From NCBI GenBank assembly GCA_038318485.1, contig JBBQCH010000001.1, positions 3,434 through 67,433 of the forward strand: DNA of 64,000 nucleotides, in the 5' to 3' direction. Position 1 is the first letter of the stretch; every line of letters starts with the position of its first letter. The DNA comes from Geobacterales bacterium. GTDB lineage: Bacteria; Desulfobacterota; Desulfuromonadia; Geobacterales; Pseudopelobacteraceae. Positions 1 through 64,000 of the stretch are shown piece after piece. The notes beneath the pieces were generated by a model, which was not told the DNA's origin, ran no database searches, and saw only the letters and a program-made list of their open reading frames with translations. Both the position numbers and the translations under genes were made by a program.

Positions 1-1
1 T

Positions 2-370
2 CTCAACCGTCTCGACCCGGCGCCGCAACCCGCGTTCAGAACTCTCATCAGGGTTCAAGCGGTTGATATCACTTTGCCGCTTTTCGACAGAGACAGGCAA
101 ATCTGGGAGCACCCAACGGATTATTCCGGTACACAGCAGTTTGGCAGGGTTGTGCGGAAAGGGGTTGTTGAAGCGATTCTATACAAATCGGTGCGAGACC
201 CGGCTGGAGGAAAGTGTCTGGCCCTGATGTCAACTGAAGGATTCAAATCAAAAAAACCGGAAAACGATATGCAGACATGGCATCTCACCGTCACCAGAAA
301 TGAGGTTGTCTGGACCCACAAGTTTAAAAACCTGTTTTCCATAGATGCTTCGGGTTGGGAAATTAATTAG
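2..370 (+). CDS. RES-domain toxin-like protein, 5' end outside the window
   Basis: The frame is open from the window edge. The C-terminal segment GVVEAILYKSVRDPAGGKCLALMSTEGF resembles the conserved core of RES-domain (Xre-RES toxin-antitoxin) proteins. Confidence 0.5.
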   Translation, partial: LNRLDPAPQPAFRTLIRVQAVDITLPLFDRDRQIWEHPTDYSGTQQFGRVVRKGVVEAILYKSVRDPAGGKCLALMSTEGFKSKKPENDMQTWHLTVTRNEVVWTHKFKNLFSIDASGWEIN

Positions 371-408
371 TGGTTCATACCGTTTGTATTTGCAGAATCA
401 GCACCGCT

Positions 409-1116
409 CTAGCGCCACACCTCGTCCGTATACTCCCCGTCCATATCCCGCACAAACAGCGGCGGTTCCACAACCGGTGCGCTGCGCCTCCCCTTGGCCA
501 GCTCAGCCATGAACATCGTGGCCGGAGATTCCTCATTGCTGTGAACCATCCGCAGTCGAAGCACAGATAATTTCATTTGAACTGCCAGTGCCAAGAATTC
601 GGTCAAACGCGACGGCAGATGAATAAAGCAGATTCTGCCAGCCGGCTTTACCAGATATTTAGCCGTGGCGAGGAAGTCCGACAGTCCGGCGGTTGTTTCA
701 TGACGGGCTGCATCCCGCCCCGCATGGGGGCTGACCCGGCCGCTTTGCGGTATCCGGTAAGGGGGGTTGGAAACAACCAGATCAAAGGTTGAATCGGGAT
801 AGTTCTTGCGCAGGTTGATAACGTCTTCGGCATGTACTGAAATCCTGCCGGACAATTCATTGTGCTGAATATTCTTTTCCACAAGTTCGGCCATAACGAG
901 GTTTTTTTCCACCGCCACAACATCTGCATCCGGGTTGAACCGTGACAGCACCAGCGAAATGATGCCGCAACCGGCTCCCAGGTCGATAATGCTGCCGCCC
1001 GGTTTCACACCGGCGCAGAAACGTGCCAGCAGAAGGGCATCCAGCGAATAGCGGTAACCCTGCTTCGGCTGAAAAAGCTGCAGATCAAACTGTTTGAGAT
1101 CATCCTGTGTCAGCAC
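409..1116 (-). CDS. SAM-dependent methyltransferase, tRNA1(Val) m6A37 (TrmN6/YfiC)-like
   Basis: 235-aa ORF with the motifs QPKQGYRYSLDALLLA, the SAM-binding loop IIDLGAGCGIISL and the catalytic NPPY (VVSNPPYR). Confidence 0.7.
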   Translation of the reverse strand: MLTQDDLKQFDLQLFQPKQGYRYSLDALLLARFCAGVKPGGSIIDLGAGCGIISLVLSRFNPDADVVAVEKNLVMAELVEKNIQHNELSGRISVHAEDVINLRKNYPDSTFDLVVSNPPYRIPQSGRVSPHAGRDAARHETTAGLSDFLATAKYLVKPAGRICFIHLPSRLTEFLALAVQMKLSVLRLRMVHSNEESPATMFMAELAKGRRSAPVVEPPLFVRDMDGEYTDEVWR

Positions 1117-1123
1117 CGATGCC

Positions 1124-3583
1124 TCACCCCCTCGATTCTACTCGGGACATCTCATTACTCTTCCCGTTTTTTCTGCGGAACAGCCATTCGCGAACCAGCA
1201 CTCCTGCAAAAAGCACAAAAGAGCCCAGCGTCAGGTACTTGCCGATCTTGAAGGGGAGCGGATCAAACAGAAATTCTACCTTGTGTTTGCCAGGAGTAAG
1301 ATAAACTCCGCGCAGAACGTGGTTTACCGGAACAATCTCGACTGACTGGCCATCCACATACGCCTTCCAACCCTGATAATATTTCTCGCCCAGCACGAGC
1401 AGACTGTTTAATTTATTATTTATCGTCACATCAATCTTTTTTTCCTGATAATCGGTGACATCCGCAGTGCCCGGAGATTCGTTCTGAGGTTGGCCTGACG
1501 GAAGCAAGGGAAGCGGCGGAGCACTTTCCACCACAGCAAGCTGCCGCGGATCAAAAGCTGGATTCTGCAATATCTGGAGTGCTTGCATCCGGTTTCCGGC
1601 AACATAGGCTGAAGATACCAACCACGCTTTTGGCAGTACATTCCTGTTTTCCAGTACGACTTCTCCTCCATCAGCTGAGGTAAAGACCGGTACATATTTA
1701 TCGAAAAGCTGACCGCGTTCCTGCTGATACTGTTCCCCGGAAAAAACAACATATTTCACATTAAGCATGTCAGGCAGGGAGGAATTAAATGAGAATATAT
1801 CCAGTATTTCCTGCCAGCGCTGTTTCTGCACCGGATTCGGTGTAAACATGACCGGAATGTTGTGCGCAGAAAACTGCATCGGATCAACCCCGTTAGCCGG
1901 CAGGGTTCTATAGTATCTGGAATCTTTCGTAATGTACTCCATGGCTGGCGTTGAGCTGCCCTTAGCCTTGGCCGGAACCGGCACAAGAAACATGAACTTG
2001 TTGTTGACGCGGGCCGTGTCTCCGATGAACAGCGCAATCAACATTCCGCAGAAAAGCCATCCTGCCAGATACCTGCGTCGGTACGCCCAGATTATTATGA
2101 CAATCGCTGTCGAAAACCCGGCCGCGATAAGCAGTTCCTGCACCAGATTATTCCAGCGCTGGTCAATCAGATATTGCCCCTGCTCATAGCGTGTAGGTTG
2201 TGAAATCAGCCTGAAAAAACTGTCCACCAGCGTCTGTTTCCAAATCACGGCCGCCCCCGCAGATAGACACAGTACAACCGGCAGCGCCGTCAAACCGGCC
2301 AGATAACGTCCAAACAGCCGCCGGTCAAGTTCATCGCGATGCATAAGAAGATCAATTCCGCGCGCCGTGAGCACTCCCAATCCGATCACCGGAATGAACA
2401 TTATCATTTTGGGCACCCGGAAACGGTTGATACCGGGGAAATAATCATAGAAAAGATTGTAAAATGGAGTGTACTTGCCCATTGAAAAAAGCAGCGCTAC
2501 GACAATTCCGGCCAACGCCAGCCAGGTGTATTTGTCCCGTTTAAAGAGCAATGGCAATGGCAGCAGCAGCCAGGGCAACAGCCCCATATAGCTCAAGGTC
2601 TGGGTGAAAACCATTCGCCCCCAGTAATATGAATCATTGCTGGGCGGGTTTTCACCCGCCTCCTGGCGCGACATGCCGAACATGCCCGGAACGATAAAAG
2701 CGGCCAGTTCCTCAGGCGGCATTGACCACTGCATCGCTTCCTCCCGATCCAGCCCACCCTTGCCCTGATTGGCGCCGCTCTGTGCTCCGCGGGTTGTATC
2801 GGTCGACCAATTAGCCAACGGAGCCAGCGAAATCGCCACAGTACTGAGGAAGAAGGCCAGAACCACCAGATTCAAACCCAACATGCGCCATACCTGGCCG
2901 GTGTTGCCTTTAGTTTCGCCCACCATCATTCCCATTGTGCGCAGAACGCCGTAGGCTCCGACGCTTAGGCAGGTATAGTAGGCAATCTGCCAGTGGGTAT
3001 TAAAAAACTGGAAGGCCAATATAAAGCCGGTCGCCATGAAGAATATGATCCGCCGGGTACTGAACCCCTTTTCCAGAAAATAAAAAGCCCAGGGTGCGTA
3101 GGCAATCGTTGCGATTTTCATCACATGCCCGGCATTGATCAAGGTAGCAATTTCAGGTGCCAGAGCAAACACCAGTCCGCCCAGAAAAGCCGCCGGACGG
3201 CTGGTGCCAACCAGACGGCAACAGCAGTAAACTCCGGCAGCCCCCGCAAACAGGTGCAGCACGACGAACCAGGCCACATTGGCCGGCGGCGGGACAATAT
3301 GAAACAGCAGGGTTCTCCAGAACAGGAACTGCAACGATGCAAAGCCCCCTTCATTGGAAAGGCCACTGTTGATATAGATGTTCCAGTCCGGCGACAGGCT
3401 GCTCAAACTGAACAAATCTTTCAGTGGAGTGGCATGAAGATCCTTGATGCCCCAGTAAAATTCATTAATGATATCCGGGGCACGGATGATCTTGTCCGTA
3501 AAGAGGATTTTTGAGAACAGCACCAGAAGCAGTACCAGAAGCAGGCCGTAAGCCAACAGGTCTTTTTTTCGTTCAGAAGTCAT
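1124..3583 (-). CDS. YfhO-family polytopic membrane protein (putative glycosyl-transfer/glycan modification)
   Basis: 819 aa with many predicted TM helices. The C-terminal LVLGEKYYQGWKAYVDGQSVEIVPVNHVLRGVYLTPGKHKVEFLF plus a terminal TM helix is typical of YfhO. Confidence 0.65.
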   Translation of the reverse strand: MTSERKKDLLAYGLLLVLLLVLFSKILFTDKIIRAPDIINEFYWGIKDLHATPLKDLFSLSSLSPDWNIYINSGLSNEGGFASLQFLFWRTLLFHIVPPPANVAWFVVLHLFAGAAGVYCCCRLVGTSRPAAFLGGLVFALAPEIATLINAGHVMKIATIAYAPWAFYFLEKGFSTRRIIFFMATGFILAFQFFNTHWQIAYYTCLSVGAYGVLRTMGMMVGETKGNTGQVWRMLGLNLVVLAFFLSTVAISLAPLANWSTDTTRGAQSGANQGKGGLDREEAMQWSMPPEELAAFIVPGMFGMSRQEAGENPPSNDSYYWGRMVFTQTLSYMGLLPWLLLPLPLLFKRDKYTWLALAGIVVALLFSMGKYTPFYNLFYDYFPGINRFRVPKMIMFIPVIGLGVLTARGIDLLMHRDELDRRLFGRYLAGLTALPVVLCLSAGAAVIWKQTLVDSFFRLISQPTRYEQGQYLIDQRWNNLVQELLIAAGFSTAIVIIIWAYRRRYLAGWLFCGMLIALFIGDTARVNNKFMFLVPVPAKAKGSSTPAMEYITKDSRYYRTLPANGVDPMQFSAHNIPVMFTPNPVQKQRWQEILDIFSFNSSLPDMLNVKYVVFSGEQYQQERGQLFDKYVPVFTSADGGEVVLENRNVLPKAWLVSSAYVAGNRMQALQILQNPAFDPRQLAVVESAPPLPLLPSGQPQNESPGTADVTDYQEKKIDVTINNKLNSLLVLGEKYYQGWKAYVDGQSVEIVPVNHVLRGVYLTPGKHKVEFLFDPLPFKIGKYLTLGSFVLFAGVLVREWLFRRKNGKSNEMSRVESRG

Positions 3584-3620
3584 GGAGATTTCCGTAATAT
3601 CCAGTGGAAGTTAGTAAAGG

Positions 3621-4466
3621 TCATACCCAGCGGCCGGCGGTGTAATGCAGTATGCGCCGGTTCAGGCTGCGTTTAAGGCGATCCGGCAGAAAATAGGTTC
3701 CCAGCAACTGCAGAAAAGCTCGCAGCCGCTGGACGGGACCCGCAGCACGGGCAATTGAATTCATTTCCTGCCGATAAGCAACATTCTGGCGCGAGAGCTG
3801 CCCGGCATGGCTCCTGAAGCCGCCCAGGCAGGATTGAATGATCCATAGCTCGCTCTGGCGGGCAAAGCAATCCCAAAGAAAGAAATCACCAGCCAGTTTG
3901 AAGCGGCCCAGCTTCTCCGCATCCAGCACGGTCAGCAGAGCAGATCGCCAGAAAGTTGATTCCTGCTGAATGGTATTGATGTGAATGGTACCGTAAACTC
4001 CGCTACCGATCAAATCACGGCTGTATGCCAGCGGCAGAATGGTGCTGGTGACCTGCCCGGACTCGTTAAGCACGGTACACATGGCAGTGGCCCAGCTGAC
4101 TTCGGGATGAGCATCAAAAACAGCGGCAACGGCAGAAAGAGCGTTGGGAAAGTAGATATCATCAGCGTTGAGATAGGCGACCACCTCACCCGAGATGAGG
4201 CCGAATCCTTTGGCTAGTGCGTCGTACATGCCGCTGTCAGGCTCGGACAGAACCTGCATGTTCACCCCGCGACATGCCACCTGAATATGGCCGGATTCCA
4301 GACGTTCACGATATGAATTTGCAATCGCAAGTGTGCGGTCGCTGGATGCGCCGTCAATGATGAGGTATTCCAGCTCAAAGTCGCCGCGTTGGGAAATGAC
4401 GCTTTCAATGGTTTCGGCAATAAAGCGTTCAGCATTGCGGCAGGGAGTTATAATCGATATTTTCAT
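3621..4466 (-). CDS. family 2 glycosyltransferase
   Basis: MKISIITPCRNAERFI...IIDGASSDRT is a GT2 N-terminal signature. AAGGA lies 7 nt upstream of the ATG at 4466, and the upstream GTG at 4481 is less likely. Confidence 0.8.
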   Translation of the reverse strand: MKISIITPCRNAERFIAETIESVISQRGDFELEYLIIDGASSDRTLAIANSYRERLESGHIQVACRGVNMQVLSEPDSGMYDALAKGFGLISGEVVAYLNADDIYFPNALSAVAAVFDAHPEVSWATAMCTVLNESGQVTSTILPLAYSRDLIGSGVYGTIHINTIQQESTFWRSALLTVLDAEKLGRFKLAGDFFLWDCFARQSELWIIQSCLGGFRSHAGQLSRQNVAYRQEMNSIARAAGPVQRLRAFLQLLGTYFLPDRLKRSLNRRILHYTAGRWV

Positions 4467-4477
4467 ATTTTGATCCT

Positions 4478-5671
4478 TCACATACCGGATGGAGCTGACC
4501 GCGCCCGGTACAGACCCTCCAGGCGGTTTGCAAACTCCGGCCAGGAGAAATCACGCTGGATGCATTCCCTGGCCTGCCTCCCCAGCTCCTGCCGCCGCAG
4601 ATCATCTGCCAACAGGTTCTGAACGTTGTCGGCCATGGCTTGCCAGTCGCCGGGACTGCAGAGTAGACCTGAAACACCATCCTTGATATATTCGGCAATC
4701 ATGCCGACCCGGTGAGCTACAACCGGCAGACCGGCACACAACAGTTCGGTCAATTTGGCGGGGCACTTGGCACGGTTGACCGCGGTATCGGCAAAGGGGT
4801 AAATGGCAACATCACCGGCAGCCAGGTAATCGGGGATTTCCACTGGTTCAAGCCAGCCCGCCATGATCAGGGAACCGGCAAATCCATCCCGTTCCGCTGC
4901 CCGTATCAAGTGCTGTTCCTCGCCGTGCCGGCCTTTACCAACCACCAGAATGCTGATTCCAATGGACTTGCGCACAAGTTCCGCGCAGAGCCAGGCCAAA
5001 CGATCCTGATCGAACTCGAAAAAGCGGGTATACAGGAGCACAACCGGCTGGTCATCGGCAATGCCCAGCTTTCGCCGTACCCGGCCGCCATCTCCGGACG
5101 GCGGCGTAGCAACGCAGTTGGGCAGATACATAAGCAGGTCCTCCGGAACGCCGAAACCAGCCATCCGTTCCAAGAGAGTCTTGCTGGCCGCAGTAACTCC
5201 ACTTGCCAACCGGGGGATGTGGCTTTCCTGATAATTGAACAGTAACCGTTCGGGACCGGAATAGCGCTGCAGGTCATTCATGCCACCCTTCCCTTCCCAG
5301 TCATCCGTATCAACAAACAGCGGCAGCTCAGGATGGAACCTGGCCAGCATCTGGGCGGCCAAACCACCGTAACCTTTAGGTTTGAATAGGTGAACCAGAT
5401 CGGGGTGTTCCTGCAGTACGGCGTGATACAACCGCCAGGCCAGCAGCGGAGCTGCCATGGCAGCGAAACTGAATCGCGGCAACAGTACGTTGCGGAGCCT
5501 GATGCCGGCCACCAGTTCGTCCCGACCCGAATCCTCAGGATTTGTGTAAGGAGGAGCCACGATGACCAGCTCATGCCCAAACCGCGAAAGTTCAACCGCC
5601 AGCGGCAGCATCCGGGCCGCGACGGTTCCCTTGGGGCGGATTCCGAAGGGCGCCAGCATGACAATCTTCAT
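4478..5671 (-). CDS. family 4 (GT1-fold) glycosyltransferase
   Basis: The likely start is MKIVMLAPFGIRPKG at 5671, forming an ATGA overlap with the upstream stop. The C-terminal GLPVVAHRVGMIAEYIKDGVSGLL motif is present. The 90-codon 5' extension in the ORF track overlaps the upstream gene. Confidence 0.8.
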   Translation of the reverse strand: MKIVMLAPFGIRPKGTVAARMLPLAVELSRFGHELVIVAPPYTNPEDSGRDELVAGIRLRNVLLPRFSFAAMAAPLLAWRLYHAVLQEHPDLVHLFKPKGYGGLAAQMLARFHPELPLFVDTDDWEGKGGMNDLQRYSGPERLLFNYQESHIPRLASGVTAASKTLLERMAGFGVPEDLLMYLPNCVATPPSGDGGRVRRKLGIADDQPVVLLYTRFFEFDQDRLAWLCAELVRKSIGISILVVGKGRHGEEQHLIRAAERDGFAGSLIMAGWLEPVEIPDYLAAGDVAIYPFADTAVNRAKCPAKLTELLCAGLPVVAHRVGMIAEYIKDGVSGLLCSPGDWQAMADNVQNLLADDLRRQELGRQARECIQRDFSWPEFANRLEGLYRARSAPSGM

Positions 5672-6393
5672 GACAGCCCCTCCTTTGAAAAGCTCCTGAG
5701 CAATCTGCTGAACGGAAGGTTCAGTAAAGCCCTCAACACTCCCCTCCTTCCAAAATTTTTCGATACCACCTGCAACATTTCGCGGTAATCCTTGCGGCTG
5801 CTGAGTCCGCCCGGCAATGCCGATGCAACTAAATTTTCCGCATACAGGAAGGTAACGCCATCTTTCAGCAAACGCTGATTGAAGTCGAAGTCGGCATACA
5901 TTCTGAACCGAGTATCGAAGGGGGGCTCGGGATGCAGGCATTTCGGCACCAGCAGGGCCTGGTGGTGCAGTGTGTTACCACATTTTAGACGCCAGTCAGC
6001 CGAAGCCGGGAAACGGCGTTCACCGATCATAACCTGTCCGAAAAACACTTCACGACCCTGTAAGCCGGTCAGGTCTGCCGGCAGTGACAGCAGCCGGTCG
6101 CCGGCACCGAGAAACAGGATCCAGCTATCCTCGCGGGCAGCCCGCCACCCTTTGTTCATCGCGTCATAGATACCGTTGTCAGGCTCGCTGCTCCAGGACT
6201 TGACCACTGTTTTTTCATGGTGCCTGAGGAGTTCGGCTGTGCCGTCGCAGGAACCACCGTCCACCACGCGATATTCCAGATTCGGATAATCGAGCGCAGC
6301 AATGCTTGCAATCGTGGCCGCCAGGTTGGCCGCATCGTTATAAGCTACGGTGATCACAGTGATCCATGGAAAAATACCGGATCTGTCATTCAT
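5668..6393 (-). CDS. family 2 glycosyltransferase
   Basis: Likely start MNDRSGIFPWITVITVAYNDAANL...VVDGGSCDGT is a GT2 signature. It overlaps the upstream gene by 8 nt. Confidence 0.75.
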   Translation of the reverse strand: MNDRSGIFPWITVITVAYNDAANLAATIASIAALDYPNLEYRVVDGGSCDGTAELLRHHEKTVVKSWSSEPDNGIYDAMNKGWRAAREDSWILFLGAGDRLLSLPADLTGLQGREVFFGQVMIGERRFPASADWRLKCGNTLHHQALLVPKCLHPEPPFDTRFRMYADFDFNQRLLKDGVTFLYAENLVASALPGGLSSRKDYREMLQVVSKNFGRRGVLRALLNLPFSRLLRSFSKEGLS

Positions 6394-7102
6394 AGCTGTT
6401 GGAGGCAAAGACCTTGTCGGCGTCAGGTGCAAAGACGATATCGATCTGCCAGAAAGCACCATCCCCAGGCCGGTGCATCGGCTCACAGATATCCACGCAG
6501 CGCAGACCGTATTGTTCCATATGGTCACACATCTCATAAAAACGAAGGCTCTGATCGGCTATGGTAAAATTATAGGTCTCCAGAATAACCAGGCTGCTCT
6601 GCGACAGCGTTTGACGGGCGCCTTCCAGGATCGGGGTTTCGAAACCGTGGGTGTCCAGTTTAATCAGAAAAGGCGGTTTAAGCCCCTTTTCCTGCACCAG
6701 CGTGTCAATCATGGTTACCGGCACTTTTATGCAGTTCTGCTCAAAAGGGGTATCGGATGCCAAACCACCGAACAACTTTGTCGCATCGAAATAAATCGAG
6801 CCAACCCGATTGCCGGCGGCCGCTATGACGTAGTCGAAGTTTGGATAGTTGTGGATGGTTTTTTTAAGCCCGGTTTCATGCTCCTGTCGAGCTTCCACCA
6901 TCAGGAAAGAGGCCTGTGGAAAGCGCTTTACAACCCGCCTTGACCAGCAGCCATTGGAAGCACCCACATCAATAACGCTATTGACTCGCGTACCGCGCTG
7001 ATAGCAGCGGTCCAGAACAGCCGCAAGCGAAAGCACGTCACGAACCAGTCCCAGTCTTTGCAGTATTTTATCCAGCAACCTAATAAAAATGTTTATTTTC
7101 AT
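6386..7102 (-). CDS. FkbM-family methyltransferase
   Basis: Contains IDVGASNGCW and LIKLDTHGFETPILEGA, which are FkbM-type motifs. Confidence 0.75.
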   Translation of the reverse strand: MKINIFIRLLDKILQRLGLVRDVLSLAAVLDRCYQRGTRVNSVIDVGASNGCWSRRVVKRFPQASFLMVEARQEHETGLKKTIHNYPNFDYVIAAAGNRVGSIYFDATKLFGGLASDTPFEQNCIKVPVTMIDTLVQEKGLKPPFLIKLDTHGFETPILEGARQTLSQSSLVILETYNFTIADQSLRFYEMCDHMEQYGLRCVDICEPMHRPGDGAFWQIDIVFAPDADKVFASNSYE

Positions 7103-7124
7103 TCTGTTGTTTTGTCCTTATTGA

Positions 7125-8231
7125 TCACAGGATACTACCGTAAACCCTTACGGTCTCCCGGGCTACCCGGTCCCAGGAAAAATGAGCCGCACGTTTATAG
7201 CCCTTTTCGATCAGTTTCTCCTGCAATTCATGATCATTCAGCACCTGTTCTACGGATTCTCGAAGCGCTGATTCATCACCGGCATCCGCCACTATTCCGG
7301 AATCGCCAGCCACCTCGGGCAGCGAACCGGTGTTGCTGATAATTACCGGACAACCGCACGAAAAAGCCTCCAGCACAGGAATACCAAAACCTTCATAAAG
7401 CGAGGGAAACACGAAAACCTTGGCGCCGGCATAAAGATTGGCAAGTTCATCATCGGAAACGCTCATCTGAAGCATGCGGCCCGACAGCTGCAGTAATTCA
7501 ATCAGGGCCAACTCGCCGGGATTAAAAGCCCCCCCGCCGGCACAGACGATCCTCAAGCCCGTATTACGCCTGATCAACGGAGCCATTGCCCGGATAAACA
7601 GATCAAAGTTTTTGTATCGGCTCCTGGTGCCCACATACAGGATGTAGTCACCAAGGGAATTGGCTTTTTCGCAGGATGCCCCCCCCCGCTTCAGCCGGAA
7701 CGAACTTGCGAGGTGTACTACGTCAATATTGGTTCCGTCAAGCCCATAGAGGCGCATCAACTCCTGCCTGGTAAATTCCGAGATGGCTATGATCCTGGAC
7801 GCGCGACTAACCAGCGCCCGTTTCCAGACAGTCGTACGGTCATTTGCCGAAAAACAATCCGGATGCACCTCGTGGGCCATGTCATAGACAGTCAGCACGT
7901 AGGGTCGCTGCCTGAGATAGCCTATAAAATAAGGATCATAATAGGTGGGATGAAAAAGATCGAATCCACGACCGACAAGCTTCATCCTGGCCCAGCTTGA
8001 ATTAATGGAATTGATTAGCGACGTTTTACCGGGAAACCGCCGGCTGCCGTCAAGTGCCATTCCGCGATAGAACGGCATGGTCGAAAGATATTCGTTTTCG
8101 GTCACAAGCACCGCCAGATCGGCATTGATACGCGATGACAACTCGCTGAAATAGCGGGATACGCCGCCATAGCGCTGCAAAGAAAATATTTGATGGTCGT
8201 AAAGGATTTTCAATTTATCACCCATTCTCAA
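7125..8231 (-). CDS. family 4 glycosyltransferase (mannosyltransferase-like)
   Basis: 368 aa with LKILYDHQIF...GGVSRY at the N-terminus and FVFPSLYEGFGIPVLEAFSCGCPVIISN at the C-terminus. Confidence 0.8.
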   Translation of the reverse strand: MRMGDKLKILYDHQIFSLQRYGGVSRYFSELSSRINADLAVLVTENEYLSTMPFYRGMALDGSRRFPGKTSLINSINSSWARMKLVGRGFDLFHPTYYDPYFIGYLRQRPYVLTVYDMAHEVHPDCFSANDRTTVWKRALVSRASRIIAISEFTRQELMRLYGLDGTNIDVVHLASSFRLKRGGASCEKANSLGDYILYVGTRSRYKNFDLFIRAMAPLIRRNTGLRIVCAGGGAFNPGELALIELLQLSGRMLQMSVSDDELANLYAGAKVFVFPSLYEGFGIPVLEAFSCGCPVIISNTGSLPEVAGDSGIVADAGDESALRESVEQVLNDHELQEKLIEKGYKRAAHFSWDRVARETVRVYGSIL

Positions 8232-8358
8232 ATGCAGTTGCGCAAGTACATGCTCTTCATATTCAGCTGGTTATTTACCATTGGAGCCTGTTCAAAAGCT
8301 CCTGGCATAAATTTCCGTAATGCCGAACCGGATCAATTTATACGGTATTTCAAAAACG

Positions 8359-9345
8359 TTAGGACCTTGAAACGGTTGCAGCCGAGCTTCGTAATGCATC
8401 ATTCGGCATGTTTTGAATGAAGAATGAATGTTCTGACGCAATGAAAGAAACAATGTCCTCTTCTTTCATTACAAGAAGATCAAAGTAAAAAAAGTTTTGA
8501 ATCAATTGATAAAAAAGCAGTTTTTTCAACGGACTAAAATCATCCAGAGAGTATGAGCCGACAAGATATCCGTGGTTATCGTAAACAACAAATGAGGAAT
8601 ATCCGGCATCTTCCAGAAAACTCAGCGTCTCAAGCAGCTTATCTGAGTAATGTCCGTCTGAAAAGACTTCACATTCGAAAAAAATAGCCGGTTTATTCTT
8701 AATTATTGTTTCTCTGGCACCATCGATCACTTCGAAATCATGACCATCAGTATCTATCTTAAGCATATTAAAGTCTGAAAACTCCGGATAGTCCATGACG
8801 ATGCTGTCCAATGTTTCAACGGACATTTGAGCGCCTTTTCCGGTCCTGGTTATGGAAGCGGTGCCGGAGACTTCGCTGATTTCGTAGATTCCTGTCTTGC
8901 TGGAAGAAGAACAAATTTTCTCCAATATCCGTATATTTTCGTTTGAACTGAAATTCTGACGCAAATATCTGCTGAAATGCGGATTTGGTTCAATTGCCAG
9001 AAACATGTCAGTTTCATGCCTTGAAAATGCCGCGATGGAATCACCGATATTTGCACCCACGTCTATACACTTTAACCGTCCCTCTTTATGGAACAAGAAA
9101 TCACTTAACCTTCCAGGAAGGGTGTCGTAGAAGGGAAGTTCAGCGAGATAAGCTGGTAAAGCATGGGACAGGGGCAAATCAAGGGCTTTCCCGTGTACGG
9201 TCATCGTACATGACGGATCTCCCATGAAACGGACAAGCTGTTTTCTGATGCCTCCCCAGAACATCTTTGCGCATCCATAGGAAGATATGTACTGTTTGTA
9301 AACAAACGTAGCAATTTTCACGAATATTCCTTTTTTTGTCTTCAA
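8359..9345 (-). CDS. FkbM-family methyltransferase
   Basis: Contains IDVGANIGDSIAAF and LKIDTDGHDFEVIDGARETI. The segment is low-GC. Confidence 0.7.
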   Translation of the reverse strand: MKTKKGIFVKIATFVYKQYISSYGCAKMFWGGIRKQLVRFMGDPSCTMTVHGKALDLPLSHALPAYLAELPFYDTLPGRLSDFLFHKEGRLKCIDVGANIGDSIAAFSRHETDMFLAIEPNPHFSRYLRQNFSSNENIRILEKICSSSSKTGIYEISEVSGTASITRTGKGAQMSVETLDSIVMDYPEFSDFNMLKIDTDGHDFEVIDGARETIIKNKPAIFFECEVFSDGHYSDKLLETLSFLEDAGYSSFVVYDNHGYLVGSYSLDDFSPLKKLLFYQLIQNFFYFDLLVMKEEDIVSFIASEHSFFIQNMPNDALRSSAATVSRS

Positions 9346-9407
9346 ACTGAGGGTTTTATATTATTTGTGTGCTGTTACAGGGGCTTCAGGTGATTCAGCA
9401 ATAGTGT

Positions 9408-10919
9408 TTACTTGATTCTGCTTCGGACAAAACCTCTAAAAAGTTCCAGATCATCATCATTGATGGCCTTAAACATAACTGAGCAGATGTAAAATACTCC
9501 GACTGATGCCGCCAACCCTGTTATCAGGGTTCCTATGCCCGAAATGAACGGCGCAATTATAATAGTGGTTGCCAATCCCTGTACAAGCGCCGCGGCAAGC
9601 GGACGTGACCATATTTCCGTGACGAAACTGAACAGGCCTATGTGCAGAATCCGCATATCCACCGTCACAAGATACAGTACGACCAATACAAAGTTCGCAA
9701 GATTTGCCAGTGCCGCCCCGGTAACCCCGTAACGGGGAATCAACAGAATACAGAGCAGGATGTTCAGAAGTGCGGAAAGTACCGAGAAAAAGGCGTTTAC
9801 CCGTGGCTTACCGATGCCGTCAAGAAGGAGGGCCGGGATGATCGAAAGCGAGACAAAAAAGGAGGAGATCGTCAGCAGTATCAGCACCAGACTGCCTTTG
9901 AGTGCATATTCGTTTCCCATCCAATACTTCATAACCTGACCGGAAAGTACAACCAACGGAGTAGTAATTGATATGGCGACTATAAACGCATATTTGCTGG
10001 CCTTAAGATAAAGCTCGCGCAGCTTCAACTTCTGACCGGTAGCATGCAGTTCGCTGCACAATGGAAATACGACACCCATGATGTTTGCGACAAAACCGTG
10101 AATCCTGAATGCAATGCTGGCTGGAACTGCATAATAGGCAACCTGGGCTGATCCTGAATACGTGCCGATCAAAATTCTGTCCAGCTGAAACTGTGTCGTT
10201 GTGGATATCATCACCAACAATGAAAAGGCGCCAAAGGTAAAAAGTTTTTTGAGTGTGGCAGAATCAATACTGAAGCGTAGCACAACAGTCGGAAGCATTT
10301 TTTTTACCACCGTTATATACAAACCAAGGCTGACCAGGCTTGAGAAAAAGTTGGCAATTACAACTTCGCGTAACCCGTATCCAAAATACAGCAGGACAAT
10401 GGTAGTAAATGTAAGCAGACTGCTGACCGAAACATTAATCCTGGTGGAGATATCATAGCGCTGCAGAGCCTTGGGGATGGCTGAAAACACCCCGAGAATC
10501 ATGTTCAGAACAAAACCAAATGCCGCGAGACGAAAGGCAAAGATAGAATCGGTGTGATATGCGGGAGGAATGTCGAGAATCCGTTGAACCATGCTGTTGG
10601 TAATCACAATGATAACCAGGCCACCGCCGATTCCGGTTATCAGATAGAGCAGCAACGATGAACCTATAATCTTACCGATTTCATCGATATCATCACGCAC
10701 ATAAGCTTCCGAGATATACTTGATCGAGGCGTTTGTTACACCCAGATCGAGAAAGGCAAAAAAACCGAGGACCGAGATAACCAGCACCAGTACCCCGTAG
10801 ACATCATTTCCCATTTTATGCACGATATACGGCATACTGACGAGAGCAAGCAGTATCGGCCAGGCAAAGCCGATAATTCCTGATAGCGCGTTTTTGATTG
10901 TCTTATTGGCTAACGTCAT
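9408..10919 (-). CDS. wzx: polysaccharide flippase, MOP/Wzx family
   Basis: 503 aa with about 12-14 hydrophobic helices. The N-terminus LSGIIGFAWPILLALVSMPYIVHKMGNDVYGV is typical of RfbX/Wzx. Confidence 0.75.
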   Translation of the reverse strand: MTLANKTIKNALSGIIGFAWPILLALVSMPYIVHKMGNDVYGVLVLVISVLGFFAFLDLGVTNASIKYISEAYVRDDIDEIGKIIGSSLLLYLITGIGGGLVIIVITNSMVQRILDIPPAYHTDSIFAFRLAAFGFVLNMILGVFSAIPKALQRYDISTRINVSVSSLLTFTTIVLLYFGYGLREVVIANFFSSLVSLGLYITVVKKMLPTVVLRFSIDSATLKKLFTFGAFSLLVMISTTTQFQLDRILIGTYSGSAQVAYYAVPASIAFRIHGFVANIMGVVFPLCSELHATGQKLKLRELYLKASKYAFIVAISITTPLVVLSGQVMKYWMGNEYALKGSLVLILLTISSFFVSLSIIPALLLDGIGKPRVNAFFSVLSALLNILLCILLIPRYGVTGAALANLANFVLVVLYLVTVDMRILHIGLFSFVTEIWSRPLAAALVQGLATTIIIAPFISGIGTLITGLAASVGVFYICSVMFKAINDDDLELFRGFVRSRIK

Positions 10920-10983
10920 TGATATCCTGGCACTATTAAAACATTGTCAACGGTTTAAATGTAACTTTTTAAAATTTGAGAAT

Positions 10984-11592
10984 TTACTCTGAAGCACCAG
11001 CAACCCGAATCATGTCACCTGCCACGCCCAGACCAAGGAGTAGCTGTTTAAGTTCATCCCGCCGTTTGAGCGAGGTGATGATCAGCGGAACGTTCGCCGA
11101 ACGTATTCCATCCACCAAAGACACAACCGGAACTCCAAAGAAGTGACTGCCCTGATGTCCATCATCCATAACGGCCACCAATTCAAGACCGGTTTCCCTA
11201 AGCGACAGATAGGCCACTTCTGCAACTTCATCCACCCCGCAGAAAACTACTTCATGCACGCCGAATTCCTCCAGTTGACGGAACAGATCACGATAATCTT
11301 GCCTGGCAACAGTGTAGAGGCTGGTAAAATAGCTGAGATGCTGGTAGGCCAGCCTGCTTTTTTCGGCCAACCCCTGAGGAGTAAGCAGATAGGCGTAACG
11401 GTTGCTGGGAAAGTTTTTAACCCGTACGAACCCTTTTGAGACCAGGTTTTTCAGATAGGAATTGACCAGGCCGACAGCAATGCCGAGACGACGGGAGAGT
11501 TCACGTTGTGAAAGCGGCTCTTCGCCGCTGATCTCGGACAGAAGCTGGAGAGAGCGGGACGAATCTAGCGGTTTTTCGATCAGATCGTTCAT
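10984..11592 (-). CDS. MarR-type EPS-associated transcriptional regulator
   Basis: The winged-helix segment LSQRELSRRLGIAVGLVNSYLKNLVSKGFVRVKN is followed by a C-terminal extension. This architecture is described for the MarR family EPS-associated regulators found in exosortase loci. Confidence 0.7.
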   Translation of the reverse strand: MNDLIEKPLDSSRSLQLLSEISGEEPLSQRELSRRLGIAVGLVNSYLKNLVSKGFVRVKNFPSNRYAYLLTPQGLAEKSRLAYQHLSYFTSLYTVARQDYRDLFRQLEEFGVHEVVFCGVDEVAEVAYLSLRETGLELVAVMDDGHQGSHFFGVPVVSLVDGIRSANVPLIITSLKRRDELKQLLLGLGVAGDMIRVAGASE

Positions 11593-11781
11593 ATTTTGAA
11601 CAATAGTACAGGAGAAAAGAATAACGCAAGCAGTTTGTTCATTTCATGAACGACTATGGCAGAAACATGAAAGCATAATTAGCAGGTTATAAGCCTCAAC
11701 TTCTCAACAACCCAAAAGTTCAATATACTTGACAATCCCGGGTCAAACCATTGCAACCTGGGCTTAACGGAACAAGGACAA

Positions 11782-12285
11782 ATGCCCCCAAAAAAACGCA
11801 TCGACAACATGACCAAAGACAGACTGTTGCTGAGGCTGCCACTGGTCGTAATGCTGATCATCAAGATCAATATGTCCCGTTACTTCAAAATTGTCGCCAC
11901 CTTGCACGCCTCCGGCATAACTGCTGATAAAACCTTCACAATCGACGCGGACGTCATCAGTAACAGAATCATCGCAGCAAAAATGTCGTCCATTGCCAGA
12001 GTCATTGTAAACGGTGAGAGTATTTCGGATGCCATGCGGTAAACCGGGTTAATCCGGCCTTTGGTGGTTGACATGTTGTCGATTGCTGAGAAGACCGGCA
12101 CCATGAAGGAGACTCTGGGCCGAGCCAGCGACATACTTGACAAGGAAGTACCGGAAACCATCAAGAAGGTTTTTGCCTACGCCGAACCACTTACCATGGT
12201 AGTTCTGGGCGGCATGGTATTGTTACTGCTGTTGTCGGTTTTCCTGCCGATCTACAAGTCTGTAGGACAGGTAAAAATTCGATGA
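11782..12285 (+). pseudogene. GspF/PilC (T2SS-F domain) 3' fragment with an in-frame TAA
   Basis: Only the second T2SSF domain is present (LLLRLPLV...LHASGI...GESISDAMR * ...VVDMLSIAEKTGTMKETL...LPIYKSVGQV). A TAA stop at 12040-12042 lies in the same frame. The roughly 230 N-terminal residues of a normal PilC are absent. Confidence 0.7.
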
Positions 12286-12461
12286 GAGAAAAAGCCTTTA
12301 CACTGATTGAGGTTATGGTAGTTATGGCTATCATCACAATATTGGCAGGAATGATGATGCCGGCTGTCTGGAAGTTATTGCAAGTAGCAAAATCGCGTCA
12401 GATTAAATTTGACATTGTACCAGTACCAACCATTGTTACTCTTGGAGGATGCCCAACATGA
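12282..12461 (+). CDS. 59-codon prepilin-type N-terminal domain ORF (truncated pseudopilin?)
   Basis: This ORF is below the ORF-track cutoff. It reads MREKAFTLIEVMVVMAIITILAGMMMPAVW..., the class III signal/methylation motif, but with Ala instead of Gly before FTLIE. Its ATG overlaps the pilC-fragment stop (ATGA), and its end overlaps the crcB start. Confidence 0.5.
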   Translation: MREKAFTLIEVMVVMAIITILAGMMMPAVWKLLQVAKSRQIKFDIVPVPTIVTLGGCPT

Positions 12462-12832
12462 AGACGGCCGCAACAATCGCCCTGTTCTGCGCCGGTGGAG
12501 GACTTACCCGCTATTACCTTTCAGGCTGGATTTACAGTCTGCTTGGAAGAGCGTTCCCATATGGCACCCTGGCAGTCAATATCACTGGTGCTTACCTGAT
12601 AGGTTTTATCATGGAGCTGGGCATGCGTAGCACTGTCATTCCCGACTCTCTGCGTATTGGCCTGACAGTAGGTTTTATGGGCGGTTTAACTACCTTTTCG
12701 ACCTTCAGCTATGAAACATTTAAATTATTGGATGAGGGCCAACTGGTTTTTGCTTTTGCAAATATTGCAGTGAGTGTATTGGCCTGCCTATTGTTCACCT
12801 GGCTGGGCATTATCACCGTTCGAGCGTTCTAA
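12458..12832 (+). CDS. crcB: fluoride ion channel CrcB/FluC
   Basis: Contains GGLTRYYLSGW...YGTLAVNITGAYLIGF...GFMGGLTTFSTFSYE. GGAGG lies 9 nt upstream of the ATG at 12458. Confidence 0.85.
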   Translation: MKTAATIALFCAGGGLTRYYLSGWIYSLLGRAFPYGTLAVNITGAYLIGFIMELGMRSTVIPDSLRIGLTVGFMGGLTTFSTFSYETFKLLDEGQLVFAFANIAVSVLACLLFTWLGIITVRAF

Positions 12833-13017
12833 AACAGCGAGCCTGAAAATAACCCTAAAAGATCTAGTACCACGTAACATTTATAAGTTCGGATAAAGTC
12901 GCGTCAGCTTGACACGAGCATCCGATGTAGTGAACAGCCAATTGATTTTCCTTGTACGGTTATTTCTTTTTTTTTGCCATCTTATTCCGGCACTATTCCT
13001 GCTGTTGATCTTTTTCA

Positions 13018-13674
13018 TTGCCCGTCCCGGCTTTCTGCTCTTTTCGACCAAAGGCAGTGCAACGCAGCCGTTTCCGCATCAACGGCAGCATCAACGACAA
13101 CCTTCTGATAGGTTTCAAAATCTCGGCGGCAAGGGGATTGCTGGCCTTTATCAGCGTATCACTGATCTTCAGCCTTGCCACCGGCCGTTTTCATCCCGGC
13201 CTGTACGGACAGCCGGGGGCACATCTGGATTACTTGTGGAGCTTTCTGGAAATGGGACTGGTGGGGTGGATTTCGGTTATCATCGGGGGGTGCCCCTTCC
13301 GGCAGTTGATCAAGGCTGGAGAAGGTGATGCTGATGCCGGACTGGTCGTGATCGGAATGTTTATCGGCGGCTCACTGGCCCAGTCTAGTGGGATCGCGGC
13401 AACGGCAGCCGGCGTTTTTCTTTACGGAAAGGTCTCGATCCTGCAGGGCTTCGCACTGATCGCCTCAGCCAGCATTTTTTCCGGCAAAGAAGCACGTAGG
13501 GGCGCATTGCATGCGCCCATTTCCGGTATCCCATCAATCTATCACAAATCCTCACCGGTGGTCGTCATAACCAGCTTGCCATGTTTAACCCCTTTGACGC
13601 CGATCAACTCATATGCAATCTGCTTGATAACTTGCACCGTACCTCTAATAACAAGGACCTCCAAACAGTTATGA
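13018..13674 (+). CDS. YedE/YeeE-like (sulfur/selenium transport family) membrane protein, possibly truncated or decayed
   Basis: [29 protein letters not shown] resembles the GCPxRQ...GEG motif of YedE-family proteins. Only about one half-domain is present. The frame upstream is broken, and the ORF runs about 130 nt into convergent nikR. Confidence 0.4.
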
Positions 13675-13958
13675 GCATCCAAATGGACGTGCAGGGCAGA
13701 GATTATCTGGTCGTGATAGCCATGCTGGTGTTCCGTCAGTTTGTCGGACAGGTCTCGGACATGATGGTTGTAAACCAGAGTAACCGTACCGACCGCCTCC
13801 TGATTTTCCGAGCCGCAGCGTTCTTCGATCAGTGAAGCCCGGATCAAGTCTCTGATCGCCTCAGATCGGTTCAGGTAGCTTTTCTGCTCGATCAGCTGAT
13901 CAAAATTCTGCAACAGTTTTTCGTCAAGCGAAATTCCGAATCTTACCGTTATACCCAT
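13542..13958 (-). CDS. nikR: nickel-responsive regulator NikR
   Basis: 138 aa with an N-terminal ribbon-helix-helix ([35 protein letters not shown]) and a C-terminal metal-binding domain with His/Cys (HHVRD...HQHGYH...[14 protein letters not shown]). Confidence 0.9.
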
Positions 13959-13982
13959 AATCGACTCCTGACGGGATAATTT

Positions 13983-13999
13983 ATCTGATAGATTCAGAT
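13983..13999. promoter_or_regulatory. inverted repeat ATCTGA-N5-TCAGAT upstream of nikR (candidate operator)
   Basis: Perfect 6-bp arms lie 25-40 nt upstream of the nikR start codon. Confidence 0.3.
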
Positions 14000-14150
14000 C
14001 TATACCATGCTACCAAATCCTGAGCAAGTTGTACCTCCGTTCATTATCCGCTGAACAAAGTTACCAACATTTAGATAGACTTTATTTTAATTTTTATTTA
14101 GTTTCGCCAATAGTTTTCATATCACCCACAACACGGACGGTAATGACTAA

Positions 14151-14834
14151 ATGAAACCAACCCTGCCCCGCGTCCTTCCCTTTGCTGTTTTCATGGCGTT
14201 CATTGGCGTTGGCGAGTTATTGCGCACTCTAATTGAGCACGGTTTCATCGGACTGGATCCAACAGCGCTATATTATATTTATCCTGTAAAAACCGTTGTT
14301 GTCGGCTGTCTGCTTTATAGGTACAGGAAAGTATATAACGAAATAAGCTTTAAAGAACTGTCAACAATACCGACAACCCTGGCAGTTTTTTGTGTGGGTG
14401 TGCTGGTATTCGCACTCTGGATCCAGATGGACTGGACATTGGGAACATCCGCGACGCCAACCGGGTTCAACCCGGCATTATTCACGAACAAGACTGTACA
14501 GATTGTCATGACATTTTTCAGGATTGCCGGAGCGGTACTGGTTGTGCCGCTGATGGAAGAGCTTTTCTGGCGTTCATTCCTGATCCGCTATATCATCGAC
14601 AACAATTTCATTAAAGTTCCGATTGGAACATTCACCTGGGCCTCCTTCCTTCTGACCATCGCATTGTTCGGAGCCGAGCACAACTACATCTACGCCGGTG
14701 TCATGGCTGGAGTCGTGTACAACCTGATTCTCTACAAAACCCGTAGCCTGACCCAGTGCGTACTGGCCCACGCCGTCACCAACCTGGCCCTTGCTATATA
14801 TGTAATTACAACAGGTAAGTGGCAATTTTGGTAA
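14151..14834 (+). CDS. CPBP/CAAX-type intramembrane protease, PEP-CTERM-locus type
   Basis: Polytopic protein with the MEELFWRSF (EExxxR) and FGAEH...LAHAVTNLAL motifs. Its neighbourhood matches the CAAX prenyl protease-related family described for exosortase loci. Confidence 0.75.
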   Translation: MKPTLPRVLPFAVFMAFIGVGELLRTLIEHGFIGLDPTALYYIYPVKTVVVGCLLYRYRKVYNEISFKELSTIPTTLAVFCVGVLVFALWIQMDWTLGTSATPTGFNPALFTNKTVQIVMTFFRIAGAVLVVPLMEELFWRSFLIRYIIDNNFIKVPIGTFTWASFLLTIALFGAEHNYIYAGVMAGVVYNLILYKTRSLTQCVLAHAVTNLALAIYVITTGKWQFW

Positions 14835-15015
14835 AAATGAATGAAATTTTATCAAAATAATGTCGGCCATTTGATGATTTTACCGCAGTATCAGCAAGTT
14901 GGCTTATACATACAGATTGACTTTTAAAGTAATTTGTGGTGTTACACTTAAACAGTATGACGAGTTGAGCTCGGTCATCCATATACATTTGATATCCAGG
15001 CCTCTGGAGGAACCA

Positions 15016-15690
15016 ATGTTTGAATTTAAAAAGTTATCACATAACGACCCGTTACTTGAAGAAGTCTACAAACTGCGCTACAAGGTCTATTGTGATGAGT
15101 GGGGATTTGAGCGACCTGAGGATCACCCCGGAGGAATCGAGCGGGATGAGTTCGACGCACATTCGGTCCATTTTGCTGCGATAAGAAAAGAGGACCAAAA
15201 ACTGATTGGAACTACACGAATAATTTTACAATCCGAGTCAGGTTTCCCAATTGAAGAACATTGTTGCATAAACGAAGATATTTTGAAATCCGACAAAGCG
15301 CTCTGGGGTGAAATTTCACGTTTGGCGGTTTCCAAGGAATTTCGTAAAAGAGCTGGCGACGATTCCATTTACAAGCATGAGGATCCGCAAACTAACAATG
15401 TAAACAATCCTTTTAAGGAAAAGCGAAAGAATGAAAACCAGATAGTTATCGGTTTATACCGCTGCATTTATCATGAAAGCCTGGAGAGAGGACTGACCCA
15501 TCTCTACGCAGTCATGGCCAAAGGTCTTTTTCTTTTGCTAAACAGAATTGGTATTTGCTTTATTCAGGTTGGACCAGGAATTGAGTATCACGGATTAAGG
15601 ACACCCTACATTTGCTGTATTCAGGAAATTATGGATAACTTTTCCAGGATCAATAACAATCTTTACCAATGCTTCGTCGAAAAGGATTAA
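15016..15690 (+). CDS. PEP-CTERM/exosortase-associated acyltransferase (N-acyl amino acid synthase-like, LuxI-related fold), copy 1
   Basis: GGAGGA lies 7 nt upstream of the ATG. Motifs are VYKLRYKVYCDEWGFE...DEFDAHSVHFAA...EISRLAVSKEFRKRA. Confidence 0.75.
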   Translation: MFEFKKLSHNDPLLEEVYKLRYKVYCDEWGFERPEDHPGGIERDEFDAHSVHFAAIRKEDQKLIGTTRIILQSESGFPIEEHCCINEDILKSDKALWGEISRLAVSKEFRKRAGDDSIYKHEDPQTNNVNNPFKEKRKNENQIVIGLYRCIYHESLERGLTHLYAVMAKGLFLLLNRIGICFIQVGPGIEYHGLRTPYICCIQEIMDNFSRINNNLYQCFVEKD

Positions 15691-15788
15691 AAACTCAAAA
15701 AACAGTATATTCACCACCAACTACCCAAATGAATAGCGAAGAAAGGCGGTTCTGAGGGATTTTGGGGTCCCAATAAAAAAAAGTATAA

Positions 15789-15823
15789 AATCACTTGATT
15801 CCAGATACACTTCAGTATATAAA
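15789..15823 (+). promoter_or_regulatory. candidate promoter with palindromic operator (AATCAcTTGATT overlapping -35 TTGATT; TATATAAA -10 region)
   Basis: TTGATT, a 17-nt spacer, then TATAAA. The same palindrome type and the same TATATAAA recur upstream of the second riboswitch copy at 40185-40225. Confidence 0.4.
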
Positions 15824-15851
15824 GGCCGCTATTAAACATAAAATGATAGTC

Positions 15852-15965
15852 GAGAATACTAAACCATTCGTAAGGATGGGACGGAAAGCCTACGGGTCTT
15901 AACGAGACAGCCGGGTCGCCGAAATATCTAAACAGATATAAGGCACCCGGTTTTTGCGTTTTCTG
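15852..15965 (+). promoter_or_regulatory. GEMM-I-type cyclic-dinucleotide riboswitch with intrinsic terminator (copy A)
   Basis: AAACCAUUC-GUAA-GGAUGGGACGGAAAGCCUACGGGUCU...AGACAGCCGGGUCGCCGA aligns closely to the Vc2 c-di-GMP-I aptamer. It has a GNRA-capped P1a, a P1b hairpin and a P1 stem (AGAAUA/UAUCU). The terminator CCGGGUCGCC/GGCACCCGG plus a U-tract shares its 5' arm with the aptamer. Confidence 0.8.
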
Positions 15966-16034
15966 AATGGCAATCAAGCCAACGGAAAAGTGCAAAACAA
16001 TTTGTCTTACAAAAGAAAGACGGAGGTAATCGTT

Positions 16035-16832
16035 ATGTCCAAAACGATGATGAATTTGGAGCGCAGAACGCCAGTCGTGAGTAATCTTGAAATGCAGGAC
16101 AGCTTTAATAGCAGGTATGCTGTAATTACTGCCGACACACTAGCACTGCAGGAACAGGCCTATAAATTGCGCTACCAGGTTTACTGCAAAGAAAGAAACT
16201 TCGAAAACCCGGATGCCCACCCACTGGAACAGGAGATAGATGAGTTTGATGCCCGCTCCGTCCATTCCGTTATCATTGATCGTCCCACTCGAGCAGTAAC
16301 CGCAACTGTAAGATTGATTCTGCCGAATCCGGATGGCTTTGAAAAAAGCTTTCCGATTCAAGGAGTCTGCAGTCACCCGATGCTTCGTAGCCATAAGCTC
16401 TTACATTCAGCACGATCAGCCGAAATTTCACGGTTTGCAGTTTCAAAGGAATTCAGCCGCAGGGCAACTGACAGTCACCAGTCCCGACAACGCATTGATC
16501 CTCGCAGCGAAAATCAGGCATCCATGCCGAACATCACACTGGGACTGATGAATGGTATCGTACGGATGAGCGTAGAGCATGGAGTTTCCGAGTGGTTTGC
16601 GGTCATGGAACCCACACTGTTACGCCTGTTGGCTCGCTTCGGCATCTATTTTTCACCCATCGGACCAATGGTTGACTATCACGGCATGCGCCAACCGTGT
16701 TACTCCAATATGCATAAACTGCTGGACAGAGTCCATAAAGAACGCATAGATGTTTGGGAGATCATTACTGATAACGGAAGACTGCTGGACGGTGAAGATC
16801 ATCAGTATCCTTCACTACGCTTTATCAATTAG
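16035..16832 (+). CDS. PEP-CTERM/exosortase-associated acyltransferase (N-acyl amino acid synthase-like), copy 2
   Basis: GGAGG lies upstream of the ATG at 16035. Motifs are AYKLRYQVYCKERNFE...DEFDARSVHSVI...EISRFAVSKEFSRRA, and it is a paralog of copy 1. Confidence 0.75.
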   Translation: MSKTMMNLERRTPVVSNLEMQDSFNSRYAVITADTLALQEQAYKLRYQVYCKERNFENPDAHPLEQEIDEFDARSVHSVIIDRPTRAVTATVRLILPNPDGFEKSFPIQGVCSHPMLRSHKLLHSARSAEISRFAVSKEFSRRATDSHQSRQRIDPRSENQASMPNITLGLMNGIVRMSVEHGVSEWFAVMEPTLLRLLARFGIYFSPIGPMVDYHGMRQPCYSNMHKLLDRVHKERIDVWEIITDNGRLLDGEDHQYPSLRFIN

Positions 16833-16841
16833 CAGTATTAA

Positions 16842-16870
16842 GGGGGCTCTAAATAAGACTTGGAGCCCCC
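16842..16870 (+). terminator. GC-rich hairpin after acyltransferase copy 2 (weak U-tract)
   Basis: GGGGGCUC-N13-GAGCCCCC starts 10 nt after the stop codon. The downstream sequence is only moderately T-rich. Confidence 0.4.
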
Positions 16871-17072
16871 CTGCACTTTATCATTTCACTATCAGAAGCA
16901 TGCACCTTGCCATCTTAAAAACCATATAATTTGTTTTATAGCACTCCCTGCTAAATCAATTAATGAGCTAAATTTTTTTCTAATTTCCCGGCAAGTTCAG
17001 CTTGTAACACATTTATTACTGAACTGTTCACTATTCAGTTTAACGTACTTACTTTTATGGTATAGTAATCAA

Positions 17073-18200
17073 ATGTTTTACGTTGCCCTACGCATTCTAA
17101 TGTACGACAAGGTACGCTCACTGATAACACTTCTGGGCGTTGTATTCGCTGTCGGCCTTATTTTCAACCAGCTTGGGATATTTCTCGGCTTGATGGAAAC
17201 TTCATCTGTAATAATTGACCATACTCCAGGAGACATCTGGGTTACATCCAAAAACAGTAAAAACTTCGATTTTTCCCAACCTTTTCCAGAATATATTTAC
17301 AATCACACCATCGCTGATCCTGACATCCTGTCAGCAGAAAAGCTGATTGTCGCCTGGGGGATAATACGTCAAAAAGAAGGGGGAACTGAACAGGTTGAAG
17401 TTGTTGGATTCAATCCCGATACCGGTATAGGGGGACCATGGGACATGATGGAAGGTGATCCCCGCCGATTAAAAAACGGAAATTTTGCCATAGTAGATGA
17501 ATCTGCAATGAAACGACTTGGAAAAATTCAGGTTGGAGATCATCGGGATGTTCTTTCGCATCGACTCGAGATAATAGGCCTTTCAAGGGGTGTAAAATCT
17601 TTTACAACTGCTCCGATTTTGTTTACCTCATTTGAGCTTGCCCAGCGATTGGTAACTTACATGGGTTCCGACAGTACAGTTTTCGTAGTTGCAAAGGTCA
17701 AGCAAGGTGCATCGCCAGAGCAGGTAATAACAAGGCTTAGAAGTCGCCTAAAAGGTGTCGACGTTTTCTCAGCAGCGGATTTTAGCATGAAAACTCGCAA
17801 ATACTGGGCCATAGAAACGGGTGTAGGCTTTTCATTCATGCTGACAATTGTGATAAGTTTTCTGGTCGGAATGCTGATTGTCGGTCAAACAATCTACAAT
17901 TCTACGATGGAGCATATCAAAGAGTTCGGCACCCTGAAAGCTTTGGGAGCCAGCAATATGGATATCTACAAAATCATTTTCTCCCAGGCAATGATCAACG
18001 CCATGCTGGGATACATAGTGAGCCTTATTATTACAATCGCCACCGTTAAAGTGTATGAACTTGGCGGTATGGTCATGGTAGTGCGCGGATGGGTTAATTT
18101 TCTGGTGCTCGGCCTTACACTTCTCATGTGCCTTTCTGCAGCGTTTGTATCAGTCCGCAGAATCAAGAAGATTGATCCAGCCATTCTGTTCCGGGGGTAG
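17073..18200 (+). CDS. ABC exporter permease, FtsX/DevC-like
   Basis: It has an N-terminal TM helix, a large periplasmic domain, and a C-terminal FtsX-type 3-TM bundle (FGTLKALGASNMDIYKIIFSQAMINAMLGY). The start was chosen at MFYVALRILMYDK. Confidence 0.75.
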   Translation: MFYVALRILMYDKVRSLITLLGVVFAVGLIFNQLGIFLGLMETSSVIIDHTPGDIWVTSKNSKNFDFSQPFPEYIYNHTIADPDILSAEKLIVAWGIIRQKEGGTEQVEVVGFNPDTGIGGPWDMMEGDPRRLKNGNFAIVDESAMKRLGKIQVGDHRDVLSHRLEIIGLSRGVKSFTTAPILFTSFELAQRLVTYMGSDSTVFVVAKVKQGASPEQVITRLRSRLKGVDVFSAADFSMKTRKYWAIETGVGFSFMLTIVISFLVGMLIVGQTIYNSTMEHIKEFGTLKALGASNMDIYKIIFSQAMINAMLGYIVSLIITIATVKVYELGGMVMVVRGWVNFLVLGLTLLMCLSAAFVSVRRIKKIDPAILFRG

Positions 18201-18201
18201 T

Positions 18202-18894
18202 GTGGCAGAACCGATTATCACAAAAGAACTGTCCAAAATCTATCGAGAAGGGAAGATTGAAGTAACCGCCCTGGAGCAAGTGGACGTAACGCTAAAGGAA
18301 GGTGAAGTCGTTGGCCTTTTTGGTCCATCTGGTAGCGGCAAAACAACTCTTCTTTCAATCCTTGGATGCATCCTTCGCTCCACTTCCGGTTCACTCACCA
18401 TCTATGGCAATGAAGTCGGCGGACTTGAAGAATCTCAGCTCCCCAGCATTCGGAAACGTTACATTTCATTCATATTCCAGGGATTCAATCTTTTTCCCGC
18501 TCTCACCGCTTATGAGAATGTCATTTTGGGATTAAAGATGAAGGGAATCATCGGTAAGGATGCGGACCAACGAACTAAATACATAATGAATGAAGTTGGC
18601 CTGGCTGATCGGCTCAACTTCCTTCCCAGAGACTTGAGTGGCGGACAACGGCAGAGGGTGGCCGTAGCCAGAGCATTGGCAGCAGACTCACCTATAGTGC
18701 TGGCTGATGAACCTACCGGCAACCTGGATCACAGCAACGGCAGAAAGGTTATGGAGTTATTGAGAGAAATGGCTTCTGCCCAGCGCCGCTGCGTGGTTGT
18801 CGCTACCCATGACAACCGCATCGAAGACCTTTTCGACCGGGTTCTTTACATGGAAGACGGAAGAATACGCAGAGAAAAACGGGGTAACTCATGA
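18202..18894 (+). CDS. ABC exporter ATPase (MacB/LolD/DevA-like)
   Basis: Walker A GPSGSGKTTLL, signature LSGGQRQRVAVARAL and Walker B IVLADEPTGNLD are present. The GTG start follows the permease stop. Confidence 0.9.
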   Translation: MAEPIITKELSKIYREGKIEVTALEQVDVTLKEGEVVGLFGPSGSGKTTLLSILGCILRSTSGSLTIYGNEVGGLEESQLPSIRKRYISFIFQGFNLFPALTAYENVILGLKMKGIIGKDADQRTKYIMNEVGLADRLNFLPRDLSGGQRQRVAVARALAADSPIVLADEPTGNLDHSNGRKVMELLREMASAQRRCVVVATHDNRIEDLFDRVLYMEDGRIRREKRGNS

Positions 18895-19919
18895 AAAACA
18901 GCCGTTTCGGAATAATAATCATTGGGGCCCTGATTATTCTGGCTGCACTACTTGCCGTAGTAGGTCCTAAGCTTGTCGAAAAACAGTCTGCAAATCCCCC
19001 CACCACTACTGCCTTCACTAACAAGCAAGCAGGCATAACCGCCAGAGGCGTCGTTGAAGCAGCTGAGGATGTAGAGTTGAGCAGCCAGGTCAAAGGAACA
19101 ATTGCAAGCGTTATGGTTGAAGAAGGGGCTGAAATACACAAGGGACAGCTACTGCTTGAATTTGAAAAGTCTAAGGCTGAGGCACAACTCCGACAGGCAC
19201 GATCAGCCGTTGCCGCCGCCGAGTCCCGCTATCGTGAGGCTGCCAAAGGTTACCGTCCTGAGGACATAACCATTGTAAACAGCGGCAAAAACCGTGCTAA
19301 AGCGATCTATGACCAGGCCAGGGATGAATACGAACGACAGCAGCGCCTGTTTACAAAAGGAGCTGCTACACAGGTAGACCTTAATCGATCAGCGGAGCGC
19401 CTTAAGATTTCCGAAGACGACCTTTCCGGAGCAGAAGCAAACCTTGAAAAGCACCGTTACGGAGTAAGGAGCGAAGAAAAGGATCGGGCTCGTGCCGACC
19501 GCGACAGGGCCCGCTCTGAAGTACAGCTTGCAGAAAGCGTACTAAGTGACTATCAGATTCATGCCCCAATTTCCGGCATTGTCACCGAGCGTTACAAAGA
19601 TGGTGGAGAGGGAACTGATATCGGGACCCCCCTGTTTCGCCTCGTAAATCCAAAAACGATCAGAATCAGGGCCGAATTGGAGGAGACTGATATGGGCCGT
19701 GTGACAGAAGGACAGCTGGTTGAAGTTACCGTTGAAGCTTTCCATGACAAAATATTTCATGGCAAAGTAAGTAAAGTATTCCCGGTCGTGCACAAAAAAA
19801 CCCAGAAGAGCTTCGACCCAATGGCCTCATTCGACATCAATACTCAGAAAATCCAAATACAGCTTGATGATTATCACGGTCTCAAAAACGGAATGACAAC
19901 AACTGTGCGATTCAAGTGA
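18891..19919 (+). CDS. HlyD-family periplasmic adaptor (membrane fusion protein, DevB-like)
   Basis: It has an N-terminal TM helix, a coiled-coil hairpin (AEAQLRQARSAVAAAESRYREA...) and a beta-barrel C-terminus. It overlaps the ATPase stop by 4 nt. Confidence 0.85.
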   Translation: MKNSRFGIIIIGALIILAALLAVVGPKLVEKQSANPPTTTAFTNKQAGITARGVVEAAEDVELSSQVKGTIASVMVEEGAEIHKGQLLLEFEKSKAEAQLRQARSAVAAAESRYREAAKGYRPEDITIVNSGKNRAKAIYDQARDEYERQQRLFTKGAATQVDLNRSAERLKISEDDLSGAEANLEKHRYGVRSEEKDRARADRDRARSEVQLAESVLSDYQIHAPISGIVTERYKDGGEGTDIGTPLFRLVNPKTIRIRAELEETDMGRVTEGQLVEVTVEAFHDKIFHGKVSKVFPVVHKKTQKSFDPMASFDINTQKIQIQLDDYHGLKNGMTTTVRFK

Positions 19920-19924
19920 CATTT

Positions 19925-21631
19925 ATGCGGATACTACCTCTATCACTTCTGCTGGTAATGACATTAACCATCCAGCCAGCCTCAGGCAGAACACTCTCAC
20001 TCGAAGAGTGCCTTCAGATGGCCCTGAAACAGAACAGCGGCCTTAAATCATCTAAGGCAGCCACCTTGTCCGCTGCAGAAGACGTGACCATGGCTAAGAC
20101 GGCTTTATTGCCATCGTTAAAACTTAAAGGTTTTTACACAATATCTGACAAATCCAACAACCTGACAATTGACTCCAATGCCTTTGCGACTGGACTTCCG
20201 CGCCAGAAAACAGACCTTTCTCTGGGGGATAAAGACTCTTACGGCTTTAACCTCACTCTGCGTCAACCTCTCTTTACCGGTGGAAACCTCACAAACGCAA
20301 GACAAGTGACCAAACATGAATATGCCGCCGCCACTCATGCATATTCACGACAACGCACCTTAATGTTATTTCAAGTCAAAAAGACTTTTAATGAAGCATT
20401 GATCGCTTCAAACCGTATACAGACAGCAGAAATGGCAGTAAAGGCTGCTGAAGAAAGACTGGAAGTGACCGTTGCTCGCCTGGAAGAAGGTTATGCCGAC
20501 CGCGAAGAAAAGCTGCGGCGCGAGGCGGATCTTGCCATGGCAAATACCCGCCTGATTAAAGTCAGGAATCGCTCGTTTCTGGTGCTGGCCAAACTACGTC
20601 AACTGACTGGATCCGGACCGGGCGAAGAGATTGAAGTCATTGGCCATCCCGCAAAACTGACCCTGACAGGTAGCCTGGATGATCTGACAAAGGGTACTTT
20701 CGACCGCCGTGAAGACATAAAAAGTGCAACTGAAAAAAGTATTGCCGCCGAGTCCGGTGTACTTGTAGCCCGCAGTGGATATCTCCCGCAAGTTTTTCTG
20801 GAAGGCAATTATCTCCGCCAGAAGGAAACCAGCATTGCCCACCCTGAACTATGGTCGCTGACATTGCAGGCCGAATGGTCACTGTTCGAATGGGGACGCA
20901 CTTCTTCCGCCGTGCGCCAGGCAGTTGCCCGCCAAAGTCAGCTGGATCTTGCCAGGGAAGAGCTAGAACGAAGTGCCAAACTGGAGACAGAGGAAGTATG
21001 GCGAGAGGTAGTCGAGCAACAAAGCCAGGTCATTGCCCACGAAAAGATTGTAAGGGCAGAGGAAGCCGCCTTTGTCAAAACCATTGACAGATACCTTGAA
21101 GGAGCGGCACGCTTGGATGAGGTCATATCCGCAGAATCGGCTCTATGGGAAGCTTATGATGTCTATTGCCAAAGCGCTGCCAACCTAAGCAGTGCCTTTG
21201 CTGCCCTGGAAGCTGCGACATCGGCACATCTGGATCAGTGGACCAGTACCGAAGATTTATATCGCCCTGACTTTAAGTTCTATGCCAGCCGCATAAAAAG
21301 CCGTACCTTTACAACTCCTGTTAAAACTGAGAAACAAGTAACCGTTACAGCCCAGCCAGAAGCCAAACAAACAGCGGTGACAACAGAGCATGCCGCCCTC
21401 TACTTGCAATTGGGTGCTTTTTTATCCAGAAAGAGCGCTGAGGATCTACTGGCGTTATTAACTCCAAGGTTTGGCGAAAAACATACTGAGATACTAAAAG
21501 AAGGTAAGCTCTATAAACCGGTTATCTTCCCTTATTCAGACAGTAAAGCTGCCGAAAAAGCAGCTGCTGATCTGGGAATCAAAGAGTATCTGATAAGGAG
21601 TGAGCATGGACCGCGACAAGTTTCTCCATGA
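19925..21631 (+). CDS. TolC-family outer membrane channel with C-terminal SPOR domain
   Basis: A signal peptide and two TolC repeats (LSLEECLQMALKQNSGLK...) are followed by a roughly 75-aa C-terminus, LYLQLGAFLSRKSAEDLL...GKLYKPVIFPYSDSKAAEKAAADL, that matches the SPOR pattern. Confidence 0.8.
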   Translation: MRILPLSLLLVMTLTIQPASGRTLSLEECLQMALKQNSGLKSSKAATLSAAEDVTMAKTALLPSLKLKGFYTISDKSNNLTIDSNAFATGLPRQKTDLSLGDKDSYGFNLTLRQPLFTGGNLTNARQVTKHEYAAATHAYSRQRTLMLFQVKKTFNEALIASNRIQTAEMAVKAAEERLEVTVARLEEGYADREEKLRREADLAMANTRLIKVRNRSFLVLAKLRQLTGSGPGEEIEVIGHPAKLTLTGSLDDLTKGTFDRREDIKSATEKSIAAESGVLVARSGYLPQVFLEGNYLRQKETSIAHPELWSLTLQAEWSLFEWGRTSSAVRQAVARQSQLDLAREELERSAKLETEEVWREVVEQQSQVIAHEKIVRAEEAAFVKTIDRYLEGAARLDEVISAESALWEAYDVYCQSAANLSSAFAALEAATSAHLDQWTSTEDLYRPDFKFYASRIKSRTFTTPVKTEKQVTVTAQPEAKQTAVTTEHAALYLQLGAFLSRKSAEDLLALLTPRFGEKHTEILKEGKLYKPVIFPYSDSKAAEKAAADLGIKEYLIRSEHGPRQVSP

Positions 21632-22469
21632 TGCATTCTCACGTAACTTAGGCCTGCTGAGTGAATCAGACCAGCACCGCCTGCTTGATGCTCGGATTGC
21701 CGTTGCAGGAGCTGGAGGCGTTGGTGGATTGCATCTCCTGACCCTGGCCCGGATCGGTGTCGGAAAATTTAACATCGCTGACTTCGACACCTTCGATGCG
21801 GTCAACATCAATCGCCAGTACGGTGCCTTCATCAGTACGCTTGGCAAACCTAAAGCCGAGGTAATGAGTGACATGGTGCGGGATATCAACCCGTTTGCCG
21901 ATGTCCGGCTTTTTCCGCAGGGAGTCACGCTGCAGAACCTGGATGATTTTCTGGAAGGTGTTGATATTTATGTTGATGGGATTGATTTTTTTGAGATTGA
22001 TATTCGACGGGCAATTTTCAACCGCTGTCGAGAAAAGGGGATCATTGCAATAACTTCAGCTCCGCTGGGCTTTGGCGCTACATTGCAGGTATTTACACCG
22101 CAAGGCATGTCATTTGATGATTACTTTGCCATACAAGATGGCATGGGGCAGCCGGAAAAAGTGGCTGCCTTTGCAGCCGGCCTGGCACCCCACCCTTACC
22201 ACATCAAGTATCTGGATCTGTCCAAGGTAGATATGGCAAACAAGCGTGGACCAGCCTTGGCGCTGGCCTGCACACAAGCCTCCACCCTGATAGCAACGGA
22301 GACGATCAAGATTCTAACCGGCAAGGGCACTGTACGACCGGCTCCCGCCTACCTCCAGATCGACCTGCTTCGAAACAAGTACACCCGGGGCTATCTTTGG
22401 CTGGGTGGAAAAAACCCGCTTCAAGCTCTGAAGCGCTGGATCATACTGAAAAAAGTGAAGGCAGCCTGA
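21606..22469 (+). CDS. ThiF/MoeB/HesA-family E1-like adenylyltransferase
   Basis: IAVAGAGGVGGLHLLTLARIGVGKFNIADFDTFDAVNINRQ is a Rossmann/ThiF signature. AAGGAG lies 5 nt upstream of the ATG. Confidence 0.8.
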   Translation: MDRDKFLHDAFSRNLGLLSESDQHRLLDARIAVAGAGGVGGLHLLTLARIGVGKFNIADFDTFDAVNINRQYGAFISTLGKPKAEVMSDMVRDINPFADVRLFPQGVTLQNLDDFLEGVDIYVDGIDFFEIDIRRAIFNRCREKGIIAITSAPLGFGATLQVFTPQGMSFDDYFAIQDGMGQPEKVAAFAAGLAPHPYHIKYLDLSKVDMANKRGPALALACTQASTLIATETIKILTGKGTVRPAPAYLQIDLLRNKYTRGYLWLGGKNPLQALKRWIILKKVKAA

Positions 22470-22522
22470 ATATGAAATTGGATTTGTTTATTGATATGTA
22501 ACACATTCATTAGAGGGATATC

Positions 22523-23305
22523 ATGACCCAGGACTCTGACCTTCAAAAAAATCAATTCATCAAACTTGTCGGCCTCTCCTCCTTTCTTGAACAGCAGGGC
22601 AGCCTGGATGAATGCCTGGACGAGATTGTCGCCAAATCGGCCAGTATCCTTAACATAAAGAACTGTTCAATAATGCTGTTCCGCGAAGATGAACTTGGTG
22701 ACGGTGTCAGCCTGCGAATGTTCTCCAAGTATGGAGAATTCCCTGTATCAGCTTACAACGAGGCTGTTAAAGTCAACAAGGGCATTGCCGGTCGTGTTGC
22801 AGCATCTGCCCGCCCCCTGTTAGTTCAGGACATCCAGAAGTCAGAATATTTGCCGCTCGCCCGTACACCCGACTCCCCCAGCAAAAGCTTTATCTGTGTT
22901 CCGATCGTGATTGGGGGCAAAGTTATCGGTGTCCTGAATGTCAGCAACCCGATTGACAATCGCAGTTTTGATTACAACGACCTGAATGTATCCGTGTTTG
23001 TTACTCTTTTGATCGGCAGATCAGTACAGGTCATTCAGCTGCAGAATCTCCTTAAATCAAGGTTTGCTCAACTGGCAGTCATGCAGGAAGCAAAGGTGAT
23101 AATGGAGGATAAATTCTCAGTGAATAATTATGACGCAGAAATGATGGTCAAAATGGTCTCCAAATCTTTCTATAAAGAAATGAACAAGGCCGGCTTTACC
23201 AAAAACCATATTATTAACGCGGCAACAGAGATAATCGGACTGCTGCATGAAAGCCTGCAACGTCATGACCAACGGAGCCAACGAGAAACTGAGCGGGAAT
23301 CATAA
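22523..23305 (+). CDS. GAF-domain protein
   Basis: CSIMLFRED...GIAGRVAASARPLLVQDI...FICVPIVIGGKVIGVLNVSN is a typical GAF core. I recognise no output domain. Confidence 0.7.
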   Translation: MTQDSDLQKNQFIKLVGLSSFLEQQGSLDECLDEIVAKSASILNIKNCSIMLFREDELGDGVSLRMFSKYGEFPVSAYNEAVKVNKGIAGRVAASARPLLVQDIQKSEYLPLARTPDSPSKSFICVPIVIGGKVIGVLNVSNPIDNRSFDYNDLNVSVFVTLLIGRSVQVIQLQNLLKSRFAQLAVMQEAKVIMEDKFSVNNYDAEMMVKMVSKSFYKEMNKAGFTKNHIINAATEIIGLLHESLQRHDQRSQRETERES

Positions 23306-23323
23306 GCACCTTAAGGAGTGAGC

Positions 23324-24394
23324 ATGGATGAACGTATTCGTAAAATCATAGAAGCTGGAATCAAAGCTCCTTCTGGCGATAACTGTCAACCATGGAAATT
23401 TCAGGCAGATGAGAACAGAATCAATCTATTCAATGTTCCCGAGAGGGACACCTCGCTTTACAACTACAAGCAACGTGCTTCACTTGTCTCCCACGGCGCC
23501 TGCATAGAAAACATGTTAATTGCCGCAAGAAAATACGGATTCCTGACAGAACTGAGCTACTTCCCGACACCGGACAATCAACAGCATGTAGCAAGACTAA
23601 GTATGTCTGACTCCGAGACCTCAGATGAACCGCTCTTCGCTGCCATCTCAGAAAGAAGCATCAATCGGAAGCCCTACCAAAGCGGAGTGCTCTCTCCAGA
23701 AGCCGCTGACAGCATCTGCCAAGCGGCAACCAATACTGAAGTTCCGGGGTGCTCGCTCAAACTGCTGCTGGGGAAAGAAAAGGAAACTGCTGCCGACATT
23801 GTAGCCCTAAGTGATCGTCTGGTTTTTGAAAACCCGCATCTGCATGGTTTTCTCTTCGATCACATTCGCTGGAATCAGGAAGAAGCAGAGCATACCAGAG
23901 ATGGGTTGGATATCCGCACCCTCGAACTTGCACCCCAGGACAAGGTGCTGTTTCCACTTCTCAAACATTTCGGGCTGGTCAAATTCATCAGCATATTTGG
24001 TGCAACCAGGATGATTGCCGCAAACGCCAGAAAACTGATGTTGTCGGCCTCGGCCGGCGGAATAATCACCATTGCGGATTCCTCAGCAGAAAGCTGGCTC
24101 AATGCCGGACGAATACTGGAAAGGGTCTGGCTGGAGGCGACCAGGCAGGGACTGGCGTTTCATCTGATGACGGGGATTACTTTGATTGTTCAGCGGGTTC
24201 GAGACGGAGAGCAGAATGGGTTTAGCAACAATAACAGTTCACTGGTGAAACAAGCTGATATCTTATTGACGCAAGCTTCAGGAACTGAACTTCCAGTTGC
24301 ACTACTTTTCAGAATCGGTGTTTGCAACCAACCGACTGCCCGTTCGTTGCGCTTTGGGGTGGATGCTGTGACTGCAATTGGTAAACAAGTTTAA
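23324..24394 (+). CDS. tandem nitroreductase-fold FMN oxidoreductase (Acg-like)
   Basis: IIEAGIKAPSGDNCQPWKF is followed by a second nitroreductase-like half, about 355 aa in total. Confidence 0.7.
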   Translation: MDERIRKIIEAGIKAPSGDNCQPWKFQADENRINLFNVPERDTSLYNYKQRASLVSHGACIENMLIAARKYGFLTELSYFPTPDNQQHVARLSMSDSETSDEPLFAAISERSINRKPYQSGVLSPEAADSICQAATNTEVPGCSLKLLLGKEKETAADIVALSDRLVFENPHLHGFLFDHIRWNQEEAEHTRDGLDIRTLELAPQDKVLFPLLKHFGLVKFISIFGATRMIAANARKLMLSASAGGIITIADSSAESWLNAGRILERVWLEATRQGLAFHLMTGITLIVQRVRDGEQNGFSNNNSSLVKQADILLTQASGTELPVALLFRIGVCNQPTARSLRFGVDAVTAIGKQV

Positions 24395-24414
24395 TCTGTA
24401 ACAAATCACTTGAC

Positions 24415-24451
24415 GTAAAAAAGGAGAGGCGATTCGCCTCTCCTTTTTTAT
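24415..24451. terminator. bidirectional intrinsic terminator
   Basis: AAAAAA-GGAGAGGCG-ATT-CGCCTCTCC-TTTTTT lies between convergent genes. Confidence 0.85.
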
Positions 24452-24472
24452 TACCAAAGTAGATTATTTAGC

Positions 24473-25285
24473 TTATTTTTTTTGGCGACGTTTAGCTGCA
24501 ATTGCCAAACCCATCAGGCCAGCGCCAAGAAGGGCAAAAGTACCAGGTTCAGGTACAGCTGCATTGAACTGTCCATCACTCTGTAAAAGAAGTGTGGCAG
24601 TGTTTACGCCAGAAATTACGGCTGAAGACTGAGCATTATTTGTATTGGCCAGACCATAAGCAAAAGGCATAGTTGATATATCAGTACCAGCCTGATCAAA
24701 AATTACACCAGGCAGAATACTAGCAAAAAGACCTGTCAAGTCACTAGTTCCATTTATTTTAGCCCCACCTAGTAATACTCCATTATTAACACCACCGGAC
24801 GGATTAACCAATGACAAACTCCCTAATAACGCCGTAAAACCATTGCCAGGGTTGAAGTCGGTATCAAGATACCAATTAACAGAGCCGACACCTGGGTTAA
24901 ACTTATACTTGAATCCTAATGCTGTTACGTCGTAGACCGAACCAGTCAAACCAATAATATCGGCATACAGTTTTTTTCCACCCAATGAAAAGCTCTGTAA
25001 ATCAGCGACGCTGGTACCGGGTTCCGAATAATACCCTGTAAATGCCAGTCGCCCTGATTCAGTGAATGTATCACCATTAGCCAAAGTATACGGTGTAGCA
25101 AAGGACTGAATTACGGTATTGGTGCCACTTACATTAAGACGATCAATGTTTGTATATGTGCCAGCAGAGTAGGCACTTAAATCGAGTGTCCAATTGTTCA
25201 GAAGAGTTACGGCATGAGCTGAGCTTGAAAGAGCCAGAGACATTAATGCAGCGGCGATGAGCGTTTTGATTTTCCTAGTTTTCAT
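24473..25285 (-). CDS. PEP-CTERM sorting-domain secreted protein
   Basis: The signal peptide is MKTRKIKTLIAAALMSLALSSSAHA. The C-terminus VPEPGTFALLGAGLMGLAIAAKRRQKK has the PEP motif, a TM helix and a basic tail. Confidence 0.9.
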   Translation of the reverse strand: MKTRKIKTLIAAALMSLALSSSAHAVTLLNNWTLDLSAYSAGTYTNIDRLNVSGTNTVIQSFATPYTLANGDTFTESGRLAFTGYYSEPGTSVADLQSFSLGGKKLYADIIGLTGSVYDVTALGFKYKFNPGVGSVNWYLDTDFNPGNGFTALLGSLSLVNPSGGVNNGVLLGGAKINGTSDLTGLFASILPGVIFDQAGTDISTMPFAYGLANTNNAQSSAVISGVNTATLLLQSDGQFNAAVPEPGTFALLGAGLMGLAIAAKRRQKK

Positions 25286-25356
25286 TGTGTTCTCCTTTTT
25301 TGCTTTTTAGTTTGATTAATCGTCCTGAGGACAATCAAAAGGTTTTCTCAACTAAT

Positions 25357-25372
25357 AGCAATCTCTGTGCCA
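25357..25372 (-). promoter_or_regulatory. sigma-54 (-24/-12) promoter
   Basis: The minus strand reads TGGCAC-AGAGA-TTGCT, about 75-85 nt upstream of the PEP-CTERM gene ATG. It is adjacent to the sigma-54 activator PrsR. Confidence 0.8.
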
Positions 25373-25693
25373 AACACATAACCATATATTTTATAAAGCA
25401 TTTTACAATTCAACATACTACAAAGAACAAGACTGACAAGAAAACCGACAAGCAACAACTCTAGCCTCTTTTATTAAATTTTTATTAAACTAATGCCAGC
25501 AGAGTGATAGTGATAAGTTACTAATTTATAACTAACCGTTTAGCACAAATAATCAGTTACTTCTGTAGTTTATTAAACCGCGTTAAATAATGGAATAGGC
25601 ACAAACCTTTAGATTATATGCTTTTCCAGGAGACCACTAAAAAGCATCCCTCCTCTGCAAACTAGAAGTGTAATATTTATCGACAAGCATTTT

Positions 25694-27076
25694 CTAATCC
25701 GCATAACTCAACGGAGTCAAGTTATGCTTCTTCAGCAGGTCGTAAAGCGTCGGCCTGCTTACCCCCAGCTCCTCGGCCGCCTTGACGATATTGCCGTTGT
25801 GACGATCGATTGCAGCGCCAATAAGCTCACGTTCAACCTTATCCCTGGCCTCACGCAGAGTCACAATCTGCTGTCCAGCCTCCAATGAGTCAGATACCTC
25901 CGTTACCCCTCCCAGATCTTCAGGTTCTATAACAACATCATCACTCATTATAATCGCACGCTGTACCCGGTTCTGTAACTCACGCACATTGCCCGGCCAC
26001 TCGTAGGATTTGAGATAGTTCACTGAAGCGGCACTGAAGCGGCGCACTTTTTTCTTGTACTCATCGTTAAATTTTCGGAGAAAATAATTTGCAAGCAGCA
26101 GAATATCGTCGCCCCTTTCCCGGAGTGGCGGCAGTGTAATGGTAATCACTCCGATCCGATAATAAAGATCCTCCCGAAAACGCCCTTCTGCTATCGCCTT
26201 GACAATATCCACATTGGTGGCGCAGACCGTACGGGTATCAATGGCGATGTCTTCACGTCCGCCAACCCTCTGAATAACACCTTCCTGTAAAAAACGGAGC
26301 AGTTTCACCTGCAGATTAAAAGGAAGCTCACCGATTTCGTCCAGGAACAATGTCCCCTGATGTGCGTACTGCAACTTCCCCTGAACGGTGGCGTGGGCGC
26401 CGGTAAAAGATCCTTTTTCATGACCGAACAGTTCCGACTCAAGCAGATTGTCCGGTATGGCTCCGCAATTGATCGGTATAAACGGACCACTTTTCCGGAA
26501 ACCGGCTTCATGAATAGCCTGGGCCACCAACTCTTTTCCGGTTCCGCTTTCACCTGTAATAAATATCGACACATCGGATGAGGCAACCTTTTTGATGGTA
26601 GAAAAAACAGTCTGCATGGCCGGACACTGGCCGATAATTCCGTTGGAGTTTGTAGATTTCAGTTCAATGGAATGCTGCAATTTGCGATTCTGCTCCTCAA
26701 TGTTGGACAGATGGAAAGCACGTCCGATGATGACCTTGAGTTCGCTTAGGACCGGCGGTTTCGGGTAAAAGTCATAGGCTCCCAGTTGCATTGCCCTTAA
26801 AGCATTTTCACGCTCACTGTTGCCGGTCAACATGATAATTTTGGCACGCATGTTTAACTCCAGCATTTCCGCCAAGCCCCTGAACCCTTCTTCTGAGGTA
26901 TTTTCATGGGGTGGCAGGCCCAAATCAAGCAGCACAACTCCCGGCTGAAATTTTTTAAACAGATTGAGCCCCTCGTTAACATCGCCGGCCAGCATAACCG
27001 TATAATCATCTGCCAGCCCCCATTTGAGCTGTTGGCGGATATCGGAATTATCATCAACTATCAGTATTTTTTCCAT
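25694..27076 (-). CDS. prsR: sigma-54-dependent response regulator, PEP-CTERM-box type (PrsR)
   Basis: It has a receiver domain (ILIVDDNSDIRQQL...DLGLPP), an AAA+ domain (GESGTGKELVA, GAFTGA-like GSFTGA, ESELFGHEKG) and a C-terminal Fis HTH. AAGGAG precedes the ATG at 27076. Confidence 0.85.
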   Translation of the reverse strand: MEKILIVDDNSDIRQQLKWGLADDYTVMLAGDVNEGLNLFKKFQPGVVLLDLGLPPHENTSEEGFRGLAEMLELNMRAKIIMLTGNSERENALRAMQLGAYDFYPKPPVLSELKVIIGRAFHLSNIEEQNRKLQHSIELKSTNSNGIIGQCPAMQTVFSTIKKVASSDVSIFITGESGTGKELVAQAIHEAGFRKSGPFIPINCGAIPDNLLESELFGHEKGSFTGAHATVQGKLQYAHQGTLFLDEIGELPFNLQVKLLRFLQEGVIQRVGGREDIAIDTRTVCATNVDIVKAIAEGRFREDLYYRIGVITITLPPLRERGDDILLLANYFLRKFNDEYKKKVRRFSAASVNYLKSYEWPGNVRELQNRVQRAIIMSDDVVIEPEDLGGVTEVSDSLEAGQQIVTLREARDKVERELIGAAIDRHNGNIVKAAEELGVSRPTLYDLLKKHNLTPLSYAD

Positions 27077-27100
27077 GTGCTTCTCCTTGGAAACATTAAT

Positions 27101-27177
27101 CAAATCCCCCTCAATCCCCCTTTGCAAAGAGGGAAACTTCAGAATCTCCGATTTTTAAAGTGGGTTAGGGGGATTTG
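27101..27177. repeat. REP-like nested palindrome between prsK and prsR
   Basis: CAAATCCCCC (27101-27110) and GGGGGATTTG (27168-27177) form perfect 10-bp arms. An inner hairpin CCCCCTTTGCAAAGAGGG is also present. The right arm lies in the last codons of prsK. Confidence 0.6.
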
Positions 27178-29225
27178 ATGTTAGCAGCGCTACTGAACCA
27201 GACTGTAAAAACCGAGCCACTGCCAGCCACGCTGGCAACTTCGATCCTGCCTCCGTGCGCTTCAATTATCTGACGGCACTGGTACAAGCCAATGCCCAGA
27301 CCTTTATTCTTGGATGTCCGGAATGGTTTGAACAAGTCCGTCCTTATAAAACGGGATGTCATACCGCAGCCCCAGTCTGTGACCCTTACATATGGTACAC
27401 CTGCAGCCCCGACCTCCATAACAATCTGTTGATCCGAAGCGGATGACTCTAAAGCGTTCATCAACAGGTTCATCAGAACCTTTTGGATTTCTTCCATATC
27501 GACATGAACCATCTGGATCGTTCCGGACACAATGATTCGACTGTCGATAAAGGTTGCTGCAGTTTCTTGCACCAGCGCTAACAGGTTGACCTGTTGCGGT
27601 GTATAACTTTCCTTTTCTCCAAGGTTTTTAAGGCTGGCAATCAGTTTCTGCATTCTGTCAACGGTATTGCCCAATGACAGGAGCATATCCTTCTGAAACT
27701 CAGGATTTGCTATATGCCTGGCAGCGTTCTCCACTATCAGAGAAAGATTTGAAACCTGATTTTTCAAATCGTGGGCAACAAAGGTTGCCACATTGCCGAT
27801 CGCCTCTATTTCGCGAGCCTGGGTAATCTGTTCCGAAAGCTTTAGATGAAGAATAGCCAGGGAAGCCTGCCGAGAAATGGTTTTCATCAGGTCATAATCT
27901 TCATAGATATAGACCTCGTTTTCCTTGATGACACGTCCCATCAGAATAAAACCTTCGATTTCATCACCATCAAAAAGCGGGACAACAAACGAGATCTTGT
28001 TTTCAAGCAGCAGTCGGCTGTTTTCTGCCATTATTTCAGGATTGTCATCCTTGACACAGACCACCCAGGCCCGTTCCCGCATAAAGCTGATCAATGCATT
28101 TCCGTGCTGTATAACATCTTCAAGCGGGTCCATTTGACACCCGGCTGTCATGCTGTATCCGCCACAACTCTCATCGTACAGAAAAAGAGCTGCACATTCG
28201 ACCCCGAAAACTTCGCTGTAAGAAGAAAGAATCCGGTTTAAAAGTTCCTCACCTGAGCGCGATGTGGAAAGCTCCATTGTAAAATCCAGCCATTGGGTTC
28301 GATAATCATATTTATTCTGGTAAAAGTTTTTGTGCAGCACGACCGTGAGTTCACGACGGACCCTTCCGGACATCATTAATATCAGAAGTGCAATACCGAG
28401 CAGAAACGCAAAGGAAACCGTTACAATACGAGGGAAAGAATAGCCAAAATGCTGCATCCCCTCGCCCAGCAAACCGATCAGCAGCAGATATATTCCAACA
28501 GCCATCAGAACTACTGATTTGAAAGCAACCTGGCGTGAAACTTCGATCCGAACCTCGCCCCGGCGACACAACAGTGAATATGCCACCATAACTGCCGCCA
28601 CCAGGTACATAAAGGATCGAACGGACAGGTAATTCATATTAAGGGTCCGGTACAGCAAAGCCTGGCTGTAGTAAAAAATCAGGACCGCCAGAATGGTTCC
28701 AATACCTATGATGTCGTACTTGATCTTGAATTGGGCACTGGGTGATGCATTGGCAAAGGTTTTTTCGAAATTAACCAGCGCAAACACCAGACAGGTCATA
28801 ATCCACAGGTAATAGAAATACCCGGCATTTTGAAGAAACAAAATGCTCTCACCCGGAAAATCCGGAGCATACAAAAATTTGTTCAAGGGTAGCAGAATCG
28901 GAAACAAGGCAACCAGAGCAGTGACTGCAAGCCCACCCTGCAATAGCCGACTAATTTTCCAGGGGCCGGTTTGGCGGGCAAATGTCAGACTACTGAGAAT
29001 CCATAACAGGGGAAGTAAAGATTCAGAGACAACGGAGCATTTCTTCCAGAAGAAAGCATCTGCAGATATTGAAAGCGCAAGTACGTCGAACAGTTCAAGC
29101 AAAGCTGTGACTAACAGTGCGGAGCATATGTACACACCGGTTCTAGACCGTTCACGGTACAGAATGAGCCCTGCCAGAACAAGCAGGGCTATTACGGCTA
29201 AAAAGGAAATCACAACATTTGGCAT
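27165..29225 (-). CDS. prsK: XrtA/PEP-CTERM system histidine kinase PrsK
   Basis: 686 aa with a long polytopic N-terminus, a GAF-like middle, a HisKA domain ([13 protein letters not shown]) and an HATPase domain (DWGCGM...[18 protein letters not shown]). Confidence 0.85.
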
Positions 29226-30361
29226 GTTATTTTCTTGTCCATCAAAAGTGCATCAATAATCCGGGAGGCCGCCAATCCATCGCCATAGGGATTGTGAGCT
29301 TTGCCCATCGCCTCGTAGGCCGAGTTGTCATTCAACAGCAGCAACGCTTCCGTCACAATCTTCTCACGGTTGGTCCCGACCAGCTTCACAGTACCAGCCG
29401 CCAAAGCTTCCGGACGTTCGGTAGTATCACGCATCACCAGCACCGGCTTGCCAAGTGACGGTGCCTCTTCCTGCACTCCGCCGGAATCGGTAATAATCAT
29501 GAAGCAGCGTTCCATCAGGTAAACAAACGGCAGATAGTCCAGTGGTTCAATCAGATGGACCTGGGGTGAATTGCCCAGAATCCGGCGGACCGGCTCCTGA
29601 ACATTGGGGTTAAGGTGAACCGGGTAAAGAATCTCTGCATCCGGGGTCTGGCGGGCAATCTCCGCCAGGGCCGAACAAATCTGCTCAAAGCCTTCTCCAA
29701 AATTCTCCCGGCGATGTCCGGTAACCAGAATCAGCCGTTTGGACGGATCAAGAAAGGAGAACTGCCCCTCAAAACGGCTACGCAGAACCCTATCCTTCTC
29801 AACCCTTTCGGCCACAGCCAGCAGAGCGTCAATGACTGTGTTTCCGGTAACAAAAATCGACGTATCCGGCACCCCTTCCGCCAGCAGGTTACTCTTGGCC
29901 CTCTCGGTCGGCGCAAAGTGAAGATCGGTCAAAGCTCCGGCCACCCGCCGGTTAATCTCTTCCGGAAATGGTGCGTACTTGTTGCCGGTCCGCAGCCCGG
30001 CCTCCACATGTCCGACCCTGATCCGGCTGTAATAGGCCGCCAACGATGCCGCCATGGTGGTTGTCGTATCACCATGCACCAACACGATATCAGGCTGTTC
30101 CTTTTCCAGCACCGGCTTCAGCCCTTTCAGCACATTGCAGGTCACATCAAAAAGATCCTGACCCGGCTTCATAATATCCAGATCATAGTCCGGCCTGATC
30201 TCGAAAAGTTCCAGCACCTGATCCAGCATCTGGCGATGCTGGGCCGTCACACAGACAACGCTCTGGAAGAGGTTAGGATGTTTTTCAAGTTCCTTGATCA
30301 CCGGCGCCATCTTAATGGCCTCAGGACGTGTGCCGAATATGGATAATACTTTGGTTTGCAT
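29210..30361 (-). CDS. wecB: UDP-N-acetylglucosamine 2-epimerase (non-hydrolysing)
   Basis: Contains [21 protein letters not shown]...HVEAGLRT...[27 protein letters not shown]. The 96-codon 5' extension in the track overlaps the tviC-like gene. Confidence 0.9.
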
Positions 30362-30437
30362 GGTTTCAGTCCCTGTTGGATATACCTTCTTCAGTTGCCC
30401 CTGTTCGCCTCCGGCATCAGTACTCGGTGTTTGATCG

Positions 30438-31463
30438 TCAAAGATGCTCCATATACCACGAAAGGGCCGTATCCAGTCCCTGGTCGATGGTATGGCTCGG
30501 TTTGTATCCCAGCAGTTCGGCAGCCTTGCTGATATCAGCCTGCGAGTGGAGCACATCTCCAGCCCTGAAATCACGATGGACAGGAGTCGTTCCCTGCAGA
30601 TGCGGATAATGGGAAAGTAGACGAACATGAAGTTTTCTAAAAAGTTCATTCAGCGTAGTGCGGGCGTTCAGCGCAGTATTGTAGATCTGATTGACCGCAG
30701 ACAATTCAATAGTTGTAGCGGCCAGAAGGTTCATCTGTATAACATTCTCCACGTAGCAAAAATCGCGGCTGGTTTCACCGCTACCGTTAATGTAGATCGT
30801 GTCACCCTTTATCAGTGCCCGGATCCAGCAGGGTATAACCGCAGCGTAGGCCCCTTCCGGATCCTGTCGGGGACCGAATACATTGAAATAGCGCAGTCCG
30901 ATCGCTTCCATGCCGTAAGCTGAAGCAAAAACACCGGCGTACAGTTCATTGACATACTTTGTGACCGCATAGGGAGAAAGTGGCTTACCGATACGATCCT
31001 CAACCTTTGGAAGATCGGGGTGATCGCCATAAGTCGAACTGCTGGCTGCATAGACAAAACGCTTGACCTTTGCATCACGGGCCGCCACCAACATGTTCAA
31101 AAAACCACTGACGTTGCTTTCGTTGGAAGCAATCGGATCAGCTATCGAGCGTGGCACAGAGCCCAGCGCCGCCTCATGCAAGACAAACTCCGCCCCCTGA
31201 CAAACTTCGCGGCAGGTAGCAAGATTGCGAATATCACCTTCCACAAACCTGAAGCGCCGCCACTGTTCCGGCGACACAATCTGCTGCACCTCCAGCAGAT
31301 TACTGCGTTTGCCGGTAGAAAAATTATCAAGCCCCACCACCTTTTGATCAAGCAGCAGCAGTTTTTCAAGCAGATTGGAGCCGATAAAACCGGCCACTCC
31401 GGTTACAAGCCAGACTTTTGGTTCCGCCTGCAGCTGACTCCGGACCGTTTCGTATCTGTTCAT
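30438..31463 (-). CDS. NAD-dependent nucleotide-sugar 4-epimerase, VipB/TviC/WbpP-like
   Basis: [19 protein letters not shown] is followed by the YAASSSTYG...YAVTK catalytic triad context. Confidence 0.8.
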
Positions 31464-31481
31464 AATTTCCTTTCAATTATT

Positions 31482-31537
31482 GCGGTCATGCGGTTAAGCG
31501 ATAATACGAGAATTCGCGTCTTCACTTCCCCGCCTAC
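31482..31537. repeat. octamer-periodic element, copy R3 (tviC-tviB intergenic)
   Basis: GCGGTCAT|GCGGTTAA|GCGATAAT|ACGAGAAT|TCGCGTCT|TCACTTCC|CCGCCTAC. Confidence 0.7.
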
Positions 31538-32820
31538 AGCCTCCAAATCCTGATCCCCGCCGCCCTCATGGCCTTCTGATCGTAGATTCCCTTAACATCA
31601 ATCAGCACCGGATTATCACCCATCAAGCGCATTAACTCACCTGCATCCCACGACCGGAACTGTTCATGGGAAACGGCCGCAACAACGGCTGCAGCCGGTT
31701 TGAGTTCAGCAAATGGACATAAGTTTACTCCATATTCGTGAGCAGCCTCAACACTATCGGCACAAGGATCGCACACCTGAACGTTAACACCGTAATCTTC
31801 CAACTCTCGAATTATATCGATCACCTTGGAGTTGCGCAAATCGGGACAATCTTCCTTGAAAGTCAGGCCAAGCACGGTCACCCGGTTCCCAAGAATATTG
31901 TGACCAGAATGAATCATCTCCTTGACCGCACGCTGGGCTATGAATTTACCCATACCGTCATTGATTCTTCGCCCGGCCAGGATAACCTGCGGAATATAAC
32001 CAATCTTTTCGGCCTTGTGGGTCAGGTAATAGGGATCGACACCAATGCAGTGCCCCCCCACCAGACCCGGTTTGAATTTGAGAAAGTTCCACTTGGTACC
32101 GGCCGCCTCCAAAACCTCATTGGTATCAATACCCATGCGGTCAAAGATCAGCGCCAACTCATTCATTAGCGCAATATTCAGATCACGCTGTGTATTCTCG
32201 ATGACCTTGGCAGCTTCAGCCACCTTGATCGAGGCAGCCCGGTGAACACCAGCCGTCACCACCGATTCATACACCTGGGCGACAATCTCTAGCGTAGCTG
32301 AATCAGAGCCGGAAACAACCTTCATTATTTTTGTGAAAGTATGTTCCTTGTCACCCGGATTGATTCGCTCCGGGCTGTAACCAACCGCAAAATCTGCACC
32401 GAAGGTCAGACCGGAAACCCGCTCCAGAATCGGTACACATTCATCCTCGGTTACACCAGGATAAACCGTCGACTCATACACGACGATATCCCCTTTTTTC
32501 AAGGCGCGCCCCACAGTATCCGAAGCCTTGAACATCAATGTCAGATCCGGCTGGTTAGCGTCATCAACCGGGGTAGGCACCGCAACAATGTGAAAATCGG
32601 CCCTGGCCAGCTCCTCAGTCTTTTCGGTAAACAGGATATCGGCACTCTGCAGGTCTTCCGTCGCCACCTCGCCGGTCCGGTCATAACCGGCCTTCAATTC
32701 GCTGATCCTGAGCGGATTGATATCAAAACCAACCGTTTTACGCACCTTACCGAAGGCCACCGCCACCGGCAGCCCCACATAGCCGAGACCGACTACGGAA
32801 ATTATACGATCAGTATTCAT
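31534..32820 (-). CDS. UDP-N-acetyl-hexosamine 6-dehydrogenase, TviB/WbpO/WecC-like
   Basis: Contains ISVVGLGYVGLPVAVAF and the GGHCIGVDPYYL catalytic Cys region. Confidence 0.85.
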   Translation of the reverse strand: MNTDRIISVVGLGYVGLPVAVAFGKVRKTVGFDINPLRISELKAGYDRTGEVATEDLQSADILFTEKTEELARADFHIVAVPTPVDDANQPDLTLMFKASDTVGRALKKGDIVVYESTVYPGVTEDECVPILERVSGLTFGADFAVGYSPERINPGDKEHTFTKIMKVVSGSDSATLEIVAQVYESVVTAGVHRAASIKVAEAAKVIENTQRDLNIALMNELALIFDRMGIDTNEVLEAAGTKWNFLKFKPGLVGGHCIGVDPYYLTHKAEKIGYIPQVILAGRRINDGMGKFIAQRAVKEMIHSGHNILGNRVTVLGLTFKEDCPDLRNSKVIDIIRELEDYGVNVQVCDPCADSVEAAHEYGVNLCPFAELKPAAAVVAAVSHEQFRSWDAGELMRLMGDNPVLIDVKGIYDQKAMRAAGIRIWRL

Positions 32821-32842
32821 TTGTGCTCCTTTATCTGATAAT

Positions 32843-32940
32843 GCGTTAGGCGTTTAGGCGGGAAAGCGATTAAAGGATAAGGGTAAATTGCTTCATCGCT
32901 TCATCGCTTCATCGCTTCTCCTCTTCTCCACATTCCCGCC
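32843..32940. repeat. octamer-periodic element, copy R1 (between the xrtA-epsI stop and the tviB start)
   Basis: GCGTTAG|GCGTTTAG|GCGGGAAA|GCGATTAA|AGGATAAG|GGTAAATT|GCTTCATC x3|GCTTCTCC|TCTTCTCC|ACATTCCC|GCC. The ends are self-complementary (GGCGGGAA / TTCCCGCC). Confidence 0.75.
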
Positions 32941-34523
32941 TATCTCGGTAAGAATTCCCTGAAGACTTTTTCAAAGTCGCGGATAAAAGCCTCCCCGGTA
33001 GCCGTAGCCAGGGCTTCATCATTTTCAAATGGCACCGAAATACGGATAAAGGCTTCATCCCGACGCTGATAAAGAATCGAGTTTTTTATTTCCGATAACT
33101 TGAGAGAATACTCATCAGAAATTGTTTTGTCCATCATTTGAAACCAATACAGGAACAGCTCCTTGCTGGAATCTTTCTGATATACAGCACGCACGATATT
33201 CAGGCTTCCACCTGGGACAGGAAGTGAATCCCGTCTAGTCGAGACCTCATTCCAGCCACTGCCCGGCAGGCAATGCTTTGGCGAATGAATACCGCCACTT
33301 CCCTTTGCACCGCTATGATACCCGACATAGAGGTTTACTACAGTACCATCTACGCTCCTGTATTGACGAGAGATGTAATCTGTCGCTTTCAAAACATTTA
33401 GAACATTGGCGCTGAATTGATACTGATCTGACATTTTCCAACCTTCAACCTGTTTGGGAAACTGACTGAAAGGTTTGTTTGTTGGTATGTCCGCGTCAGC
33501 GTGGGTATGTATAAACAGTACAACAGCGATCAGCAGGATGTAAGGAACGGCAAAGCGTAATGCGGTTAGGCGGTTAAGCGGTGATACGGTAATACGATTA
33601 TCTGATGATGCGTTCAGGGGGTCATGCGTTGACGCGGAAACATCGCTTTCCCGCTTTTCCTCTTCCCCACATTCACGCTTCCCTGCATCCCCGCCTTTCC
33701 CCTTCACCAATGCTCCCACTGTCACCAAAAGCACCATGGCAAGTACAAACACCATCATGCCTGCAAACTCGTGAAAAAAACCTTCCGCAGCCTTTGCGCC
33801 CCACCACTGGGCCAGAATACCGGTCACAATAACCCGCAGGGCATTGGTAGCAATCGCTATCGGTACTGCCGATGCAATGATGATCCAGCGTCGAAAATTA
33901 GTTGTCTGCAAAATGAAAGCGTAGGCCACCGCCAGCGCCAGAAGTGAAATCAGCGAGCGGATACCACTGCAGGCATCCGCCACCTCCAGGGTTATGGTTG
34001 GAAAGATGATGATGTTTCCCTCGCGCATGACGACAATCCCCGTCAATTGCAGGAATGCCACTGATACTTTAGTGACAAACATTTTCAGAGGAAAGGCAAC
34101 CATATCGTAGATGATATAGGGAATCGGTACCATAAAGATCAGAAAACCAAGTGGAAGCGCCATTCCCTTTAGAATCTCCCGACCGAACCAGTACAGCACC
34201 AATCCTGCCAGCAGAACTATCAGGGAAGAGCGCATGGTAAAATACTCCGTGGCAAGCCATCCTAACAGAAGTTGCAGAACCCCAAGTATGATCACCACCA
34301 ACCCCAGACTATCGGGCTTTATCAGTCGGGTTTTCAACTCCGGCCAGCGCTGCCAGAAAAAGTAGCCGGCAATGACCGGCACCAGGAAACCATGCGAATA
34401 GTTTTCATCCTTGTACCAATCCATGACCATATCAGGCACGATCAGGTAATAGATACCAACCAGGAGCAGGATGCTTGCCAAAAGTTGCAGGCGGTAATGC
34501 TTCAGTGCCTCTTGAAATGTCAT
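32940..34523 (-). CDS. xrtA: exosortase A (XrtA/EpsH) fused to a C-terminal EpsI-family domain
   Basis: The N-terminus is DENYSHGFLVP. Catalytic-type motifs DACSGIRSL, NALRV and FHEFAGMM are present. A low-complexity linker precedes the EpsI-like FPKQVEGWKMSD...YVGYHSGAKGSGGIHSPKHCLPGSGW. Confidence 0.85.
   Translation of the reverse strand: MTFQEALKHYRLQLLASILLLVGIYYLIVPDMVMDWYKDENYSHGFLVPVIAGYFFWQRWPELKTRLIKPDSLGLVVIILGVLQLLLGWLATEYFTMRSSLIVLLAGLVLYWFGREILKGMALPLGFLIFMVPIPYIIYDMVAFPLKMFVTKVSVAFLQLTGIVVMREGNIIIFPTITLEVADACSGIRSLISLLALAVAYAFILQTTNFRRWIIIASAVPIAIATNALRVIVTGILAQWWGAKAAEGFFHEFAGMMVFVLAMVLLVTVGALVKGKGGDAGKRECGEEEKRESDVSASTHDPLNASSDNRITVSPLNRLTALRFAVPYILLIAVVLFIHTHADADIPTNKPFSQFPKQVEGWKMSDQYQFSANVLNVLKATDYISRQYRSVDGTVVNLYVGYHSGAKGSGGIHSPKHCLPGSGWNEVSTRRDSLPVPGGSLNIVRAVYQKDSSKELFLYWFQMMDKTISDEYSLKLSEIKNSILYQRRDEAFIRISVPFENDEALATATGEAFIRDFEKVFREFLPR
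33555..33705. repeat. octamer-periodic element, copy R2 (inside the xrtA-epsI ORF, encoding the linker)
   Basis: Nineteen consecutive 8-nt units run from GCGGTTAG|GCGGTTAA|GCGGTGAT|ACGGTAAT|... to ...|ATCGCTTT|CCCGCTTT|TCCTCTTC|CCCACATT|.... It is colinear with R1 (TATCTGATgATGCGTT versus TATCTGATaATGCGTT, and CTCTTCcCCACATTC versus CTCTTCtCCACATTC). Confidence 0.75.
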
Positions 34524-34534
34524 TATATTGAATC

Positions 34535-34614
34535 CTTTCTTCGCTTCTTCGCTTCTTCGCTTAGCAACTTAACCGCTTAAATGTTTTTTCGCTTCACCGC
34601 TTCACCACTTCAAT
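34535..34614. repeat. octamer-periodic element, copy R4 (upstream of xrtA, overlapping the 3' end of the EEP gene)
   Basis: CTTTCTTC|GCTTCTTC|GCTTCTTC|GCTTAGCA|ACTTAACC|GCTTAAAT|GTTTTTTC|GCTTCACC|GCTTCACC|ACTTCAAT. Confidence 0.75.
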
Positions 34615-35616
34615 ATCCGCAATCAGCGGCAGATGATCGGAACCCAAATCAGGCCCGACCGCACAGACACGAACAGCCAGATCGTTACCTGCCAGAATGT
34701 GATCGATACGCACCCGGACCGGGATGCCCCGAACATCAGCCCGTTCTGTCCAACCATAGCCGAGTCCGGCTATGGAAAAGGCATTTGAATACCCTTTCCA
34801 TAGTTCCCGATAGATCGAACTGGTCGTTGGCATGTTGAAATCCCCCGCAACAATTACTGGAAGTTTTTGTGAGGCAACCGCTTGCTGCACACTCCTAGAG
34901 GACTGCCAGCGTCGACGCGTTTCCTCGATCAACAGTTCTTTGCGAGACAGGTTTACAAGCGTGTGCCGATCAAGCAGGTGCTGAAGACCGTAACGGGGGC
35001 TTGTAAGATGAACAGAAGAAAACACCAGACTCTGATCCGGAGCTTCAACAATGACCTGAAGTCCGCAACCCCTTGGCCAGCTGTGGGTAGGATCGGTAAC
35101 GCTCACCAAACTGACACGCCTCAAGGGAAATTGCGACAGCACCGCCAGGTCACTTTCTTGAATATGTTTCCAGCCTGATGGCAGTTTCAGCGCCGCTGCC
35201 ATATCCCTGGGACACTCCTGCAAGGCTACAATATCAGTTTGCGATTCCGCAATCAGTGTGGACAGGGCTTCCAGATTGCACTTGCCGTTAGCGATGTTGC
35301 AGGTAAGCACCCGTAGTGTTTTGCCGTCGACCGCCTCTGTCTTGCCAAAAGGCAGATTGAATCCCATGAAAGGGCCAAACACGATCAGTGCTCCTGCCAG
35401 CAGGGGAATCAGGTTGTAGCGACTGTGCCAGCCAGCCAGCGGCAAAAGGACCACCAACGGCAGCGCAACGACCCAGCGCGGCGCAAACAGAATGACGGTT
35501 GCTGGCCACCAGCAATCTCCGCCGATCAACATGGTCAGCCACAAAAGCACTACGAGGAACAGATAACACCAGGAAGCCAGCCGGATGGCCCTGAAAAGGA
35601 CTCGAATATCAAACAC
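34594..35616 (-). CDS. membrane-anchored endonuclease/exonuclease/phosphatase (EEP) family protein
   Basis: Several N-terminal TM helices are followed by LRVLTCNIANGK...DIVALQE...GSDHLPLIADI, which are EEP motifs. Confidence 0.7.
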   Translation of the reverse strand: MFDIRVLFRAIRLASWCYLFLVVLLWLTMLIGGDCWWPATVILFAPRWVVALPLVVLLPLAGWHSRYNLIPLLAGALIVFGPFMGFNLPFGKTEAVDGKTLRVLTCNIANGKCNLEALSTLIAESQTDIVALQECPRDMAAALKLPSGWKHIQESDLAVLSQFPLRRVSLVSVTDPTHSWPRGCGLQVIVEAPDQSLVFSSVHLTSPRYGLQHLLDRHTLVNLSRKELLIEETRRRWQSSRSVQQAVASQKLPVIVAGDFNMPTTSSIYRELWKGYSNAFSIAGLGYGWTERADVRGIPVRVRIDHILAGNDLAVRVCAVGPDLGSDHLPLIADIEVVKR

Positions 35617-35840
35617 CCCTGTTTGCCACCATCAATTCTGTCCCGGTCTCGGCAATGGATTATTAATGGCAGACCATACATTTTTTTTTATATTTAAGCA
35701 ATCTCTGCATTATATCTCCAACCTTTGCTAATAATCCGCAAGATGATATTATTAAACAATTCAGCGGTAGTTGGCGGCAGTTAAAAACCTTTATGATTGC
35801 CACCATAAATGCAGCAGAGGGCCTGAACGGGGACGGTACA

Positions 35841-36530
35841 ATGGAAACTATCAATCGAAAATTATTCACTGAACAGATGTTACGAAAAATTCCATTTTTT
35901 GCAGACCTGACAGAGTTGGAACTGCTGGACGTGGAAGCTCATATCACAATGAAACGGATTGGCAAAAATGAGGTGGTACTTTTTGAGGAAGATACGGTTA
36001 ACTTCATATATTTTGTCTACTCAGGCAAAGTCAGGGTCGTACAGACCAGTGAGCAGGGACGGGAACGAATCCTGAAGATTCACAAGAAAAACGAATATTT
36101 TGGTGAAATGGCCATCCTCGACGGCAAGACCTCTCCGGCCACGGTCATTGCCATGGAAGACTCGGAAATCGGCCTTCTGGGAAGAGACGACTTCAATCGA
36201 ATACGGGCTAATAATGACAGAATCTGCCAGCAGACCATAGCTGTTCTTTGCAGAAGACTGCGCGAAGCGTGGATGACGATCAGGACCATGAGTTTTGCCA
36301 CAGCTGAAGAGAAGATCATGGCGGCATTGGATCAACTAAAGAGGGCAAATGGTGTGCGGGATCAGCGGGGAGTAATCATCACCATGAGACTGACGCATAG
36401 CCAGATTGCCAGCTATGCGTCAGTCTCCAGGGAAACGGTGACAAGAACTTTGAATAAACTTGTAAAAGAGGGTTCAATCGAAATTCTGGACAATAAATCC
36501 ATACTTGTTAAAAAGGATTTTACAATTTAG
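35841..36530 (+). CDS. Crp/Fnr-family transcriptional regulator
   Basis: The cNMP-binding domain (FFADLTELELLDV...YFGEMAILDGKTSPATV) is followed by a C-terminal HTH (THSQIASYASVSRETVTRTLNKL). Confidence 0.8.
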   Translation: METINRKLFTEQMLRKIPFFADLTELELLDVEAHITMKRIGKNEVVLFEEDTVNFIYFVYSGKVRVVQTSEQGRERILKIHKKNEYFGEMAILDGKTSPATVIAMEDSEIGLLGRDDFNRIRANNDRICQQTIAVLCRRLREAWMTIRTMSFATAEEKIMAALDQLKRANGVRDQRGVIITMRLTHSQIASYASVSRETVTRTLNKLVKEGSIEILDNKSILVKKDFTI

Positions 36531-36587
36531 CTTGAACTGCCGGATTCACGTCCTATTTCCGTAATTCAATGAAGAATTGCTGCTTAT

Positions 36588-36895
36588 TTATGTTAACAGA
36601 ACTCTTACTTCATTGCTGGCAGCATCATATTCCTTTACTCAAATCTTGGCACTCAAGGATGTATTCCAGATTTCTGACAATTCACTTGCATTGAACGTGG
36701 AAAGCAGCCCGTCATCATAATAAACCTCCGACTTAACGACAGCGGGATTATCCGTGGCTGATGCTGTTATTATCAGAGGGGTAGTCATTACCATTAAGTT
36801 TTCCGTCAAAACTGGCTTGGCCAGAGGTGCGACGAAACCTTTAACTGTCACCTGTGCACTGGATGACAAAGACTTGTTTCCCGCGGAATCATAGG
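36588..36895 (-). pseudogene. out-of-frame continuation of the beta-helix/Ig-repeat gene (completes repeat 4 and adds repeat 5)
   Basis: After the TAG at 36896-36898 the next frame reads AYDSAGNKSLSSSAQVTVKG...IITASATDNPAVVKSEVYYDDGLL...WNTSLSAKI. A TGA at 36639-36641 is then followed in frame by VKEYDAASNEVRVLLT. This matches the upstream Ig-like repeat pattern. Confidence 0.6.
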
Positions 36896-39847
36896 CTAGG
36901 CGGCAAGGGTGTTGACGCCCAGCGAATAGGAAGCGGTTGGCCAGGAAAAACTGTACGGCACAGCAGTTTTTGCGGCAAAAAGTTTGCCGTTTATGTAAAG
37001 ATCCACCCTGGTAACGGCGACATTGTCAGTCGCGGACACATTAACAGTAGTTGCGGCACTGACAGCAGCACCGTTAACTGGCGAAGTAATAACAGCAGTG
37101 GGCAGAGTTTTGTAGTTATTCACTGACACTGTAATAGTAGCGGACTGTCCCAGGTTTCCGGCCGCATCATAGGCCTTCACGGTCAGGGTACAGCTCGGGT
37201 AATTCCAATATCGCTTTGTATCCAGATTATAGCTGTAGGGAGCTTTGGTGACCGTGCCCAGCAACGTCCCATTTAGATAAAACATCATCTTGACAACTTC
37301 CTCATTGTTCGAAGCAACGGCAGCAATAGTCACTGTGCCGCTCAGAACGGCATTCGGTGCGGGAGCGGTAATGGATACAGTTGGCGTGATAGAGTTCGCC
37401 ACCATGTTGTTCACCCGCACCGTATTGAAAACCTGTGACTGGTTTCCTGCCATGTCAAAGGCTTTGGCCATCAGGACATGGGAGCCATTAGCAAGAGTCG
37501 TGGTGTCCAGACTGTAAGTGTAAGGGGCAGTGTTGAGCACGGCCAGCATGATTCCATCCTGATAGAACTCCACCCGCTTGACTCCGCCAGTGTCGGCTGC
37601 AGTTGCAACAACCGTGATCTTTCCAGCCACAGTGGAGTTGTTGGCAGGCGCGGTCAGTGAGACCGTCGGAGGGGTGGTGTCCGGCAGCGGATTGTTCACC
37701 TTGATTGTGATCAGAGCTGACTCCCCCACGTTGCCGACCGCATCATAGGCTCTGGCAAGCAGACTGTAGCTGCCGTTGGTGACTAAAGCGGAATTCCAGC
37801 TAAAACTGTAGGGACCCGGTGCCGGATCAGTGGCCTGCAGCACACCATTGACATATAATTCCACTTTTGTAACAGCCACGTTATCATTTGCAGTGACGCT
37901 GACGTTCACCAGACCGCTAAGGGTGGAGGCATTGACGGGAGAACTGATGGCAACGTTCGGAGCAGCCGTATCCATGGCCGGCGGCACGAAGGCGCCGGCC
38001 GATGTGGTGATTGTAACGGACCCATAGGAACTGTCACCCAGAGTATAGATCCCGGTGCTGGTGAGGGCATCCCATGCGGTGGCACTGCTGTCCGGATTTG
38101 ATTTGAACAGGGTTTGGCCGTTAGCCGGATTATGCAGTTCGACCACATGGGGGCGAAAAGCCGCTGTAATCGGTGTAGCGCTCTGGGTCAGTCCGCTATT
38201 GTTTTTGAGCTCATAGTCATACACCATGAATTGCGCCGTACCATCAGCACCGGTAGTCGCCTGGGTCTGCAGTACATTGTTTCCACTGTAGATATTAATG
38301 CCGGTATTAGGCAACAGAGTGCCAGAAGCGTCACGCCCCACCCCTTTCATCAGCCGGCCAAAGATGACGGACTTGTTCTTGTTTGGGTACTGAAAGTTCA
38401 TTCCCAGTTTATTCTCAGCCGCTCCTCCCTGATACGCATTGGAGATGAAACGTCCGGTGCCTTCCCAATAACCGTTAAGCCCGGCGCCGATGGTGGCATA
38501 GGCGGGGTAGTTGTCAACCTTAATAAAAGTGTTCTTGATGAAGAGCGGATAACCGGCACAGTCACCGTATTCATCGCTGAGCGCCACATTCAGAATATTG
38601 CTGGTAACGGTGTTGCCTTCAAAGCTCATGTTACCCACGTTGCCGCCGGTACAGGCAATGCCGAAGGCTTGGCCCTTGCCATCCTTGTCCAGTACTGTAA
38701 TTGTATTATTATTGAATTTGGAACTTTCTCCAGCGTTAACAGCCACCATCAGACCGCGGCCCTTGCCGTTAACCAGCACTTTTTGAGCGGTCGGTGAATA
38801 GCTTCCCTGATAGGTCGCATCGGTGTGGATCATAATCGTGTTGTTGTGGAAATTGATATTATTGCCGCCCCAGGTGGTGCGAAACCCGACCGCGTAATTG
38901 CCGCAGGGGGTGGCAGTGTTAAAGCAGGCCGCACTACCTCCATACTCATCGCCGATCCTGGTTGTCTGAGCATCAATCTTGTTATTATAAATTTCAATAT
39001 TATTGGTGCCAGCTGACACAAAGCCTATCCCGATTGGATGTTCGCCTCTAGCTGTAATCTGATTGTCATACACTTTGACATTTTGTGCCTTATATCCAAA
39101 TATCCCATAGGAATTGGTGGCCAAGCTGTTAATGGTTATGTTGTTTCCATACACCAGATCCTGATCGAATGCCGTAATTCCTCGCTGCCTCGCGTTTATG
39201 ATGGTATTGTTCCTGATAACGTTACACGTTGAACCGACACCAGTCGCACAGACTATGGAATCCACTCCCTGCATCCTGTTCTTGAGCGTGCCGTTTGTCC
39301 AGCCATCCTCAAGTATGTTATCCTCAATGATGCTCACATAGGCCAGTAACTTGAATCCGCCGACATCCCTTCCTCCATATCTTGCATGTATGCCGGCAAT
39401 CTGAAGCCTTGTCACACCTTTGGTTTTTACTGGATTATTTCCGGCACCATAAACATCCCCTTCTGACAATGCGGCGCCCTGTATAATCGAGCCGTTGGTT
39501 ATGGCAATATCGGATAGATTATATGTATCAACCGTTACACCCTCCCCAGGAGTGGTCTGATTATAAGTGATAGTGTTGCCATTGAGGTTTAAAACCACTT
39601 TTGATGCTCGAATAGCAATGGCTGTGCCATTCGCAGAAATATCCCGGTCCAGTATATATTCGGTGTTGGGAGTAGTGATGATGTAGGGAGTTGTGTAATT
39701 GCCACCGGCAATGTGCACCGTGTTGGTTACATACTGGCGGGAGAGGATGGTGGCGACTGATGCACCTGCGGCGGGGAATACCGGTAAGAAAAGAATAACT
39801 GCGGTGATAATTCCAGTAAACCTGGTAAAAAACGATCTGCTGATCAT
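36896..39847 (-). CDS. secreted right-handed beta-helix protein with C-terminal tandem Ig-like repeats
   Basis: AAGGAGG lies 6 nt upstream of the ATG at 39847. The signal peptide is MISRSFFTRFTGIITAVILFLPVFPAAGA. The N-terminal roughly 600 aa has repetitive N/G/T-rich PbH1-like turns and is a paralog of 42818-44683. Repeats of about 95 aa follow, each containing (V/A)TA.D..GV.KVEFY..G and AYDaaGN. Confidence 0.8.
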   Translation of the reverse strand: MISRSFFTRFTGIITAVILFLPVFPAAGASVATILSRQYVTNTVHIAGGNYTTPYIITTPNTEYILDRDISANGTAIAIRASKVVLNLNGNTITYNQTTPGEGVTVDTYNLSDIAITNGSIIQGAALSEGDVYGAGNNPVKTKGVTRLQIAGIHARYGGRDVGGFKLLAYVSIIEDNILEDGWTNGTLKNRMQGVDSIVCATGVGSTCNVIRNNTIINARQRGITAFDQDLVYGNNITINSLATNSYGIFGYKAQNVKVYDNQITARGEHPIGIGFVSAGTNNIEIYNNKIDAQTTRIGDEYGGSAACFNTATPCGNYAVGFRTTWGGNNINFHNNTIMIHTDATYQGSYSPTAQKVLVNGKGRGLMVAVNAGESSKFNNNTITVLDKDGKGQAFGIACTGGNVGNMSFEGNTVTSNILNVALSDEYGDCAGYPLFIKNTFIKVDNYPAYATIGAGLNGYWEGTGRFISNAYQGGAAENKLGMNFQYPNKNKSVIFGRLMKGVGRDASGTLLPNTGINIYSGNNVLQTQATTGADGTAQFMVYDYELKNNSGLTQSATPITAAFRPHVVELHNPANGQTLFKSNPDSSATAWDALTSTGIYTLGDSSYGSVTITTSAGAFVPPAMDTAAPNVAISSPVNASTLSGLVNVSVTANDNVAVTKVELYVNGVLQATDPAPGPYSFSWNSALVTNGSYSLLARAYDAVGNVGESALITIKVNNPLPDTTPPTVSLTAPANNSTVAGKITVVATAADTGGVKRVEFYQDGIMLAVLNTAPYTYSLDTTTLANGSHVLMAKAFDMAGNQSQVFNTVRVNNMVANSITPTVSITAPAPNAVLSGTVTIAAVASNNEEVVKMMFYLNGTLLGTVTKAPYSYNLDTKRYWNYPSCTLTVKAYDAAGNLGQSATITVSVNNYKTLPTAVITSPVNGAAVSAATTVNVSATDNVAVTRVDLYINGKLFAAKTAVPYSFSWPTASYSLGVNTLAA

Positions 39848-40039
39848 GCTAAACCTCCTTGGTTTTGTTGCTCCTAGAAAAACAGGACACCGTGGAGGTG
39901 AGGCGGTTCTTCGGTAACCCAGCCATCCTGTCGTCACAGGACCTGTAGCTTTGTGCCCCCCGGTTGCCCGAGGTTTACCCTTTTCGGAAGCAGTTATATA
40001 TGCGTGGTACCTGTTAAATCAGAAAATTGTGTTTCAACT

Positions 40040-40168
40040 CTAACAAAAAAAGCCGGATCGTCAATACATCAGGGGTTGTTATCCTTGATATTTCGGCGAC
40101 CCGGCTGTCTCTGTAAGACCCTTGGGCTTTCCGTCCCATCCTCACGGATGGTTTAGTATTATCGTATA
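40040..40168 (-). promoter_or_regulatory. GEMM-I-type cyclic-dinucleotide riboswitch with intrinsic terminator (copy B)
   Basis: The reverse complement matches copy A at about 68 of 75 aptamer positions. Differences fall in the GNRA loop (GUGA versus GUAA), one stem pair (C-G versus U-G) and loops. The terminator is GCCGGGUCG/CGAUCCGGC followed by U7. Confidence 0.8.
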
Positions 40169-40184
40169 TCGTTGTTTAATCGAG

Positions 40185-40225
40185 TTTATATAATCGGCGA
40201 TTTAAAAAATTAATCATGTGATTAA
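40185..40225 (-). promoter_or_regulatory. candidate promoter with palindromic operator (TTAATCAcaTGATTAA; TATATAAA)
   Basis: The minus strand reads TTAATCACATGATTAA-N19-TATATAAA. This is colinear with the module upstream of riboswitch copy A. Confidence 0.4.
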
Positions 40226-40322
40226 AAACACAATAATTAGGGTTAAATGTGCCTACCGACAACCAGTGTCAGATGTCTTTGGGATATTTCTGCAACACCT
40301 GGCCACCGCACTGACTACTGAA

Positions 40323-41699
40323 TTACGAAAACGGATTCGGCAACTTTGAAATACAAAAACGATACTTACCCGAAGATTCCGACTGAATCGAATCCACATA
40401 TTCAATCGAAAAGCGCATCGCGCTGCCGAAGCGTTCATGGGCCAACCGGCCGATGTCGGCCACTGTGCCCTCCGAAAACGACTCACCCTTCACAACGCGA
40501 AAGATCAGGTAATCAACCTGTTCCTGTACCAGTTGCATCTGTTTGATTCCCGGCAGGTGCATGGCAAAGTTCTCGGTCAGCGAGATGCCAGAGATATAAC
40601 TGCCATCCGGGGTAACCACATAATCAGCCACTCGTCCCTCCAGCGAATCCATGATCGGATAGCTGCAGCCGCAGGGACAGGAGGTCTTAGTCGATGGAAC
40701 CCCAACATCACCCACCTTGTAGCGAATAAAGGGCATGCCGAAATTGGTCAGATCCGTCACCACAATCGCACCCGGTTCACCCGGAAGCACCGGTTGCCCG
40801 TCGCGGATGAACTCCACAATCAGCGAATCACAGTTAAGGTGCATGTTCCCTTCCGGGCATTCACAGGCGATCAGACTGACTTCTTCGCAGCCATAACGGT
40901 TGGTCACATGGCAGCCAAAGATTTTTTCGATGGTTTTTCGTTCAAAATCGTGCAGCACCATGCAGGTACTGATGATGCCGCGGGGGCGGATGCCTTCCAA
41001 CCCGTTCTTTTCCAGAAAGCGGGCAAAGAGGTACAGGGAATGGGCATGGCCGAAAAGGATGACCGGAGGCTTTGTTTTTAATTCATGGTAGAAAGTCAGC
41101 ATCGACTTTTCGTCCATCTTGAGAGTATCAAGGTATGTATATCGCTCCAGCAAGTTATTGCGAAGCCTGGTCCGCCAGTTGATATTGTGCTGTGGATTGC
41201 CCCAGATTGCTCCCACCCGTTCGCCGATATTCCAGCCAGCCCAGCGGTCATAGGACATGGTCACGGCCCGTTTCCATTGGGCGCTGGCCTCGTCGACAAC
41301 CAGTTCCACCGAAACCCCGGTCGAACCAGAAGTCTTCTTGGCGACAAGCTGATCTTTGGGGATATTCCGGGCGATCATAGCGGCCTTATTGGCGCGGATA
41401 TCGTCCTTGGTCAGTAGTGGCATACGCTGGAAATCTTCCCAGGAGTTGATATCAGTTAGTATAAGGCCACCCTGTCGAAAACGTTCAGTATAAAAAGCCG
41501 AATTGGCTGCAGCATGAGCAAGCAGGCGCTTCAATCGCTGCCACTGATAGTCCTGCACCTGTGCCAGTAGACGCTTTTTCGACCCATCCAGTGATTTCAG
41601 ATGGCGCAGGTAGGGGGTGCCCTCTTTCATGGCCCAGAGCGGGGCAACCAGACGGCGGGCGATAGCGGAATAATAATCAGCTTGATTTGTAGTAGTCAT
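40323..41699 (-). CDS. adenylate-forming enzyme, phenylacetate-CoA ligase / CapK / F390-synthetase-like family
   Basis: 458 aa containing KKTSGSTGVSVEL (AMP-binding P-loop-like) and the overall PaaK-like pattern. The start at 41699 lies 3 nt after the upstream stop. Confidence 0.65.
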   Translation of the reverse strand: MTTTNQADYYSAIARRLVAPLWAMKEGTPYLRHLKSLDGSKKRLLAQVQDYQWQRLKRLLAHAAANSAFYTERFRQGGLILTDINSWEDFQRMPLLTKDDIRANKAAMIARNIPKDQLVAKKTSGSTGVSVELVVDEASAQWKRAVTMSYDRWAGWNIGERVGAIWGNPQHNINWRTRLRNNLLERYTYLDTLKMDEKSMLTFYHELKTKPPVILFGHAHSLYLFARFLEKNGLEGIRPRGIISTCMVLHDFERKTIEKIFGCHVTNRYGCEEVSLIACECPEGNMHLNCDSLIVEFIRDGQPVLPGEPGAIVVTDLTNFGMPFIRYKVGDVGVPSTKTSCPCGCSYPIMDSLEGRVADYVVTPDGSYISGISLTENFAMHLPGIKQMQLVQEQVDYLIFRVVKGESFSEGTVADIGRLAHERFGSAMRFSIEYVDSIQSESSGKYRFCISKLPNPFS

Positions 41700-41701
41700 A
41701 T

Positions 41702-42715
41702 TTAGCACGTTATATTGTAATATTCTTTGAACCAAGCGACAAATCGCTCTATTCCATCTTCAATATTGGTTGCAGGTTTAAATCCGGCATCACGCATCAA
41801 GTCATCCACATTTGCATACGTCACCGTCACATCACCCGGTTGCATGGGCAGCAGTTTTTTCAGAGCTTTCCTGCCAAGCTTATCTTCAAGAATACTAATA
41901 AAAGTGTCCAACTCAACAGGATTGTTGTTGCCAATATTGTAAATGCGATAAGGTGAAGAGCTCGTTGCCGGATCAAGACTTTCACTGTCACATGTTTGGT
42001 TCGCCATCGGTGGACGATCTATGATTCGGACAATACCTTCAATAATATCGTCAATATATGTGAAATCCCGTTGCATGTGGCCATGATTATAAATATTAAT
42101 AGGACTTCCTTCAAGTATTGCTTTGGTAAAAGAAAAATAGGCCATATCCGGACGCCCCCAAGGGCCGTACACTGTAAAAAAACGTAAACCCGTAACGGGA
42201 AGGTCATAGAGATGGGAATAGGTATGAGCCATCAGTTCATTTGACTTTTTGGTAGCGGCATACAGTGAAACCGGATGATCAGTATTGTCATGCTCTGAAA
42301 AGGGGATTCTCGTGTTGGCGCCATACACTGAACTGGACGATGCAAAAACCAGGTGTTTAATAGCGTTCTTACGGCAACCTTCCAGAATATTCAAAAAACC
42401 GACAATATTACTGTCAATATAGGCATGAGGGTTCTGTAATGAATACCTGACTCCAGCCTGAGCGGCCAGATTGACCACAGCTTCAAAAGTTTCCGATTCA
42501 AACAGCGAGTTAATTGATTCACGGTCTTCAAGTGAGTATTTGATGAATTTGAAACCAGGATGTCCTTCAAACTGTTTAAGTCGATCATATTTAAGGCTAA
42601 CATCATAGTAGTTATTAATATTATCAAGTCCGCAAACCTCATCTCCACGCTCAAGAAGTCGCTTGCAAAGGTGCGATCCAATAAATCCGGCAGCGCCTGT
42701 AACTAGTAATTTCAT
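41702..42715 (-). CDS. UDP-glucuronate 4-epimerase-like SDR (CapI/LpsL-like)
   Basis: Contains MKLLVTGAAGFIGSHLCKRLL...YYDVSLKYDRL...SSSSVYG...YAATK. Confidence 0.8.
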   Translation of the reverse strand: MKLLVTGAAGFIGSHLCKRLLERGDEVCGLDNINNYYDVSLKYDRLKQFEGHPGFKFIKYSLEDRESINSLFESETFEAVVNLAAQAGVRYSLQNPHAYIDSNIVGFLNILEGCRKNAIKHLVFASSSSVYGANTRIPFSEHDNTDHPVSLYAATKKSNELMAHTYSHLYDLPVTGLRFFTVYGPWGRPDMAYFSFTKAILEGSPINIYNHGHMQRDFTYIDDIIEGIVRIIDRPPMANQTCDSESLDPATSSSPYRIYNIGNNNPVELDTFISILEDKLGRKALKKLLPMQPGDVTVTYANVDDLMRDAGFKPATNIEDGIERFVAWFKEYYNITC

Positions 42716-42817
42716 ATCGAGTTCCTATTCTCAGTTTTAACCTGTTGCACTACTATCAGTTTTATAGCCACCACATGAAAAGTCCGTCTGGTTTTGTACA
42801 ACTCAGTTACCGGGACA

Positions 42818-44683
42818 TTAATAGGAGAGTGTCAACTTTTTTTCCACAGCAAGAACACCGCCCAAATAGAGTCCTGGTGAATAGGTTCCTATACTGGTAA
42901 ATGTATCCCATGCGGAGGCGGTATTGTCAGGTCGTGTAGAAAATGTATCCGTTCCAATAACAGCCTGTATAGTATGCGGACCTAGTTTGCGGGTCAGAGG
43001 TTTAGTGCTGGTGTTGTTGCCGTCATACAGCTCGTAGTCATAGACGATCAGATTTACCCTACCACCGGCATCTGTTGTCGACGAAGAATCAAAAGGTGCA
43101 CCGCCATTTAGCAGAGTAATAGCTGCCCCTTCAATGCGTTTAGCAGTTGTAGTCTCCGATAGGATGCCAGAAATCTCTCTGCCGAAATAGACCGACTGGC
43201 GCCCCTTTCCGGCAGCATTGATATTAATATTTTTCTGCGAAGCCCCGCCTTTATAGATATTTGATACAAACCGCCCGGTACCTTCGAAATACCCTCCGAA
43301 CTCAGATGCAATAGTGCTATAGACAGTAAAGCTATCTGCTTTTATAAAGGTATTCCTGATGAACAATGGATGGTTGCTGCAGGCGCCATACTTATCACTC
43401 AGAGCGACATTCAGAATATTGCTGATGACAGTGTTTCCCTCAAAGGTCATGTCACCAGCGTTGTTGCCAGCACAGGCGATGCCGAAGGCCTCGCCCGAAC
43501 CATCCTTGTCTAGCACCGTAATCTTATTGTTATAGAATTGTGATTTTTCACCCGCATTGATCGCCACCATCAGTCCGCGCCCTTTTCCATTGACAGTTAC
43601 AGGCTTGCCGGTGGGAGAAAAGCTGCCCTGAAAGCGGGAATCGCTGCGTACAACAATCGTATTATCATGGAAGCTGATCTTGTTGCCGCCCCAGGTGGTC
43701 CTGAAGCCTACGGCATAGTTGCCGCAGGGGGTGGCGGAGTTAAAACATGCCGCACTTCCACCGTACTCTTCACCGATTCGAGTAGTCTGTACGTCGATGG
43801 AATTGTTGTAAATCTCGATATCGTTGGTGCCGGCAGAAACGAAACCGATTCCAATCGGATGCTCGCCGTTGCCGGTGATGGTATTATTGTAAACCTTCAC
43901 ATGCTGGGACTTGTATCCCATGATTCCATAGGAGTTGGTGGTCAGGCTGTTGATAGAAATGGAATTGCCATACACCGCACCATGGTTACCAATGGAAATC
44001 CCTCGTTGGCGGGCATTGATGATTTTATTATTACGGACAATATTATTAGAATCTGTGGCCTGGATTGCATCTATGCCCTGATGCCTGTTTTTCATGGTTC
44101 CCGCGGTCCAGACATCTTCCAGCGTGTTGTTCTCAATCAAACAATTGGCCACATACTGCAGCTTGAACCCGCTGACATCCCTGCCGCCATAACGAGCATG
44201 AATCCGGGCGATGTGCAAACCGCTAAAACCTTTGGACCTGATCGGATTGTTTCCCCCCCCATAAACATCACCTTCCGACATGGCCGCACCCTGGAAGATC
44301 TTGCCATTAATAATTGCGATCGTGGATTTGTTGTAGACATCTATGGTAACACCTTCACCGGGAGTGGTTTGATTATAGGTGACGGTCTTGCCGTTTAGGT
44401 TTACAACCACATTTGAGGCGCGAATGGCAATAGCGGTGCCATCGGCGGCCATATCTCCATCCAGTATATATTCAGTGTTGGGAGTACTGATGATATAGGG
44501 TTTCGGATAATGCCCGCCCGGAATAGCTACGGTTCTGGTGACATGCTTGCGCACGCTTGTTTCAGTATCAAGGCTGGTGGACGCAGCAGCAGAGTTTTCT
44601 GCATGGGCACATTCACCCCAGGCCAGAACACAACATAAGCAGGCAAAAAACCATTTCATCGACATGGAACCCCCGGTTTTCAT
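42818..44683 (-). CDS. secreted right-handed beta-helix protein (paralog of 36896-39847, without Ig repeats)
   Basis: The ATG at 44683 overlaps the upstream GT2 stop (ATGA), and alternative ATGs lie at 44665 and 44659. The signal peptide is MKWFFACLCCVLAWGECAHA. Long colinear identity runs with the other beta-helix protein, for example TPNTEYILD...GTAIAIRAS...YNQTTPGEGVT...HARYGGRDV. Confidence 0.8.
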   Translation of the reverse strand: MKTGGSMSMKWFFACLCCVLAWGECAHAENSAAASTSLDTETSVRKHVTRTVAIPGGHYPKPYIISTPNTEYILDGDMAADGTAIAIRASNVVVNLNGKTVTYNQTTPGEGVTIDVYNKSTIAIINGKIFQGAAMSEGDVYGGGNNPIRSKGFSGLHIARIHARYGGRDVSGFKLQYVANCLIENNTLEDVWTAGTMKNRHQGIDAIQATDSNNIVRNNKIINARQRGISIGNHGAVYGNSISINSLTTNSYGIMGYKSQHVKVYNNTITGNGEHPIGIGFVSAGTNDIEIYNNSIDVQTTRIGEEYGGSAACFNSATPCGNYAVGFRTTWGGNKISFHDNTIVVRSDSRFQGSFSPTGKPVTVNGKGRGLMVAINAGEKSQFYNNKITVLDKDGSGEAFGIACAGNNAGDMTFEGNTVISNILNVALSDKYGACSNHPLFIRNTFIKADSFTVYSTIASEFGGYFEGTGRFVSNIYKGGASQKNININAAGKGRQSVYFGREISGILSETTTAKRIEGAAITLLNGGAPFDSSSTTDAGGRVNLIVYDYELYDGNNTSTKPLTRKLGPHTIQAVIGTDTFSTRPDNTASAWDTFTSIGTYSPGLYLGGVLAVEKKLTLSY

Positions 44684-45594
44684 GATCTTTTTATCAGGCA
44701 GCACAGCAGCCCTTTCCACGCGCTGACATGGAAAGGAACATTCAAAACCGATTTCAGGTAACAAACCGCCGCTAATCTAAAATTCTTTTGGCCTCTGGCG
44801 TAATAAGCCTTATTAGCCCAGGTATCAGCTAAAGCCAAACGTGGCACCCACCATGACATACTCGCCCTGATTTCAGTATCATTCAGCGCTTTGTCCATGA
44901 TCCTGTGGGCGCACTCATATCTACGCATGACATTTTTTGAAAGGTTTGCATGCCCGGTACGATATTTAACCAACGGCGCATCGACAAAATCGAATTTGCA
45001 ACGAACGGCAAGACGCACCCACAGGTCATAATCGATCCCCATCGGCAGGTTTTCATCGAAGGCACCGTGCTCCGTCAGCAGGCTCCGTCGAACTACGGAA
45101 GAGGAAAAGCAGATAAAGTTGTCGATGAAAATATGGTCCAAGATAAAACCTCGCCGAAGTATTCGCTCGTTGCCCGGCATTATGTCCCCTTGGCTATCCA
45201 TCCAGGTACGGCGGCAGTACACCACACCCACTTGCGGATCTTCGAACAGCAGCATCTGCCGCTCCAGTTTGTCGGGCAGCCAGATATCGTCGGCGTCCAG
45301 AAAGGCGACGAACTCGCCCCTACTTTTGGCAATGCCCCGGTTTTTAGTTTTCGGTTGTCCAGCATTGGCTTGCCGAATATAGCATACGCGAGGATTGGTC
45401 ATATAGCGTTCCATAACCTGCTGTGTATCGTCAGTGGACCCGTCGTCAACCACAATTACTTCGATATTTTTATACGTTTGCGTCAAAGCCGAACCCATGG
45501 CAAACGGTAGATAGCTTGCGTAGTTATAACTGGCTATTACCACCGAAATCAGCGGATTGCATGTTAGAGACAGCTTATTATCCGGCATGGACAT
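44680..45594 (-). CDS. family 2 glycosyltransferase
   Basis: Contains ISVVIASYNYASYL...VVDDGSTDDT...FLDADD. Confidence 0.85.
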   Translation of the reverse strand: MSMPDNKLSLTCNPLISVVIASYNYASYLPFAMGSALTQTYKNIEVIVVDDGSTDDTQQVMERYMTNPRVCYIRQANAGQPKTKNRGIAKSRGEFVAFLDADDIWLPDKLERQMLLFEDPQVGVVYCRRTWMDSQGDIMPGNERILRRGFILDHIFIDNFICFSSSVVRRSLLTEHGAFDENLPMGIDYDLWVRLAVRCKFDFVDAPLVKYRTGHANLSKNVMRRYECAHRIMDKALNDTEIRASMSWWVPRLALADTWANKAYYARGQKNFRLAAVCYLKSVLNVPFHVSAWKGLLCCLIKRS

Positions 45595-45610
45595 CAGAAC
45601 GAATTCCCCT

Positions 45611-46558
45611 CTAGCGTTTCATGAACTTCTTAAACACAATCAGCCACCTGACAACAACTTGCGGTAAATAGGCCAAGGACATTCTGACAGACCAACTTCC
45701 TCCGTATTTCATACCCGAATTAAAAGCCACGCGGGCCTCCATTAATCTGTTTTCACGCAGATAGTATTCACCCAGGTTGCAGTAACTCCTTCGCAGGATC
45801 TCCCTTAGAATCGCAGTAGTCTTGGCAGCACAATCAGGCCCGGAAGAAGAAGGGCATTGGGACAACTGCTTCTCAAACATCCTGATCTGGTGCAGGGCGT
45901 ACAGTTCCCGGTTGCCGGTTGTGTTGGTGCCGTGCAGATGCCTGACGCCCAGCACCTTGTCAAGTATGGCCACCTGATGATCACGGGCGATTCTCAACCA
46001 AAGGTCGCGATCCTCAGATATCCTCAGGCTTATATCAAAGGTGCCAACCTGTTCAAGAACAGTTTTTCTGACCAGCACCATTGGTGTGAAAATGAAGTTT
46101 TCCCTGAGCAGATTCTCGTAGATCAGTCCCGAGGCGATATACTCGTACCTGTTGTGACAAAAGCATGAATCAGCCACCACCTCCCTGTCCCGTGCCAGGC
46201 TCATATCAGCGGAAACAAAGGCCACCTCTTCGTACTCCAAAAGGTATGCCACTTGCTCCTGCAGTTTGGATGGCAGCCAGGTATCATCGGCGTCAAGAAA
46301 ACCAATCAGGTCGCCGGTCGCCATCTGGATCCCGACATTTCTGGCCACGGCAGGTCCGGAGTTGGTGCGGTAACAGTAAGAAATAATTTTCTGGTCAATA
46401 TACGGCTGCAGAACACTCCGGGTGTCATCAGTGGAACCGTCGTCAACCACTATGATTTCATAGTAACGGTAGCTCTGGGCAATGACACTTTCGATCGCCT
46501 CAGCGATGAAACTTTCCGCGTTGTAGGCTGGGATTATGACGGATACCAAAGGACTCAT
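45611..46558 (-). CDS. family 2 glycosyltransferase
   Basis: Contains VSVIIPAYNAESFI...VVDDGSTDDT...FLDADD. Confidence 0.85.
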   Translation of the reverse strand: MSPLVSVIIPAYNAESFIAEAIESVIAQSYRYYEIIVVDDGSTDDTRSVLQPYIDQKIISYCYRTNSGPAVARNVGIQMATGDLIGFLDADDTWLPSKLQEQVAYLLEYEEVAFVSADMSLARDREVVADSCFCHNRYEYIASGLIYENLLRENFIFTPMVLVRKTVLEQVGTFDISLRISEDRDLWLRIARDHQVAILDKVLGVRHLHGTNTTGNRELYALHQIRMFEKQLSQCPSSSGPDCAAKTTAILREILRRSYCNLGEYYLRENRLMEARVAFNSGMKYGGSWSVRMSLAYLPQVVVRWLIVFKKFMKR

Positions 46559-47104
46559 CGACAGGCATTGCCTTTAACAGTGCGGGAAAAAAGTTTAGCA
46601 GCCATGGCAGCTGGAAGCGTCTGCCAGTCCCCCATGATCAGACGCGACCAGAAACCGGGAAACCGGCGCACCATCACGTTCGTTTCTGTTATTATCAAAC
46701 AACCTCCTAAACCGGCTACTCGTATCAAAGTAAGTGTTTGAGTACATACCCTCGAGATTGAAATTGCGATATAAAATAAAACTTTATAATTAACTAGTAG
46801 TTACAATCGTCCAACCTACCGACTGATCTTCTGTGGTAGCATGATATCGCATGCATCAAAAAAAGGAATGCACTCTCCGGTCGCTTTTGATAAGCCGTTT
46901 TGCAGAGTATCAAGCATGTTCCAGGGTCAGGCTGATGAAAATAAATAACACTATTGTCGCGTATGAATATTTCTTTATCAATATCCACTGCTATATGACT
47001 AGAACAATCATCAATATCCAGCAGTTCGAGACTGCGATTATTGTTTCAAAACGTTCTCAATTACGGTCGTATATATTTTTATATTGTAAACCGGCATAAC
47101 CACA

Positions 47105-48040
47105 TTAACCAAATTGCTCATAAAATCTCTTTATTTTTCTGTACAGCAAGTGAGGCCAACTATTGATTAGCATGGATTTGATAATTATTGGATAAAGCGA
47201 GTAATCACTTGGCATAATCTTAATAGCTCGTTTTATATACACTCTTGCCTGTATAGGATCTCGGTAAAGATCACATGACGCTAGCCACCTAAAGAAATGA
47301 CAATAACGTCTGCGCTTCATTTCAGTTTTGCACATGTTTTCTTCGTAAGAAAAAATTATATCCGTAACTTGTAACGTATCTTTTATCATCCGGTCTCGTT
47401 TTTGTAGGTCGCGTGTCAGAGCATTTAATGGATCATTTTCGTAAATAGTTAATGCCTCAGCCATCAGTTCCGCTTTGTAACTGCGTGCTATACGATAAAA
47501 GAAATCCCAATCTTCTGCGTAAACAAGCTGTTCATTAAAACCGCCCCAAGTCAGAAAGCATTCTCTACGCAGCATTACGGTCGAGGTAACCATCGCGTTT
47601 CCTGCTAAAAAAAGATTTCGAACAAACTCGGTGTTACAGTACCCAAAGTTCGACAGTCTATCCCCCAAAGGGGACCTAAAGATTACATTACAGGCAACTA
47701 TACCAAGTTGGCTATCAGCCTCGAACTTAGCAATTTGGGTTAAAATTTTTTCAGGTAACCACTCATCATCAGAGTCAAGAAATGCAATAAAATTTCCAGA
47801 GCTCACTTTCATCCCCGAGTTTCTTGCTGCTGCGGGACCAGAATTCTTCTGACGAATGTAGAGCACCGTTTTATATTTTGAGACCACTTCATGAGTCGAA
47901 TCAGTAGAACCGTCGTCAACTACTATAATCTCAAGATTTTGGTATGTCTGATTCAGTACCGAATCAAGCGCTTTAGAAATGGTATGCATGCGATTGAAAC
48001 AGGGAATTACAACAGAGACTTTATTATTAGATACCATCAA
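47105..48040 (-). CDS. family 2 glycosyltransferase
   Basis: Contains VSVVIPCFNRMHTI...VVDDGSTDST...FLDSDD. The segment is low-GC. Confidence 0.85.
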   Translation of the reverse strand: MMVSNNKVSVVIPCFNRMHTISKALDSVLNQTYQNLEIIVVDDGSTDSTHEVVSKYKTVLYIRQKNSGPAAARNSGMKVSSGNFIAFLDSDDEWLPEKILTQIAKFEADSQLGIVACNVIFRSPLGDRLSNFGYCNTEFVRNLFLAGNAMVTSTVMLRRECFLTWGGFNEQLVYAEDWDFFYRIARSYKAELMAEALTIYENDPLNALTRDLQKRDRMIKDTLQVTDIIFSYEENMCKTEMKRRRYCHFFRWLASCDLYRDPIQARVYIKRAIKIMPSDYSLYPIIIKSMLINSWPHLLYRKIKRFYEQFG

Positions 48041-48054
48041 TGCAACCTGTATAT

Positions 48055-49041
48055 TTAATATTGGACATCTTTTAGAATCCAGCGAGAAACAATTTTGCTA
48101 CCAACAAGTTTAACTAATACAGGTGGAGTTCTATACCTACTACACCAAGCTCCACCTTTATTTAGTAAAGCATTCCAAATCCCGTCGAGATATGCTTCTG
48201 CTACTTCATGATCATTGGAACGAAGCAAGAAAATGTATTTTTTAAATGTGTATTCCAAAATATTTTTAAAAGCTATTATTTTATTGATACTTCTCAAATA
48301 TTTACTATTAAGAAACATCTTATTCCGAGTCATATAATAATAATAATGTGGTCTTCTTTGAAATTTAACTGTTTCAGGTAAAGGTACTTTATGATAAATC
48401 TTTGCTTCCGTGCAAAGAATGTTTAGAAAACCGGAACGTATCGATCTCAAGGAATATTCTGTGTCTTCCCAATAGGCGAAATAGTCATCTGCAAGATAAC
48501 CGATCTTCTCAATTAAAGACCTGCGAACAAGAAGAGCAGTTCCCCATAGGCACATATTGTCCAACTGCTCTTCCTGCCATTGCATTATTATCTCTATTTT
48601 TTTTGAATACACGAAAGTAAAGTCTTTCCAGTTAACATAACTGCCACAAAATTGAGCTCTTTCCTGATCCTCAAAATAGAGAACAACCGGACTCACCAGA
48701 CCGACCTGCGGATTGGCCTCAGCCCGAGCTACGCACTGCGATAGTGCTGCAGGATGCACTTCAGTATCATTGTTCAGTAACCACACATAATCTGCCCCAT
48801 GTTTAAGAGCCCACTCTATGGCCACGTTGTTTCCACCGGTGAAGCCGAGGTTAGTCTCTAACGAAAACATTTTTAATTGTGGATAATGTCGTGAAATAAC
48901 TTCACAGGAACTATCCCCAGAGTAATTATCGACAACAATTACTTCAAAATTGGGGTAGTCGAGCTGGTAAACCGATTCAAGGCATTCCAGAGTATCTCTA
49001 AGCCCCTTCCAGTTTAATATGATAATAAAAACTTTCGGCAT
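48055..49041 (-). CDS. family 2 glycosyltransferase (rhamnosyltransferase-like)
   Basis: The start was chosen at MPKVFIIILNWKGLRDTLECL. Also contains VVDNYSGDSS...LLNNDT. Confidence 0.75.
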   Translation of the reverse strand: MPKVFIIILNWKGLRDTLECLESVYQLDYPNFEVIVVDNYSGDSSCEVISRHYPQLKMFSLETNLGFTGGNNVAIEWALKHGADYVWLLNNDTEVHPAALSQCVARAEANPQVGLVSPVVLYFEDQERAQFCGSYVNWKDFTFVYSKKIEIIMQWQEEQLDNMCLWGTALLVRRSLIEKIGYLADDYFAYWEDTEYSLRSIRSGFLNILCTEAKIYHKVPLPETVKFQRRPHYYYYMTRNKMFLNSKYLRSINKIIAFKNILEYTFKKYIFLLRSNDHEVAEAYLDGIWNALLNKGGAWCSRYRTPPVLVKLVGSKIVSRWILKDVQY

Positions 49042-49224
49042 ACAACACCTAAATCCGTTAAAAGTATTACTTACAGAGCTTAAAAGACCACTCTTTACAA
49101 ATAAGTACAAAAACTTGGTAATTTATCCGTTACAGAGACATAAATTGACTAAGAATAAATATACAAACTATTTCTTACACACTACAGCATGAACGTTAGG
49201 TAAAAAAATAGACCTCAAAAATTA

Positions 49225-50121
49225 TTAGTCAAAGAATCTTTGAACTCTCCACGGTATAAGTCGTTGCACTATGGTCCGACACGGATACGGCAAACGATTT
49301 AGTATACTGCAAAGTGGATTGTGCCTCTGATAAAGTTCGCGAATTTCTAGTTCCTTTTTGCCAAGAACCGATGACATTTTCCATTCGCTAGCAAATACTT
49401 TCTTTTGTTTTTTAATTGCCATCAAAAAACCTTTTCGCATTTTACTTAAAGCACTACACATTCCATCTGGTCGCAAGCAATAATAAGCCATTTTTGCTGG
49501 GATGAACATTACAGATGGTATGAGAGAAAAAACCTGCATCCAGCAATCCCAATCCTCATGGTTTGGTAGACTTTCATCGAATTTGACCCCATGTTGTCTG
49601 AAAATCGTCGCATCAAACAGATAGCAATGGACCGGTATGCTCAATCTGGTTTCCCAATCAGACGCAATAGCAATAAGCGGATCTGCATGATTCATCTCCG
49701 GAGTCATGTGTCGTTCGGGAAAAAGGAGGCTGCTATCGTTAATATCGCAGTGATAATAGTCAGTGTAAGTAACCGACGGCGATGGCATGTGCGCCATCAT
49801 CTCAAGTTGAGTGCGAATTTTATCTGGATGAATCAGATCATCAGCATCCAAAAATTGGATATAATCTCCAGTAGCATGACGCAGCCCGGTATTGCGGGCT
49901 CCGGCGAGACCACGGTTCTCCTGAAAGATATACCTTATGATCTCGCCATACCGCAGCGACAGTAGTTCTCGTGTGTTGTCGGTAGAGCCGTCATCCACAA
50001 CAATGATTTCGCAAGTCTGATGGCTCTGGCGAAGACAGGAATCAACCGCATCACAGACCCACTGTTCCGAATTGAAGGACGGAATTATTATGCTAACCTT
50101 TACTGCCATCGCCGATGCCAA
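49225..50121 (-). CDS. family 2 glycosyltransferase
   Basis: Contains VSIIIPSFNSEQWV...VVDDGSTDNT...FLDADD. Confidence 0.85.
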   Translation of the reverse strand: MASAMAVKVSIIIPSFNSEQWVCDAVDSCLRQSHQTCEIIVVDDGSTDNTRELLSLRYGEIIRYIFQENRGLAGARNTGLRHATGDYIQFLDADDLIHPDKIRTQLEMMAHMPSPSVTYTDYYHCDINDSSLLFPERHMTPEMNHADPLIAIASDWETRLSIPVHCYLFDATIFRQHGVKFDESLPNHEDWDCWMQVFSLIPSVMFIPAKMAYYCLRPDGMCSALSKMRKGFLMAIKKQKKVFASEWKMSSVLGKKELEIRELYQRHNPLCSILNRLPYPCRTIVQRLIPWRVQRFFD

Positions 50122-50998
50122 TCTTTTTTAAAACTGTTAACAATATCCTCTTGCAAAACATTTTGTTAAACATACTATTATACACAGGAGAAACAGTTGA
50201 CACTGTTCTGGCTAAATCACGTGCAACTGAAAAACAATTGGTGATGCTGCTCCTTTTATATATTATTTCGTCATGGCACATAACAAAGCATTTAGACAAA
50301 TCTGAGTCTGAAAGATATCCGTGATAGTGTTTTAAGGTTTTATCGAGCAGATATATTTTTTGATATTTTGTCAATGTCAATGATTTTGGATGATTTCGAT
50401 ACAGGTACAAGGTTTGGTTGCAATGGCAGGTATTGAAAGCTTTTGCAGTTCTTATCCAATAGTCATAATCCTCAACCAAATAAAGTGCTGGATTGTACTC
50501 CCCAATAATATTGTACACACGTCGCGTGTACAAAAAACACGCCCCCATACCGTTGTTTTCTTTGAGTTCAAGTGGGCTTTGTAGACTTCTTGTGGAAGAC
50601 TCACCTGTAATTACATCAATTACTTTATAATCAGCATAAACTAGATCAGTTCCTGGATTCTCTGATAGGCATAGCAGCATTGTCTCGATAGCATTCGGAA
50701 AATATTCATTGTCATCTGAGGTCCAGGTAAGGTAGTTCCCTTTGGCGATCTTGAAGCCGGTGTTTAGTGCACCGGGAAGCCGCTTATTCTTTTCGTGGCA
50801 AATGTATCTAATTCTGTCGTCGGTAAAAGATTTAATGATATCAGGCGTAGAGTCCGTAGAACAGTCGTCTACAATGATTAGTTCAATATTTTTATACGTC
50901 TGATTAAGGCAGGACTCCATTGCGCCCTTAAGATATTGCTCGCCGTTGTAGACAGGCAGTACAATGCTTACTTTTCCGCCATCATTCATTTTTTGCAT
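50093..50998 (-). CDS. family 2 glycosyltransferase
   Basis: Contains VSIVLPVYNGEQYL...IVDDCSTDST...TSDDN. Confidence 0.85.
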   Translation of the reverse strand: MQKMNDGGKVSIVLPVYNGEQYLKGAMESCLNQTYKNIELIIVDDCSTDSTPDIIKSFTDDRIRYICHEKNKRLPGALNTGFKIAKGNYLTWTSDDNEYFPNAIETMLLCLSENPGTDLVYADYKVIDVITGESSTRSLQSPLELKENNGMGACFLYTRRVYNIIGEYNPALYLVEDYDYWIRTAKAFNTCHCNQTLYLYRNHPKSLTLTKYQKIYLLDKTLKHYHGYLSDSDLSKCFVMCHDEIIYKRSSITNCFSVARDLARTVSTVSPVYNSMFNKMFCKRILLTVLKKIGIGDGSKG

Positions 50999-52268
50999 AT
51001 TTCTCTCTCTTTATGCTCTTCACCCGGTCAATCAACAATTGAGCCCGCGCCTTCCAGGTATTTTCAGTTGATTCCTTAAGTAGTAAACCTTGATAGTCGG
51101 CTGTTTTGCAAAGTACAAGCGCTTCTTCTATTTTTGAAATAAACTCGTCGTCATTAGTTGCAAAAAGAATACTTTGATACTTGAGTGTTTCGCGCATCGG
51201 CGTACACACGATCGGCTTTCCACCGGCCATGTACTCGAATAATTTGACCGGACTGCAGCCATGGGTAATGGCATTAATCACAAATGGGATTGTTGCCACA
51301 TCGAAAGCAGCAAGATATTCAGTAAGCTGAAGATAGGGCTTAGGTCCGAGATAGTATATGTTCGGGTATTGAGCAAGCCGTTCTTGGGCGGCTTTGATAT
51401 TTCCGTCATATGGGTATCCAATCAAAACAAAAGACCATTCAGGTTTTTTCAATGCCATCCCTATCCAGATATCCCAGTCAAACCATTCCGCAAGCGCACC
51501 GTAATAGCCAACAACAACCGGAGCCTTTACAGCTTCGCGCATGTCTTCCGGTATGCCGGCTGTTTGAGTTGAAGTCCAGTCCTCAAGCCGCACACCATTT
51601 GGCAGAAGCAAAGTATCAGGTCGCTCTGGCAATAACTGCTGCATAAGGTCATCTGCCGAAGCGACCATGATGTCTGCCTCTTTCAGCCACTTGGCATGCC
51701 AGTTCTGCCACCTGGTGGTTTGACTATCTGCTACGAGTGAATGATCGTCTATCATCTCGTAAATGATGCAACTTTTGTTTGCAGCGCTTATGTAGCGAGC
51801 ATGATGCGGCCAGAACATAATAATGCCCTCTGGATTGATATCGGCAATCAGATCGGCAAGATCAGCATCAGGATAGCGAAGTAAATATAGATTCTCGTGC
51901 AGTTTTTTTACGCCGCGAAACCTGCGGCCCTTGAGTGTTTCCTCGGTAAGCCATGCAGGGTTGCAATGCCAAGGTTCACAAAATATGACGGGAGCGCCCA
52001 GATCCGCAAAGGCTCGCGCCATCTGGTGTGGCCGCTGAAAGCCACTTGAGAACCATGTCTGGCTCGGGACAAACAAGATCACCGGCTGAGAGGTCTTTTT
52101 ACGCAACTGTCTGATAGTCGCAACAATTTTATTGCGAGTGCGCCAACTAACGTATTCATATTGTTGAGGTAACTGCCAACGCCCCCAGCAGTGAAATATT
52201 ACGGCTGTCTTGATTGGTACACCTGTTATATCACTGAGTTTACCGTTGATTTTTGACAATATTTTCAT
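50982..52268 (-). CDS. GT1-fold glycosyltransferase (TuaH-like)
   Basis: The C-terminal VVGYYGALAEWFDWD...ATIPFVINAITHGCSPVKLFEYMAGGKPIV resembles the group-1 GT donor-binding half. The N-terminal start is uncertain. Confidence 0.55.
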   Translation of the reverse strand: MKILSKINGKLSDITGVPIKTAVIFHCWGRWQLPQQYEYVSWRTRNKIVATIRQLRKKTSQPVILFVPSQTWFSSGFQRPHQMARAFADLGAPVIFCEPWHCNPAWLTEETLKGRRFRGVKKLHENLYLLRYPDADLADLIADINPEGIIMFWPHHARYISAANKSCIIYEMIDDHSLVADSQTTRWQNWHAKWLKEADIMVASADDLMQQLLPERPDTLLLPNGVRLEDWTSTQTAGIPEDMREAVKAPVVVGYYGALAEWFDWDIWIGMALKKPEWSFVLIGYPYDGNIKAAQERLAQYPNIYYLGPKPYLQLTEYLAAFDVATIPFVINAITHGCSPVKLFEYMAGGKPIVCTPMRETLKYQSILFATNDDEFISKIEEALVLCKTADYQGLLLKESTENTWKARAQLLIDRVKSIKREKYAKNE

Positions 52269-52342
52269 ATATGGCCCAGAGGCGTAAGCCAACTTCTGAT
52301 ATTTAATTACTTTTAGTCATGCAATTATCAATTTAGAAAGTA

Positions 52343-53683
52343 TCATTTAACTTCATAATATTTTTTCAATTTACTTCTAATCTTGATCAGAAGCTGTAAA
52401 TCCCGTGACATTTTCCAAAATACATTTATTCCAAATCTTTTACCAAAAATACGCCATCTATTTTTACTTTGATTCTGAATGTACTTTTGAATTTTCCAAT
52501 CGATAGTTTTTAAAATATAGGTTTTTTTACCTATATTATCTTGTTGTATGCCCATTCGAATTTTAATTGAATGAAGTTTTCTTTCAACATGAAAAGCTTG
52601 GCTCTCAACAATTTTCACAGAAGGTATTTCATCAAATTTAACGTCACCAGAAACGTTGCCATTTTTCAATAATGTAGAAATTTCTTGATTTCTAACAACT
52701 ACAAGATTGGTTCCTCTAGGTTCATTAATATATTCATTAAGCCAAGCGTCCATATAGCAAGCATCAGCATTTTCTGCATAAACATCCTTACAGAAATTAC
52801 ATGCATTGCAGCGAAAGAAGCCATTGCTACCCAATAGGTATGGTGTGTCAAGGTATTCTATCCTCCGACCAGTCCGGCCTTTCTGATCCTTTGCTACAAA
52901 AATATAATTGCTTGGCGAACCAGTTGTTGATTTTGTGCGATAACAGACTGACGATGTCTTTTCAAGAGGAACACCGCTCTCCATGGCTAGAAACTCAGTG
53001 TAAAATCTATTTTGATACATACCGCATGCAAGCCCCAGGATATACCGGATAGTTTTTTGTAACTCAGGTGACAGCTCAATAGCATTGCGCAAAGCAGTGC
53101 AGAGGCATGGTACGCCTGTAACAGCCCACCGCAAACTACTTTTGGCCCTTATCTCTTGCAGAACGTCAGTTACCGAAACTTGATAATAAAAACTTCCTGA
53201 ACTTTGACGTATTTCATCAACCGACCTGCAAACTCTAAAAGCGAAAGTTCCATCATTTGTTCTGTTGTCCCACGAAACAGCTGCAACCCGATCAATTGAG
53301 CCACTTATTAGCAAATGTTCAAGGGTATATGTCAATAAGCCGCCTGAAGCGCTGCTTGCTCTGTGCTCGTGAGAATAACCAGAGTAAGTTTTATAAAACC
53401 ATCCAATATTTTCGTCAAAAGTGGCGCCAGAGCACTCTTGGAATGATGGATAAGATGTCCGAGGATCATGGATGCCACTAGAAAAAGGGCATGCTTTTAG
53501 ACAAATACCACATGGTGTAGAACAAGATTTACTTGCCCAACGTGAAGTGAGATCACCTTTGATGTTTAAGCCCATAGCAAGTAAACTATTCGGGCAACAG
53601 GTAGCACATACACCGCAACCTGAGCACAAATCCTTATCTACTACTTGCCTAATAACATTAAATGTTTTGTTTGAATTGGCCAT
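52343..53683 (-). CDS. FrhB/FdhB-like (coenzyme F420 hydrogenase beta-type) protein with N-terminal 2x[4Fe-4S] ferredoxin motifs
   Basis: Contains CSGCGVCATCCP and CGICLKACP clusters. Proteins of this family are commonly paired with polysaccharide pyruvyl transferases. Confidence 0.6.
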   Translation of the reverse strand: MANSNKTFNVIRQVVDKDLCSGCGVCATCCPNSLLAMGLNIKGDLTSRWASKSCSTPCGICLKACPFSSGIHDPRTSYPSFQECSGATFDENIGWFYKTYSGYSHEHRASSASGGLLTYTLEHLLISGSIDRVAAVSWDNRTNDGTFAFRVCRSVDEIRQSSGSFYYQVSVTDVLQEIRAKSSLRWAVTGVPCLCTALRNAIELSPELQKTIRYILGLACGMYQNRFYTEFLAMESGVPLEKTSSVCYRTKSTTGSPSNYIFVAKDQKGRTGRRIEYLDTPYLLGSNGFFRCNACNFCKDVYAENADACYMDAWLNEYINEPRGTNLVVVRNQEISTLLKNGNVSGDVKFDEIPSVKIVESQAFHVERKLHSIKIRMGIQQDNIGKKTYILKTIDWKIQKYIQNQSKNRWRIFGKRFGINVFWKMSRDLQLLIKIRSKLKKYYEVK

Positions 53684-53695
53684 AAGTATTATTTT

Positions 53696-54958
53696 TCAAT
53701 CATTTATTAAGGATTCTCTGTTTATCAGGTCAAATAGTAATTTACCAGCCTGCAAAGATTGTTGTTTGAATTCATCTTGACGCTTATGCAGAAGTGATTT
53801 TACCTCTGCACGTCTTTTCATTAAGTTATTTATTGTTTGGAATATCTGATCATGGTCCGAGGACACTGGCATGACCCATTCTTCATTGCCATAAACGTAT
53901 CGAGCCATCCCGAATGCTTTCTTGCTGTAACTCAAAAAAAGTGTTGGTACAGCACTAGATACTCCCGCGACAGCGCAGTGCATTCTTGCTGCTATAAGTG
54001 CATCACACTGTGCTATAAAACCTTTAGTTTTCTGGGCCCCAATTCCTGCCGGCAGAAGTGCAACCCTCCCAGCAAGATCCGCGGCAAGTTGATTGTGTAT
54101 CATCTCAAGATGCTTAAAATCATCATCTCCAGGCGACCATGGGCAAATAACGTGAGGGATTAGTAGAAGATTGACATTGAGATCAAGAGCAATTTTTTTC
54201 AATAATTGTGACTGTTCAGAAGCTACCAGATCGAATCCCAGGCCTACATGTTCATATTGTGCAGACAATGGACTGAGGTTAACTCCAATCGTAGGCCGTT
54301 CGCTCACCGTGAACATATTCCCTAAACATTCAACAGAAGAGATGGGCTCCATAAGAAATGCAGGGTCAGCGACTCTTAGTACGTTACCAACGACCTTTAA
54401 TTGTGCCAGATATTTTTCACTAATTTCTTCTCGTATAGTGATCAGCCTAAAGTTTCTTAGTATCTCTGTAAACGCCTGAGACGCATGAGGATTTTCATCG
54501 AATGGCCCAACAGAAGCCCCCCAAAGTATTACTGGTAGCCCATAACTCTGGATGTGTCTACAGTGGTCCACCTGCCAAAAAATCGTTGCGTCACCAGTGC
54601 GTTGATCGGGTGCTAGGGTAAGAATGTCACCGCCTATCGACATGATAACATCCCCTTGCTTAACCCAATCGTAACGAGGATCACTAGTTCTTTGTTGAGA
54701 AACTAATTTGTTCCAAATTCTTTCAAAGATTGATTTAGGTTTTTCTTGAATGAGAACTGGCAAAACTTCTACTTTAATGTCCTTCAGCGCTACGGCATCT
54801 TCAGCAACCCGATGCGACCTGTAAACAATCCGTGCATCAGGCCAATAGTGCCAGATGATTACTGCTGTTCCACGCACAATTGCCTCACAGCCGTAATTGT
54901 AGACACCAAAGATACCCTCAAGCACGAATGTTATTCTCTTATTTCCAATAATTCGCAT
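53696..54958 (-). CDS. polysaccharide pyruvyl transferase family protein
   Basis: Contains YNYGCEAIVRGT and LIAARMHCAVAGVSSAVPTLFLSYSKKAFGM, which are WcaK/CsaB-type motifs. AAGGA lies 7 nt upstream of the ATG at 54958. Confidence 0.7.
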   Translation of the reverse strand: MRIIGNKRITFVLEGIFGVYNYGCEAIVRGTAVIIWHYWPDARIVYRSHRVAEDAVALKDIKVEVLPVLIQEKPKSIFERIWNKLVSQQRTSDPRYDWVKQGDVIMSIGGDILTLAPDQRTGDATIFWQVDHCRHIQSYGLPVILWGASVGPFDENPHASQAFTEILRNFRLITIREEISEKYLAQLKVVGNVLRVADPAFLMEPISSVECLGNMFTVSERPTIGVNLSPLSAQYEHVGLGFDLVASEQSQLLKKIALDLNVNLLLIPHVICPWSPGDDDFKHLEMIHNQLAADLAGRVALLPAGIGAQKTKGFIAQCDALIAARMHCAVAGVSSAVPTLFLSYSKKAFGMARYVYGNEEWVMPVSSDHDQIFQTINNLMKRRAEVKSLLHKRQDEFKQQSLQAGKLLFDLINRESLIND

Positions 54959-54993
54959 TTGCGTATCCTTCATTTGTATTGAACTACAAGATG

Positions 54994-56220
54994 CTAAAAT
55001 GACCACTTAAATTTGAAATCTACGAATCCTGCGACTGGCATTTTGCTTAGATTGATAGTGTTTGTGCCCACCTTGAATATCTTCTGATTCTCTCCATACC
55101 ACATCATTCTGCGATATTGATCTATAAACGCAAGCCGTACACAGTAGATTCCAGGCATCAACTGAAGGTCATCGAGTTTGCATTCATAATAGCCCTCTCC
55201 CTTTTTTATATCAGGCCGGTCAGGCAATACCGCACTACTGGTGGATGCAATATAGACAAAATCAGTCGTGTGAAACCCAACCACTATTTCAGGGCAAGGC
55301 ACATCCACATGGGACGTAAAGCGGATGCCGATTCGCATGGGTTCATGCATTCCCACTTCATCGGTAGGTTGAGAACTTTCTCCCCGAAAGATCAGCACTT
55401 CCTCAACATCTATTTCACCAGATGTCTCAACAGATCCTTGCGTCTTTCTGCTTTCTAGGGAACCTTTCAGAATTTTCTCATTGCTTCGGTCGTAAAAAAG
55501 ATTACAGACCTTTGCTGGTTCTCCGTCCATCAGTATGGTGCCGTGATCAAGAAGAATCGCCCGTGAGCAGATTCGCTCTACCTGACGGATATTGTGGCTG
55601 ACAATCAATACCGTCTTTCCCTGGAGCTTGATCAGGTCTTCCATACGATCAAAGCATTTGCGCTGAAACGCCAGGTCGCCAACTGAAAGTACCTCATCTA
55701 CAATCAGTATTTCCGGGTTGACTGAAGTAGCAATACTGAAACCCAATCGCACTGCCATACCCGAACTGTAACGCTTGATCGGTGTATCGATGAACTCTTC
55801 CAATTCAGCAAAGGCAACGATCTCATCGAACTTCTCCCTGAGAACTCTCTTGGGAATCCCCATGATCGCACCATTCAGGAAGATATTCTCACGTCCACTC
55901 AATTCGGGGTTCAATCCTGCTCCGACTTCTATCAGTGGCGCCACTGAACCGCGCACCGATACCTTACCGCTAGTGGGGGTGCTGATGCGCGCCAGGTGCT
56001 TGAGCATGGTGCTCTTGCCCGCGCCGTTGGTACCGATGATGCCGACAACTTCGCCTTCCTCAATGCTGAATGAAACGTTATCCAGCGCCTTGAATGGACT
56101 GTGTTTCTCGACCGGCTTGCCACACAGGCGATTAACGCCGTTCAGCACAGTTTGCTTGAGGTTTTTCATATGCCCAAGCTGGTATTCTTTGGTCAGATTA
56201 TTGACTTCTATAATTGCCAT
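54994..56220 (-). CDS. wzt: polysaccharide ABC exporter ATPase with C-terminal substrate-binding-type extension (Wzt/TagH-like)
   Basis: Walker A GTNGAGKST, signature YSSGMAVRLGF and Walker B ILIVDEVLSVGD are present. A non-NBD C-terminal domain of about 150 aa follows. Confidence 0.85.
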   Translation of the reverse strand: MAIIEVNNLTKEYQLGHMKNLKQTVLNGVNRLCGKPVEKHSPFKALDNVSFSIEEGEVVGIIGTNGAGKSTMLKHLARISTPTSGKVSVRGSVAPLIEVGAGLNPELSGRENIFLNGAIMGIPKRVLREKFDEIVAFAELEEFIDTPIKRYSSGMAVRLGFSIATSVNPEILIVDEVLSVGDLAFQRKCFDRMEDLIKLQGKTVLIVSHNIRQVERICSRAILLDHGTILMDGEPAKVCNLFYDRSNEKILKGSLESRKTQGSVETSGEIDVEEVLIFRGESSQPTDEVGMHEPMRIGIRFTSHVDVPCPEIVVGFHTTDFVYIASTSSAVLPDRPDIKKGEGYYECKLDDLQLMPGIYCVRLAFIDQYRRMMWYGENQKIFKVGTNTINLSKMPVAGFVDFKFKWSF

Positions 56221-57038
56221 CAGATCACGTCCGCAAAATAATTTTCGGCCTTCTTAAAGATTTTGTAACTTATCGGCAGCAAAACTAGTATCACCAGCGC
56301 CCCGGGCCAAACAATCGAAAAGTCGGGAGACTTCCCCTGGAGTATGGCCTTCTGAAAAGCGTCAATAACTCCGACCAGAGGGTTCATGGTGTAGAGATTA
56401 AAGAAGAAATCACTCCACCCCCCCGCTGCCTTGTTTACCAGAAGTGTTTTCTCTACGAGCGTAAGCGGGTAAATGACCGGTGTGGCATACATGAGTAGCG
56501 ACAACAACGCTGGGAGTGCTGCGCCCACGTCGCGGTAGTACACGTAGACGGCGGAACCGGCCATGTTGATGCAGAGCGCGATAAGCATGATATAGACCAC
56601 AATCAACGGCACCCAAAGAATATGTATCGAAGGTACGATCTGGTAAAACGTCATCATGGCGGCCAGGATTAAGAAATTAATCCCTAGGTCCATGAGCTTG
56701 GTCATGGCGGCAGTGATTGGCAGGATTACTCTCGGGAAATAGATCTTGCGTATCAAGGTCGAATTATTAACGACACTTGCAACACCATCCGACGTTGTCT
56801 CCTGAAAAAATATCCACGGCATGAGCGCGGCAAAAGTAAGAACAGGATAGGGAGTGTCCCCTGTTTCAATGCCCACAAAGCTCCTGACAAGCATAAAAAT
56901 CATGGTCATGATTATTGGTTTGATTACCGCCCAGGCAATTCCCAAGTAAGACTGTTTGTAACGGACGATGATGCTTTTCCATGCCAGTGCCATCATCAAT
57001 TCACGGTAATCATATATATTTTTTAATACATTAATCAA
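56220..57038 (-). CDS. wzm: ABC-2 type polysaccharide exporter permease (Wzm/TagG-like)
   Basis: 272 aa with 6 TM helices. The N-terminus YRELMMALAWKSIIVRYKQSYLGIAWAVIKP is typical of ABC-2 permeases. Confidence 0.85.
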   Translation of the reverse strand: MINVLKNIYDYRELMMALAWKSIIVRYKQSYLGIAWAVIKPIIMTMIFMLVRSFVGIETGDTPYPVLTFAALMPWIFFQETTSDGVASVVNNSTLIRKIYFPRVILPITAAMTKLMDLGINFLILAAMMTFYQIVPSIHILWVPLIVVYIMLIALCINMAGSAVYVYYRDVGAALPALLSLLMYATPVIYPLTLVEKTLLVNKAAGGWSDFFFNLYTMNPLVGVIDAFQKAILQGKSPDFSIVWPGALVILVLLPISYKIFKKAENYFADVI

Positions 57039-57143
57039 TCCAGCACCTCATTATCAAAATCTGTGAAATCACTAACATGCACCGAAACTATTATGATGAT
57101 GTTAAACATTGTTTCAAAACTTAAAAAATCGTATTCACCCGGA

Positions 57144-58445
57144 TTAAGCCTGACCCGATTCCTGATCCAGTTGTCGTTGACGGCCAACGTCCAAGGAAAA
57201 CTTATATACGAGACTGGCCCACGCGGCAAGCCACAGCCACAGGGGGCGATAAAAGTTGTGTCCTCCAAAACCCAGAAAAACGAGCAATATTACTGTTACC
57301 AACCCGGCTCCCGAGAAGCGGTGAAGATAAGAACCCACGCCATCACGCTCCCTCTCAAGCCGGCGAGTTTTCCATAACAGCCGCAGGGTACTGATGATAA
57401 GGCCGACAAAGGCAATTGCGCCGGGTAGACCGAATTCACCCAGAACTTCACCGATCAGATTATGGGCCTGTTCCGGTATGCCATCCAACCGTAACCTGCG
57501 GTAAGCAATAAAGTTTTTGCCCCCCGCGCCAACACCTGTAAATGGGTGTTCCGAAAACATATTCATCCCCGCGTGATAGCCGAGAGAACGTCCATGGGTC
57601 GATTCATGGGCATTGGCAGGCCCTGCGTCATCATCCCACACCGAGCGTATCCGCTCCTGCTTGTTCTGGGGCATGAAAGACCAGACTATCATGATGGTGA
57701 CTCCCGCCAGGGCGGCAAGTTTCCAGCGGCGGGCACCTTTTTGCGTTAAAAGCATCAACAGCACCAATAGCAACAAAGCCAGCATGCCGGAACGGGAACC
57801 GGTAAGGACTATGCACAACACACTTAACAATCCGTAGACGACAAATGCCCGACGCATCCATTTGTTGGCTTCAGCCTTGAATACAACCCAGACAAACGGG
57901 AGTGAAAGCACGATGCTGGCTGCGAACGAATTAGGGTCACTGGCTGTGTCTCCTACACCGATCATTCTGACGATGCCCATGCGGTAAACCATCCGACCGT
58001 TCAGATATTCTCTAAAGGAGTGAAGCACGTAGATCCCCATGGCGATAACAAATGCTTTTACTATCAGACGAAAATCCGCCTCATCATCACAGCAGGAAAG
58101 TATTAGAACGTACAGCACCACCATTTTGGCGTATTCAATGCCCTGGTCGACGGCGTAGGAAGTAATATATGCAAAGGGAGCTAAAGCAAAATGTAAAAGG
58201 AGTAAGCTATAGATCCATTTATTTGTTGGCGAACTGACAATTTTTAATCTGTTTTTCAAAAAGGCAACGATAATAAGTGCAATGGCAAATATTCGCTCTA
58301 TTTGTATGCCTTCCAGGTATCGGATGGATTCCCAGGGTCGTTCAATCACAAGGAAAATGTAGATACATACCATAATCATTAATGCTGAGATTGGCTTAGC
58401 GGTATCTGATTTTATTTCAAATTGTGTCAATTCGGGTGACTGCAT
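57144..58445 (-). CDS. O-antigen ligase/polymerase-like (Wzy_C) membrane protein, exosortase-locus type
   Basis: 433 aa polytopic protein. The loop LTGSRSGMLALLL...HAHESTHGRSLGYH...AHNLIGEVLGEFG resembles the Wzy_C domain. Confidence 0.7.
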   Translation of the reverse strand: MQSPELTQFEIKSDTAKPISALMIMVCIYIFLVIERPWESIRYLEGIQIERIFAIALIIVAFLKNRLKIVSSPTNKWIYSLLLLHFALAPFAYITSYAVDQGIEYAKMVVLYVLILSCCDDEADFRLIVKAFVIAMGIYVLHSFREYLNGRMVYRMGIVRMIGVGDTASDPNSFAASIVLSLPFVWVVFKAEANKWMRRAFVVYGLLSVLCIVLTGSRSGMLALLLLVLLMLLTQKGARRWKLAALAGVTIMIVWSFMPQNKQERIRSVWDDDAGPANAHESTHGRSLGYHAGMNMFSEHPFTGVGAGGKNFIAYRRLRLDGIPEQAHNLIGEVLGEFGLPGAIAFVGLIISTLRLLWKTRRLERERDGVGSYLHRFSGAGLVTVILLVFLGFGGHNFYRPLWLWLAAWASLVYKFSLDVGRQRQLDQESGQA

Positions 58446-59050
58446 GATTTCTCAGGATTTTCGGTATTTTTTATTTCTTTTCCCAGAATATTCTTTATTA
58501 CCTTGGCAGGGTTTCCGGCCAGAATCTCATAATCGTTTGTTCCAACCGTCACAACACTTCCCGCTGCCACCACATTCTGTACTCCGAGATTAGCCATAAT
58601 GACGGCATTGTTCCCGATCCAGCAGTTTTCTCCGATAGTTATCTTCCTGAATACTCCAGCTTGTTCCTGAATCGGTTTACCTATCTCTTTGTATCCATGC
58701 TGATTCTTTCCACTCAAGATGGAAACATGACTTGCAATGGTGGCATGATCACCGATCTTTGCCATTCCGATAATGTTATATGCACCGATATAGTAACCTC
58801 CCCCCAGTTCCACTTCCGGATGGGCAAAGAAGGTGCCAAAACCAATATAGCCATTTCTTGGACATCGCTCCAATGTCATGCTGTAATAGGCCACTCGTAG
58901 ATAACTACCAATTTTACCCGGTACCAGTGCAAGCAACTGGCCTTGCCCGGCAAACAGGTCTTTGGAACGGGTAATTTTATATAAAAGATAGAGCGGTGCT
59001 GTGAGAACCAGGCACACAGCAAAAATCAGTTTTTGAAGCAGTTGTTTCAT
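58427..59050 (-). CDS. hexapeptide-repeat (LbH) O-acetyltransferase with N-terminal TM helix
   Basis: Contains IGAYNIIGMAKIGDHATIASHVSI...IGENCWIGNNAVIMANLGVQNVVAAGSVV. Confidence 0.8.
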   Translation of the reverse strand: MKQLLQKLIFAVCLVLTAPLYLLYKITRSKDLFAGQGQLLALVPGKIGSYLRVAYYSMTLERCPRNGYIGFGTFFAHPEVELGGGYYIGAYNIIGMAKIGDHATIASHVSILSGKNQHGYKEIGKPIQEQAGVFRKITIGENCWIGNNAVIMANLGVQNVVAAGSVVTVGTNDYEILAGNPAKVIKNILGKEIKNTENPEKSCSHPN

Positions 59051-60165
59051 AGTTTGACCACTCCTTCATAAAACTGTTCATATCGCTGCAGGATTGCAGG
59101 AAGAGAAAAGAGACCCCCTGCCTTTGTCCTGCTGTTATTTCCCAACAATGCCAAATTTTCTGATGTCAGGATTGAAACTATTCTGTCAGCCATTGCGACA
59201 TAATCTCCCGGCTGGACTACGAAGCCGTTTATGCCATCCTCTACAGCCTCCCTGGCCCCGCCAACATTCGTGCAGACAACCGGCAGACCAGCGGCCATAT
59301 ACTCGACAATCGAATTTGAAAAGCTCTCCGAGTTTGACGAGAGTATTCCCATATCGATGCAGCCCAGTATTTCCGTAATATCAAGGCGCTTGCCCAGGAA
59401 GCAGACCCGCGGCGCTATTCCCATATCAGCGGTAAGCTGTTCCAGGGGTTCCCTTTCCGGTCCCTCTCCGACCACAACGAAACGGGTACGGGTAAAGCGC
59501 TCTGATACGATCTTGGCTGCTCTGATAAATACATCAATCGCCTTGACAGGCCTCAGATTGGCAATGATTCCAACAATAATGGCATCCTCAGGAAAACCTA
59601 GTGTCTTTCTGAATGCCAATCGCTGATTTTCTGATCCCTTGCAATAGCGCTCTATCTCAAGACCGTTATGAATAACATCAATCCTGCCTAGTTCAATGCC
59701 TTCAGTCTTTGCAGCCCATTGCCTGGTATTTTCCGAATTTGCCAGAAAACGTGTTACCCAATTATTTAAAGTATTCAATATCAAAATTTCAAGTCTGTTA
59801 TGCCAGTAGCCCTGATTTCTGCGGGTCGAGATAATTGCTCTGACACCCGCCAGCTTTCCCGCCAGGACCCCAACCTTGTTCCCCTCCACAAAGTGCGTCT
59901 GAACGATGTCAATCTTCTGTTTTTTCAGAAACCCTGTAAATTTTAGGATATTGAAATAACTGGATGGCTTGGCAAAGGAGGGCACGCCTACATCAATCAT
60001 TTCGCACTCCCGGAAGTTTTGACGCAGCCATTCCGAAACTCTCAACACGCACAGATACGGCTCAAACCTGCTCCGGTCCAGCTGCTTGATCAGCAGCAAC
60101 AGTTGCTTCTCCGTGCCGGCAGTCGGGGATTCGATGGTATCTATTATAAAGGCGATTTTGATCAT
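59047..60165 (-). CDS. family 4 glycosyltransferase
   Basis: Contains MIKIAFIIDTIESPTAGTEKQ and SESFSNSIVEYMAAGLPVVCTNVGGAREAVEDGINGF. Confidence 0.85.
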   Translation of the reverse strand: MIKIAFIIDTIESPTAGTEKQLLLLIKQLDRSRFEPYLCVLRVSEWLRQNFRECEMIDVGVPSFAKPSSYFNILKFTGFLKKQKIDIVQTHFVEGNKVGVLAGKLAGVRAIISTRRNQGYWHNRLEILILNTLNNWVTRFLANSENTRQWAAKTEGIELGRIDVIHNGLEIERYCKGSENQRLAFRKTLGFPEDAIIVGIIANLRPVKAIDVFIRAAKIVSERFTRTRFVVVGEGPEREPLEQLTADMGIAPRVCFLGKRLDITEILGCIDMGILSSNSESFSNSIVEYMAAGLPVVCTNVGGAREAVEDGINGFVVQPGDYVAMADRIVSILTSENLALLGNNSRTKAGGLFSLPAILQRYEQFYEGVVKL

Positions 60166-60215
60166 AAAGTAAGTTTCGGATAAACAGTCACAAATTATAG
60201 GAATTGCTCTGTCAG

Positions 60216-61232
60216 TTAGCGACTAAGCGACTGCCGTATAAATCCCCATCCCAAACCAAAATGAACCGTGAAAAATATCAACGGCAGGTGCTGCAGATAT
60301 CCCCAACCGTTACGGGCTGCAATGCGAACCGATTCGACCATTACAATCAGCGTGTACAGAACGTAGACCGCGCAGAACAAAGCAGTCATGGAGTCACTAA
60401 ATCGCTGAGTTGCTGGACCACTTAGCAACGAAGCGACTCCGCCTACCGCCAGTAACAGCAGGCCAAACACAAACCCAGCCGGTACCAGTTGATTGACCGA
60501 CAGAGCCTCGCGGTGTTTCCTGATGAAGCGGTAGCGCCCCATACCGTAGCGCTGCATCTGCCGAAACAGCCCGTTCAGGCTCTCGCGCGGATAGTAGCGC
60601 ACCGTCAAGAGTGGGCTTGTGTAGCAGGAAAGCCCGGCTTTTTCCACTCGATAGTTGAACTCCACATCTTCGGCAGCATCGAATGCTTCATCAACATAGC
60701 CGACTTTTTCAAAGACCTCGCGCTTATAAGCCGCCCCATTGCTGACCGGGCTGGCGAATCCTTCGTATTCTCCATAGATCATTGAATCGCCGCCATGTCC
60801 CAAGCGGGAGCCGCGAGCCAGGGCAACCGCCTTCTGAAACGGTGTCAAGCCAGGCGGATCCAGCGGTTGTGGTCGCCCCAGGCAATCGGCGCCACTTTTT
60901 TCGAAACAGTCGGCCACATTGCGAAGCAGTTTGTAGGACGGAATAAAGCAGTGACCATCAACCACCAGAAAATAATCTCCCCGACCGTTTCTGAAGCCCA
61001 CATTGCGCCCAGCGCTAGAGAGGTGGGCAGGGTTGTCCAGCAGACGGATCTGTGAATACTGCTGTGCCATCTCAGTAACTATTGTTCGGGTAGCGTCATC
61101 GGAAATACCATCGCAAACAAGAATCTCATAACGATCCACCGGATACTCTTGCGACAAAAGTTGAGCTAGCGTATCGCTAATAAATCGAGCTTCATTACGC
61201 ACTGGCATGACTATGGTCAGGAAAGGAACCAT
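60216..61232 (-). CDS. family 2 glycosyltransferase with C-terminal TM helices
   Basis: The start was chosen at MVPFLTIVMPVRNEARFI. Also contains VCDGISDDAT...VVDGH and a hydrophobic tail. Confidence 0.8.
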   Translation of the reverse strand: MVPFLTIVMPVRNEARFISDTLAQLLSQEYPVDRYEILVCDGISDDATRTIVTEMAQQYSQIRLLDNPAHLSSAGRNVGFRNGRGDYFLVVDGHCFIPSYKLLRNVADCFEKSGADCLGRPQPLDPPGLTPFQKAVALARGSRLGHGGDSMIYGEYEGFASPVSNGAAYKREVFEKVGYVDEAFDAAEDVEFNYRVEKAGLSCYTSPLLTVRYYPRESLNGLFRQMQRYGMGRYRFIRKHREALSVNQLVPAGFVFGLLLLAVGGVASLLSGPATQRFSDSMTALFCAVYVLYTLIVMVESVRIAARNGWGYLQHLPLIFFTVHFGLGWGFIRQSLSR

Positions 61233-61234
61233 GC

Positions 61235-62365
61235 TCAGCTTTCCCGAGACCCAGTGACGCTGCAATAAAGCCGTTCGTACAATTCGGTTTGTTTTTCAAA
61301 ACCGAACTCCTCGCGGGCGTACTGGTGACCAGCTTGCCCCATCTTGTCGCGCAACATGGGATCACCTGCGAGGGTAAGCACATAACTGGCCATCAACTCA
61401 TGCTCTTCAGGCCGAGTCAGAAATCCAGAGGCCCTATCCTGTACAACTTCAGGTGTTCCACCTACCCTGGTTGCCACCACCGGTTTATGCGAGGCAAAGG
61501 CTTCCAGGACAACATTGGGGAGCCCTTCAGTGAAGGATGGCAGCATGAAGATGTCGATTTCGTACAGTACCGTCTGCAGGTCGTTTCTGAAACCGGGCAG
61601 CAAGAAGTGGCCGCCTAGTCCAACTGCTGCTATTTTACCTTCAAGTTCGGAACGAAGAAAGCCTTCTCCGAAAACCACGAAATATATCTTTGGGTTCTGT
61701 CTGATAACCCCGGCAGCCGCCTCGATCATGGCGGCATAGTTCTTCTCCGGGCTGAGCCGCCCGGCTGAAGCGACGATAATGGCGTCACCAGGCAATCCCA
61801 GCTGTTGGCGCAGAAAGCGGGGACCTGCAGCGGGAATCTCGTCCAGGTTGATGGCATTGTGAATCACTGAAACCTTTCCAGGCTTTACTCCCAGATCAAG
61901 AATCTTGTCGCGCTGGCCGTGTGAGACAGCCACTACATGGTCGGACAGGCGCAGAAAAAACTTGTCCAGCTTTTCATAAAGCCTGATCTTGGGGGTTTCC
62001 GCCGTCCATCCACGCGAGATTGCAATTGCCGGAACTCCGGCAAACCAGGAGGCCAGTCTGCCCAGTACGTTTGGTTTGTAGCCATGGGAACAGAGGATAT
62101 CAACCTTGTCTTCACGGAGAATCCGCCTCAATTGACCGATGGTGCGCAGGTCGAAGGACGAATGTGTATCAATGGTGCGGCAGGTGATGCCGAGTTTGTG
62201 CGCCTCTGCCTGCATGGGATCGTCCTGCCCGTTTTCCCTGAAACAACAAAGCAGGGGCCGGAACCGTTTCGGGTCCAGACGCATGAAATGTTCGAGGATC
62301 TGCTTTTCCGGTCCGCCAATGAAATTGCTGATTCTCAGGTGCAGCAGGGTGATCGGTTCAGGCAT
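61235..62365 (-). CDS. family 4 glycosyltransferase, PEP-CTERM/EpsH1-system sugar transferase-like
   Basis: The start was chosen at MPEPITLLHLRISNFIGGPEKQ. Also contains LPSFTEGLPNVVLEAFASHKPVVATRVGGTPEVV. Confidence 0.8.
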   Translation of the reverse strand: MPEPITLLHLRISNFIGGPEKQILEHFMRLDPKRFRPLLCCFRENGQDDPMQAEAHKLGITCRTIDTHSSFDLRTIGQLRRILREDKVDILCSHGYKPNVLGRLASWFAGVPAIAISRGWTAETPKIRLYEKLDKFFLRLSDHVVAVSHGQRDKILDLGVKPGKVSVIHNAINLDEIPAAGPRFLRQQLGLPGDAIIVASAGRLSPEKNYAAMIEAAAGVIRQNPKIYFVVFGEGFLRSELEGKIAAVGLGGHFLLPGFRNDLQTVLYEIDIFMLPSFTEGLPNVVLEAFASHKPVVATRVGGTPEVVQDRASGFLTRPEEHELMASYVLTLAGDPMLRDKMGQAGHQYAREEFGFEKQTELYERLYCSVTGSRES

Positions 62366-63560
62366 GATGTCCTCTAACCGCTTTCTGCCAGACGCTCTCC
62401 ATTTCGAGGGCAATGGCATCCCAGGTGTACTGCTGCATGATCAGTTCTCTGCCGGCAAGACCCAAATACTCAAAGTGCTTAGGCTGTGTGAGCATGTCTA
62501 TGGCCGTGTTGGCAAACAATTCAGGATCATCTCTCAGAATCAGGTGCTCAACGTCGCACACGTCGAGTCCTTCTGCTCCGACTGTCGTGGAAAGAACAGG
62601 CTTTTGCATGGCCAGCGCTTCCAGTATCTTCAGCCGAGACCCGCCACCAACCCGCAGGGGCACCACATACAACGAACTTTCACCTATATAGGGGCGCACA
62701 TCGTCCACTGTTCCGGTAATGATTACCCCCGCCGCATTTTTTCCCAGATCAACCAGCCATTGGGGAGGTTTGCGGCCTACTACCGTAAAAGTGGCATCTG
62801 GCAAAGATTTTATGATGCGTGGGAATATGTCTTCAATGAAATATCTGACGCCGTCCTGGTTTGGTCTCCAGTCCATGGAACCGGTGAATACCATGCTGTG
62901 GGGTTTGATGGGGACAGTCATCGGAGTGAAATACTGTTCATCGACACCATTTGGGACTACGCTCACATGGGAACAAGCGTAATCCTGCACAAAAGCCTGT
63001 TTGTCCGGATCAGAAACGACAGCAACCTGGCTGTAGATCTGGCTTGCGTACCGTTCATAAGATTGCATTTTCTTCATTTGAGGATAGATATACAACTTCT
63101 TGAGCAGATTGGTTTCGGTCTCGAAGTAGCGCTCCCATATCTGAGCCTCAACATTATGAGCAGACAGAACGGAAGGAACCGAAACCAGCTGATCGCGGAT
63201 ATTTTCCGTGTATGGCGTCCATTCACAGTGAATCAGATCTATATCACCTTTTGAGATAAGAGACTGTACGGTTTGACTCATCAAGTGTGAATGGTGCCGC
63301 GCAACCACATACGGCAAGGGAGACAGTATATTTTTTAAAAGTGCTGAATAGAAAATAGCCCCGTGCTGTTCAATGATCGGGCTTGGTAAAATCTTAAAGG
63401 CAACATTAGGGCAGTGCGGCAAAATTTCGTTGCCGGTTCCATAGCAGACATAAGTAATCTTGTGCTGTTTCTGGAGTCTCTGAAGGAGATTATAACTTCT
63501 GAGACGTTTGCCAGTGTTGAGCGGAAATGGGACTTCTTCATCGACAATGAGTACGTGCAT
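62358..63560 (-). CDS. family 4 glycosyltransferase, PEP-CTERM/EpsH1-system sugar transferase-like
   Basis: Contains MHVLIVDEEVPFPLNTGKRLRSYNLL and VVPLRVGGGSRLKILEALAMQKPVLSTTVGAEG. Confidence 0.8.
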   Translation of the reverse strand: MHVLIVDEEVPFPLNTGKRLRSYNLLQRLQKQHKITYVCYGTGNEILPHCPNVAFKILPSPIIEQHGAIFYSALLKNILSPLPYVVARHHSHLMSQTVQSLISKGDIDLIHCEWTPYTENIRDQLVSVPSVLSAHNVEAQIWERYFETETNLLKKLYIYPQMKKMQSYERYASQIYSQVAVVSDPDKQAFVQDYACSHVSVVPNGVDEQYFTPMTVPIKPHSMVFTGSMDWRPNQDGVRYFIEDIFPRIIKSLPDATFTVVGRKPPQWLVDLGKNAAGVIITGTVDDVRPYIGESSLYVVPLRVGGGSRLKILEALAMQKPVLSTTVGAEGLDVCDVEHLILRDDPELFANTAIDMLTQPKHFEYLGLAGRELIMQQYTWDAIALEMESVWQKAVRGHHA

Positions 63561-63564
63561 CGGT

Positions 63565-64000
63565 TTATGCCCAATTCACAGATGGAAGTGCAGATGAAGA
63601 AAGCAGCTTTTCCATTGTTCCGAACTTCACGTTCCTCATCAGATGTCTCAGTTTTGCCTCTGTGTGCCGAAGATTTAAATAATGCCTGAAACTTGATTTC
63701 AGCCCGGCCTTGATACGCGGCTGACCAGGATCTATCTCCCATGGATGGAAGTAGAGTACCGCAGGCTGATTTTCCATTCGATTTATCTTTGCAATCCCCC
63801 GCCGGATCAATTCCGCAGGAAGCAGCCGCAGGTAACCGCCTCCGGCAATTGGAAGGCGATATTCTCTGTCCCCCCATCGCAGCGGCAGGGTGGTCAGCGG
63901 AAACTCGCGGATCGTTCCTGATGGTCGTGTGATGACATGCGGGAAACGGGGCGCATCAGGGATACCGTAAGTGTCATGCAAAACCGGGAAAATGCTGGAA
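63565..64000 (-). CDS. XrtA-system polysaccharide deacetylase, C-terminal part (5' end outside the window)
   Basis: The frame is open to the window edge (..SSIFPVLHDTYGIP..). LPIAGGGYLRLLP...VLYFHPWEIDPGQP is the pattern of the C-terminal domain of PEP-CTERM-locus polysaccharide deacetylases. Confidence 0.75.
   Translation of the reverse strand, partial: SSIFPVLHDTYGIPDAPRFPHVITRPSGTIREFPLTTLPLRWGDREYRLPIAGGGYLRLLPAELIRRGIAKINRMENQPAVLYFHPWEIDPGQPRIKAGLKSSFRHYLNLRHTEAKLRHLMRNVKFGTMEKLLSSSALPSVNWA

Follow-up and report, generated by a model that had tools for sequence, protein, structure and literature searches.

A Probable cGAMP-Sensing GEMM-I Riboswitch Upstream of a PEP-CTERM-Associated Acyltransferase Gene in a Geobacterales Bacterium

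Results

Gene Content of the Locus

The genes described here lie in a single 64-kb stretch of DNA (hereafter, the window), the remainder of which is a PEP-CTERM exopolysaccharide locus. Encoded in the window are PrsK, PrsR, a PepA-like PEP-CTERM protein, sugar-nucleotide enzymes, glycosyltransferases, and an exosortase-EpsI fusion (32940-34523). The features of the region that concerns us, from 14151 to 24394, are on the + strand unless another strand is given. At its 5' end are genes for a PEP-CTERM CAAX-protease-related protein (14151-14834; TIGR03008, 258.3 bits) and for an acyltransferase that we refer to as acyl1 (14899-15690; TIGR03694, 194 bits), neither of which is controlled by the RNA element described below.

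Downstream of acyl1 is its paralog acyl2 (16035-16832), a PEP-CTERM/exosortase-associated acyltransferase of the N-acyl amino acid synthase family, which scored 266.7 bits against TIGR03694 (cutoff 111.95) and also matched the Pfam families Acetyltransf_5 and FeeM and, weakly, Autoind_synth. A sequence search against PDB chains returned marginal matches to AHL synthases alone, with E-values of about 0.03. A GGAGG ribosome-binding site (16022-16026) precedes the ATG start codon (16035-16037). The genomic association with exosortase and PEP-CTERM functions that is expected of TIGR03694 proteins was found within the window, and the scores of the two paralogs (266.7 and 194 bits) support the proposal, made in an earlier note on this DNA, that the gene under riboswitch control is the second of two PEP-CTERM-associated acyltransferases.

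Following acyl2 are genes for a MacB/DevBCA-like tripartite ABC exporter (16860-19919), comprising a permease (ORF 16860-18200), an ATPase (18145-18894), and an HlyD-type adaptor (18891-19919). Because the exporter fell below the cutoffs of the Dev families (DevC, 134 vs. 290; DevA, 225.7 vs. 295.8; DevB, 88.3 vs. 129), we describe it as DevBCA-like and of the MacB type, and not as a DevBCA member. Domain matches identified the next gene product as a TolC-family outer-membrane factor with a C-terminal SPOR domain (19916-21631), and three further genes, which are probably distal members of the same operon, encode a ThiF-like protein (21600-22469), a GAF-domain protein (22523-23305), and an Acg/Rv1355c-type FMN oxidoreductase that is nitroreductase-like (23318-24394). 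The genes 3' of acyl2, as far as 24394, share one strand and are separated by small gaps or overlap, a spacing that on balance favors a single eight-gene operon at 16035-24394 led by acyl2.

A 94-aa open reading frame on the opposite strand (15711-15995, - strand) overlaps the RNA element; we treated it as non-coding, since the conserved RNA and its terminator explain the overlap.

A GEMM-I Aptamer in the acyl2 Leader

An Rfam scan of the 64-kb window identified a c-di-GMP-I (GEMM-I) aptamer, RF01051, at 15848-15923 (52.3 bits, E = 2.3e-7). The gathering score of this family is 35 bits, and the element aligned across the complete model (positions 1-87), with one non-canonical pair flagged. Three matches in the entire window reached the gathering threshold, each belonging to the c-di-GMP-I clan, and a covariance model of our own (R1), trained on the three aptamer copies of the window, matched 15845-15926 with 101.6 bits. 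We therefore annotated a GEMM-Ib-like aptamer of the c-di-GMP-I family at 15845-15928. The earlier note had recognized a GEMM-I-family cyclic-dinucleotide aptamer in a sequence that we located at 15853-15929, and had suggested RF01051 as a check; the score of 52.3 bits, against the 35 needed, bears out that assignment. A local scan gave 53.7 bits to the sister model RF03167 (c-di-GMP-I-GGC), which we rejected as the family: 59 bits are needed to reach its gathering score, and the A47 position is occupied by A and not by G.

The elements of the fold are readily seen in the alignments. The P1a hairpin (15864-15879), found both in the Rfam alignment and by folding, is formed by the strands CCAUUC and GGAUGG, closed by a GUAA loop of the GNRA type; covariation among related copies was seen at five of the six pairs. 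Also present are the conserved junction GGGACGGAAAGCC and the P1b helix (15887-15917), the 3' strand of which (15911-15917) is common to the terminator described below; the GNRA-capped P1a, the junction, and P1b are all as they had been described before. The P1 stem is a different matter. Alignment to the RF03167 model gave a P1 of two pairs, C15851-G15921 and G15852-C15920, and an outer extension of it, in which GAUA (15845-15848) would pair with UAUC (15925-15928), is possible. The P1 of the earlier note (AGA-AUA with UAUCU) is mis-registered with respect to this model alignment, and we rejected it because it would pair A15858, which is aligned to an unpaired ligand-contact position.

Comparison among related copies showed that this structure is conserved. 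In the first alignment of these copies, 93.7% of cells were paired and 11 pairs had changed on both sides, a combination of pairing and two-sided change that was reached by 0 of 500 shuffles, with slid controls at 28-51%.

A Competing Terminator and the Predicted Switch

Overlapping the 3' end of the aptamer is an intrinsic terminator (15909-15962), consisting of a hairpin at 15909-15952 and the U-tract UUUUUGCGUUUU (15951-15962). The hairpin has an apical helix, AUAUCU/AGAUAU, and a basal helix, AGCCGGGU-GCC/GGCACCCGGUU, with a predicted stability of -23.2 kcal/mol (z = -4.3) that was equaled by 0 of 200 shuffles. Its 5' arm, 15909-15920, takes in the 3' strand of P1b and the first nucleotide of P1 as well as the ligand-pairing C15919, whose partner in the terminator fold is G15943. 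Since this strand, including C15919, is required by both structures, terminator and aptamer are mutually exclusive. An equivalent hairpin followed by a U-run was found in all nine loci that were folded (9/9), although the sequences of the 3' arms differ, and also in all 16 copies of Geobacter metallireducens.

When the full leader is folded, the structure of lowest energy contains the terminator (-40.1 kcal/mol, compared with -15.9 for the aptamer fold), indicating that the default outcome is termination and that capture of a ligand should give read-through, that is, an ON switch. A terminator-based expression platform, exclusive with the aptamer and operating as an ON switch, had been foreseen in the earlier note, and it is supported by the hairpin at 15909-15952, which takes up aptamer nucleotides 15909-15920. 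Precedents come from experimental work on the same RNA family. The ON mechanism of the pilM cGAMP riboswitch of G. metallireducens has been dissected, and its terminator sequesters the ligand-pairing C75 (PMC9262584). In G. sulfurreducens, RNA-seq showed that deletion of gacA, which encodes the cGAMP synthase, causes all transcripts downstream of GEMM-Ib elements to fall (PMC6456294).

A putative sigma-70-type promoter, read by eye, is located at 15795-15823, with TTGATT (15795-15800) and TATAAA (15818-15823) separated by a 17-nt spacer. Hexamers resembling a promoter, with TTGAxx or TTGCCA at -35 and TAxxxx at -10, 16-17 nt apart, could be seen by eye just 5' of the aptamer in eight of nine loci; in the ninth, L002, no such pair was found by eye. 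A simple scan of 15400-16200 for promoters and terminators returned none, a result that we did not take as absence: the scan accepts a -10 hexamer only if its sixth base is T, whereas the one here ends in A, and the terminator stem contains a bulge and two internal loops, which place it outside a plain stem-and-small-loop pattern.

These features suggest the following sequence of events. Transcription would probably start from the promoter about 20-25 nt 5' of the aptamer. If no ligand has been captured while the polymerase covers 15924-15952, then 15909-15920 would pair with 15942-15952, and 15924-15929 with 15934-15939, completing the terminator, and the transcript would stop at the U-tract. 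If a dinucleotide is bound, P1 and P1b would hold the switching strand, the terminator would be blocked, and read-through would allow expression of acyl2 and of the genes for the MacB/DevBCA-like exporter and the TolC-SPOR, ThiF-like, GAF, and nitroreductase-like proteins. Translational control was considered as the main mode and was rejected, the ribosome-binding site being about 70 nt past the terminator and outside the switching helices.

Conservation of the Riboswitch-acyl2 Pairing

When an alignment of acyl2 homologs was used to search species-representative genomes, 80 loci were recovered, and the best match was 55% identical. Our covariance model found an aptamer 120-300 nt 5' of the homolog in all eight loci labeled Geobacter or Geobacteraceae, among them G. 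hydrogenophilus and G. argillaceus. The remaining 72 loci, which belong to Alpha- and Gammaproteobacteria, Acidobacteriota, and further lineages, gave no match. Seven more metagenome contigs carried acyl2 homologs that were 49-93% identical, each with an aptamer 110-200 nt upstream (7/7). The Rfam model gave the same picture: RF01051 was above its gathering score 110-300 nt 5' of the acyl2 homolog in 15 of 15 Geobacteraceae-type loci, and was found in 0 of 11 sampled loci of other lineages.

The target in these loci is always the acyl2-type paralog, with an acyl1-type gene nearby in tandem, divergent, or convergent orientation. The exporter genes are less constant. They come after acyl2 in five loci besides the window (L046, L081, L082, L083, and L087), but do not follow it in the other loci, which make up about half of the relatives. 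The order permease, ATPase, adaptor is repeated in L046, L081, L083, and L087, while L082 ends after the permease and ATPase, and the TolC-SPOR fusion is also found in L081, L083, and L087. Since the exporter varies and acyl2 does not, we identify acyl2 as the invariant target of the riboswitch.

The analysis shows that the RNA belongs to the family, that its structure is conserved, that a terminator competes with it, and that its association with this gene is kept across loci. We are nearly certain that it functions as an ON riboswitch of the GEMM-I family for acyl2.

Ligand-Contact Bases and the Probable Ligand

Three positions of the aptamer correspond to bases that contact the ligand in characterized GEMM-I RNAs. 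A15858 occupies, in the Rfam alignment, the place of G20 in the Vibrio cholerae aptamer Vc2 and of A14 in Gs1761, where the first base of the ligand is read; here the consensus AAaGGCAAAcc is aligned to AAUACUAAACC, and A at position 20 was kept in 15 of 15 orthologous copies. The same alignment makes A15885 the equivalent of Vc2 A47, which in the Vc2 structures is stacked between the two ligand bases. C15919 corresponds, in both the RF01051 and RF03167 alignments, to Vc2 C92 and to pilM C75, the base whose Watson-Crick partner is the ligand G.

The identity of the base at position 20 matters because a change from G20 to A defines the cGAMP-binding GEMM-Ib riboswitches of Geobacter (PMC6140456). 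In Gs1761 (PDB 4yaz) the ligand adenine is recognized by A14 (PMC6140456). Many of the Geobacter RNAs strongly favor cGAMP, and for the pgcA copy a selectivity of about 1200-fold was reported (PMC6456294). The element described here has the combination that marks GEMM-Ib, namely A at the G20 equivalent (A15858) with the C92 equivalent retained (C15919); as there is no separate GEMM-Ib model in Rfam, this subclass call rests on one base together with overall similarity. Given that base and the close kinship of the RNA with characterized Geobacter cGAMP riboswitches, its main ligand is likely to be 3',3'-cGAMP, a prediction made from sequence.

Elsewhere in the window, at 39907-40170 on the - strand, we also observed a heterotypic tandem pair of aptamers, an A20-type followed by a G20-type, which may perhaps be a more interesting lead.

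Discussion

Alternative Readings

Our preferred reading, to which we assign a probability of roughly 0.7, is that a Geobacter GEMM-Ib-type riboswitch in the leader of the acyl2 operon senses cGAMP and controls expression through a terminator. The alternative that deserves most attention concerns the ligand, which might be c-di-GMP, or both dinucleotides, without selectivity for cGAMP. The best Rfam family is, after all, c-di-GMP-I, and a G20-type copy at 39909-39988 in the window implies that c-di-GMP signaling is used at this locus. A protonated adenine enables A20 aptamers to bind c-di-GMP as well, and there are natural GEMM-Ib RNAs that bind both dinucleotides (PMC6140456), so that A20 by itself is insufficient for cGAMP selectivity; even Gs1761, under some conditions, bound cGAMP just about 3-fold tighter than c-di-GMP (PMC6140456). 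We nevertheless consider this alternative unlikely. No copy among the 15 associated with acyl2 has lost the A, the RNA closely resembles a family in G. metallireducens and G. sulfurreducens that responds to cGAMP both in vitro and in vivo, and the presence of a separate G20 copy in the same window suggests that the two types are kept functionally apart.

Two other alternatives concern what the element does, and both seem to us highly improbable. In the first, the product is the terminated transcript itself, about 110-130 nt long, which could work in trans as a short regulatory RNA: the default fold terminates, so short transcripts should accumulate, and similar elements were labeled "predicted regulatory short RNAs" by Aklujkar et al. 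(2009; PMC2700814). However, the element is invariably found directly 5' of an acyl2 gene and in the same orientation, its conservation falls on the aptamer and the switching strand with no candidate seed region, and RNA-seq in G. sulfurreducens revealed effects in cis on downstream genes (PMC6456294); a role in trans would in any case add to control in cis, not replace it. Slightly less probable still is that this is a decayed copy of a repeat family that no longer regulates anything. The family is indeed multicopy, with 16 copies in G. metallireducens and three in the window, but this copy matches the full length of the model with just one non-canonical pair flagged, every ligand-contact position and the terminator are intact, and its position has been kept across homologous loci whose proteins are merely 44-55% identical.

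Possible Output

If the cGAMP-sensing ON riboswitch operates as we propose, its physiological output may be the cGAMP-induced synthesis and export of a lipid of the acylated amino acid type, as part of a PEP-CTERM/exopolysaccharide surface program. The module would combine the N-acyl amino acid synthase with a dedicated MacB-type pump and its TolC-SPOR outer-membrane factor, and the ThiF-like, GAF, and nitroreductase-like proteins may modify the product. Tentatively, and with more doubt than confidence, we suggest that some Geobacteraceae use the cGAMP riboswitch to gate a full "make and export" module, such that the intracellular dinucleotide directly controls the release of a lipid derived from acyl amino acids that acts extracellularly. 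Were this true, the lipid would have a part in the colonization of mineral or electrode surfaces, whether as a surfactant, as a component of the matrix, or as a signal between cells.

The literature that we searched contained no experimental work on the acyl2 branch of the cGAMP regulon. The value of the present finding, which is modest, is in the cargo: a target of the N-acyl amino acid synthase type in 15 loci, and an exporter operon here and in five relatives. It points to an unstudied output of cGAMP signaling, secreted or outer-membrane acyl-amino-acid lipids within a PEP-CTERM/exopolysaccharide program.

Comparison with Known Systems

The archetype of RF01051 is Vc2 of V. cholerae, with which the window RNA shares the fold, the junction, and the equivalents of A47 and C92. 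An almost residue-for-residue likeness to Vc2 had been claimed for the element; what the comparison masked is that Vc2 has G20 and is selective for c-di-GMP, whereas the G20 equivalent here is A15858. The P1b of the window RNA is also much shorter than that of the model, with 2 nt in place of a 14-nt consensus stretch.

Among enzymes, the relevant comparison is with the long-chain N-acyl amino acid synthases of PEP-CTERM/exosortase systems (TIGR03694, FeeM-like), with which acyl2 agrees in scoring over the cutoff and in lying in an exosortase locus. A GEMM-I leader sets the Geobacteraceae-type loci apart from the family elsewhere, where it was found in 0 of 72 loci with our own model and in 0 of 11 with Rfam.

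The link between such a riboswitch and this type of enzyme, which the earlier note supposed to be undescribed, was in fact published in 2009. Aklujkar et al. (2009) placed Gmet_R3013 on the 5' side of Gmet_2037, annotated as an "N-acylhomoserine lactone synthetase-related protein" (Table S4, PMC2700814), and proposed riboswitch control by the conserved RNA (PMC2700814). They aligned 16 aptamer-plus-terminator units of G. metallireducens, including Gmet_R3013 (Additional file 16, Figure S7, PMC2700814). Later work added cGAMP sensing by the Gmet_R3013-type RNA family. In full-text searches of the open-access literature we found nothing relevant that mentions a riboswitch and names the enzyme as an N-acyl amino acid synthase or by its exosortase link; the precedent was found solely under the older name "autoinducer synthetase," and this is probably the reason that the earlier note overlooked it.

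Seven of the 16 published G. metallireducens units share 75-83% identity with the unit in the window, and 83-90% within the aptamer. Gmet_R3013 itself is 82% identical over aptamer and terminator, and both units have A20. Both also precede a gene of the AHL-synthetase-related or N-acyl amino acid synthase type that stands beside a paralog, in a low-GC PEP-CTERM/exopolysaccharide region; the acyl paralogs are in tandem in the window but are described as divergent in G. metallireducens. Gmet_R3013 is nearly identical to the element of the G. hydrogenophilus locus L023, which precedes an acyl2-type TIGR03694 homolog, and through this locus we would argue, from sequence comparison, that Gmet_R3013/Gmet_2037 and the window riboswitch/acyl2 are orthologous. 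The exporter, TolC-SPOR, ThiF-like, GAF, and nitroreductase-like genes that follow acyl2 in the window do not follow it in L023.

Riboswitches of the GEMM-Ib type that sense 3',3'-cGAMP were reportedly described from Geobacter by Kellenberger, by Nelson, and by Ren, all in 2015. The window RNA has the GEMM-I fold and the A at the G20 position in common with Gs1761, pgcA, and pilM, and the studied GEMM-Ib cases are ON switches in which the terminator takes the aptamer 3' strand and the ligand-pairing C, as predicted here. The RNA element is nothing new in kind, being a further copy of the well-studied Geobacter GEMM-Ib family. The difference is in what lies downstream: the studied members stand ahead of cytochrome, pilus, and lipoprotein genes, and this one ahead of an acyltransferase gene.

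Two complete GEMM-I riboswitches stand in tandem (39907-40170, minus strand) ahead of a gene on the same strand (about 36896-39846) whose product, some 980 aa long, carries Big_7 Ig-like repeats. The first aptamer (40092-40167, minus strand) has an A at the position of G20 in the Vc2 aptamer, as in the cGAMP type, and is followed by its own strong terminator (-28.7 kcal/mol, z = -5.3 on folding). The second aptamer (39909-39988, minus strand) has the G20, A47 and C92 of the c-di-GMP type, although its top Rfam match is RF03167, the sister model c-di-GMP-I-GGC, and its candidate terminator is weaker than that of the first riboswitch. If specificity follows position 20, the tandem pair would be a two-input gate of the form cGAMP AND c-di-GMP, a pairing that is absent among the heterotypic tandems in the consulted passages of a tandem-riboswitch review (PMC9481103). 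Directly downstream of the Ig-repeat gene, and convergent with it, lies a gene for a Crp/FNR-type cyclic-nucleotide-binding regulator (35793-36530, plus strand), and several nucleotide second-messenger inputs appear to converge on this locus.

In one related metagenome contig, L087, the gene for a PilZ-domain protein (1444-1869), a candidate c-di-GMP receptor, is found just upstream of the cluster of CAAX, acyl1, riboswitch and acyl2, where acyl1 and acyl2 are the paralogous TIGR03694 acyltransferases. The same contig and two others (L081 and L083) also encode a fusion found in the window, a TolC-family outer-membrane factor with a C-terminal, peptidoglycan-binding SPOR domain (19916-21631, plus strand).

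Within 21600-24394 (plus strand) are genes for a ThiF-like protein (PRK08223) and an Acg/Rv1355c-type nitroreductase-like protein. Among the acyl2-homologue loci L001-L080, the former occurs with a TIGR03694 acyltransferase in 38 of the 72 non-Geobacter loci and the latter in 33 of the 72, company that reaches well outside Geobacteraceae. In the long NCBIfam models PRK14851 and PRK14852, the two window proteins cover consecutive stretches, indicating that these domains also exist fused; the acyltransferase product may therefore undergo further modification.

The window also encodes the fluoride exporter CrcB (crcB, 12449-12832, plus strand), for which the window scan with Rfam at the gathering threshold found no fluoride riboswitch. 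The next ORF (13018-13674, plus strand) matches the YedE selenium-transporter family, covering only the C-terminal part of the model (positions 199-334 of 337); the gene may have been truncated or split.

G+C is 41-50% across the PEP-CTERM/exopolysaccharide region (8001-60000), 52-55% at the left end of the window and 51.5% in its final 4 kb. The low-G+C region may be an island, or a sign of horizontally exchanged surface-polysaccharide genes. It resembles in this respect Gmet_2037, the AHL-synthetase-related gene behind a related RNA in G. metallireducens, and Gmet_2038, both recorded as having "atypically low G+C" (Aklujkar et al., 2009, PMC2700814).

Follow-up and report, generated by a model that had tools for sequence, protein, structure and literature searches.

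The window studied here, by which we mean the whole 64-kb stretch of DNA that was analysed, carries two riboswitch aptamers, (a) and (b), that by their sequence are new members of the Geobacter GEMM-Ib class. The preferred physiological ligand of both is, in our judgement, probably 3′,3′-cGAMP. A preliminary description of this DNA had noted their signature, an A at the position of G20 of the Vc2 riboswitch beside a G-C to C-G swap, and had offered cGAMP as a possible ligand. The signature turns out to be the invariant core of the known Geobacter GEMM-Ib class (2015). Because this class was already known, (a) and (b) are not a new variant. The more unusual item in the window is another one: aptamer (b) is followed by a third aptamer, (c), which has G at position 20, and this mixed A20/G20 tandem stands out more than the A20 signature itself.

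We scanned the whole window against Rfam with cmscan, and we placed the ligand-contacting positions by structure-aware (covariance-model) alignment. Three GEMM-I aptamers are the sole Rfam matches in the window down to E <= 0.05 (Table 1), and both (a) and (b) exceed the RF01051 gathering score of 35 bits. In both of them model position 11 is an A, unpaired and directly 5′ of the first P2 pair. This position corresponds to Vc2 G20, the first G of GGCAAAcc in the Rfam consensus. The structure-aware alignment places A15858 and A40157 there, in agreement with the alignment to Vc2 in the preliminary description. The two "<<" positions that follow are C and U (consensus G and C), and their ">>" partners are G and G (consensus G and C). 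The junction is GGACGGAAAGCC in both aptamers, which read GACGG where the consensus has GACGC in the cmscan alignment. The pair corresponding to G21-C46 is therefore C-G in both copies, as first described (C15859-G15884 in (a) and C40156-G40131 in (b)). That description was right about the swap and had left out the adjacent pair, which is a U.G wobble instead of C-G (U40155.G40132 in (b)). The equivalents of A47 and C92 are A15885 and C15919 in (a), and A40130 and C40096 in (b). The P2 loop is of the GNRA type in both, GUAA in (a) and GUGA in (b). The 36-nt pattern AATACTAAACC-N12-GGGACGGAAAGCC matches the window twice, at (a) and at (b), against 0.00 matches expected from 100 shuffles. The segment to which attention had first been drawn (15852-15892) comprises the 5′ P1 strand, the A20 equivalent, the P2 hairpin and the junction of (a). 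The "second aptamer" mentioned with it is (b), which lies 24 kb off on the opposite strand and is not adjacent to (a).

Table 1. Features of the window discussed in the text, with the source of each assignment.
Feature	Coordinates	Strand	Evidence and remarks
Aptamer (a), GEMM-I fold, Geobacter GEMM-Ib (A20) type	15848-15923	+	cmscan RF01051, 52.3 bits, E 2.3e-07
A20 equivalent A15858, then C15859 and U15860, the 5′ halves of the two lowest P2 pairs	15858..15860	+	cmscan alignment; maps to pilM A13, C14, U15
G15883 (pairs with U15860), G15884 (pairs with C15859), A15885 (A47 equivalent, predicted intercalating adenine)	15883..15885	+	
Terminator of (a), 17-bp interrupted stem 15909-15952, then U run	15909..15957	+	MFE fold
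PEP-CTERM/exosortase-associated acyltransferase (N-acyl amino acid synthase type), first gene after (a)	16035..16832	+	TIGR03694, E 1.7e-79, 266.7 bits
983-aa secreted beta-helix and Ig-like repeat protein, downstream of (b) and (c)	36896..39847	-	ORF list; signal-peptide-like N-terminus
Aptamer (c), GEMM-I, G20	39909..39988	-	cmscan, best model RF03167, 60.4 bits
Terminator of (b), 5′ arm GCCGGGUCG 40105-40097 (aptamer 3′ strand), 3′ arm CGAUCCGGC 40060-40052, U7 40051-40045	40045..40105	-	sequence
Aptamer (b), second Geobacter-type A20 aptamer	40167-40092	-	cmscan RF01051, 48.0 bits, E 2.7e-06

Our residue-by-residue comparison rests on the pilM (Gmet_0970) riboswitch of Geobacter metallireducens, whose full sequence is given in the supplement of PMC9262584 as GAUAUCGACAAUACUAAACCAUCCGCGAGGGUGGGACGGAAAGCCUACAGGGUCUCUCUGAGACAGCCGGGAUGCCGAAAUAUC, followed by a terminator. 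The affinity of this riboswitch for cGAMP was measured, and it acts as a transcriptional ON switch (PMC9262584). In the same study, the lower G.U pair of P2 is U15.G38, and the ligand guanine has C75 as its Watson-Crick partner. The A20G mutation of Gmet_0970 flips its selectivity from cGAMP to c-di-GMP (PMC6456294). The strings AAUACUAAACC and GGGACGGAAAGCC are identical in pilM, (a) and (b). The three also share the A at the G20 position, C-G and U.G as the lowest P2 pairs, the GNRA loop of P2 and the 3′ P1 strand GCCGAAAUAUC. Identity to pilM over positions 6-84 (79 nt) is 83.5% for (a) and 87.3% for (b), compared with only 57.8% for the G20 aptamer (c). The differences between pilM and the two window aptamers fall in the 5′ P1 strand, in P2, in the internal and hairpin loops of P3, and at pilM 72-73. 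Those in P2 are compensated, with U-A and U.G replacing U.G and C-G, and the positions are still paired. The internal loop of P3 is 1 nt shorter in the window aptamers, which have UC for AU at pilM 72-73, and the loop and terminator sequences differ. The downstream genes differ as well: a pilus assembly operon follows the pilM riboswitch, whereas a PEP-CTERM acyltransferase with an exporter, and a beta-helix protein, follow those of the window. Aptamer (b) is also 92% identical to a riboswitch of Geomonas oryzae. The proposal of cGAMP as ligand thus gains support from comparison, given that the same ACU...GG is present in pilM/Gmet_0970, an experimentally shown cGAMP binder.

To place these positions among their relatives, we scanned genomes and metagenomes for AAACC-N-GGRCGGAAAGC(C). 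The genome scan, with a spacer of N7-27, was too loose; it returned mostly chance matches and did not reach G. sulfurreducens. The metagenome scan was tighter and far cleaner. The counts describe these samples. Among the matches listed, the real GEMM-I matches with G46 have GCC (73), ACU (32), GCU (4) or ACC (1) at positions 20-22. Position 21 is C whenever position 46 is G in all of the approximately 110 real matches listed. The two-sided change from the canonical G21-C46 to C21-G46 confirms the pairing and with it the alignment, as had been argued from the two copies of the window. The swap had also been put forward as part of a cGAMP signature. We rejected it in this role because it is commoner with G20 than with A20 (73 GCC versus 32 ACU among the matches listed). 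It is thus a lineage feature and no evidence for cGAMP; most of its occurrences with G20 among the matches listed are in contigs that carry a Desulfobacterota or delta-proteobacterial label. The U22.G45 wobble tracks A20, being present in 32 of the 33 matches with A20 versus 4 of the 77 with G20 among those listed, an association that is inflated by relatedness because the ACU sequences are one tight family. Hence, it is the wobble pair, and not the C-G swap, that travels with A20.

We then aligned 37 distinct ACU-type aptamers, including pilM, the window copies, Geomonas oryzae, several MAGs and metagenome contigs. In this alignment of the class, 46 of the 85 columns are invariant, among them A20, C21, U22, G45, G46, A47 and C92, and (a) and (b) match all 46. 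The C21-G46 and U22.G45 pairs are unvaried in 37 of 37 members. On the GEMM-I structure, 92.5% of the cells of the 37 sequences are paired, 5 pairs show two-sided changes, and none of 500 shuffles was as good. At the level of sequence, (a) and (b) therefore agree with GEMM-Ib riboswitches in every respect tested: the A at the G20 equivalent, the A47 and C92 contacts, the C-G and U.G lower pairs of P2, the close kinship to a validated cGAMP riboswitch and, in silico, a terminator set against the 3′ strand of the aptamer.

The fold of the canonical GEMM-I riboswitch Vc2 of Vibrio cholerae is the same as that of (a) and (b), which keep the equivalents of its A47 and C92. Vc2 has G20, G21-C46 and C22-G45 where they have A20, C21-G46 and U22.G45, and it discriminates against cGAMP, with a Kd of 10 uM versus a picomolar one for c-di-GMP (PMC6140456). 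The cGAMP riboswitch Gs1761 of G. sulfurreducens (GSU1761, pgcA; GSUR3008; crystal structures 4YAZ and 4YB0) is of the same subclass as the window aptamers. Its A14 stands at the G20 position and pairs with the cGAMP adenine (PMC6140456); A11, A12 and A41 are further ligand contacts. U72 and C73 of the wild type are consistent with GGGUCGCC in the window, and Gs1761 differs from the riboswitches of the window in controlling an extracellular cytochrome. Its sequence probably also reads AAUACUAAACC...GGGGCGGAAAGCC. Gs1761 was reported to be ~1200-fold selective for cGAMP (PMC6456294), and the Kd values quoted for it are 0.53 nM versus 660 nM.

A preference for cGAMP requires A20 but does not follow from A20 alone. 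The preliminary description had cautioned that A20 alone is not fully predictive, and this is borne out by Cbe 1-2 of Clostridium beijerinckii, which has an A at the G20 position of a GEMM-I fold and binds c-di-GMP ~15-fold better than cGAMP (30 nM vs 463 nM). The A20 aptamers of the window could accordingly be bispecific, or mainly c-di-GMP-responsive in vivo, and act there as ordinary c-di-GMP-I riboswitches. Several observations besides Cbe 1-2 point this way. The G20A mutant of Vc2 binds both ligands, and protonation of A20 allows c-di-GMP to bind. When P1 of Gs1761 was artificially stabilised, ITC gave a selectivity of only ~3-fold, and omcST, a GEMM-Ib riboswitch of G. sulfurreducens, was reported to respond to both ligands (PMC6456294). 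In addition, no ORF with a GGDEF motif (GG[DE]EF type), and no cGAMP synthase, was found within the 64-kb window. We nevertheless consider this alternative unlikely, for two reasons. Aptamers (a) and (b) are more than A20 variants, being 83-87% identical to pilM and matching all the invariant columns of the class; Cbe 1-2, which we compared by description, was reported as bispecific, favours c-di-GMP and comes from another lineage. Moreover, the separate G20 aptamer in the leader of (b) would be redundant if both sensed c-di-GMP. The presence of a G20 aptamer in the same window means that the organism keeps both versions.

The taxonomic setting can be read from the proteins of the window. The nearest named homologues of its PrsR are from Desulfuromonadaceae (78%), Geobacter sp. 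FeAm09 (77%) and Desulfuromonadales (76%), and those of its acyltransferase are in Geobacteraceae MAGs. An uncultured bacterium within Desulfuromonadia is the most likely source of the DNA. Conservation of Hypr GGDEF enzymes has been stated for Geobacter, Myxobacteria and other deltaproteobacteria, and GacA-type cGAMP signalling with GEMM-Ib riboswitches is established in the group of the window's nearest relatives (PMC6456294). The host presumably encodes a cGAMP synthase too.

It is very improbable that (a) and (b) sense some other cyclic dinucleotide (c-di-AMP or another mixed-base one) or are decaying copies without regulatory function: nothing specific favours this, the variant GEMM-I model RF03167 scoring them about as well as RF01051 yet below its own threshold (53.7 and 50.6 versus 59 bits), and against it stand the retained A47 and C92, from which one base of the ligand should be G, the absence of the G47 that defines GGC variants, the maintenance of the helices by covariation, and the conservation of aptamers, terminators and gene association in orthologous loci down to 60% protein identity.

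Both cGAMP-type aptamers are followed by an intrinsic terminator in the predicted structures. The fold of 15845-15958 has an MFE of -38.2 kcal/mol (z = -3.73), and 0 of 200 shuffles were as stable. This MFE structure is the terminator hairpin, not the aptamer. The 5′ arm of the hairpin is the 3′ strand of P3 of the aptamer, GCCGGGUCGCC, and includes the C92 equivalent. The stem of the terminator of (b) is found in both the MFE and the centroid folds. A simple promoter/terminator scan found neither of the two, their loops being beyond the limits of the scan, and folding showed both. In pilM, too, the terminator is built from the 3′ strand of the aptamer, as fits an ON switch; (a) and (b) have the same layout, and the architecture of (a) is also present in the orthologous loci. 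Since the 3′ strand of the aptamer is also the 5′ arm of the terminator, aptamer and terminator are mutually exclusive, as described for pilM, and ligand binding should therefore permit read-through. From folding and homology, we infer that binding should turn transcription ON in vivo at both (a) and (b).

The structures of Gs1761 and pilM suggest by analogy how this would work. The G20 equivalents A15858 and A40157 would pair with the Hoogsteen edge of the ligand adenine, the C92 equivalents C15919 and C40096 would form a Watson-Crick pair with the ligand guanine, and the A47-equivalent adenine would intercalate between the two ligand bases. When no ligand is present, the 3′ strand of the aptamer, with its downstream complement, would form the intrinsic terminator. 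When the ligand is bound, this strand would be kept in the aptamer and the polymerase would read through, which would make both (a) and (b) ON switches.

The gene next to (a) encodes the acyltransferase of Table 1, and its ATG has GGAGG 8 nt upstream. Next come genes for a DevC/DevA/DevB-like ABC exporter and a TolC-like gene, to about 21631. The putative switch (a) would thus control a PEP-CTERM/exosortase-associated N-acyl amino acid synthase together with a DevCAB/TolC-type exporter. The acyltransferase has orthologues with 93%, 72% and 60% amino acid identity, all of which have the same ACU-type aptamer and terminator upstream. Hence, the pairing between riboswitch and gene is conserved. 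The window as a whole is a PEP-CTERM/exosortase exopolysaccharide locus, with PrsK, PrsR, an exosortase and a PepA-like PEP-CTERM protein. It also has a Wzm/Wzt-type ABC transporter, Wzy-like genes (O-antigen ligase family) and many glycosyltransferases. Its G+C content is 47.6%.

Aptamer (c) lies ~100 nt downstream of (b), in the same leader (40167-39848, minus strand). Its key positions are G20 (G39979), G21-C46, U22-A45, A47 (A39952) and C92 (C39914), and the combination of G20, A47 and C92 classifies it, by its residues, as a canonical c-di-GMP-type aptamer. We considered and rejected its assignment to the c-di-GMP-I-GGC variant, the family of its best model. Its RF03167 score is just above the 59-bit threshold, and it has A39952 where the variant has G47, the G at the A47 equivalent being the middle letter of "GGC" as read from the model consensus GACGCGAAG. 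A conserved anti-SD/SD hairpin, a candidate expression platform of (c), is predicted both in the window and in an ENA contig (L126); we found no clear coupling of this hairpin to aptamer formation in the two. The putative switch (b), in series with (c), would control the large secreted beta-helix protein. Big_7/Big_13 Pfam domains are annotated on a database protein (P0121) that is identical to this 983-aa protein.

Related leaders show several arrangements. The order of A20 switch, G20 aptamer and large secreted beta-helix protein is also found in contig L126, whose protein homologue is 57% identical. A JGI contig (L135) has three A20 aptamers and then one G20 aptamer, and the homologous locus of Geobacter sp. 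FeAm09 is G20-G20. Arrays made up of A20 aptamers only, with two to four copies, occur commonly. In G. sulfurreducens, GEMM-Ib aptamers have been described in tandem pairs; one such pair precedes the gacA-dependent GSU1945, the expression of which falls by log2 -4.5 on deletion of the cGAMP synthase gene gacA. The GSU1945 tandem (GSUR3010 and GSUR3009) resembles the leader of (b) and (c) in having two GEMM aptamers in series ahead of a ~1000-aa repeat-containing protein, a likeness of arrangement and size. It differs in that both of its aptamers were treated as GEMM-Ib in the source paper, whereas the second aptamer of the window has G20.

The leader 40167-39848 may act as a natural device with two inputs, reading two different cyclic dinucleotides in series, with an A20 cGAMP-type ON switch and its own terminator followed by a c-di-GMP-type (G20) aptamer and its own expression platform. 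We put this forward tentatively, as a reading somewhat short of an even chance. If it is true, cGAMP and c-di-GMP would have to be combined in a certain way for full expression, and with ON switches at both places the leader would work as an AND gate. A pair of cGAMP and c-di-GMP-I riboswitches is absent from the known logic gates in the 2022 survey of tandem riboswitches. The survey probably counted such mixed pairs among its 347 c-di-GMP-I doublets.

The assignment to GEMM-Ib has consequences for annotation and for the biology of this group. Rfam has no separate cGAMP model, so pipelines label such RNAs "cyclic di-GMP riboswitch"; GSUR3008 of G. sulfurreducens is itself still annotated as a cyclic di-GMP riboswitch. 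Recognising GEMM-Ib alters the predicted signal that controls the locus. For this lineage, a simple rule would be that ACU...GG marks the Geobacter cGAMP type and GCC...GG a c-di-GMP type. If the ligand of (a) and (b) is cGAMP, then in this uncultured relative of Geobacter and Desulfuromonas the molecule would govern some components of a PEP-CTERM/exosortase exopolysaccharide system, namely the synthase with its exporter and the beta-helix protein. The cGAMP regulon described so far, which comprises cytochromes, pili and polysaccharide genes, would then gain a pairing of riboswitch and gene that is conserved down to 60% protein identity.

The leader of the gene for a 983-aa secreted beta-helix protein holds a heterotypic tandem: first an A20 (cGAMP-type) riboswitch, which has a terminator of its own, and then, about 100 nt downstream, a G20 (c-di-GMP-type) aptamer with A47 and C92 (Vc2 numbering; ligands predicted from sequence). 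This order is kept in an ENA contig (L126), and in a JGI contig (L135) a single G20 aptamer comes after three A20 ones. In Geobacter sp. FeAm09 (L127), both aptamers at the homologous locus are G20. The type of the leader's first aptamer thus varies between lineages, being A20 in L126 and L135 and G20 in L127. Homotypic series of Geobacter-type A20 aptamers, two to four in number, are common among the metagenome contigs listed. A 613-aa paralogue, 60% identical to the N-terminal beta-helix part of the 983-aa protein, is encoded 3 kb upstream of the riboswitch-controlled gene on the same strand, with no aptamer ahead of its gene.

Coordinates of aptamers, leader elements and neighbouring genes
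Feature	Locus	Positions	Strand
A20 riboswitch then G20/A47/C92 aptamer	window	39909-40167	-
G20 aptamer of this tandem	window	39909-39988	-
A20 then G20 aptamers	L126	3867-3943; 4028-4106	
Three A20 aptamers, then one G20	L135	1654-731	-
Two G20 aptamers	L127	3711-3794; 3861-3941	
CCUCC anti-SD and GGAGG Shine-Dalgarno, G20 aptamer to start codon	window	39848-39905	-
Same	L126	4107-4170	
Homotypic A20 array	L244	6433-7031	
Homotypic A20 array	L212	3277-3880	
Homotypic A20 arrays	L135, L177, L220, L237, L241, L193, L130		
ACU-type aptamer, acyltransferase orthologue	L121	2269-2344	
Same	L122	4816-4892	
Same	L124	4810-4886	
Same	L125	1-60	
613-aa paralogue	window	42821-44659	-
CrcB-family gene	window	12449-12832	+
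Protease and second acyltransferase	window	14151-15690	
End of acyltransferase/exporter operon (three genes)	window	21600-24394	+

Among the matches listed, the GEMM-I aptamers with G46 from metagenome loci L128-L247 include 33 with A20, of which 32 have U22, wobble-paired to G45, and 77 with G20, of which 73 have C22. The triplet ACC at positions 20-22 occurs in one of these matches (L159), whose background is otherwise of the GCC type, like that of its close relatives (GCCGAUAAAGCC...), so that it represents a natural single-change variant (G20A). The G20 aptamer of the window scores 60.4 bits with RF03167 (c-di-GMP-I-GGC; gathering score 59), a label that is misleading because the A47-equivalent position, A39952, is A and not G. 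The second L127 aptamer is 'UAU' by family call, yet has G20 and C92, and its label would likewise mislead.

Between the G20 aptamer and the start codon, both the window and L126 have a GGAGG Shine-Dalgarno predicted to pair with a CCUCC anti-SD. The two leaders lengthen this helix on different sides, to ACCUCC/GGAGGU in the window and to CCUCCAU/AUGGAGG in L126. The public gene call for the L126 homologue starts at 4001, within the leader, and reads through the second aptamer; translation probably begins instead at the ATG near 4170, 3' of a GGAGG.

The window's ACU-type aptamer and terminator recur upstream of all the orthologues listed (93%, 72%, and 60% identity) of the other riboswitch-associated gene of the window, the PEP-CTERM-associated acyltransferase. 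Near these orthologues, as in the window, are genes for a CAAX/Rce1-like protease and a second acyltransferase paralogue. In the window, the acyltransferase operon predicted to be under the control of this aptamer ends with genes for a ThiF/E1-like adenylyltransferase, a protein weakly similar to the NifA N-terminal region, possibly with a GAF domain, and a nitroreductase-like protein (Rv1355c C-terminal or Acg-type), an unusual set to find beside genes for an N-acyl amino acid synthase and its exporter. The window also encodes a CrcB-family fluoride channel, upstream of which no fluoride riboswitch was matched even at E <= 0.05.

A survey of tandem riboswitches (PMC9481103) includes no pair of cGAMP and c-di-GMP types among its known logic gates. 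The A20 and G20 tandem ahead of the beta-helix protein gene may act as a two-signal gate.

Follow-up and report, generated by a model that had tools for sequence, protein, structure and literature searches.

The window, that is, the whole 64-kb stretch of DNA analysed here, carries an exopolysaccharide/exosortase operon on the minus strand in which four repeat elements are found, all on the mRNA strand. The operon comprises an endonuclease/exonuclease/phosphatase-family (EEP) gene (34594..35616, minus strand; Pfam Exo_endo_phos, E = 1.2e-24), the 3' end of which enters element 4; a gene of 527 aa (32940..34523, minus strand) for a fused exosortase A (XrtA/EpsH)-EpsI protein, with element 3 as the interdomain linker; a UDP-sugar dehydrogenase gene (tviB/wecC-like; 31534..32820, minus strand; Pfam UDPG_MGDP_dh N-terminal, central and C-terminal domains), located between elements 1 and 2; and an NAD-dependent epimerase/dehydratase gene (tviC-like; 30438..31463, minus strand; Pfam Epimerase, E = 9.6e-58), located downstream of element 1. 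The fusion protein contains the Pfam domains Exosortase_EpsH (residues 19-271) and DUF3485 (EpsI; residues 325-522), and was matched by the NCBIfam models TIGR03109 (XrtA; score 220.4 bits, cutoff 208) and TIGR02914 (EpsI). Three elements fill the spacers from a stop codon to the next ribosome-binding site (RBS), and one lies at the former xrtA/epsI junction. The preliminary description of this DNA had placed the elements beside genes, which is accurate for copies 1, 2 and 4; copy 3 lies inside the open reading frame at 32940-34523 (minus strand).

The units of the elements are of two types, GAAGCGNN and NTAACCGC. On the mRNA strand of elements 1-3, GAAGCG-type octamers form a purine-rich first arm; after a short centre comes a C-rich arm of TTAACCGC-type octamers, partly complementary to the first. 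The two arms are inverted and contain 3-8 units each. Element 1 (31482..31533, minus strand) occupies the junction of the dehydrogenase (tviB-like) and epimerase (tviC-like) genes and extends on the mRNA from directly after the stop codon TAG (31534-31536) to approximately 18 nt before the ATG (31463), with a 5' arm GCGGGGAA GUGAAGAC GCGAAUUC (31510-31533) and a 3' arm UCGUAUUA UCGCUUAA CCGCAUGA CCGC (31482-31509). Element 2 (32841..32939, minus strand) occupies the epsI/dehydrogenase junction and is followed by the RBS AAGGAG and the ATG at 32820. Its 5' arm (32890-32939) reads GCGGGAAU GUGGAGAA GAGGAGAA and then (GCGAUGAA)x3.6, detected by TRF at 32890-32918 as period 8 with 3.6 copies and 100% match, and its 3' arm (32841-32889) reads ..CCUUUAAU CGCUUUCC CGCCUAAA CGCCUAAC GCAUU.

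Element 3 (33555..33705, minus strand) encodes the XrtA-EpsI linker, the translated peptide being KGKGGDAGKRECGEEEKRESDVSASTHDPLNASSDNRITVSPLNRLTALRF. It is composed of a 5' arm of GGGAAGCG-type units (33655-33705), a centre (33626-33654) that includes the small hairpin GGAAAGCGAUGUUUCC (33636-33651), and a 3' arm UCAACGC..UAUCACCGC UUAACCGC CUAACCGC AUUACGC (33555-33625); its longest tract in TRF comprises no more than 2.6 units, with 92% match. Element 4 (34524..34616, minus strand), at the EEP/xrtA junction, repeats a single type of unit (xxAAGCG on the mRNA strand) and reads GUGAAGCG GUGAAGCG AAAAAACA UUUAAGCG GUUAAGUU GCUAAGCG AAGAAGCG AAGAAGCG AAGAAAGG, followed by the ATG at 34523; TRF detected period 8 at 34537-34562 and 34590-34612. 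The first units overlap the EEP gene, whose coding sequence closes with ..V V K R and the stop codon (34594-34608); in L001, too, GGUGAAGCGGUGAA is found at the EEP stop (L numbers designate the loci compared with the window). Two partly complementary halves, earlier ascribed to every element, are thus present in copies 1-3 and absent from copy 4, a direct array only. Translation of one copy as a protein linker and the lack of a hairpin in another had been overlooked.

Identity at lag 8 was 0.62, 0.64, 0.59 and 0.67 in elements 1-4, compared with approximately 0.25 at other lags, and lags 16 and 24 were likewise elevated. A sliding 48-nt scan of the 64-kb window reached a lag-8 identity of at least 0.6 in 37 scan windows, all at the four sites, compared with 0-2 scan windows for lags 5-7 and 9-12. 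Period-8 arrays reported by TRF in the window were the four sites and one trivial 2-copy match at 46651. Pairwise Smith-Waterman scores against shuffled sequences were strong for elements 2 and 3 (z = 16.1), 1 and 3 (12.4) and 2 and 4 (9.2), and weaker for elements 1 and 4 (4.4), 3 and 4 (2.6) and 1 and 2 (1.7). The elements total 409 nt and contain 8 of the 20 CGCTTC hexamers found on the plus strand of the window, where 0.13 would be expected (p = 3e-13). The degenerate octamer family proposed in the preliminary description was therefore confirmed, both in its autocorrelation (lag-8 identity of 0.59-0.67, unique in 64 kb) and in the mutual alignment of its copies. Only four adjacent junctions are occupied, out of 46 co-directional junctions in the window. 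No Rfam family matched the elements at the gathering threshold, and only chance snoRNA-type matches appeared at E <= 10; no promoter-like site coincides with the arrays.

The hairpin potential of the window copies is weak, with z = -2.18 for element 1 (-23.1 kcal/mol), -1.61 for element 2 and -0.7 for element 3, and element 4 shows no fold (z = +0.66); the long hairpin once envisaged for each element is accordingly feeble in three copies and missing in the fourth. Copies in relatives gave z values of -4.2, -4.3, -4.3, -4.7 and -2.9. Mismatches of the G.U and A.C types in the stems were about equal in number (53 vs 62 in cassettes with a gene for the intervening-sequence protein, IVP; 15 vs 15 in gene-less copies), a balance that gives no hint of the stems being under selection at the RNA level. 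Covariation support was likewise absent from six linker copies, for which the RNAalifold covariation term was positive.

Elements were found in the window, L001, L003, L202, L205, L207 and L209, where they begin right after a stop codon and finish approximately 20 nt before the next ATG. In L007, L008, L009 and L011, the gene order is the same and the spacers are plain, of approximately 35-55 nt. The junction orthologous to that of element 1 holds a cleaner copy in L001, and only plain spacers of 13-46 nt in L002, L003 and L009. The number and sequence of units change fast among relatives: the repeat that is (GAAGCGAT)x3.6 at one window junction is (GCGGGAAT)x15 in L001, (GAAGCGGA)x5 in L202 and (GCGGATAG)n in L207, and arrays range from 2 to 15 or more units. 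Copies of one genome are more alike than copies of different genomes (8-mer sharing of 0.133 within vs 0.081 between genomes, permutation p = 0.002). The centre motif of the L001 type with periodic flanks was found, among 185,579 species genomes, only on the contig of L001 itself. Because the copies seen in this lineage all lie in one operon and this motif is confined to one contig, a typical dispersed mobile family is not seen here; neither a target-site duplication nor a transposase or recombinase was identified for the elements.

At the xrtA/epsI junction, L007, L008, L009 and L011 carry no element, and the two genes there are separate, with overlapping stop and start (..CCCATGAGTAA..). A homologous repeat-built linker is present in L001, L003, L205, L207 and L209, and every fused XrtA-EpsI gene examined in relatives is in frame. 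An element copy at this junction is read through in frame and joins the two proteins.

The preliminary description also overlooked that, in a much wider class, small passenger genes are flanked by inverted arrays whose characteristic period is 7-8 nt. At the junction orthologous to that of element 2, L001 and L205 carry an IVP gene between two elements (hairpin-IVP gene-hairpin), and L202 carries an internally deleted IVP between the 5' arm and the 3' arm. In L209, the orthologous site has a GxxExxY gene flanked by inverted 8-nt units. The window groups with L001 and L202 in the XrtA tree (88-89% identity), and loss of the IVP gene in the window is therefore the parsimonious reading. No IVP or GxxExxY gene was found in the 64-kb window, so the link to the cassettes is drawn from the relatives and the architecture.

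The wider class was sampled at 75 IVP genes of many phyla, with 63 controls. Identity of at least 0.7 at lag 7 or lag 8 occurred upstream of 46 and downstream of 48 of the 75 IVP genes, compared with 3 of 63 controls on each side, and both periods, 7 and 8, were found. The best 14-nt complementarity between the flanks reached 13-14 at 39 of the 75 IVP loci and at none of the 63 controls, and the arms stay complementary though unit sequences differ wholly between loci. Arrays at IVP genes are purine-rich upstream (42/48) and pyrimidine-rich downstream (48/64), the partner lies 3' of the GAAGCG arm in all 16 GAAGCG arrays with a clear partner, and the neighbours of IVP genes are co-directional in 51 of 67 cases. 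The reading frame lies in the loop in L050, L108 and 37 of 76 sampled IVP loci; L001 and L205 depart from this usual layout, the IVP gene being placed between two complete hairpins and not in one loop. The class also occurs at housekeeping junctions such as dnaK/dnaJ and gmd/fcl. Period-7/8 arrays numbered 4 in 0.46 Mb of random bacterial DNA and 198 in 0.89 Mb of array-bearing loci.

We consider it probable (roughly 0.6 for the explanation as a whole) that the four sites are gene-less ('solo'), partly decayed members of a widespread class of repeat-armed insertions at cistron junctions, and that these colonised consecutive junctions of the xrtA operon in this Desulfuromonadales lineage. The arms of this class would be inverted arrays of tandem 7- or 8-nt units, purine-rich first and C-rich second on the sense strand. 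The full form would hold between them a small passenger gene, encoding either the four-helix-bundle '23S rRNA intervening-sequence protein' (IVP; PF05635/TIGR02436) or a GxxExxY protein (TIGR04256), and element 2 would be the remainder after loss of the IVP gene. Arrays may lengthen and shorten by replication slippage, and the likeness of the arms may be upheld not by selection on RNA pairs but by copying at the DNA level, through template switching from arm to arm and gene conversion among adjacent copies. In the polycistronic transcript, the arms may pair into a long imperfect hairpin from the stop codon to the next RBS, possibly a target of RNase III or a brake on exonucleases by analogy with rRNA intervening sequences. 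RNA-level roles of the elements can be suggested on these grounds; since the stems in the window are strongly decayed, any such effect here is probably small.

It is unlikely that the elements are home-grown simple-sequence repeats that slipped in place from a local seed, for instance the EEP gene's ..GTGAAGCGGTGA stop region, and spread by ectopic conversion with neither a link to IVP/GxxExxY genes nor a function. The confinement of all copies to one operon would suit such an origin, as would the very variable unit numbers, the weak stems in the window and the unit of element 4, which is identical to the upstream gene's final codons plus stop, a feature conserved in L001. However, the two-arm polarity and the period recur around passenger genes of unrelated phyla, the nearest relatives have a passenger gene and a decaying remnant at the orthologous junction, and period-7/8 arrays almost never arise in random bacterial DNA.

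It is quite improbable that the exosortase operon has in these hairpins a dedicated RNA element acting in cis, under selection to adjust the relative levels of its cistrons by way of processing sites, decay barriers or translational coupling from stop codon to RBS. Many relatives have the same operon without elements, orthologous junctions conserve neither sequence nor length, G.U-type mismatches show no excess over the A.C type, covariation support is absent, and folds in the window are weak or absent. These findings outweigh the placement on the sense strand, strictly from stop codon to RBS and with an unvarying polarity, the hairpin z values of -4 to -5 in relatives and the same role proposed for the short tandem repeats (STRRs) of cyanobacteria.

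An operator-like array, bound in an 8-bp register on both inverted arms by a ribbon-helix-helix protein, IHF or HU, has only a small chance of being correct. In the preliminary description, the mismatch of period 8 with the DNA helical repeat had been noted; this does not rule out DNA-binding proteins, as MetJ and ParG bind tandem 8-bp boxes. The regular period and the dyad DNA (GCGGGAAT-type top strand, GCGGTTAA-type bottom strand) would suit an operator, and similar paired octads were taken for global-regulator sites by Aklujkar et al. (PMC2700814). Against this, the units vary between copies of one operon and wholly between genomes, leaving no conserved box; the arrays are found in transcribed spacers between cistrons and inside one reading frame, not in promoters; their lengths run from 2 to 15 or more units; and a strand polarity relative to transcription is unexpected for a symmetric operator. 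Among the roles suggested earlier, a small non-autonomous repeat and an mRNA-level element fit the present evidence, and the protein-binding array is disfavoured.

A phase-variation (contingency) tract, in which gain or loss of octamers would shift the XrtA-EpsI frame or the expression of downstream sugar genes and switch exopolysaccharide on or off, is scarcely credible. The unit length is not divisible by three, one copy lies within a reading frame of a surface-polysaccharide system, the (GCGGGAAT)x15 tract of L001 is perfect and unit numbers vary among relatives. However, tracts in the window are short and imperfect (longest perfect run of 3.6 units; in-frame copy of at most 2.6 at 92%), the fused genes examined in relatives are all in frame, and the class occurs at the housekeeping junctions dnaK/dnaJ and gmd/fcl. 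Integron attC-like recombination sites separating gene cassettes are a very improbable reading: imperfect inverted repeats do lie between co-oriented genes, and GTTAGGC and GTTAAGC on the plus strand (33566-33581) fit the attC core GTTRRRY, but, by eye, the genes on either side belong to the conserved core of an operon with a set order and are not cassettes, the arms are multi-unit tandem arrays and not single R/L box pairs, and passenger genes lie inside the repeat pair and not beside it.

As insertions at cistron junctions, the elements can be compared with several known systems. REP/BIME and other intergenic palindromic repeats are short, non-autonomous and hairpin-forming sequences in transcribed spacers, and some palindromic repeats, including Rickettsia palindromic elements, insert in frame into genes. 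REP/BIME-type families have a conserved consensus without internal tandem periodicity, and REPs are tied to RAYT transposases; in the window elements, neither a family consensus nor a transposase was seen. The layout of the cassette class agrees with that of rRNA intervening sequences and cyanobacterial STRR hairpins. In rRNA intervening sequences, such as those of Coxiella burnetii and Leptospira 23S rRNA, terminal inverted repeats form a stem that RNase III cleaves, and the loop may hold a PF05635 (S23p/IVP) reading frame or nothing; in Coxiella, a frame of this same family is looped by a 28-bp terminal-repeat stem. Such sequences are held to be selfish and tolerated where RNA continuity is dispensable. 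They lie in rRNA helices with near-perfect stems, not described as tandem 7-8-nt arrays, and their excision by RNase III is demonstrated; excision of the window elements would be hypothetical, and these lie in an mRNA operon, no rRNA match being found in the window. The window elements are arms without the reading frame; L001, L205 and, as a remnant, L202 have the PF05635 frame at the orthologous junction.

The STRRs are 7-bp tandem repeats that form hairpins through inverted arrays, as between hupS and hupL, with transcript stability or translational coupling as the proposed role; they are reported also inside the gene for RNase P RNA. They share with the window elements a short tandem unit of a length not a multiple of three, inverted arrays (in elements 1-3) and an intercistronic position in an operon. 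STRRs have 7-nt units and form families dispersed genome-wide in heterocyst-forming cyanobacteria, whereas the window elements have 8-nt units and a Desulfuromonadales host, all copies seen lie in one operon and one is translated; within the 64-kb window, occupation of four neighbouring junctions does not amount to such dispersal. In Geobacter metallireducens, a host of a related order, the available text of Aklujkar et al. (2009, PMC2700814) describes 'multicopy nucleotide sequences' of paired heptad/octad sites, with three to five tandem 7-8-nt units in opposite-strand pairs at variable distance, between and even within genes, and frequently where cistrons meet (fliP/fliQ/fliR, nifD/nifK and kinase/regulator junctions). 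The unit consensus sequences given there (GTTGCTYN, TCTCCGTS, MTYCTGA and GGACCGG, in 16-49 copies over the genome) match none of the window units, the sites were read as IHF/HU binding sites or regulatory RNAs, and that text reports no link to a passenger gene (PMC2700814). Opposite-strand tandem pairing is also a feature of elements 1-3.

The preliminary description did not recognise the family; comparable and poorly understood elements, the STRR hairpins and the G. metallireducens paired sites, are known already, and the window copies are a variant of this kind. A cross-phylum class of cassettes of this kind was not found described in the literature. We tentatively propose that inverted 7-8-nt arrays may be the ends of such a large class of operon-hitchhiking cassettes, which would insert in sense orientation exactly between cistrons (dnaK/dnaJ, gmd/fcl and epsI/wecC), carry a gene for a four-helix-bundle IVP or a GxxExxY nuclease-fold protein, and decay to gene-less stems. 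Stems of this kind may also generate protein fusions, in the case of XrtA-EpsI apparently several times independently. The rRNA intervening sequences, cyanobacterial STRRs and Geobacter heptad/octad sites may then be faces of one phenomenon.

The four period-8 octamer sites reported in the preliminary description were confirmed by autocorrelation. Lag-8 identity was 0.59–0.67 at all four (element 1, 31482–31533; element 2, 32841–32939; element 3, 33555–33705; element 4, 34524–34616; all on the minus strand), compared with approximately 0.25 at other lags, with elevated values at lags 16 and 24 too. Across the 64 kb, a sliding scan returned 37 lag-8 windows, all at these elements, versus 0–2 windows at each of lags 5–7 and 9–12, and TRF on the window agreed. 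The copies had also been claimed as one family, and this was borne out by their mutual alignment far above shuffles (z up to 16) and by an approximately 60-fold enrichment of the hexamer CGCTTC within them (p = 3e-13). The four elements are a genuine repeat family. The genes concerned, all on the minus strand, are an endonuclease/exonuclease/phosphatase (EEP) family gene (34594–35616), a single ORF of 527 aa that combines an exosortase domain (EpsH/XrtA) and an EpsI domain (DUF3485) (32940–34523), a UDP-sugar dehydrogenase (31534–32820) and an epimerase (30438–31463).

On the mRNA strand, elements 1–3 have a purine-rich 5′ arm built from octamers of the GAAGCG/GGGAAG type and a C-rich, G-poor 3′ arm built from octamers of the NUAACCGC/NUAAACGC type; the arms are separated by a short centre (in element 3 the small hairpin GGAAAGCGAUGUUUCC) and are complementary mostly via GCGG/CCGC. 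The two partly complementary halves described for every site are thus found in three of them; element 4 consists solely of xxAAGCG units in direct orientation, and its first units double as the final codons and stop of the EEP gene. Elements 1 and 2 start directly after a stop codon (UAG followed by GCGGGRA) and end approximately 20 nt short of the next AUG, so that the ribosome-binding site stays free. These two fill stop-to-ribosome-binding-site spacers and are gene flanks, as had been proposed, but element 3 is located inside the XrtA–EpsI ORF and codes for a low-complexity linker of approximately 50 aa between the two domains. The long imperfect hairpins expected earlier have their arms in elements 1–3, but the predicted RNA folds of elements 1–4 are weak (z = −2.2, −1.6, −0.7 and +0.7, respectively). 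No relevant family was detected in an Rfam search of the elements at the gathering threshold and at E ≤ 10. No promoter- or terminator-like site coincided with the elements in a promoter/terminator scan, and their use as a dedicated operator is unlikely.

Other features of the window were also recorded. The ORF at 29210–30649 (minus strand), listed at 479 aa, has a UDP-GlcNAc 2-epimerase domain whose Pfam match begins at residue 120. It shares approximately 210 nt with the upstream epimerase gene and probably has its true start further inside, leaving a plain, octamer-free junction. An exact double copy of the 11-nt unit CACTGAAGCGG, which includes GAAGCGG, at 26021–26043 within the ORF at 25694–27127 (minus strand) is probably a coincidence. 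Three c-di-GMP-I riboswitch aptamers (Rfam RF01051, RF03167) are present at 15848–15923 (plus strand), 39909–39988 and 40092–40167 (both minus strand), and the trio points to a Geobacter/Desulfuromonadales-type genome. The two minus-strand aptamers stand in tandem directly upstream of a 1013-aa bacterial Ig-like-domain protein (36896–39937), an arrangement that points to putative control by c-di-GMP of a surface protein beside the exosortase locus.

The same junctions were compared in 42 related xrtA loci fetched from genomes and metagenomes (L numbers denote fetched loci). Loci with the same gene order and separate xrtA and epsI genes overlapping at stop and start include L007, L008, L009 and L011, in which the junction spacers are plain and approximately 35–55 nt long. 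Period-8 elements occupy the same junctions in L001, L003, L202, L205, L207 and L209, and also prsK–prsR-type junctions of the same locus in L003 and L004. The unit differs by genome: the epsI–dehydrogenase junction carries (GAAGCGAU)x3.6 in the window, a perfect (GCGGGAAU)x15 in L001 (a tract also written (GCGGGAAT)15), (GAAGCGGA)x5 in L202 and (GCGGAUAG)n in L207. Sharing of 8-mers between copies was 0.133 within genomes versus 0.081 between genomes (p = 0.002). The centre motif of L001, GGGAAWGCGGNNKTTCCGCAT, was found in 65 stretches across 185,579 species genomes, with periodic flanks only on L001's own contig, so this dialect is private. These operon junctions seem to be a hot spot irrespective of the sequence of the unit. 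The elements of L001 and L205 are predicted to form long periodic hairpins with 4–7-bp helices and small internal loops (z to −4.7). No target-site duplications were seen when empty and filled junctions were compared. A reading of the elements as attC-like sites is unlikely.

The spacer upstream of xrtA showed further structure in some relatives. In L001 (9820–9990) and L219 (1950–2125), it holds an extra insert of approximately 170 nt relative to the window, which has its own inverted ends (GGGGATGAA.AGGATAAACACAGATA ... TATCTGTGGTTA), interrupts the octamer array and resembles a small mobile repeat of another kind lying within the element. In L207 (1415–1550), the arrays are of unrelated units, GGAGACT arrays being followed by inverted GAAGTCT arrays.

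The epsI–dehydrogenase junction also yielded passenger genes. Its layout in L001 and L205 is element, small gene, element, and the gene encodes a four-helix-bundle '23S rRNA intervening-sequence protein' (IVP; PF05635/TIGR02436) whose closest solved relative is PDB 2gsc. An internally deleted IVP remnant lies between the 5′ and 3′ arms in L202, and in L209 (935–1321) a GxxExxY gene (TIGR04256) lies between inverted 8-nt units. The XrtA of the window groups with those of L001 and L202 at 88–89% identity; on this grouping, the simplest history would be a loss of the IVP gene from the window, with element 2 persisting as a solo stem.

XrtA and EpsI form one fused ORF in the window and about a dozen relatives, and are encoded by separate overlapping genes in others. 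Fused and split states are intermixed on the tree of the XrtA N-domain, and the linker units are unrelated (GTCCCTA at 10830–10945 in L004, GGACAGRG at 6820–6900 in L208); from both observations, the fusion seems to have more than one origin, and they suggest that the xrtA–epsI junction was invaded more than once.

The arrays extend well beyond this family. Scanning 185,579 species genomes with three GAAGCGNN units gave, among the matches listed, arrays in Gemmatimonadota, Verrucomicrobiota, Planctomycetota, Actinomycetota, Proteobacteria and other phyla. A clear reverse-complement arm was present in 16 of the 116 listed arrays away from contig ends, and it lay 3′ of the GAAGCG arm in all 16. 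Loci with GAAGCG arrays are rich in other period-8 and period-7 arrays of unrelated units; random loci have almost none. Among the listed loci, L050 and L108 carry an IVP gene, and L024 (5420–5806) a GxxExxY gene, between inverted octamer arrays. The Gemmatimonadales and Verrucomicrobiota arrays also border on hairpin repeats of other widespread types, GTCATTCCCGCGCAAGCGGGAATCC and GTCATTCTGAGCGGAGCGAAGAATCTC (L027, ~2090–2140; L046, ~2960–3010; after the arrays in L028 and L117), so intergenic repeat types pile up at the same spots.

A further survey started from the passenger gene. Eighty IVP genes from many phyla were fetched, and 75 loci with usable flanks were compared with 63 controls. 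Lag-7 or lag-8 identity of at least 0.7 was recorded in 46 of the 75 upstream and 48 of the 75 downstream flanks (controls, 3/63 in each case), and flank-to-flank complementarity at 13–14 of 14 positions in 39/75 loci versus 0/63 controls. The IVP ORF normally occupies the loop of the arm pair, and both neighbours are co-directional with it in 51 of 67 cases, e.g. dnaK–dnaJ and gmd–fcl. Gene context in other phyla was viewed as the ORFs surrounding 15 arrays and the neighbours of some IVP genes, with dnaK–dnaJ and gmd–fcl junctions among the latter. Arms mostly measure 2–5.5 units, with period 7 more frequent than period 8; the upstream array is purine-rich in 42/48 and the downstream one pyrimidine-rich in 48/64. 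The unit sequence is wholly different at each locus, with arm complementarity kept. GxxExxY genes (PD-(D/E)XK-like) share the IVP niche at gene junctions, flanked by short tandem arrays in inverted orientation, and those of viral contigs (L308–L312) have similar arrays; with a nuclease fold inside a cassette of this kind, one may ask whether its mobility is homing-endonuclease-like.

Pairing selected on the sense RNA should leave more G.U-type than A.C-type mismatches. The counts were 53 versus 62 around IVP genes and 15 versus 15 in gene-less operon copies, showing no bias, and a selected RNA structure is not claimed. For six orthologous linker copies, the RNAalifold consensus was weak and its covariation term positive, which is no support. 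From the lack of G.U excess and of covariation support, we infer that the resemblance between arms is preserved at the DNA level, where the arms would be kept alike by slippage inside the arrays, by template switching from one arm to the other (quasipalindrome correction, familiar from E. coli genetics) and by conversion between neighbouring copies. Phase variation by these arrays is unlikely. As the constant polarity with respect to transcription shows, the surviving orientation is determined by constraints at the level of expression. CsrA/GGA sites (GGA occurs in L001 units and is missing from window units), G-quadruplexes as a general explanation (GGG runs occur in L001 and Gemmatimonadales units, none in window units) and Chi-like GAAGCGG arrays (that motif does not recur in inverted form as the second arm) were rejected.

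Three known kinds of repeat come close. Cyanobacterial short tandemly repeated repetitive sequences (STRRs) have a 7-bp tandem unit and fold into hairpins in the hupS–hupL interval, with a proposed role in transcript stability or translational coupling; they differ from the window elements in unit length and dispersal. The multicopy heptad and octad sites of G. metallireducens (PMC2700814) form opposite-strand pairs, many at cistron junctions, and are read as IHF/HU sites or regulatory RNAs; their consensus differs. Many paired octads have an IS110-family (ISGme8) or IS481-family (ISGme9) transposase adjoining one or both sites (PMC2700814, file 5), and octad arrays may be preferred targets of such insertion sequences. 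Intervening sequences (IVSs) of rRNA have a terminal inverted-repeat stem cut by RNase III, with an IVP-family ORF in the loop in Coxiella, whereas the window elements are not in rRNA. The window elements lack at least one defining feature of each kind and were filed as a variant rather than a member. By analogy with these kinds, an effect on RNA processing or stability is plausible; the weak window stems argue that any such effect would be small. In the literature searched, no link of IVP or GxxExxY genes to 7–8-nt inverted arrays was found; searches on PF05635, TIGR02436, GxxExxY and octanucleotide repeats left array flanks undescribed, and the sole match to the octamer strings was an unrelated primer.

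The elements are best read, with a probability of about 0.6, as partly decayed remnants, lacking the gene, of a cassette class similar to IVSs and STRRs that spread into the junctions of this exosortase operon, one copy having been domesticated as the XrtA–EpsI linker. If this reading is true, period-7/8 junction arrays should be annotated neither as CRISPRs nor as riboswitches, and ORFs crossing them may be real fusions. It would provide a concrete route by which an insertion makes a single polypeptide of two neighbouring membrane proteins, the exosortase XrtA and its partner EpsI, and would account for thousands of 'four helix bundle' and 'GxxExxY' genes scattered in operons. STRRs, Geobacter multicopy heptads/octads and rRNA IVSs would then share one origin, as small passenger-gene cassettes between operon genes together with their gene-less remains, which is testable biology.

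Follow-up and report, generated by a model that had tools for sequence, protein, structure and literature searches.

The window analysed here, a stretch of DNA of 64,000 nt taken at its full length, carries on its minus strand a gene for a 983-residue protein (36896–39847). Its start is the one proposed in an earlier sequence-only reading of this DNA, namely an ATG (39845–39847) behind AAGGAGG, within the Shine–Dalgarno (SD) element AAGGAGGU at 39853–39860. The description of the product as a secreted β-helix/Ig-repeat protein also stands, as the chain comprises a signal peptide, a β-helix spanning residues ~40–615 and four Big_7 Ig-like domains. The N-terminal domain of ~600 residues has no Pfam match of its own, and its AlphaFold model is a right-handed β-helix (pLDDT 92.5, pTM 0.89). 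The nearest solved folds are those of phage tailspike depolymerases, alginate epimerase/lyases and the V. cholerae biofilm lyase RbmB, at low fold-search values (TM-scores of 0.3–0.45, E-values of 1e-5 to 1e-3); a sequence search of the PDB with the β-helix domain returned no match. Named homologues of the protein come from Geobacter spp. Most likely, the protein is a secreted enzyme that modifies or degrades exopolysaccharide. Cyclic-dinucleotide control of such a protein would be plausible, and in Geobacter GEMM-Ib switches have already been reported ahead of polysaccharide genes (PMC6456294).

Neighbouring genes encode an exosortase/EpsI fusion and a Crp-family regulator, along with an AMP-ligase-like enzyme and a UDP-sugar epimerase. 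Among named organisms, the best relatives of this adjacent epimerase come from a Desulfuromonadaceae MAG (76%), Oryzomonas (73%) and Pelotalea (72%), and, going by protein best matches, the host looks Desulfuromonadales/Geobacteraceae-like. Further upstream in the same gene string lies a paralogue of the target protein (42818–44764, minus strand; 60% identity; Pfam Beta_helix/NosD), which has neither Big_7 domains nor a riboswitch. The paralogue/ligase/target synteny is also seen in Geobacter sp. FeAm09.

Scanning the whole window on both strands with 4227 Rfam families at gathering thresholds gave exactly three matches, all within the GEMM-I clan. Two belong to RF01051 (c-di-GMP-I; gathering threshold 35 bits): copy A on the plus strand (15848–15923, 52.3 bits) and copy B on the minus strand (40092–40167, 48.0 bits, E 2.7e-6), the latter a full-length match to the model. 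The third, on the minus strand at 39909–39988, scores 60.4 bits with RF03167 (c-di-GMP-I-GGC), above the gathering threshold of 59 bits for that family. A local covariance model (R1), built from 15 related aptamers, recovered the same three aptamers and nothing else in the window, with 70.5 bits for copy B (40090–40167) and 92.2 bits for the third element when its P1 5′ strand is included (39909–39993). In three short orthologous contigs it also picked out truncated copies, each at the 5′ end. The sequence-only reading had suggested a covariance-model search of this type for what it took to be a second copy of the riboswitch at copy A, and the common RF01051 membership (48 bits for copy B, 52.3 bits for copy A) bears that identification out.

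Copy B is thus a genuine member of the GEMM-I (c-di-GMP-I) riboswitch family, with a match far above chance. It lies in the 5′ leader of the β-helix/Big_7 gene, on the same strand and with an expression platform of its own. The earlier claim that it controls this gene holds with respect to its upstream position, but copy B does not act alone, because a second GEMM-I aptamer that had been missed (39909–39988, hereafter the proximal aptamer) sits between the distal terminator and the ATG. The same placement makes the leader a tandem: the ATG at 39847 is 197 nt downstream of the U7 tract that ends the distal switch, with the proximal aptamer in between.

With respect to the fold of copy B, the minus-strand sequence from 40170 to 40044 is GAUAUACGAUAAUACUAAACCAUCCGUGAGGAUGGGACGGAAAGCCCAAGGGUCUUACAGAGACAGCCGGGUCGCCGAAAUAUCAAGGAUAACAACCCCUGAUGUAUUGACGAUCCGGCUUUUUUU. 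The P1 helix, read from this sequence, pairs a 5′ strand GAUAU (40166–40170) with AUAUC (40087–40091), and copy A and one orthologous leader (L008, below) have the equivalent GAUA:UAUC pairing. The span originally given for the element, 40040–40168, contains the sequence as described, although the element reaches slightly past its start because the P1 5′ strand occupies 40170–40166. The P1a hairpin CCAUCC-GUGA-GGAUGG (40136–40151) is closed by a GNRA loop, the P1b helix is also present, and all ligand-contact and tertiary-motif positions are intact. The whole element has a minimum free energy of −48.5 kcal/mol (z −5.2 against 200 dinucleotide shuffles). Homologues examined for compensatory changes, as had been proposed, agree with this fold. 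In a structural alignment of 16 local homologues, 94.6% of the cells are standard pairs, 11 of the 21 pairs show two-sided changes and the covariation score is 0.488 as against ≤0.146 with the partners slid, counts that lean towards the structure since the alignment was fitted to it. The family as such is well supported already.

The two RF01051 copies are close relatives. Copy A (15845–15955, plus strand) is a lone GEMM-I riboswitch of the A20 type that has a terminator of its own, and the gene behind it (ATG at 16035) encodes a PEP-CTERM/exosortase-associated acyltransferase. It sits between two paralogous genes of this type (TIGR03694; 14899–15690 and 16035–16832, plus strand), the second of which is followed by a gene for a DevC-like ABC permease at 16860–18200. 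Without gaps, the reverse complement of 40086–40167 is identical to copy A (15848–15929) at 72 of 82 positions, and the hand count of 68 matches in 75 proved exact, there being seven differences over the 75-nt core. Also as described, copy B has a GUGA tetraloop where copy A has GUAA, and one P1a pair is C-G in copy B versus U.G in copy A. The remaining differences do fall in the P1b bulge and loop, but not all are structure-preserving as had been supposed, because one C to A change leaves copy B with an A.G mismatch in P1b where copy A has a C-G pair.

The distal switch ends in an intrinsic terminator (40044–40106, minus strand; −28.7 kcal/mol) whose 5′ arm, AGCCGGGUCG(CCGAAAUAUCA), is the 3′ strand of the aptamer itself. 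Specifically, the aptamer 3′ strand AGCCGGGUCG(C)CGA-AUAUCA pairs with UGAUGU...UUG-CGAUCCGGCU, such that AUAUCA:UGAUGU forms the upper helix and CGAUCCGGCU (40051–40060) the 3′ arm, followed directly by U7 (40044–40050). The sequence-only reading had noted that the 3′ arms of the two copies differ, and they do: CGAUCCGGCU plus U7 (40060–40044) in copy B and GGCACCCGG plus U5 (15942–15955) in copy A, both of which pair with the common aptamer segment AGCCGGGUCG as proposed. The small anti-P1 hairpin of that reading is a real pairing, but is better regarded as the upper portion of the terminator hairpin than as a hairpin of its own. Its argument that two platforms with the same logic point to function can be extended from two to six independent terminators, namely those of copies A and B and of four orthologous leaders (L006, L007, L008 and L010). 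All six have energies of −23 to −35 kcal/mol and run into U5–U9, and in all six the P1 3′ strand AUAUC pairs with a downstream GAUAU-like segment. The 3′ arm, loop and length differ from one to the next, yet each pairs with the same aptamer 3′ strand. Since this 5′ arm is also aptamer and is invariant, two-sided covariation is impossible for the distal terminator, and its support is instead six independent solutions to the same pairing problem.

Because the ligand-bound aptamer and the terminator are mutually exclusive, we infer that the distal switch is an ON (anti-termination) device. When ligand is bound, the aptamer (P1, P1a and P1b) would keep its 3′ strand AGCCGGGUCGCCGAAAUAUC, no terminator would form and RNA polymerase would continue. 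In the ligand-free state, the AGCCGGGUCGCCGAAAUAUC strand would instead pair with the CGAUCCGGCU and UGAUGU segments, and transcription would end at U7. This type of ON logic, together with the T/A/H arrangement, has been shown experimentally for the cGAMP riboswitch of G. metallireducens pilM (PMC9262584), and in vivo observations in G. sulfurreducens agree with it (PMC6456294). The same GEMM-I fold with A20 and a terminator that swallows the aptamer 3′ strand including the C92 region, again in an ON switch, characterize Geobacter GEMM-Ib riboswitches such as those of G. sulfurreducens GSU1761 (pgcA) and G. metallireducens pilM. Their hosts fall in or near the same order as ours, and their regulon likewise holds extracellular and polysaccharide functions. 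The points of difference are that copy B is known here from sequence and that a β-helix/Big_7 target in a PEP-CTERM/exosortase locus is not among the genes named in the literature examined. In sequence, copy B probably resembles the GSU1761 riboswitch, Gs1761, closely.

As to how the leader is transcribed, a −10-like element TATATAAA at 40185–40192 (minus strand) is common to copy A (15816–15823). It lacks a consensus −35, which leaves a promoter for the distal leader weakly supported, and a promoter scan made no call for this element. Read-through into the leader from the upstream ligase-like gene, which ends at 40323, is possible. A candidate sigma-70-like internal promoter between the two switches (TTGACG-16-TAGAGT, 40064–40037, minus strand) was set aside, being at chance level and not conserved in leaders L006 to L010; it overlaps the 3′ arm and U-tract of the distal terminator.

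These features invite the question of whether copy B might sense no ligand, being either a duplicate in decay or just an attenuator, constitutively active, with which the upstream operon ends. The extra P1b mismatch and an Rfam score below that of copy A (48 versus 52.3 bits) speak for this view, as do the weak promoter and the presence of upstream genes on the same strand. It is nevertheless very improbable in our estimation. The ligand-contact and tertiary-motif positions have all been kept, the distal element persists in at least four orthologous loci although the proteins are only 54–70% identical, and the terminator complementarity is maintained in each orthologous locus that has the distal element.

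In terms of ligand, the determining base is the one that corresponds to G20 of Vc2, the canonical c-di-GMP-I riboswitch (RF01051). Copy B shares with Vc2 the secondary structure, the GNRA tetraloop, A47 and C92. In contrast to Vc2, copies A and B have A at position 20, and only the proximal aptamer has G there. This A falls at model position 11 (40157 in copy B, 15858 in copy A), the unpaired base that directly precedes the GC/CU closing pair, in a segment that reads AAUACUAAACC in both copies. A47 and C92 are conserved in both as well (A at column 38; GCCGAA at the 3′ end), and A20 recurs in the distal aptamer of L008 and in one aptamer of L044. A20 is the accepted determinant of cGAMP recognition in GEMM-Ib, and A20G confers c-di-GMP selectivity (PMC6140456; PMC6456294; PMC9481103). 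It is not fully predictive of cGAMP selectivity, however, given that the G20A mutant of Vc2 is bispecific and binds both ligands (PMC6140456) and that a natural A variant from Desulfobacca acetoxidans shifts the preference in part only (PMC9481103). Judged by its A20/A47/C92 triad, copy B most likely belongs to the cGAMP-selective GEMM-Ib subtype. The earlier description of a second copy of the same riboswitch holds, but it had overlooked A20, which predicts cGAMP rather than c-di-GMP.

The proximal aptamer carries a different signature, with a triad of G20 (39979), A47 and C92 that is of the canonical c-di-GMP type. Its Rfam label calls for comment in this regard. We read the names of the Rfam variants as bases at positions 20/47/92, as inferred from the consensus lines of the models: the consensus is GACGC-G-AA in the GGC model and GACGC-A-AA in RF01051, and the UAU model has U/A/U. 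The proximal aptamer reads CAC-A-AAGC at this site. It therefore has A47 and not the G47 of the GGC variant, so that the GGC label fails its own defining feature; the label is best explained by clan competition, in which a model derived from related sequences comes out ahead. GGC or UAU labels despite G20/A47/C92 were seen for five aptamers (the window at 39909–39988, L006 at 136–217, L007 at 131–210, L008 at 3028–3106 and L009 at 2861–2941), and in these cases too they appear to reflect clan competition, not altered binding pockets. Rfam variant labels of this type can accordingly mislead for canonical aptamers of the Geobacter kind.

The tandem is conserved beyond the window. Nine leaders, the window included, were compared upstream of target-protein homologues with 43–70% identity, in a syntenic context of CapK-like ligase, target, Crp regulator and exosortase. 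All nine have a proximal aptamer with G20/A47/C92. A distal aptamer of the A20 family is present in 5/9, and A20 itself is readable in two, the window and L008. In L007, L006 and L010 the distal element belongs to the same sequence family but the contig ends before position 20; that of L007 is identical to an A20 aptamer at 57 of 62 positions. The distal aptamer carries G20 in two leaders, L009 (Geobacter sp. FeAm09) and L100. L005 has no distal element, and the L044 contig stops short of the distal site. The distal A20 aptamers form a sequence family separate from the proximal ones and shared with copy A. No riboswitch was found at the more distant homologues L001–L004 and L099, the first four of which are 53–58% identical and came from a search of genome contigs with the β-helix domain.

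A wider background was available from a metagenome scan whose pattern, taken from P1a of the proximal aptamer, had turned out to be unspecific, with unrelated genes at 86 of 88 loci, and whose yield was reused for this purpose. It comprises 108 GEMM-I aptamers from metagenome contigs, a sample biased by the search pattern, in which the G/A/C triad accounts for 80/108 and A/A/C for 8/108. All other tandems in it are G/A/C followed by G/A/C, which suggests that a heterotypic tandem may be particular to this gene family.

The distal aptamers of L009 (2711–2796; CP042466) and L100 (2243–2324) have a G at the C92 column (UUGGCGAA), a base found there in none of the 108 metagenomic aptamers. In both leaders it is the distal sensor that departs from the canonical triad, and the proximal sensor keeps it.

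Building from this comparison, one may ask whether the two aptamers of the window answer the same ligand. If the A20 aptamer were bispecific or c-di-GMP-responsive, the leader would hold a homotypic c-di-GMP pair that only sharpens the dose-response. A protonated adenine does allow A20 RNAs to bind c-di-GMP (PMC6140456), c-di-GMP-I doublets are numerous, with 347 on record (PMC9481103), and L009 and L100 have G20 at both aptamers. The homotypic arrangement would also sit comfortably with the lack of a visible cGAMP synthase (Hypr GGDEF) in the 64-kb window, where no GGDEF motif occurs in any frame. Against it, a selectivity of ~1200-fold for cGAMP is reported for the A20 riboswitch that precedes pgcA (GSU1761) in Geobacter (PMC6456294), and the distal A20 aptamers keep to their own sequence family, apart from the proximal ones and in common with copy A. 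Moreover, since the other tandems sampled among the 108 aptamers are all GAC then GAC, the retention of A20 here looks deliberate. On balance we consider a homotypic pair unlikely.

The proximal expression platform (39876–39908, minus strand) begins with a degenerate element, GAAGAACCGCC, that combines the P1 3′ strand with a terminator 5′ arm. The P1 3′ strand GAAGAAACAG serves in most orthologues also as one side, the 5′ arm, of a hairpin, AACAGG...CCUGUUU(U/C), from which an ON switch is predicted, by analogy with the distal terminators of L009 and L100 and that of L064. In the window this shared element has diverged to AACCGCC in place of AACAGG, the P1 extension and the terminator stem are weakened, and the canonical terminator stem of the orthologues is lost. 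What remains is an inner hairpin, CACC-UCCAC-GGUG, which holds an anti-SD sequence ACCUCC (39894–39899), and an ending of GUCCUGU plus U5 (39876–39888). The latter is one half of a perfect 7-nt direct repeat, with GUCCUGU at 39942–39936 (the P1b 5′ strand) and again at 39888–39882, immediately before U5, and either copy can pair with ACAGGAU, the P1b 3′ strand. A three-way-junction terminator built on ACAGGAU:GUCCUGU reaches −17 kcal/mol when folded by itself, but within the whole leader it lies 6.7 kcal/mol above the minimum and was kept as a possibility only.

In 9/9 orthologues the terminator-like hairpin has, in its loop or inner stem, an anti-SD CCUCC that pairs with the SD, with helix energies of −14 to −27 kcal/mol that shuffles rarely match and with flanks that covary; in the window the helix spans 39853–39899 (minus strand) and is predicted to involve the SD just ahead of the ATG. 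At ~20 nt before the SD, the orthologous leaders have a conserved CUAGGA(A/G)C motif.

Pairing of this kind raises the alternative that only the distal unit is an ON switch, for cGAMP, and that the proximal unit is a translational OFF switch for c-di-GMP, in which the anti-SD CCUCC would be released to mask the SD once ligand has locked P1 and P1b. The leader would then compute cGAMP AND NOT c-di-GMP. In addition to the anti-SD:SD helix with its covarying flanks in all nine leaders, the U-tracts that are interrupted or absent in L008, L010, L044 and L100 (L100p) and the loss of the canonical proximal terminator in the window speak for this arrangement. Its logic would be coherent as well, since c-di-GMP antagonises cGAMP synthesis in G. 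sulfurreducens (PMC6456294). Partition-function modelling points the other way, as the SD is masked equally with or without the aptamer enforced and no ligand dependence is therefore predicted. In the orthologues, furthermore, the P1 3′ strand overlaps a terminator-like 5′ arm in the manner of the clear ON terminators of the L009 distal, L100 distal and L064 aptamers, whose U-tracts are long. An OFF proximal unit thus seems to us decidedly unlikely, although, as a reading of the tandem, cGAMP AND NOT c-di-GMP is a live alternative to the default one, an AND gate.

Taken together, these observations favour the view, to which we would assign a probability of about 0.78, that 40044–40170 on the minus strand is a complete transcriptional ON switch of the GEMM-I family, most likely of the cGAMP-selective GEMM-Ib subtype, placed before a second aptamer of the c-di-GMP type. 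Under this preferred reading, RNA that has read through the distal terminator would then reach an independent c-di-GMP-type aptamer (39909–39988) with its own platform before the SD and ATG. With two aptamers in series, expression of the β-helix/Big_7 gene would depend on two cyclic-dinucleotide sensors, and if both are ON switches the result would be a cGAMP AND c-di-GMP gate. More tentatively, and with somewhat less than even confidence, we suggest that the leader may be a two-signal integrator (A20 plus G20) that uses either AND or cGAMP AND NOT c-di-GMP logic to gate a secreted exopolysaccharide-active enzyme, and that related lineages may have retained the canonical proximal sensor and swapped the ligand-contact bases of the distal one (A20 in the window, G92 in FeAm09 and L100).

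Tandem use is not in itself unusual in these bacteria. The leader of GSU2885 (omcAHG) in G. sulfurreducens likewise has two full GEMM-I units in series, the first with its own terminator, but tandems of that type are labelled as two GEMM-Ib (cGAMP) units, whereas here the second unit has G20, which predicts c-di-GMP. Transcripts are lost in a cGAMP-synthase mutant of G. sulfurreducens, tandem cases included (PMC6456294). Independent riboswitches in series with their own platforms, one of them an A20 GEMM-I, are also found in the gates described by Sherlock et al. in 2022 (AdoCbl/c-AMP-GMP, Desulfobacca acetoxidans). A pair of c-AMP-GMP and c-di-GMP units is absent from the gate table of that survey (PMC9481103), and such pairs could be hidden among its 347 pooled ‘c-di-GMP-I’ doublets. 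Full-text searches covering the literature other than the two 2015 discovery papers gave no report of a heterotypic A20/G20 tandem, and a search with the aptamer sequence returned unrelated primer matches only. GEMM-I/GEMM-Ib RNAs, terminator-based ON logic and tandem use are therefore already established in Geobacter, and copy B is nothing new in kind; the one novel aspect would be the possible two-signal gate for cGAMP and c-di-GMP.

With regard to the biology of the host, the two RF01051 riboswitches would bring a PEP-CTERM/exosortase exopolysaccharide locus into the cyclic-dinucleotide regulon of an uncultured Desulfuromonadales-like bacterium, through an acyltransferase gene at copy A and a secreted depolymerase-like β-helix protein at copy B. 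The A20-then-G20 tandem, kept in several orthologous loci, is a candidate RNA gate that would integrate cGAMP and c-di-GMP and, if the assignment is true, a logic gate joining two antagonistic cyclic-dinucleotide signals of Geobacter-like bacteria.

Two of the orthologous contigs show further features. In L044, another A20-type aptamer (39–116, minus strand), 92% identical to the distal aptamer of L007, is found downstream of the target-gene orthologue and presumably controls the next gene. In L005, GC-rich palindromic repeats (ACAGCGGTG twice; CCCCGC..GCGGGG stems) occupy ~1100–1290, upstream of the proximal aptamer, and may be a repeat or the remnant of a mobile element.
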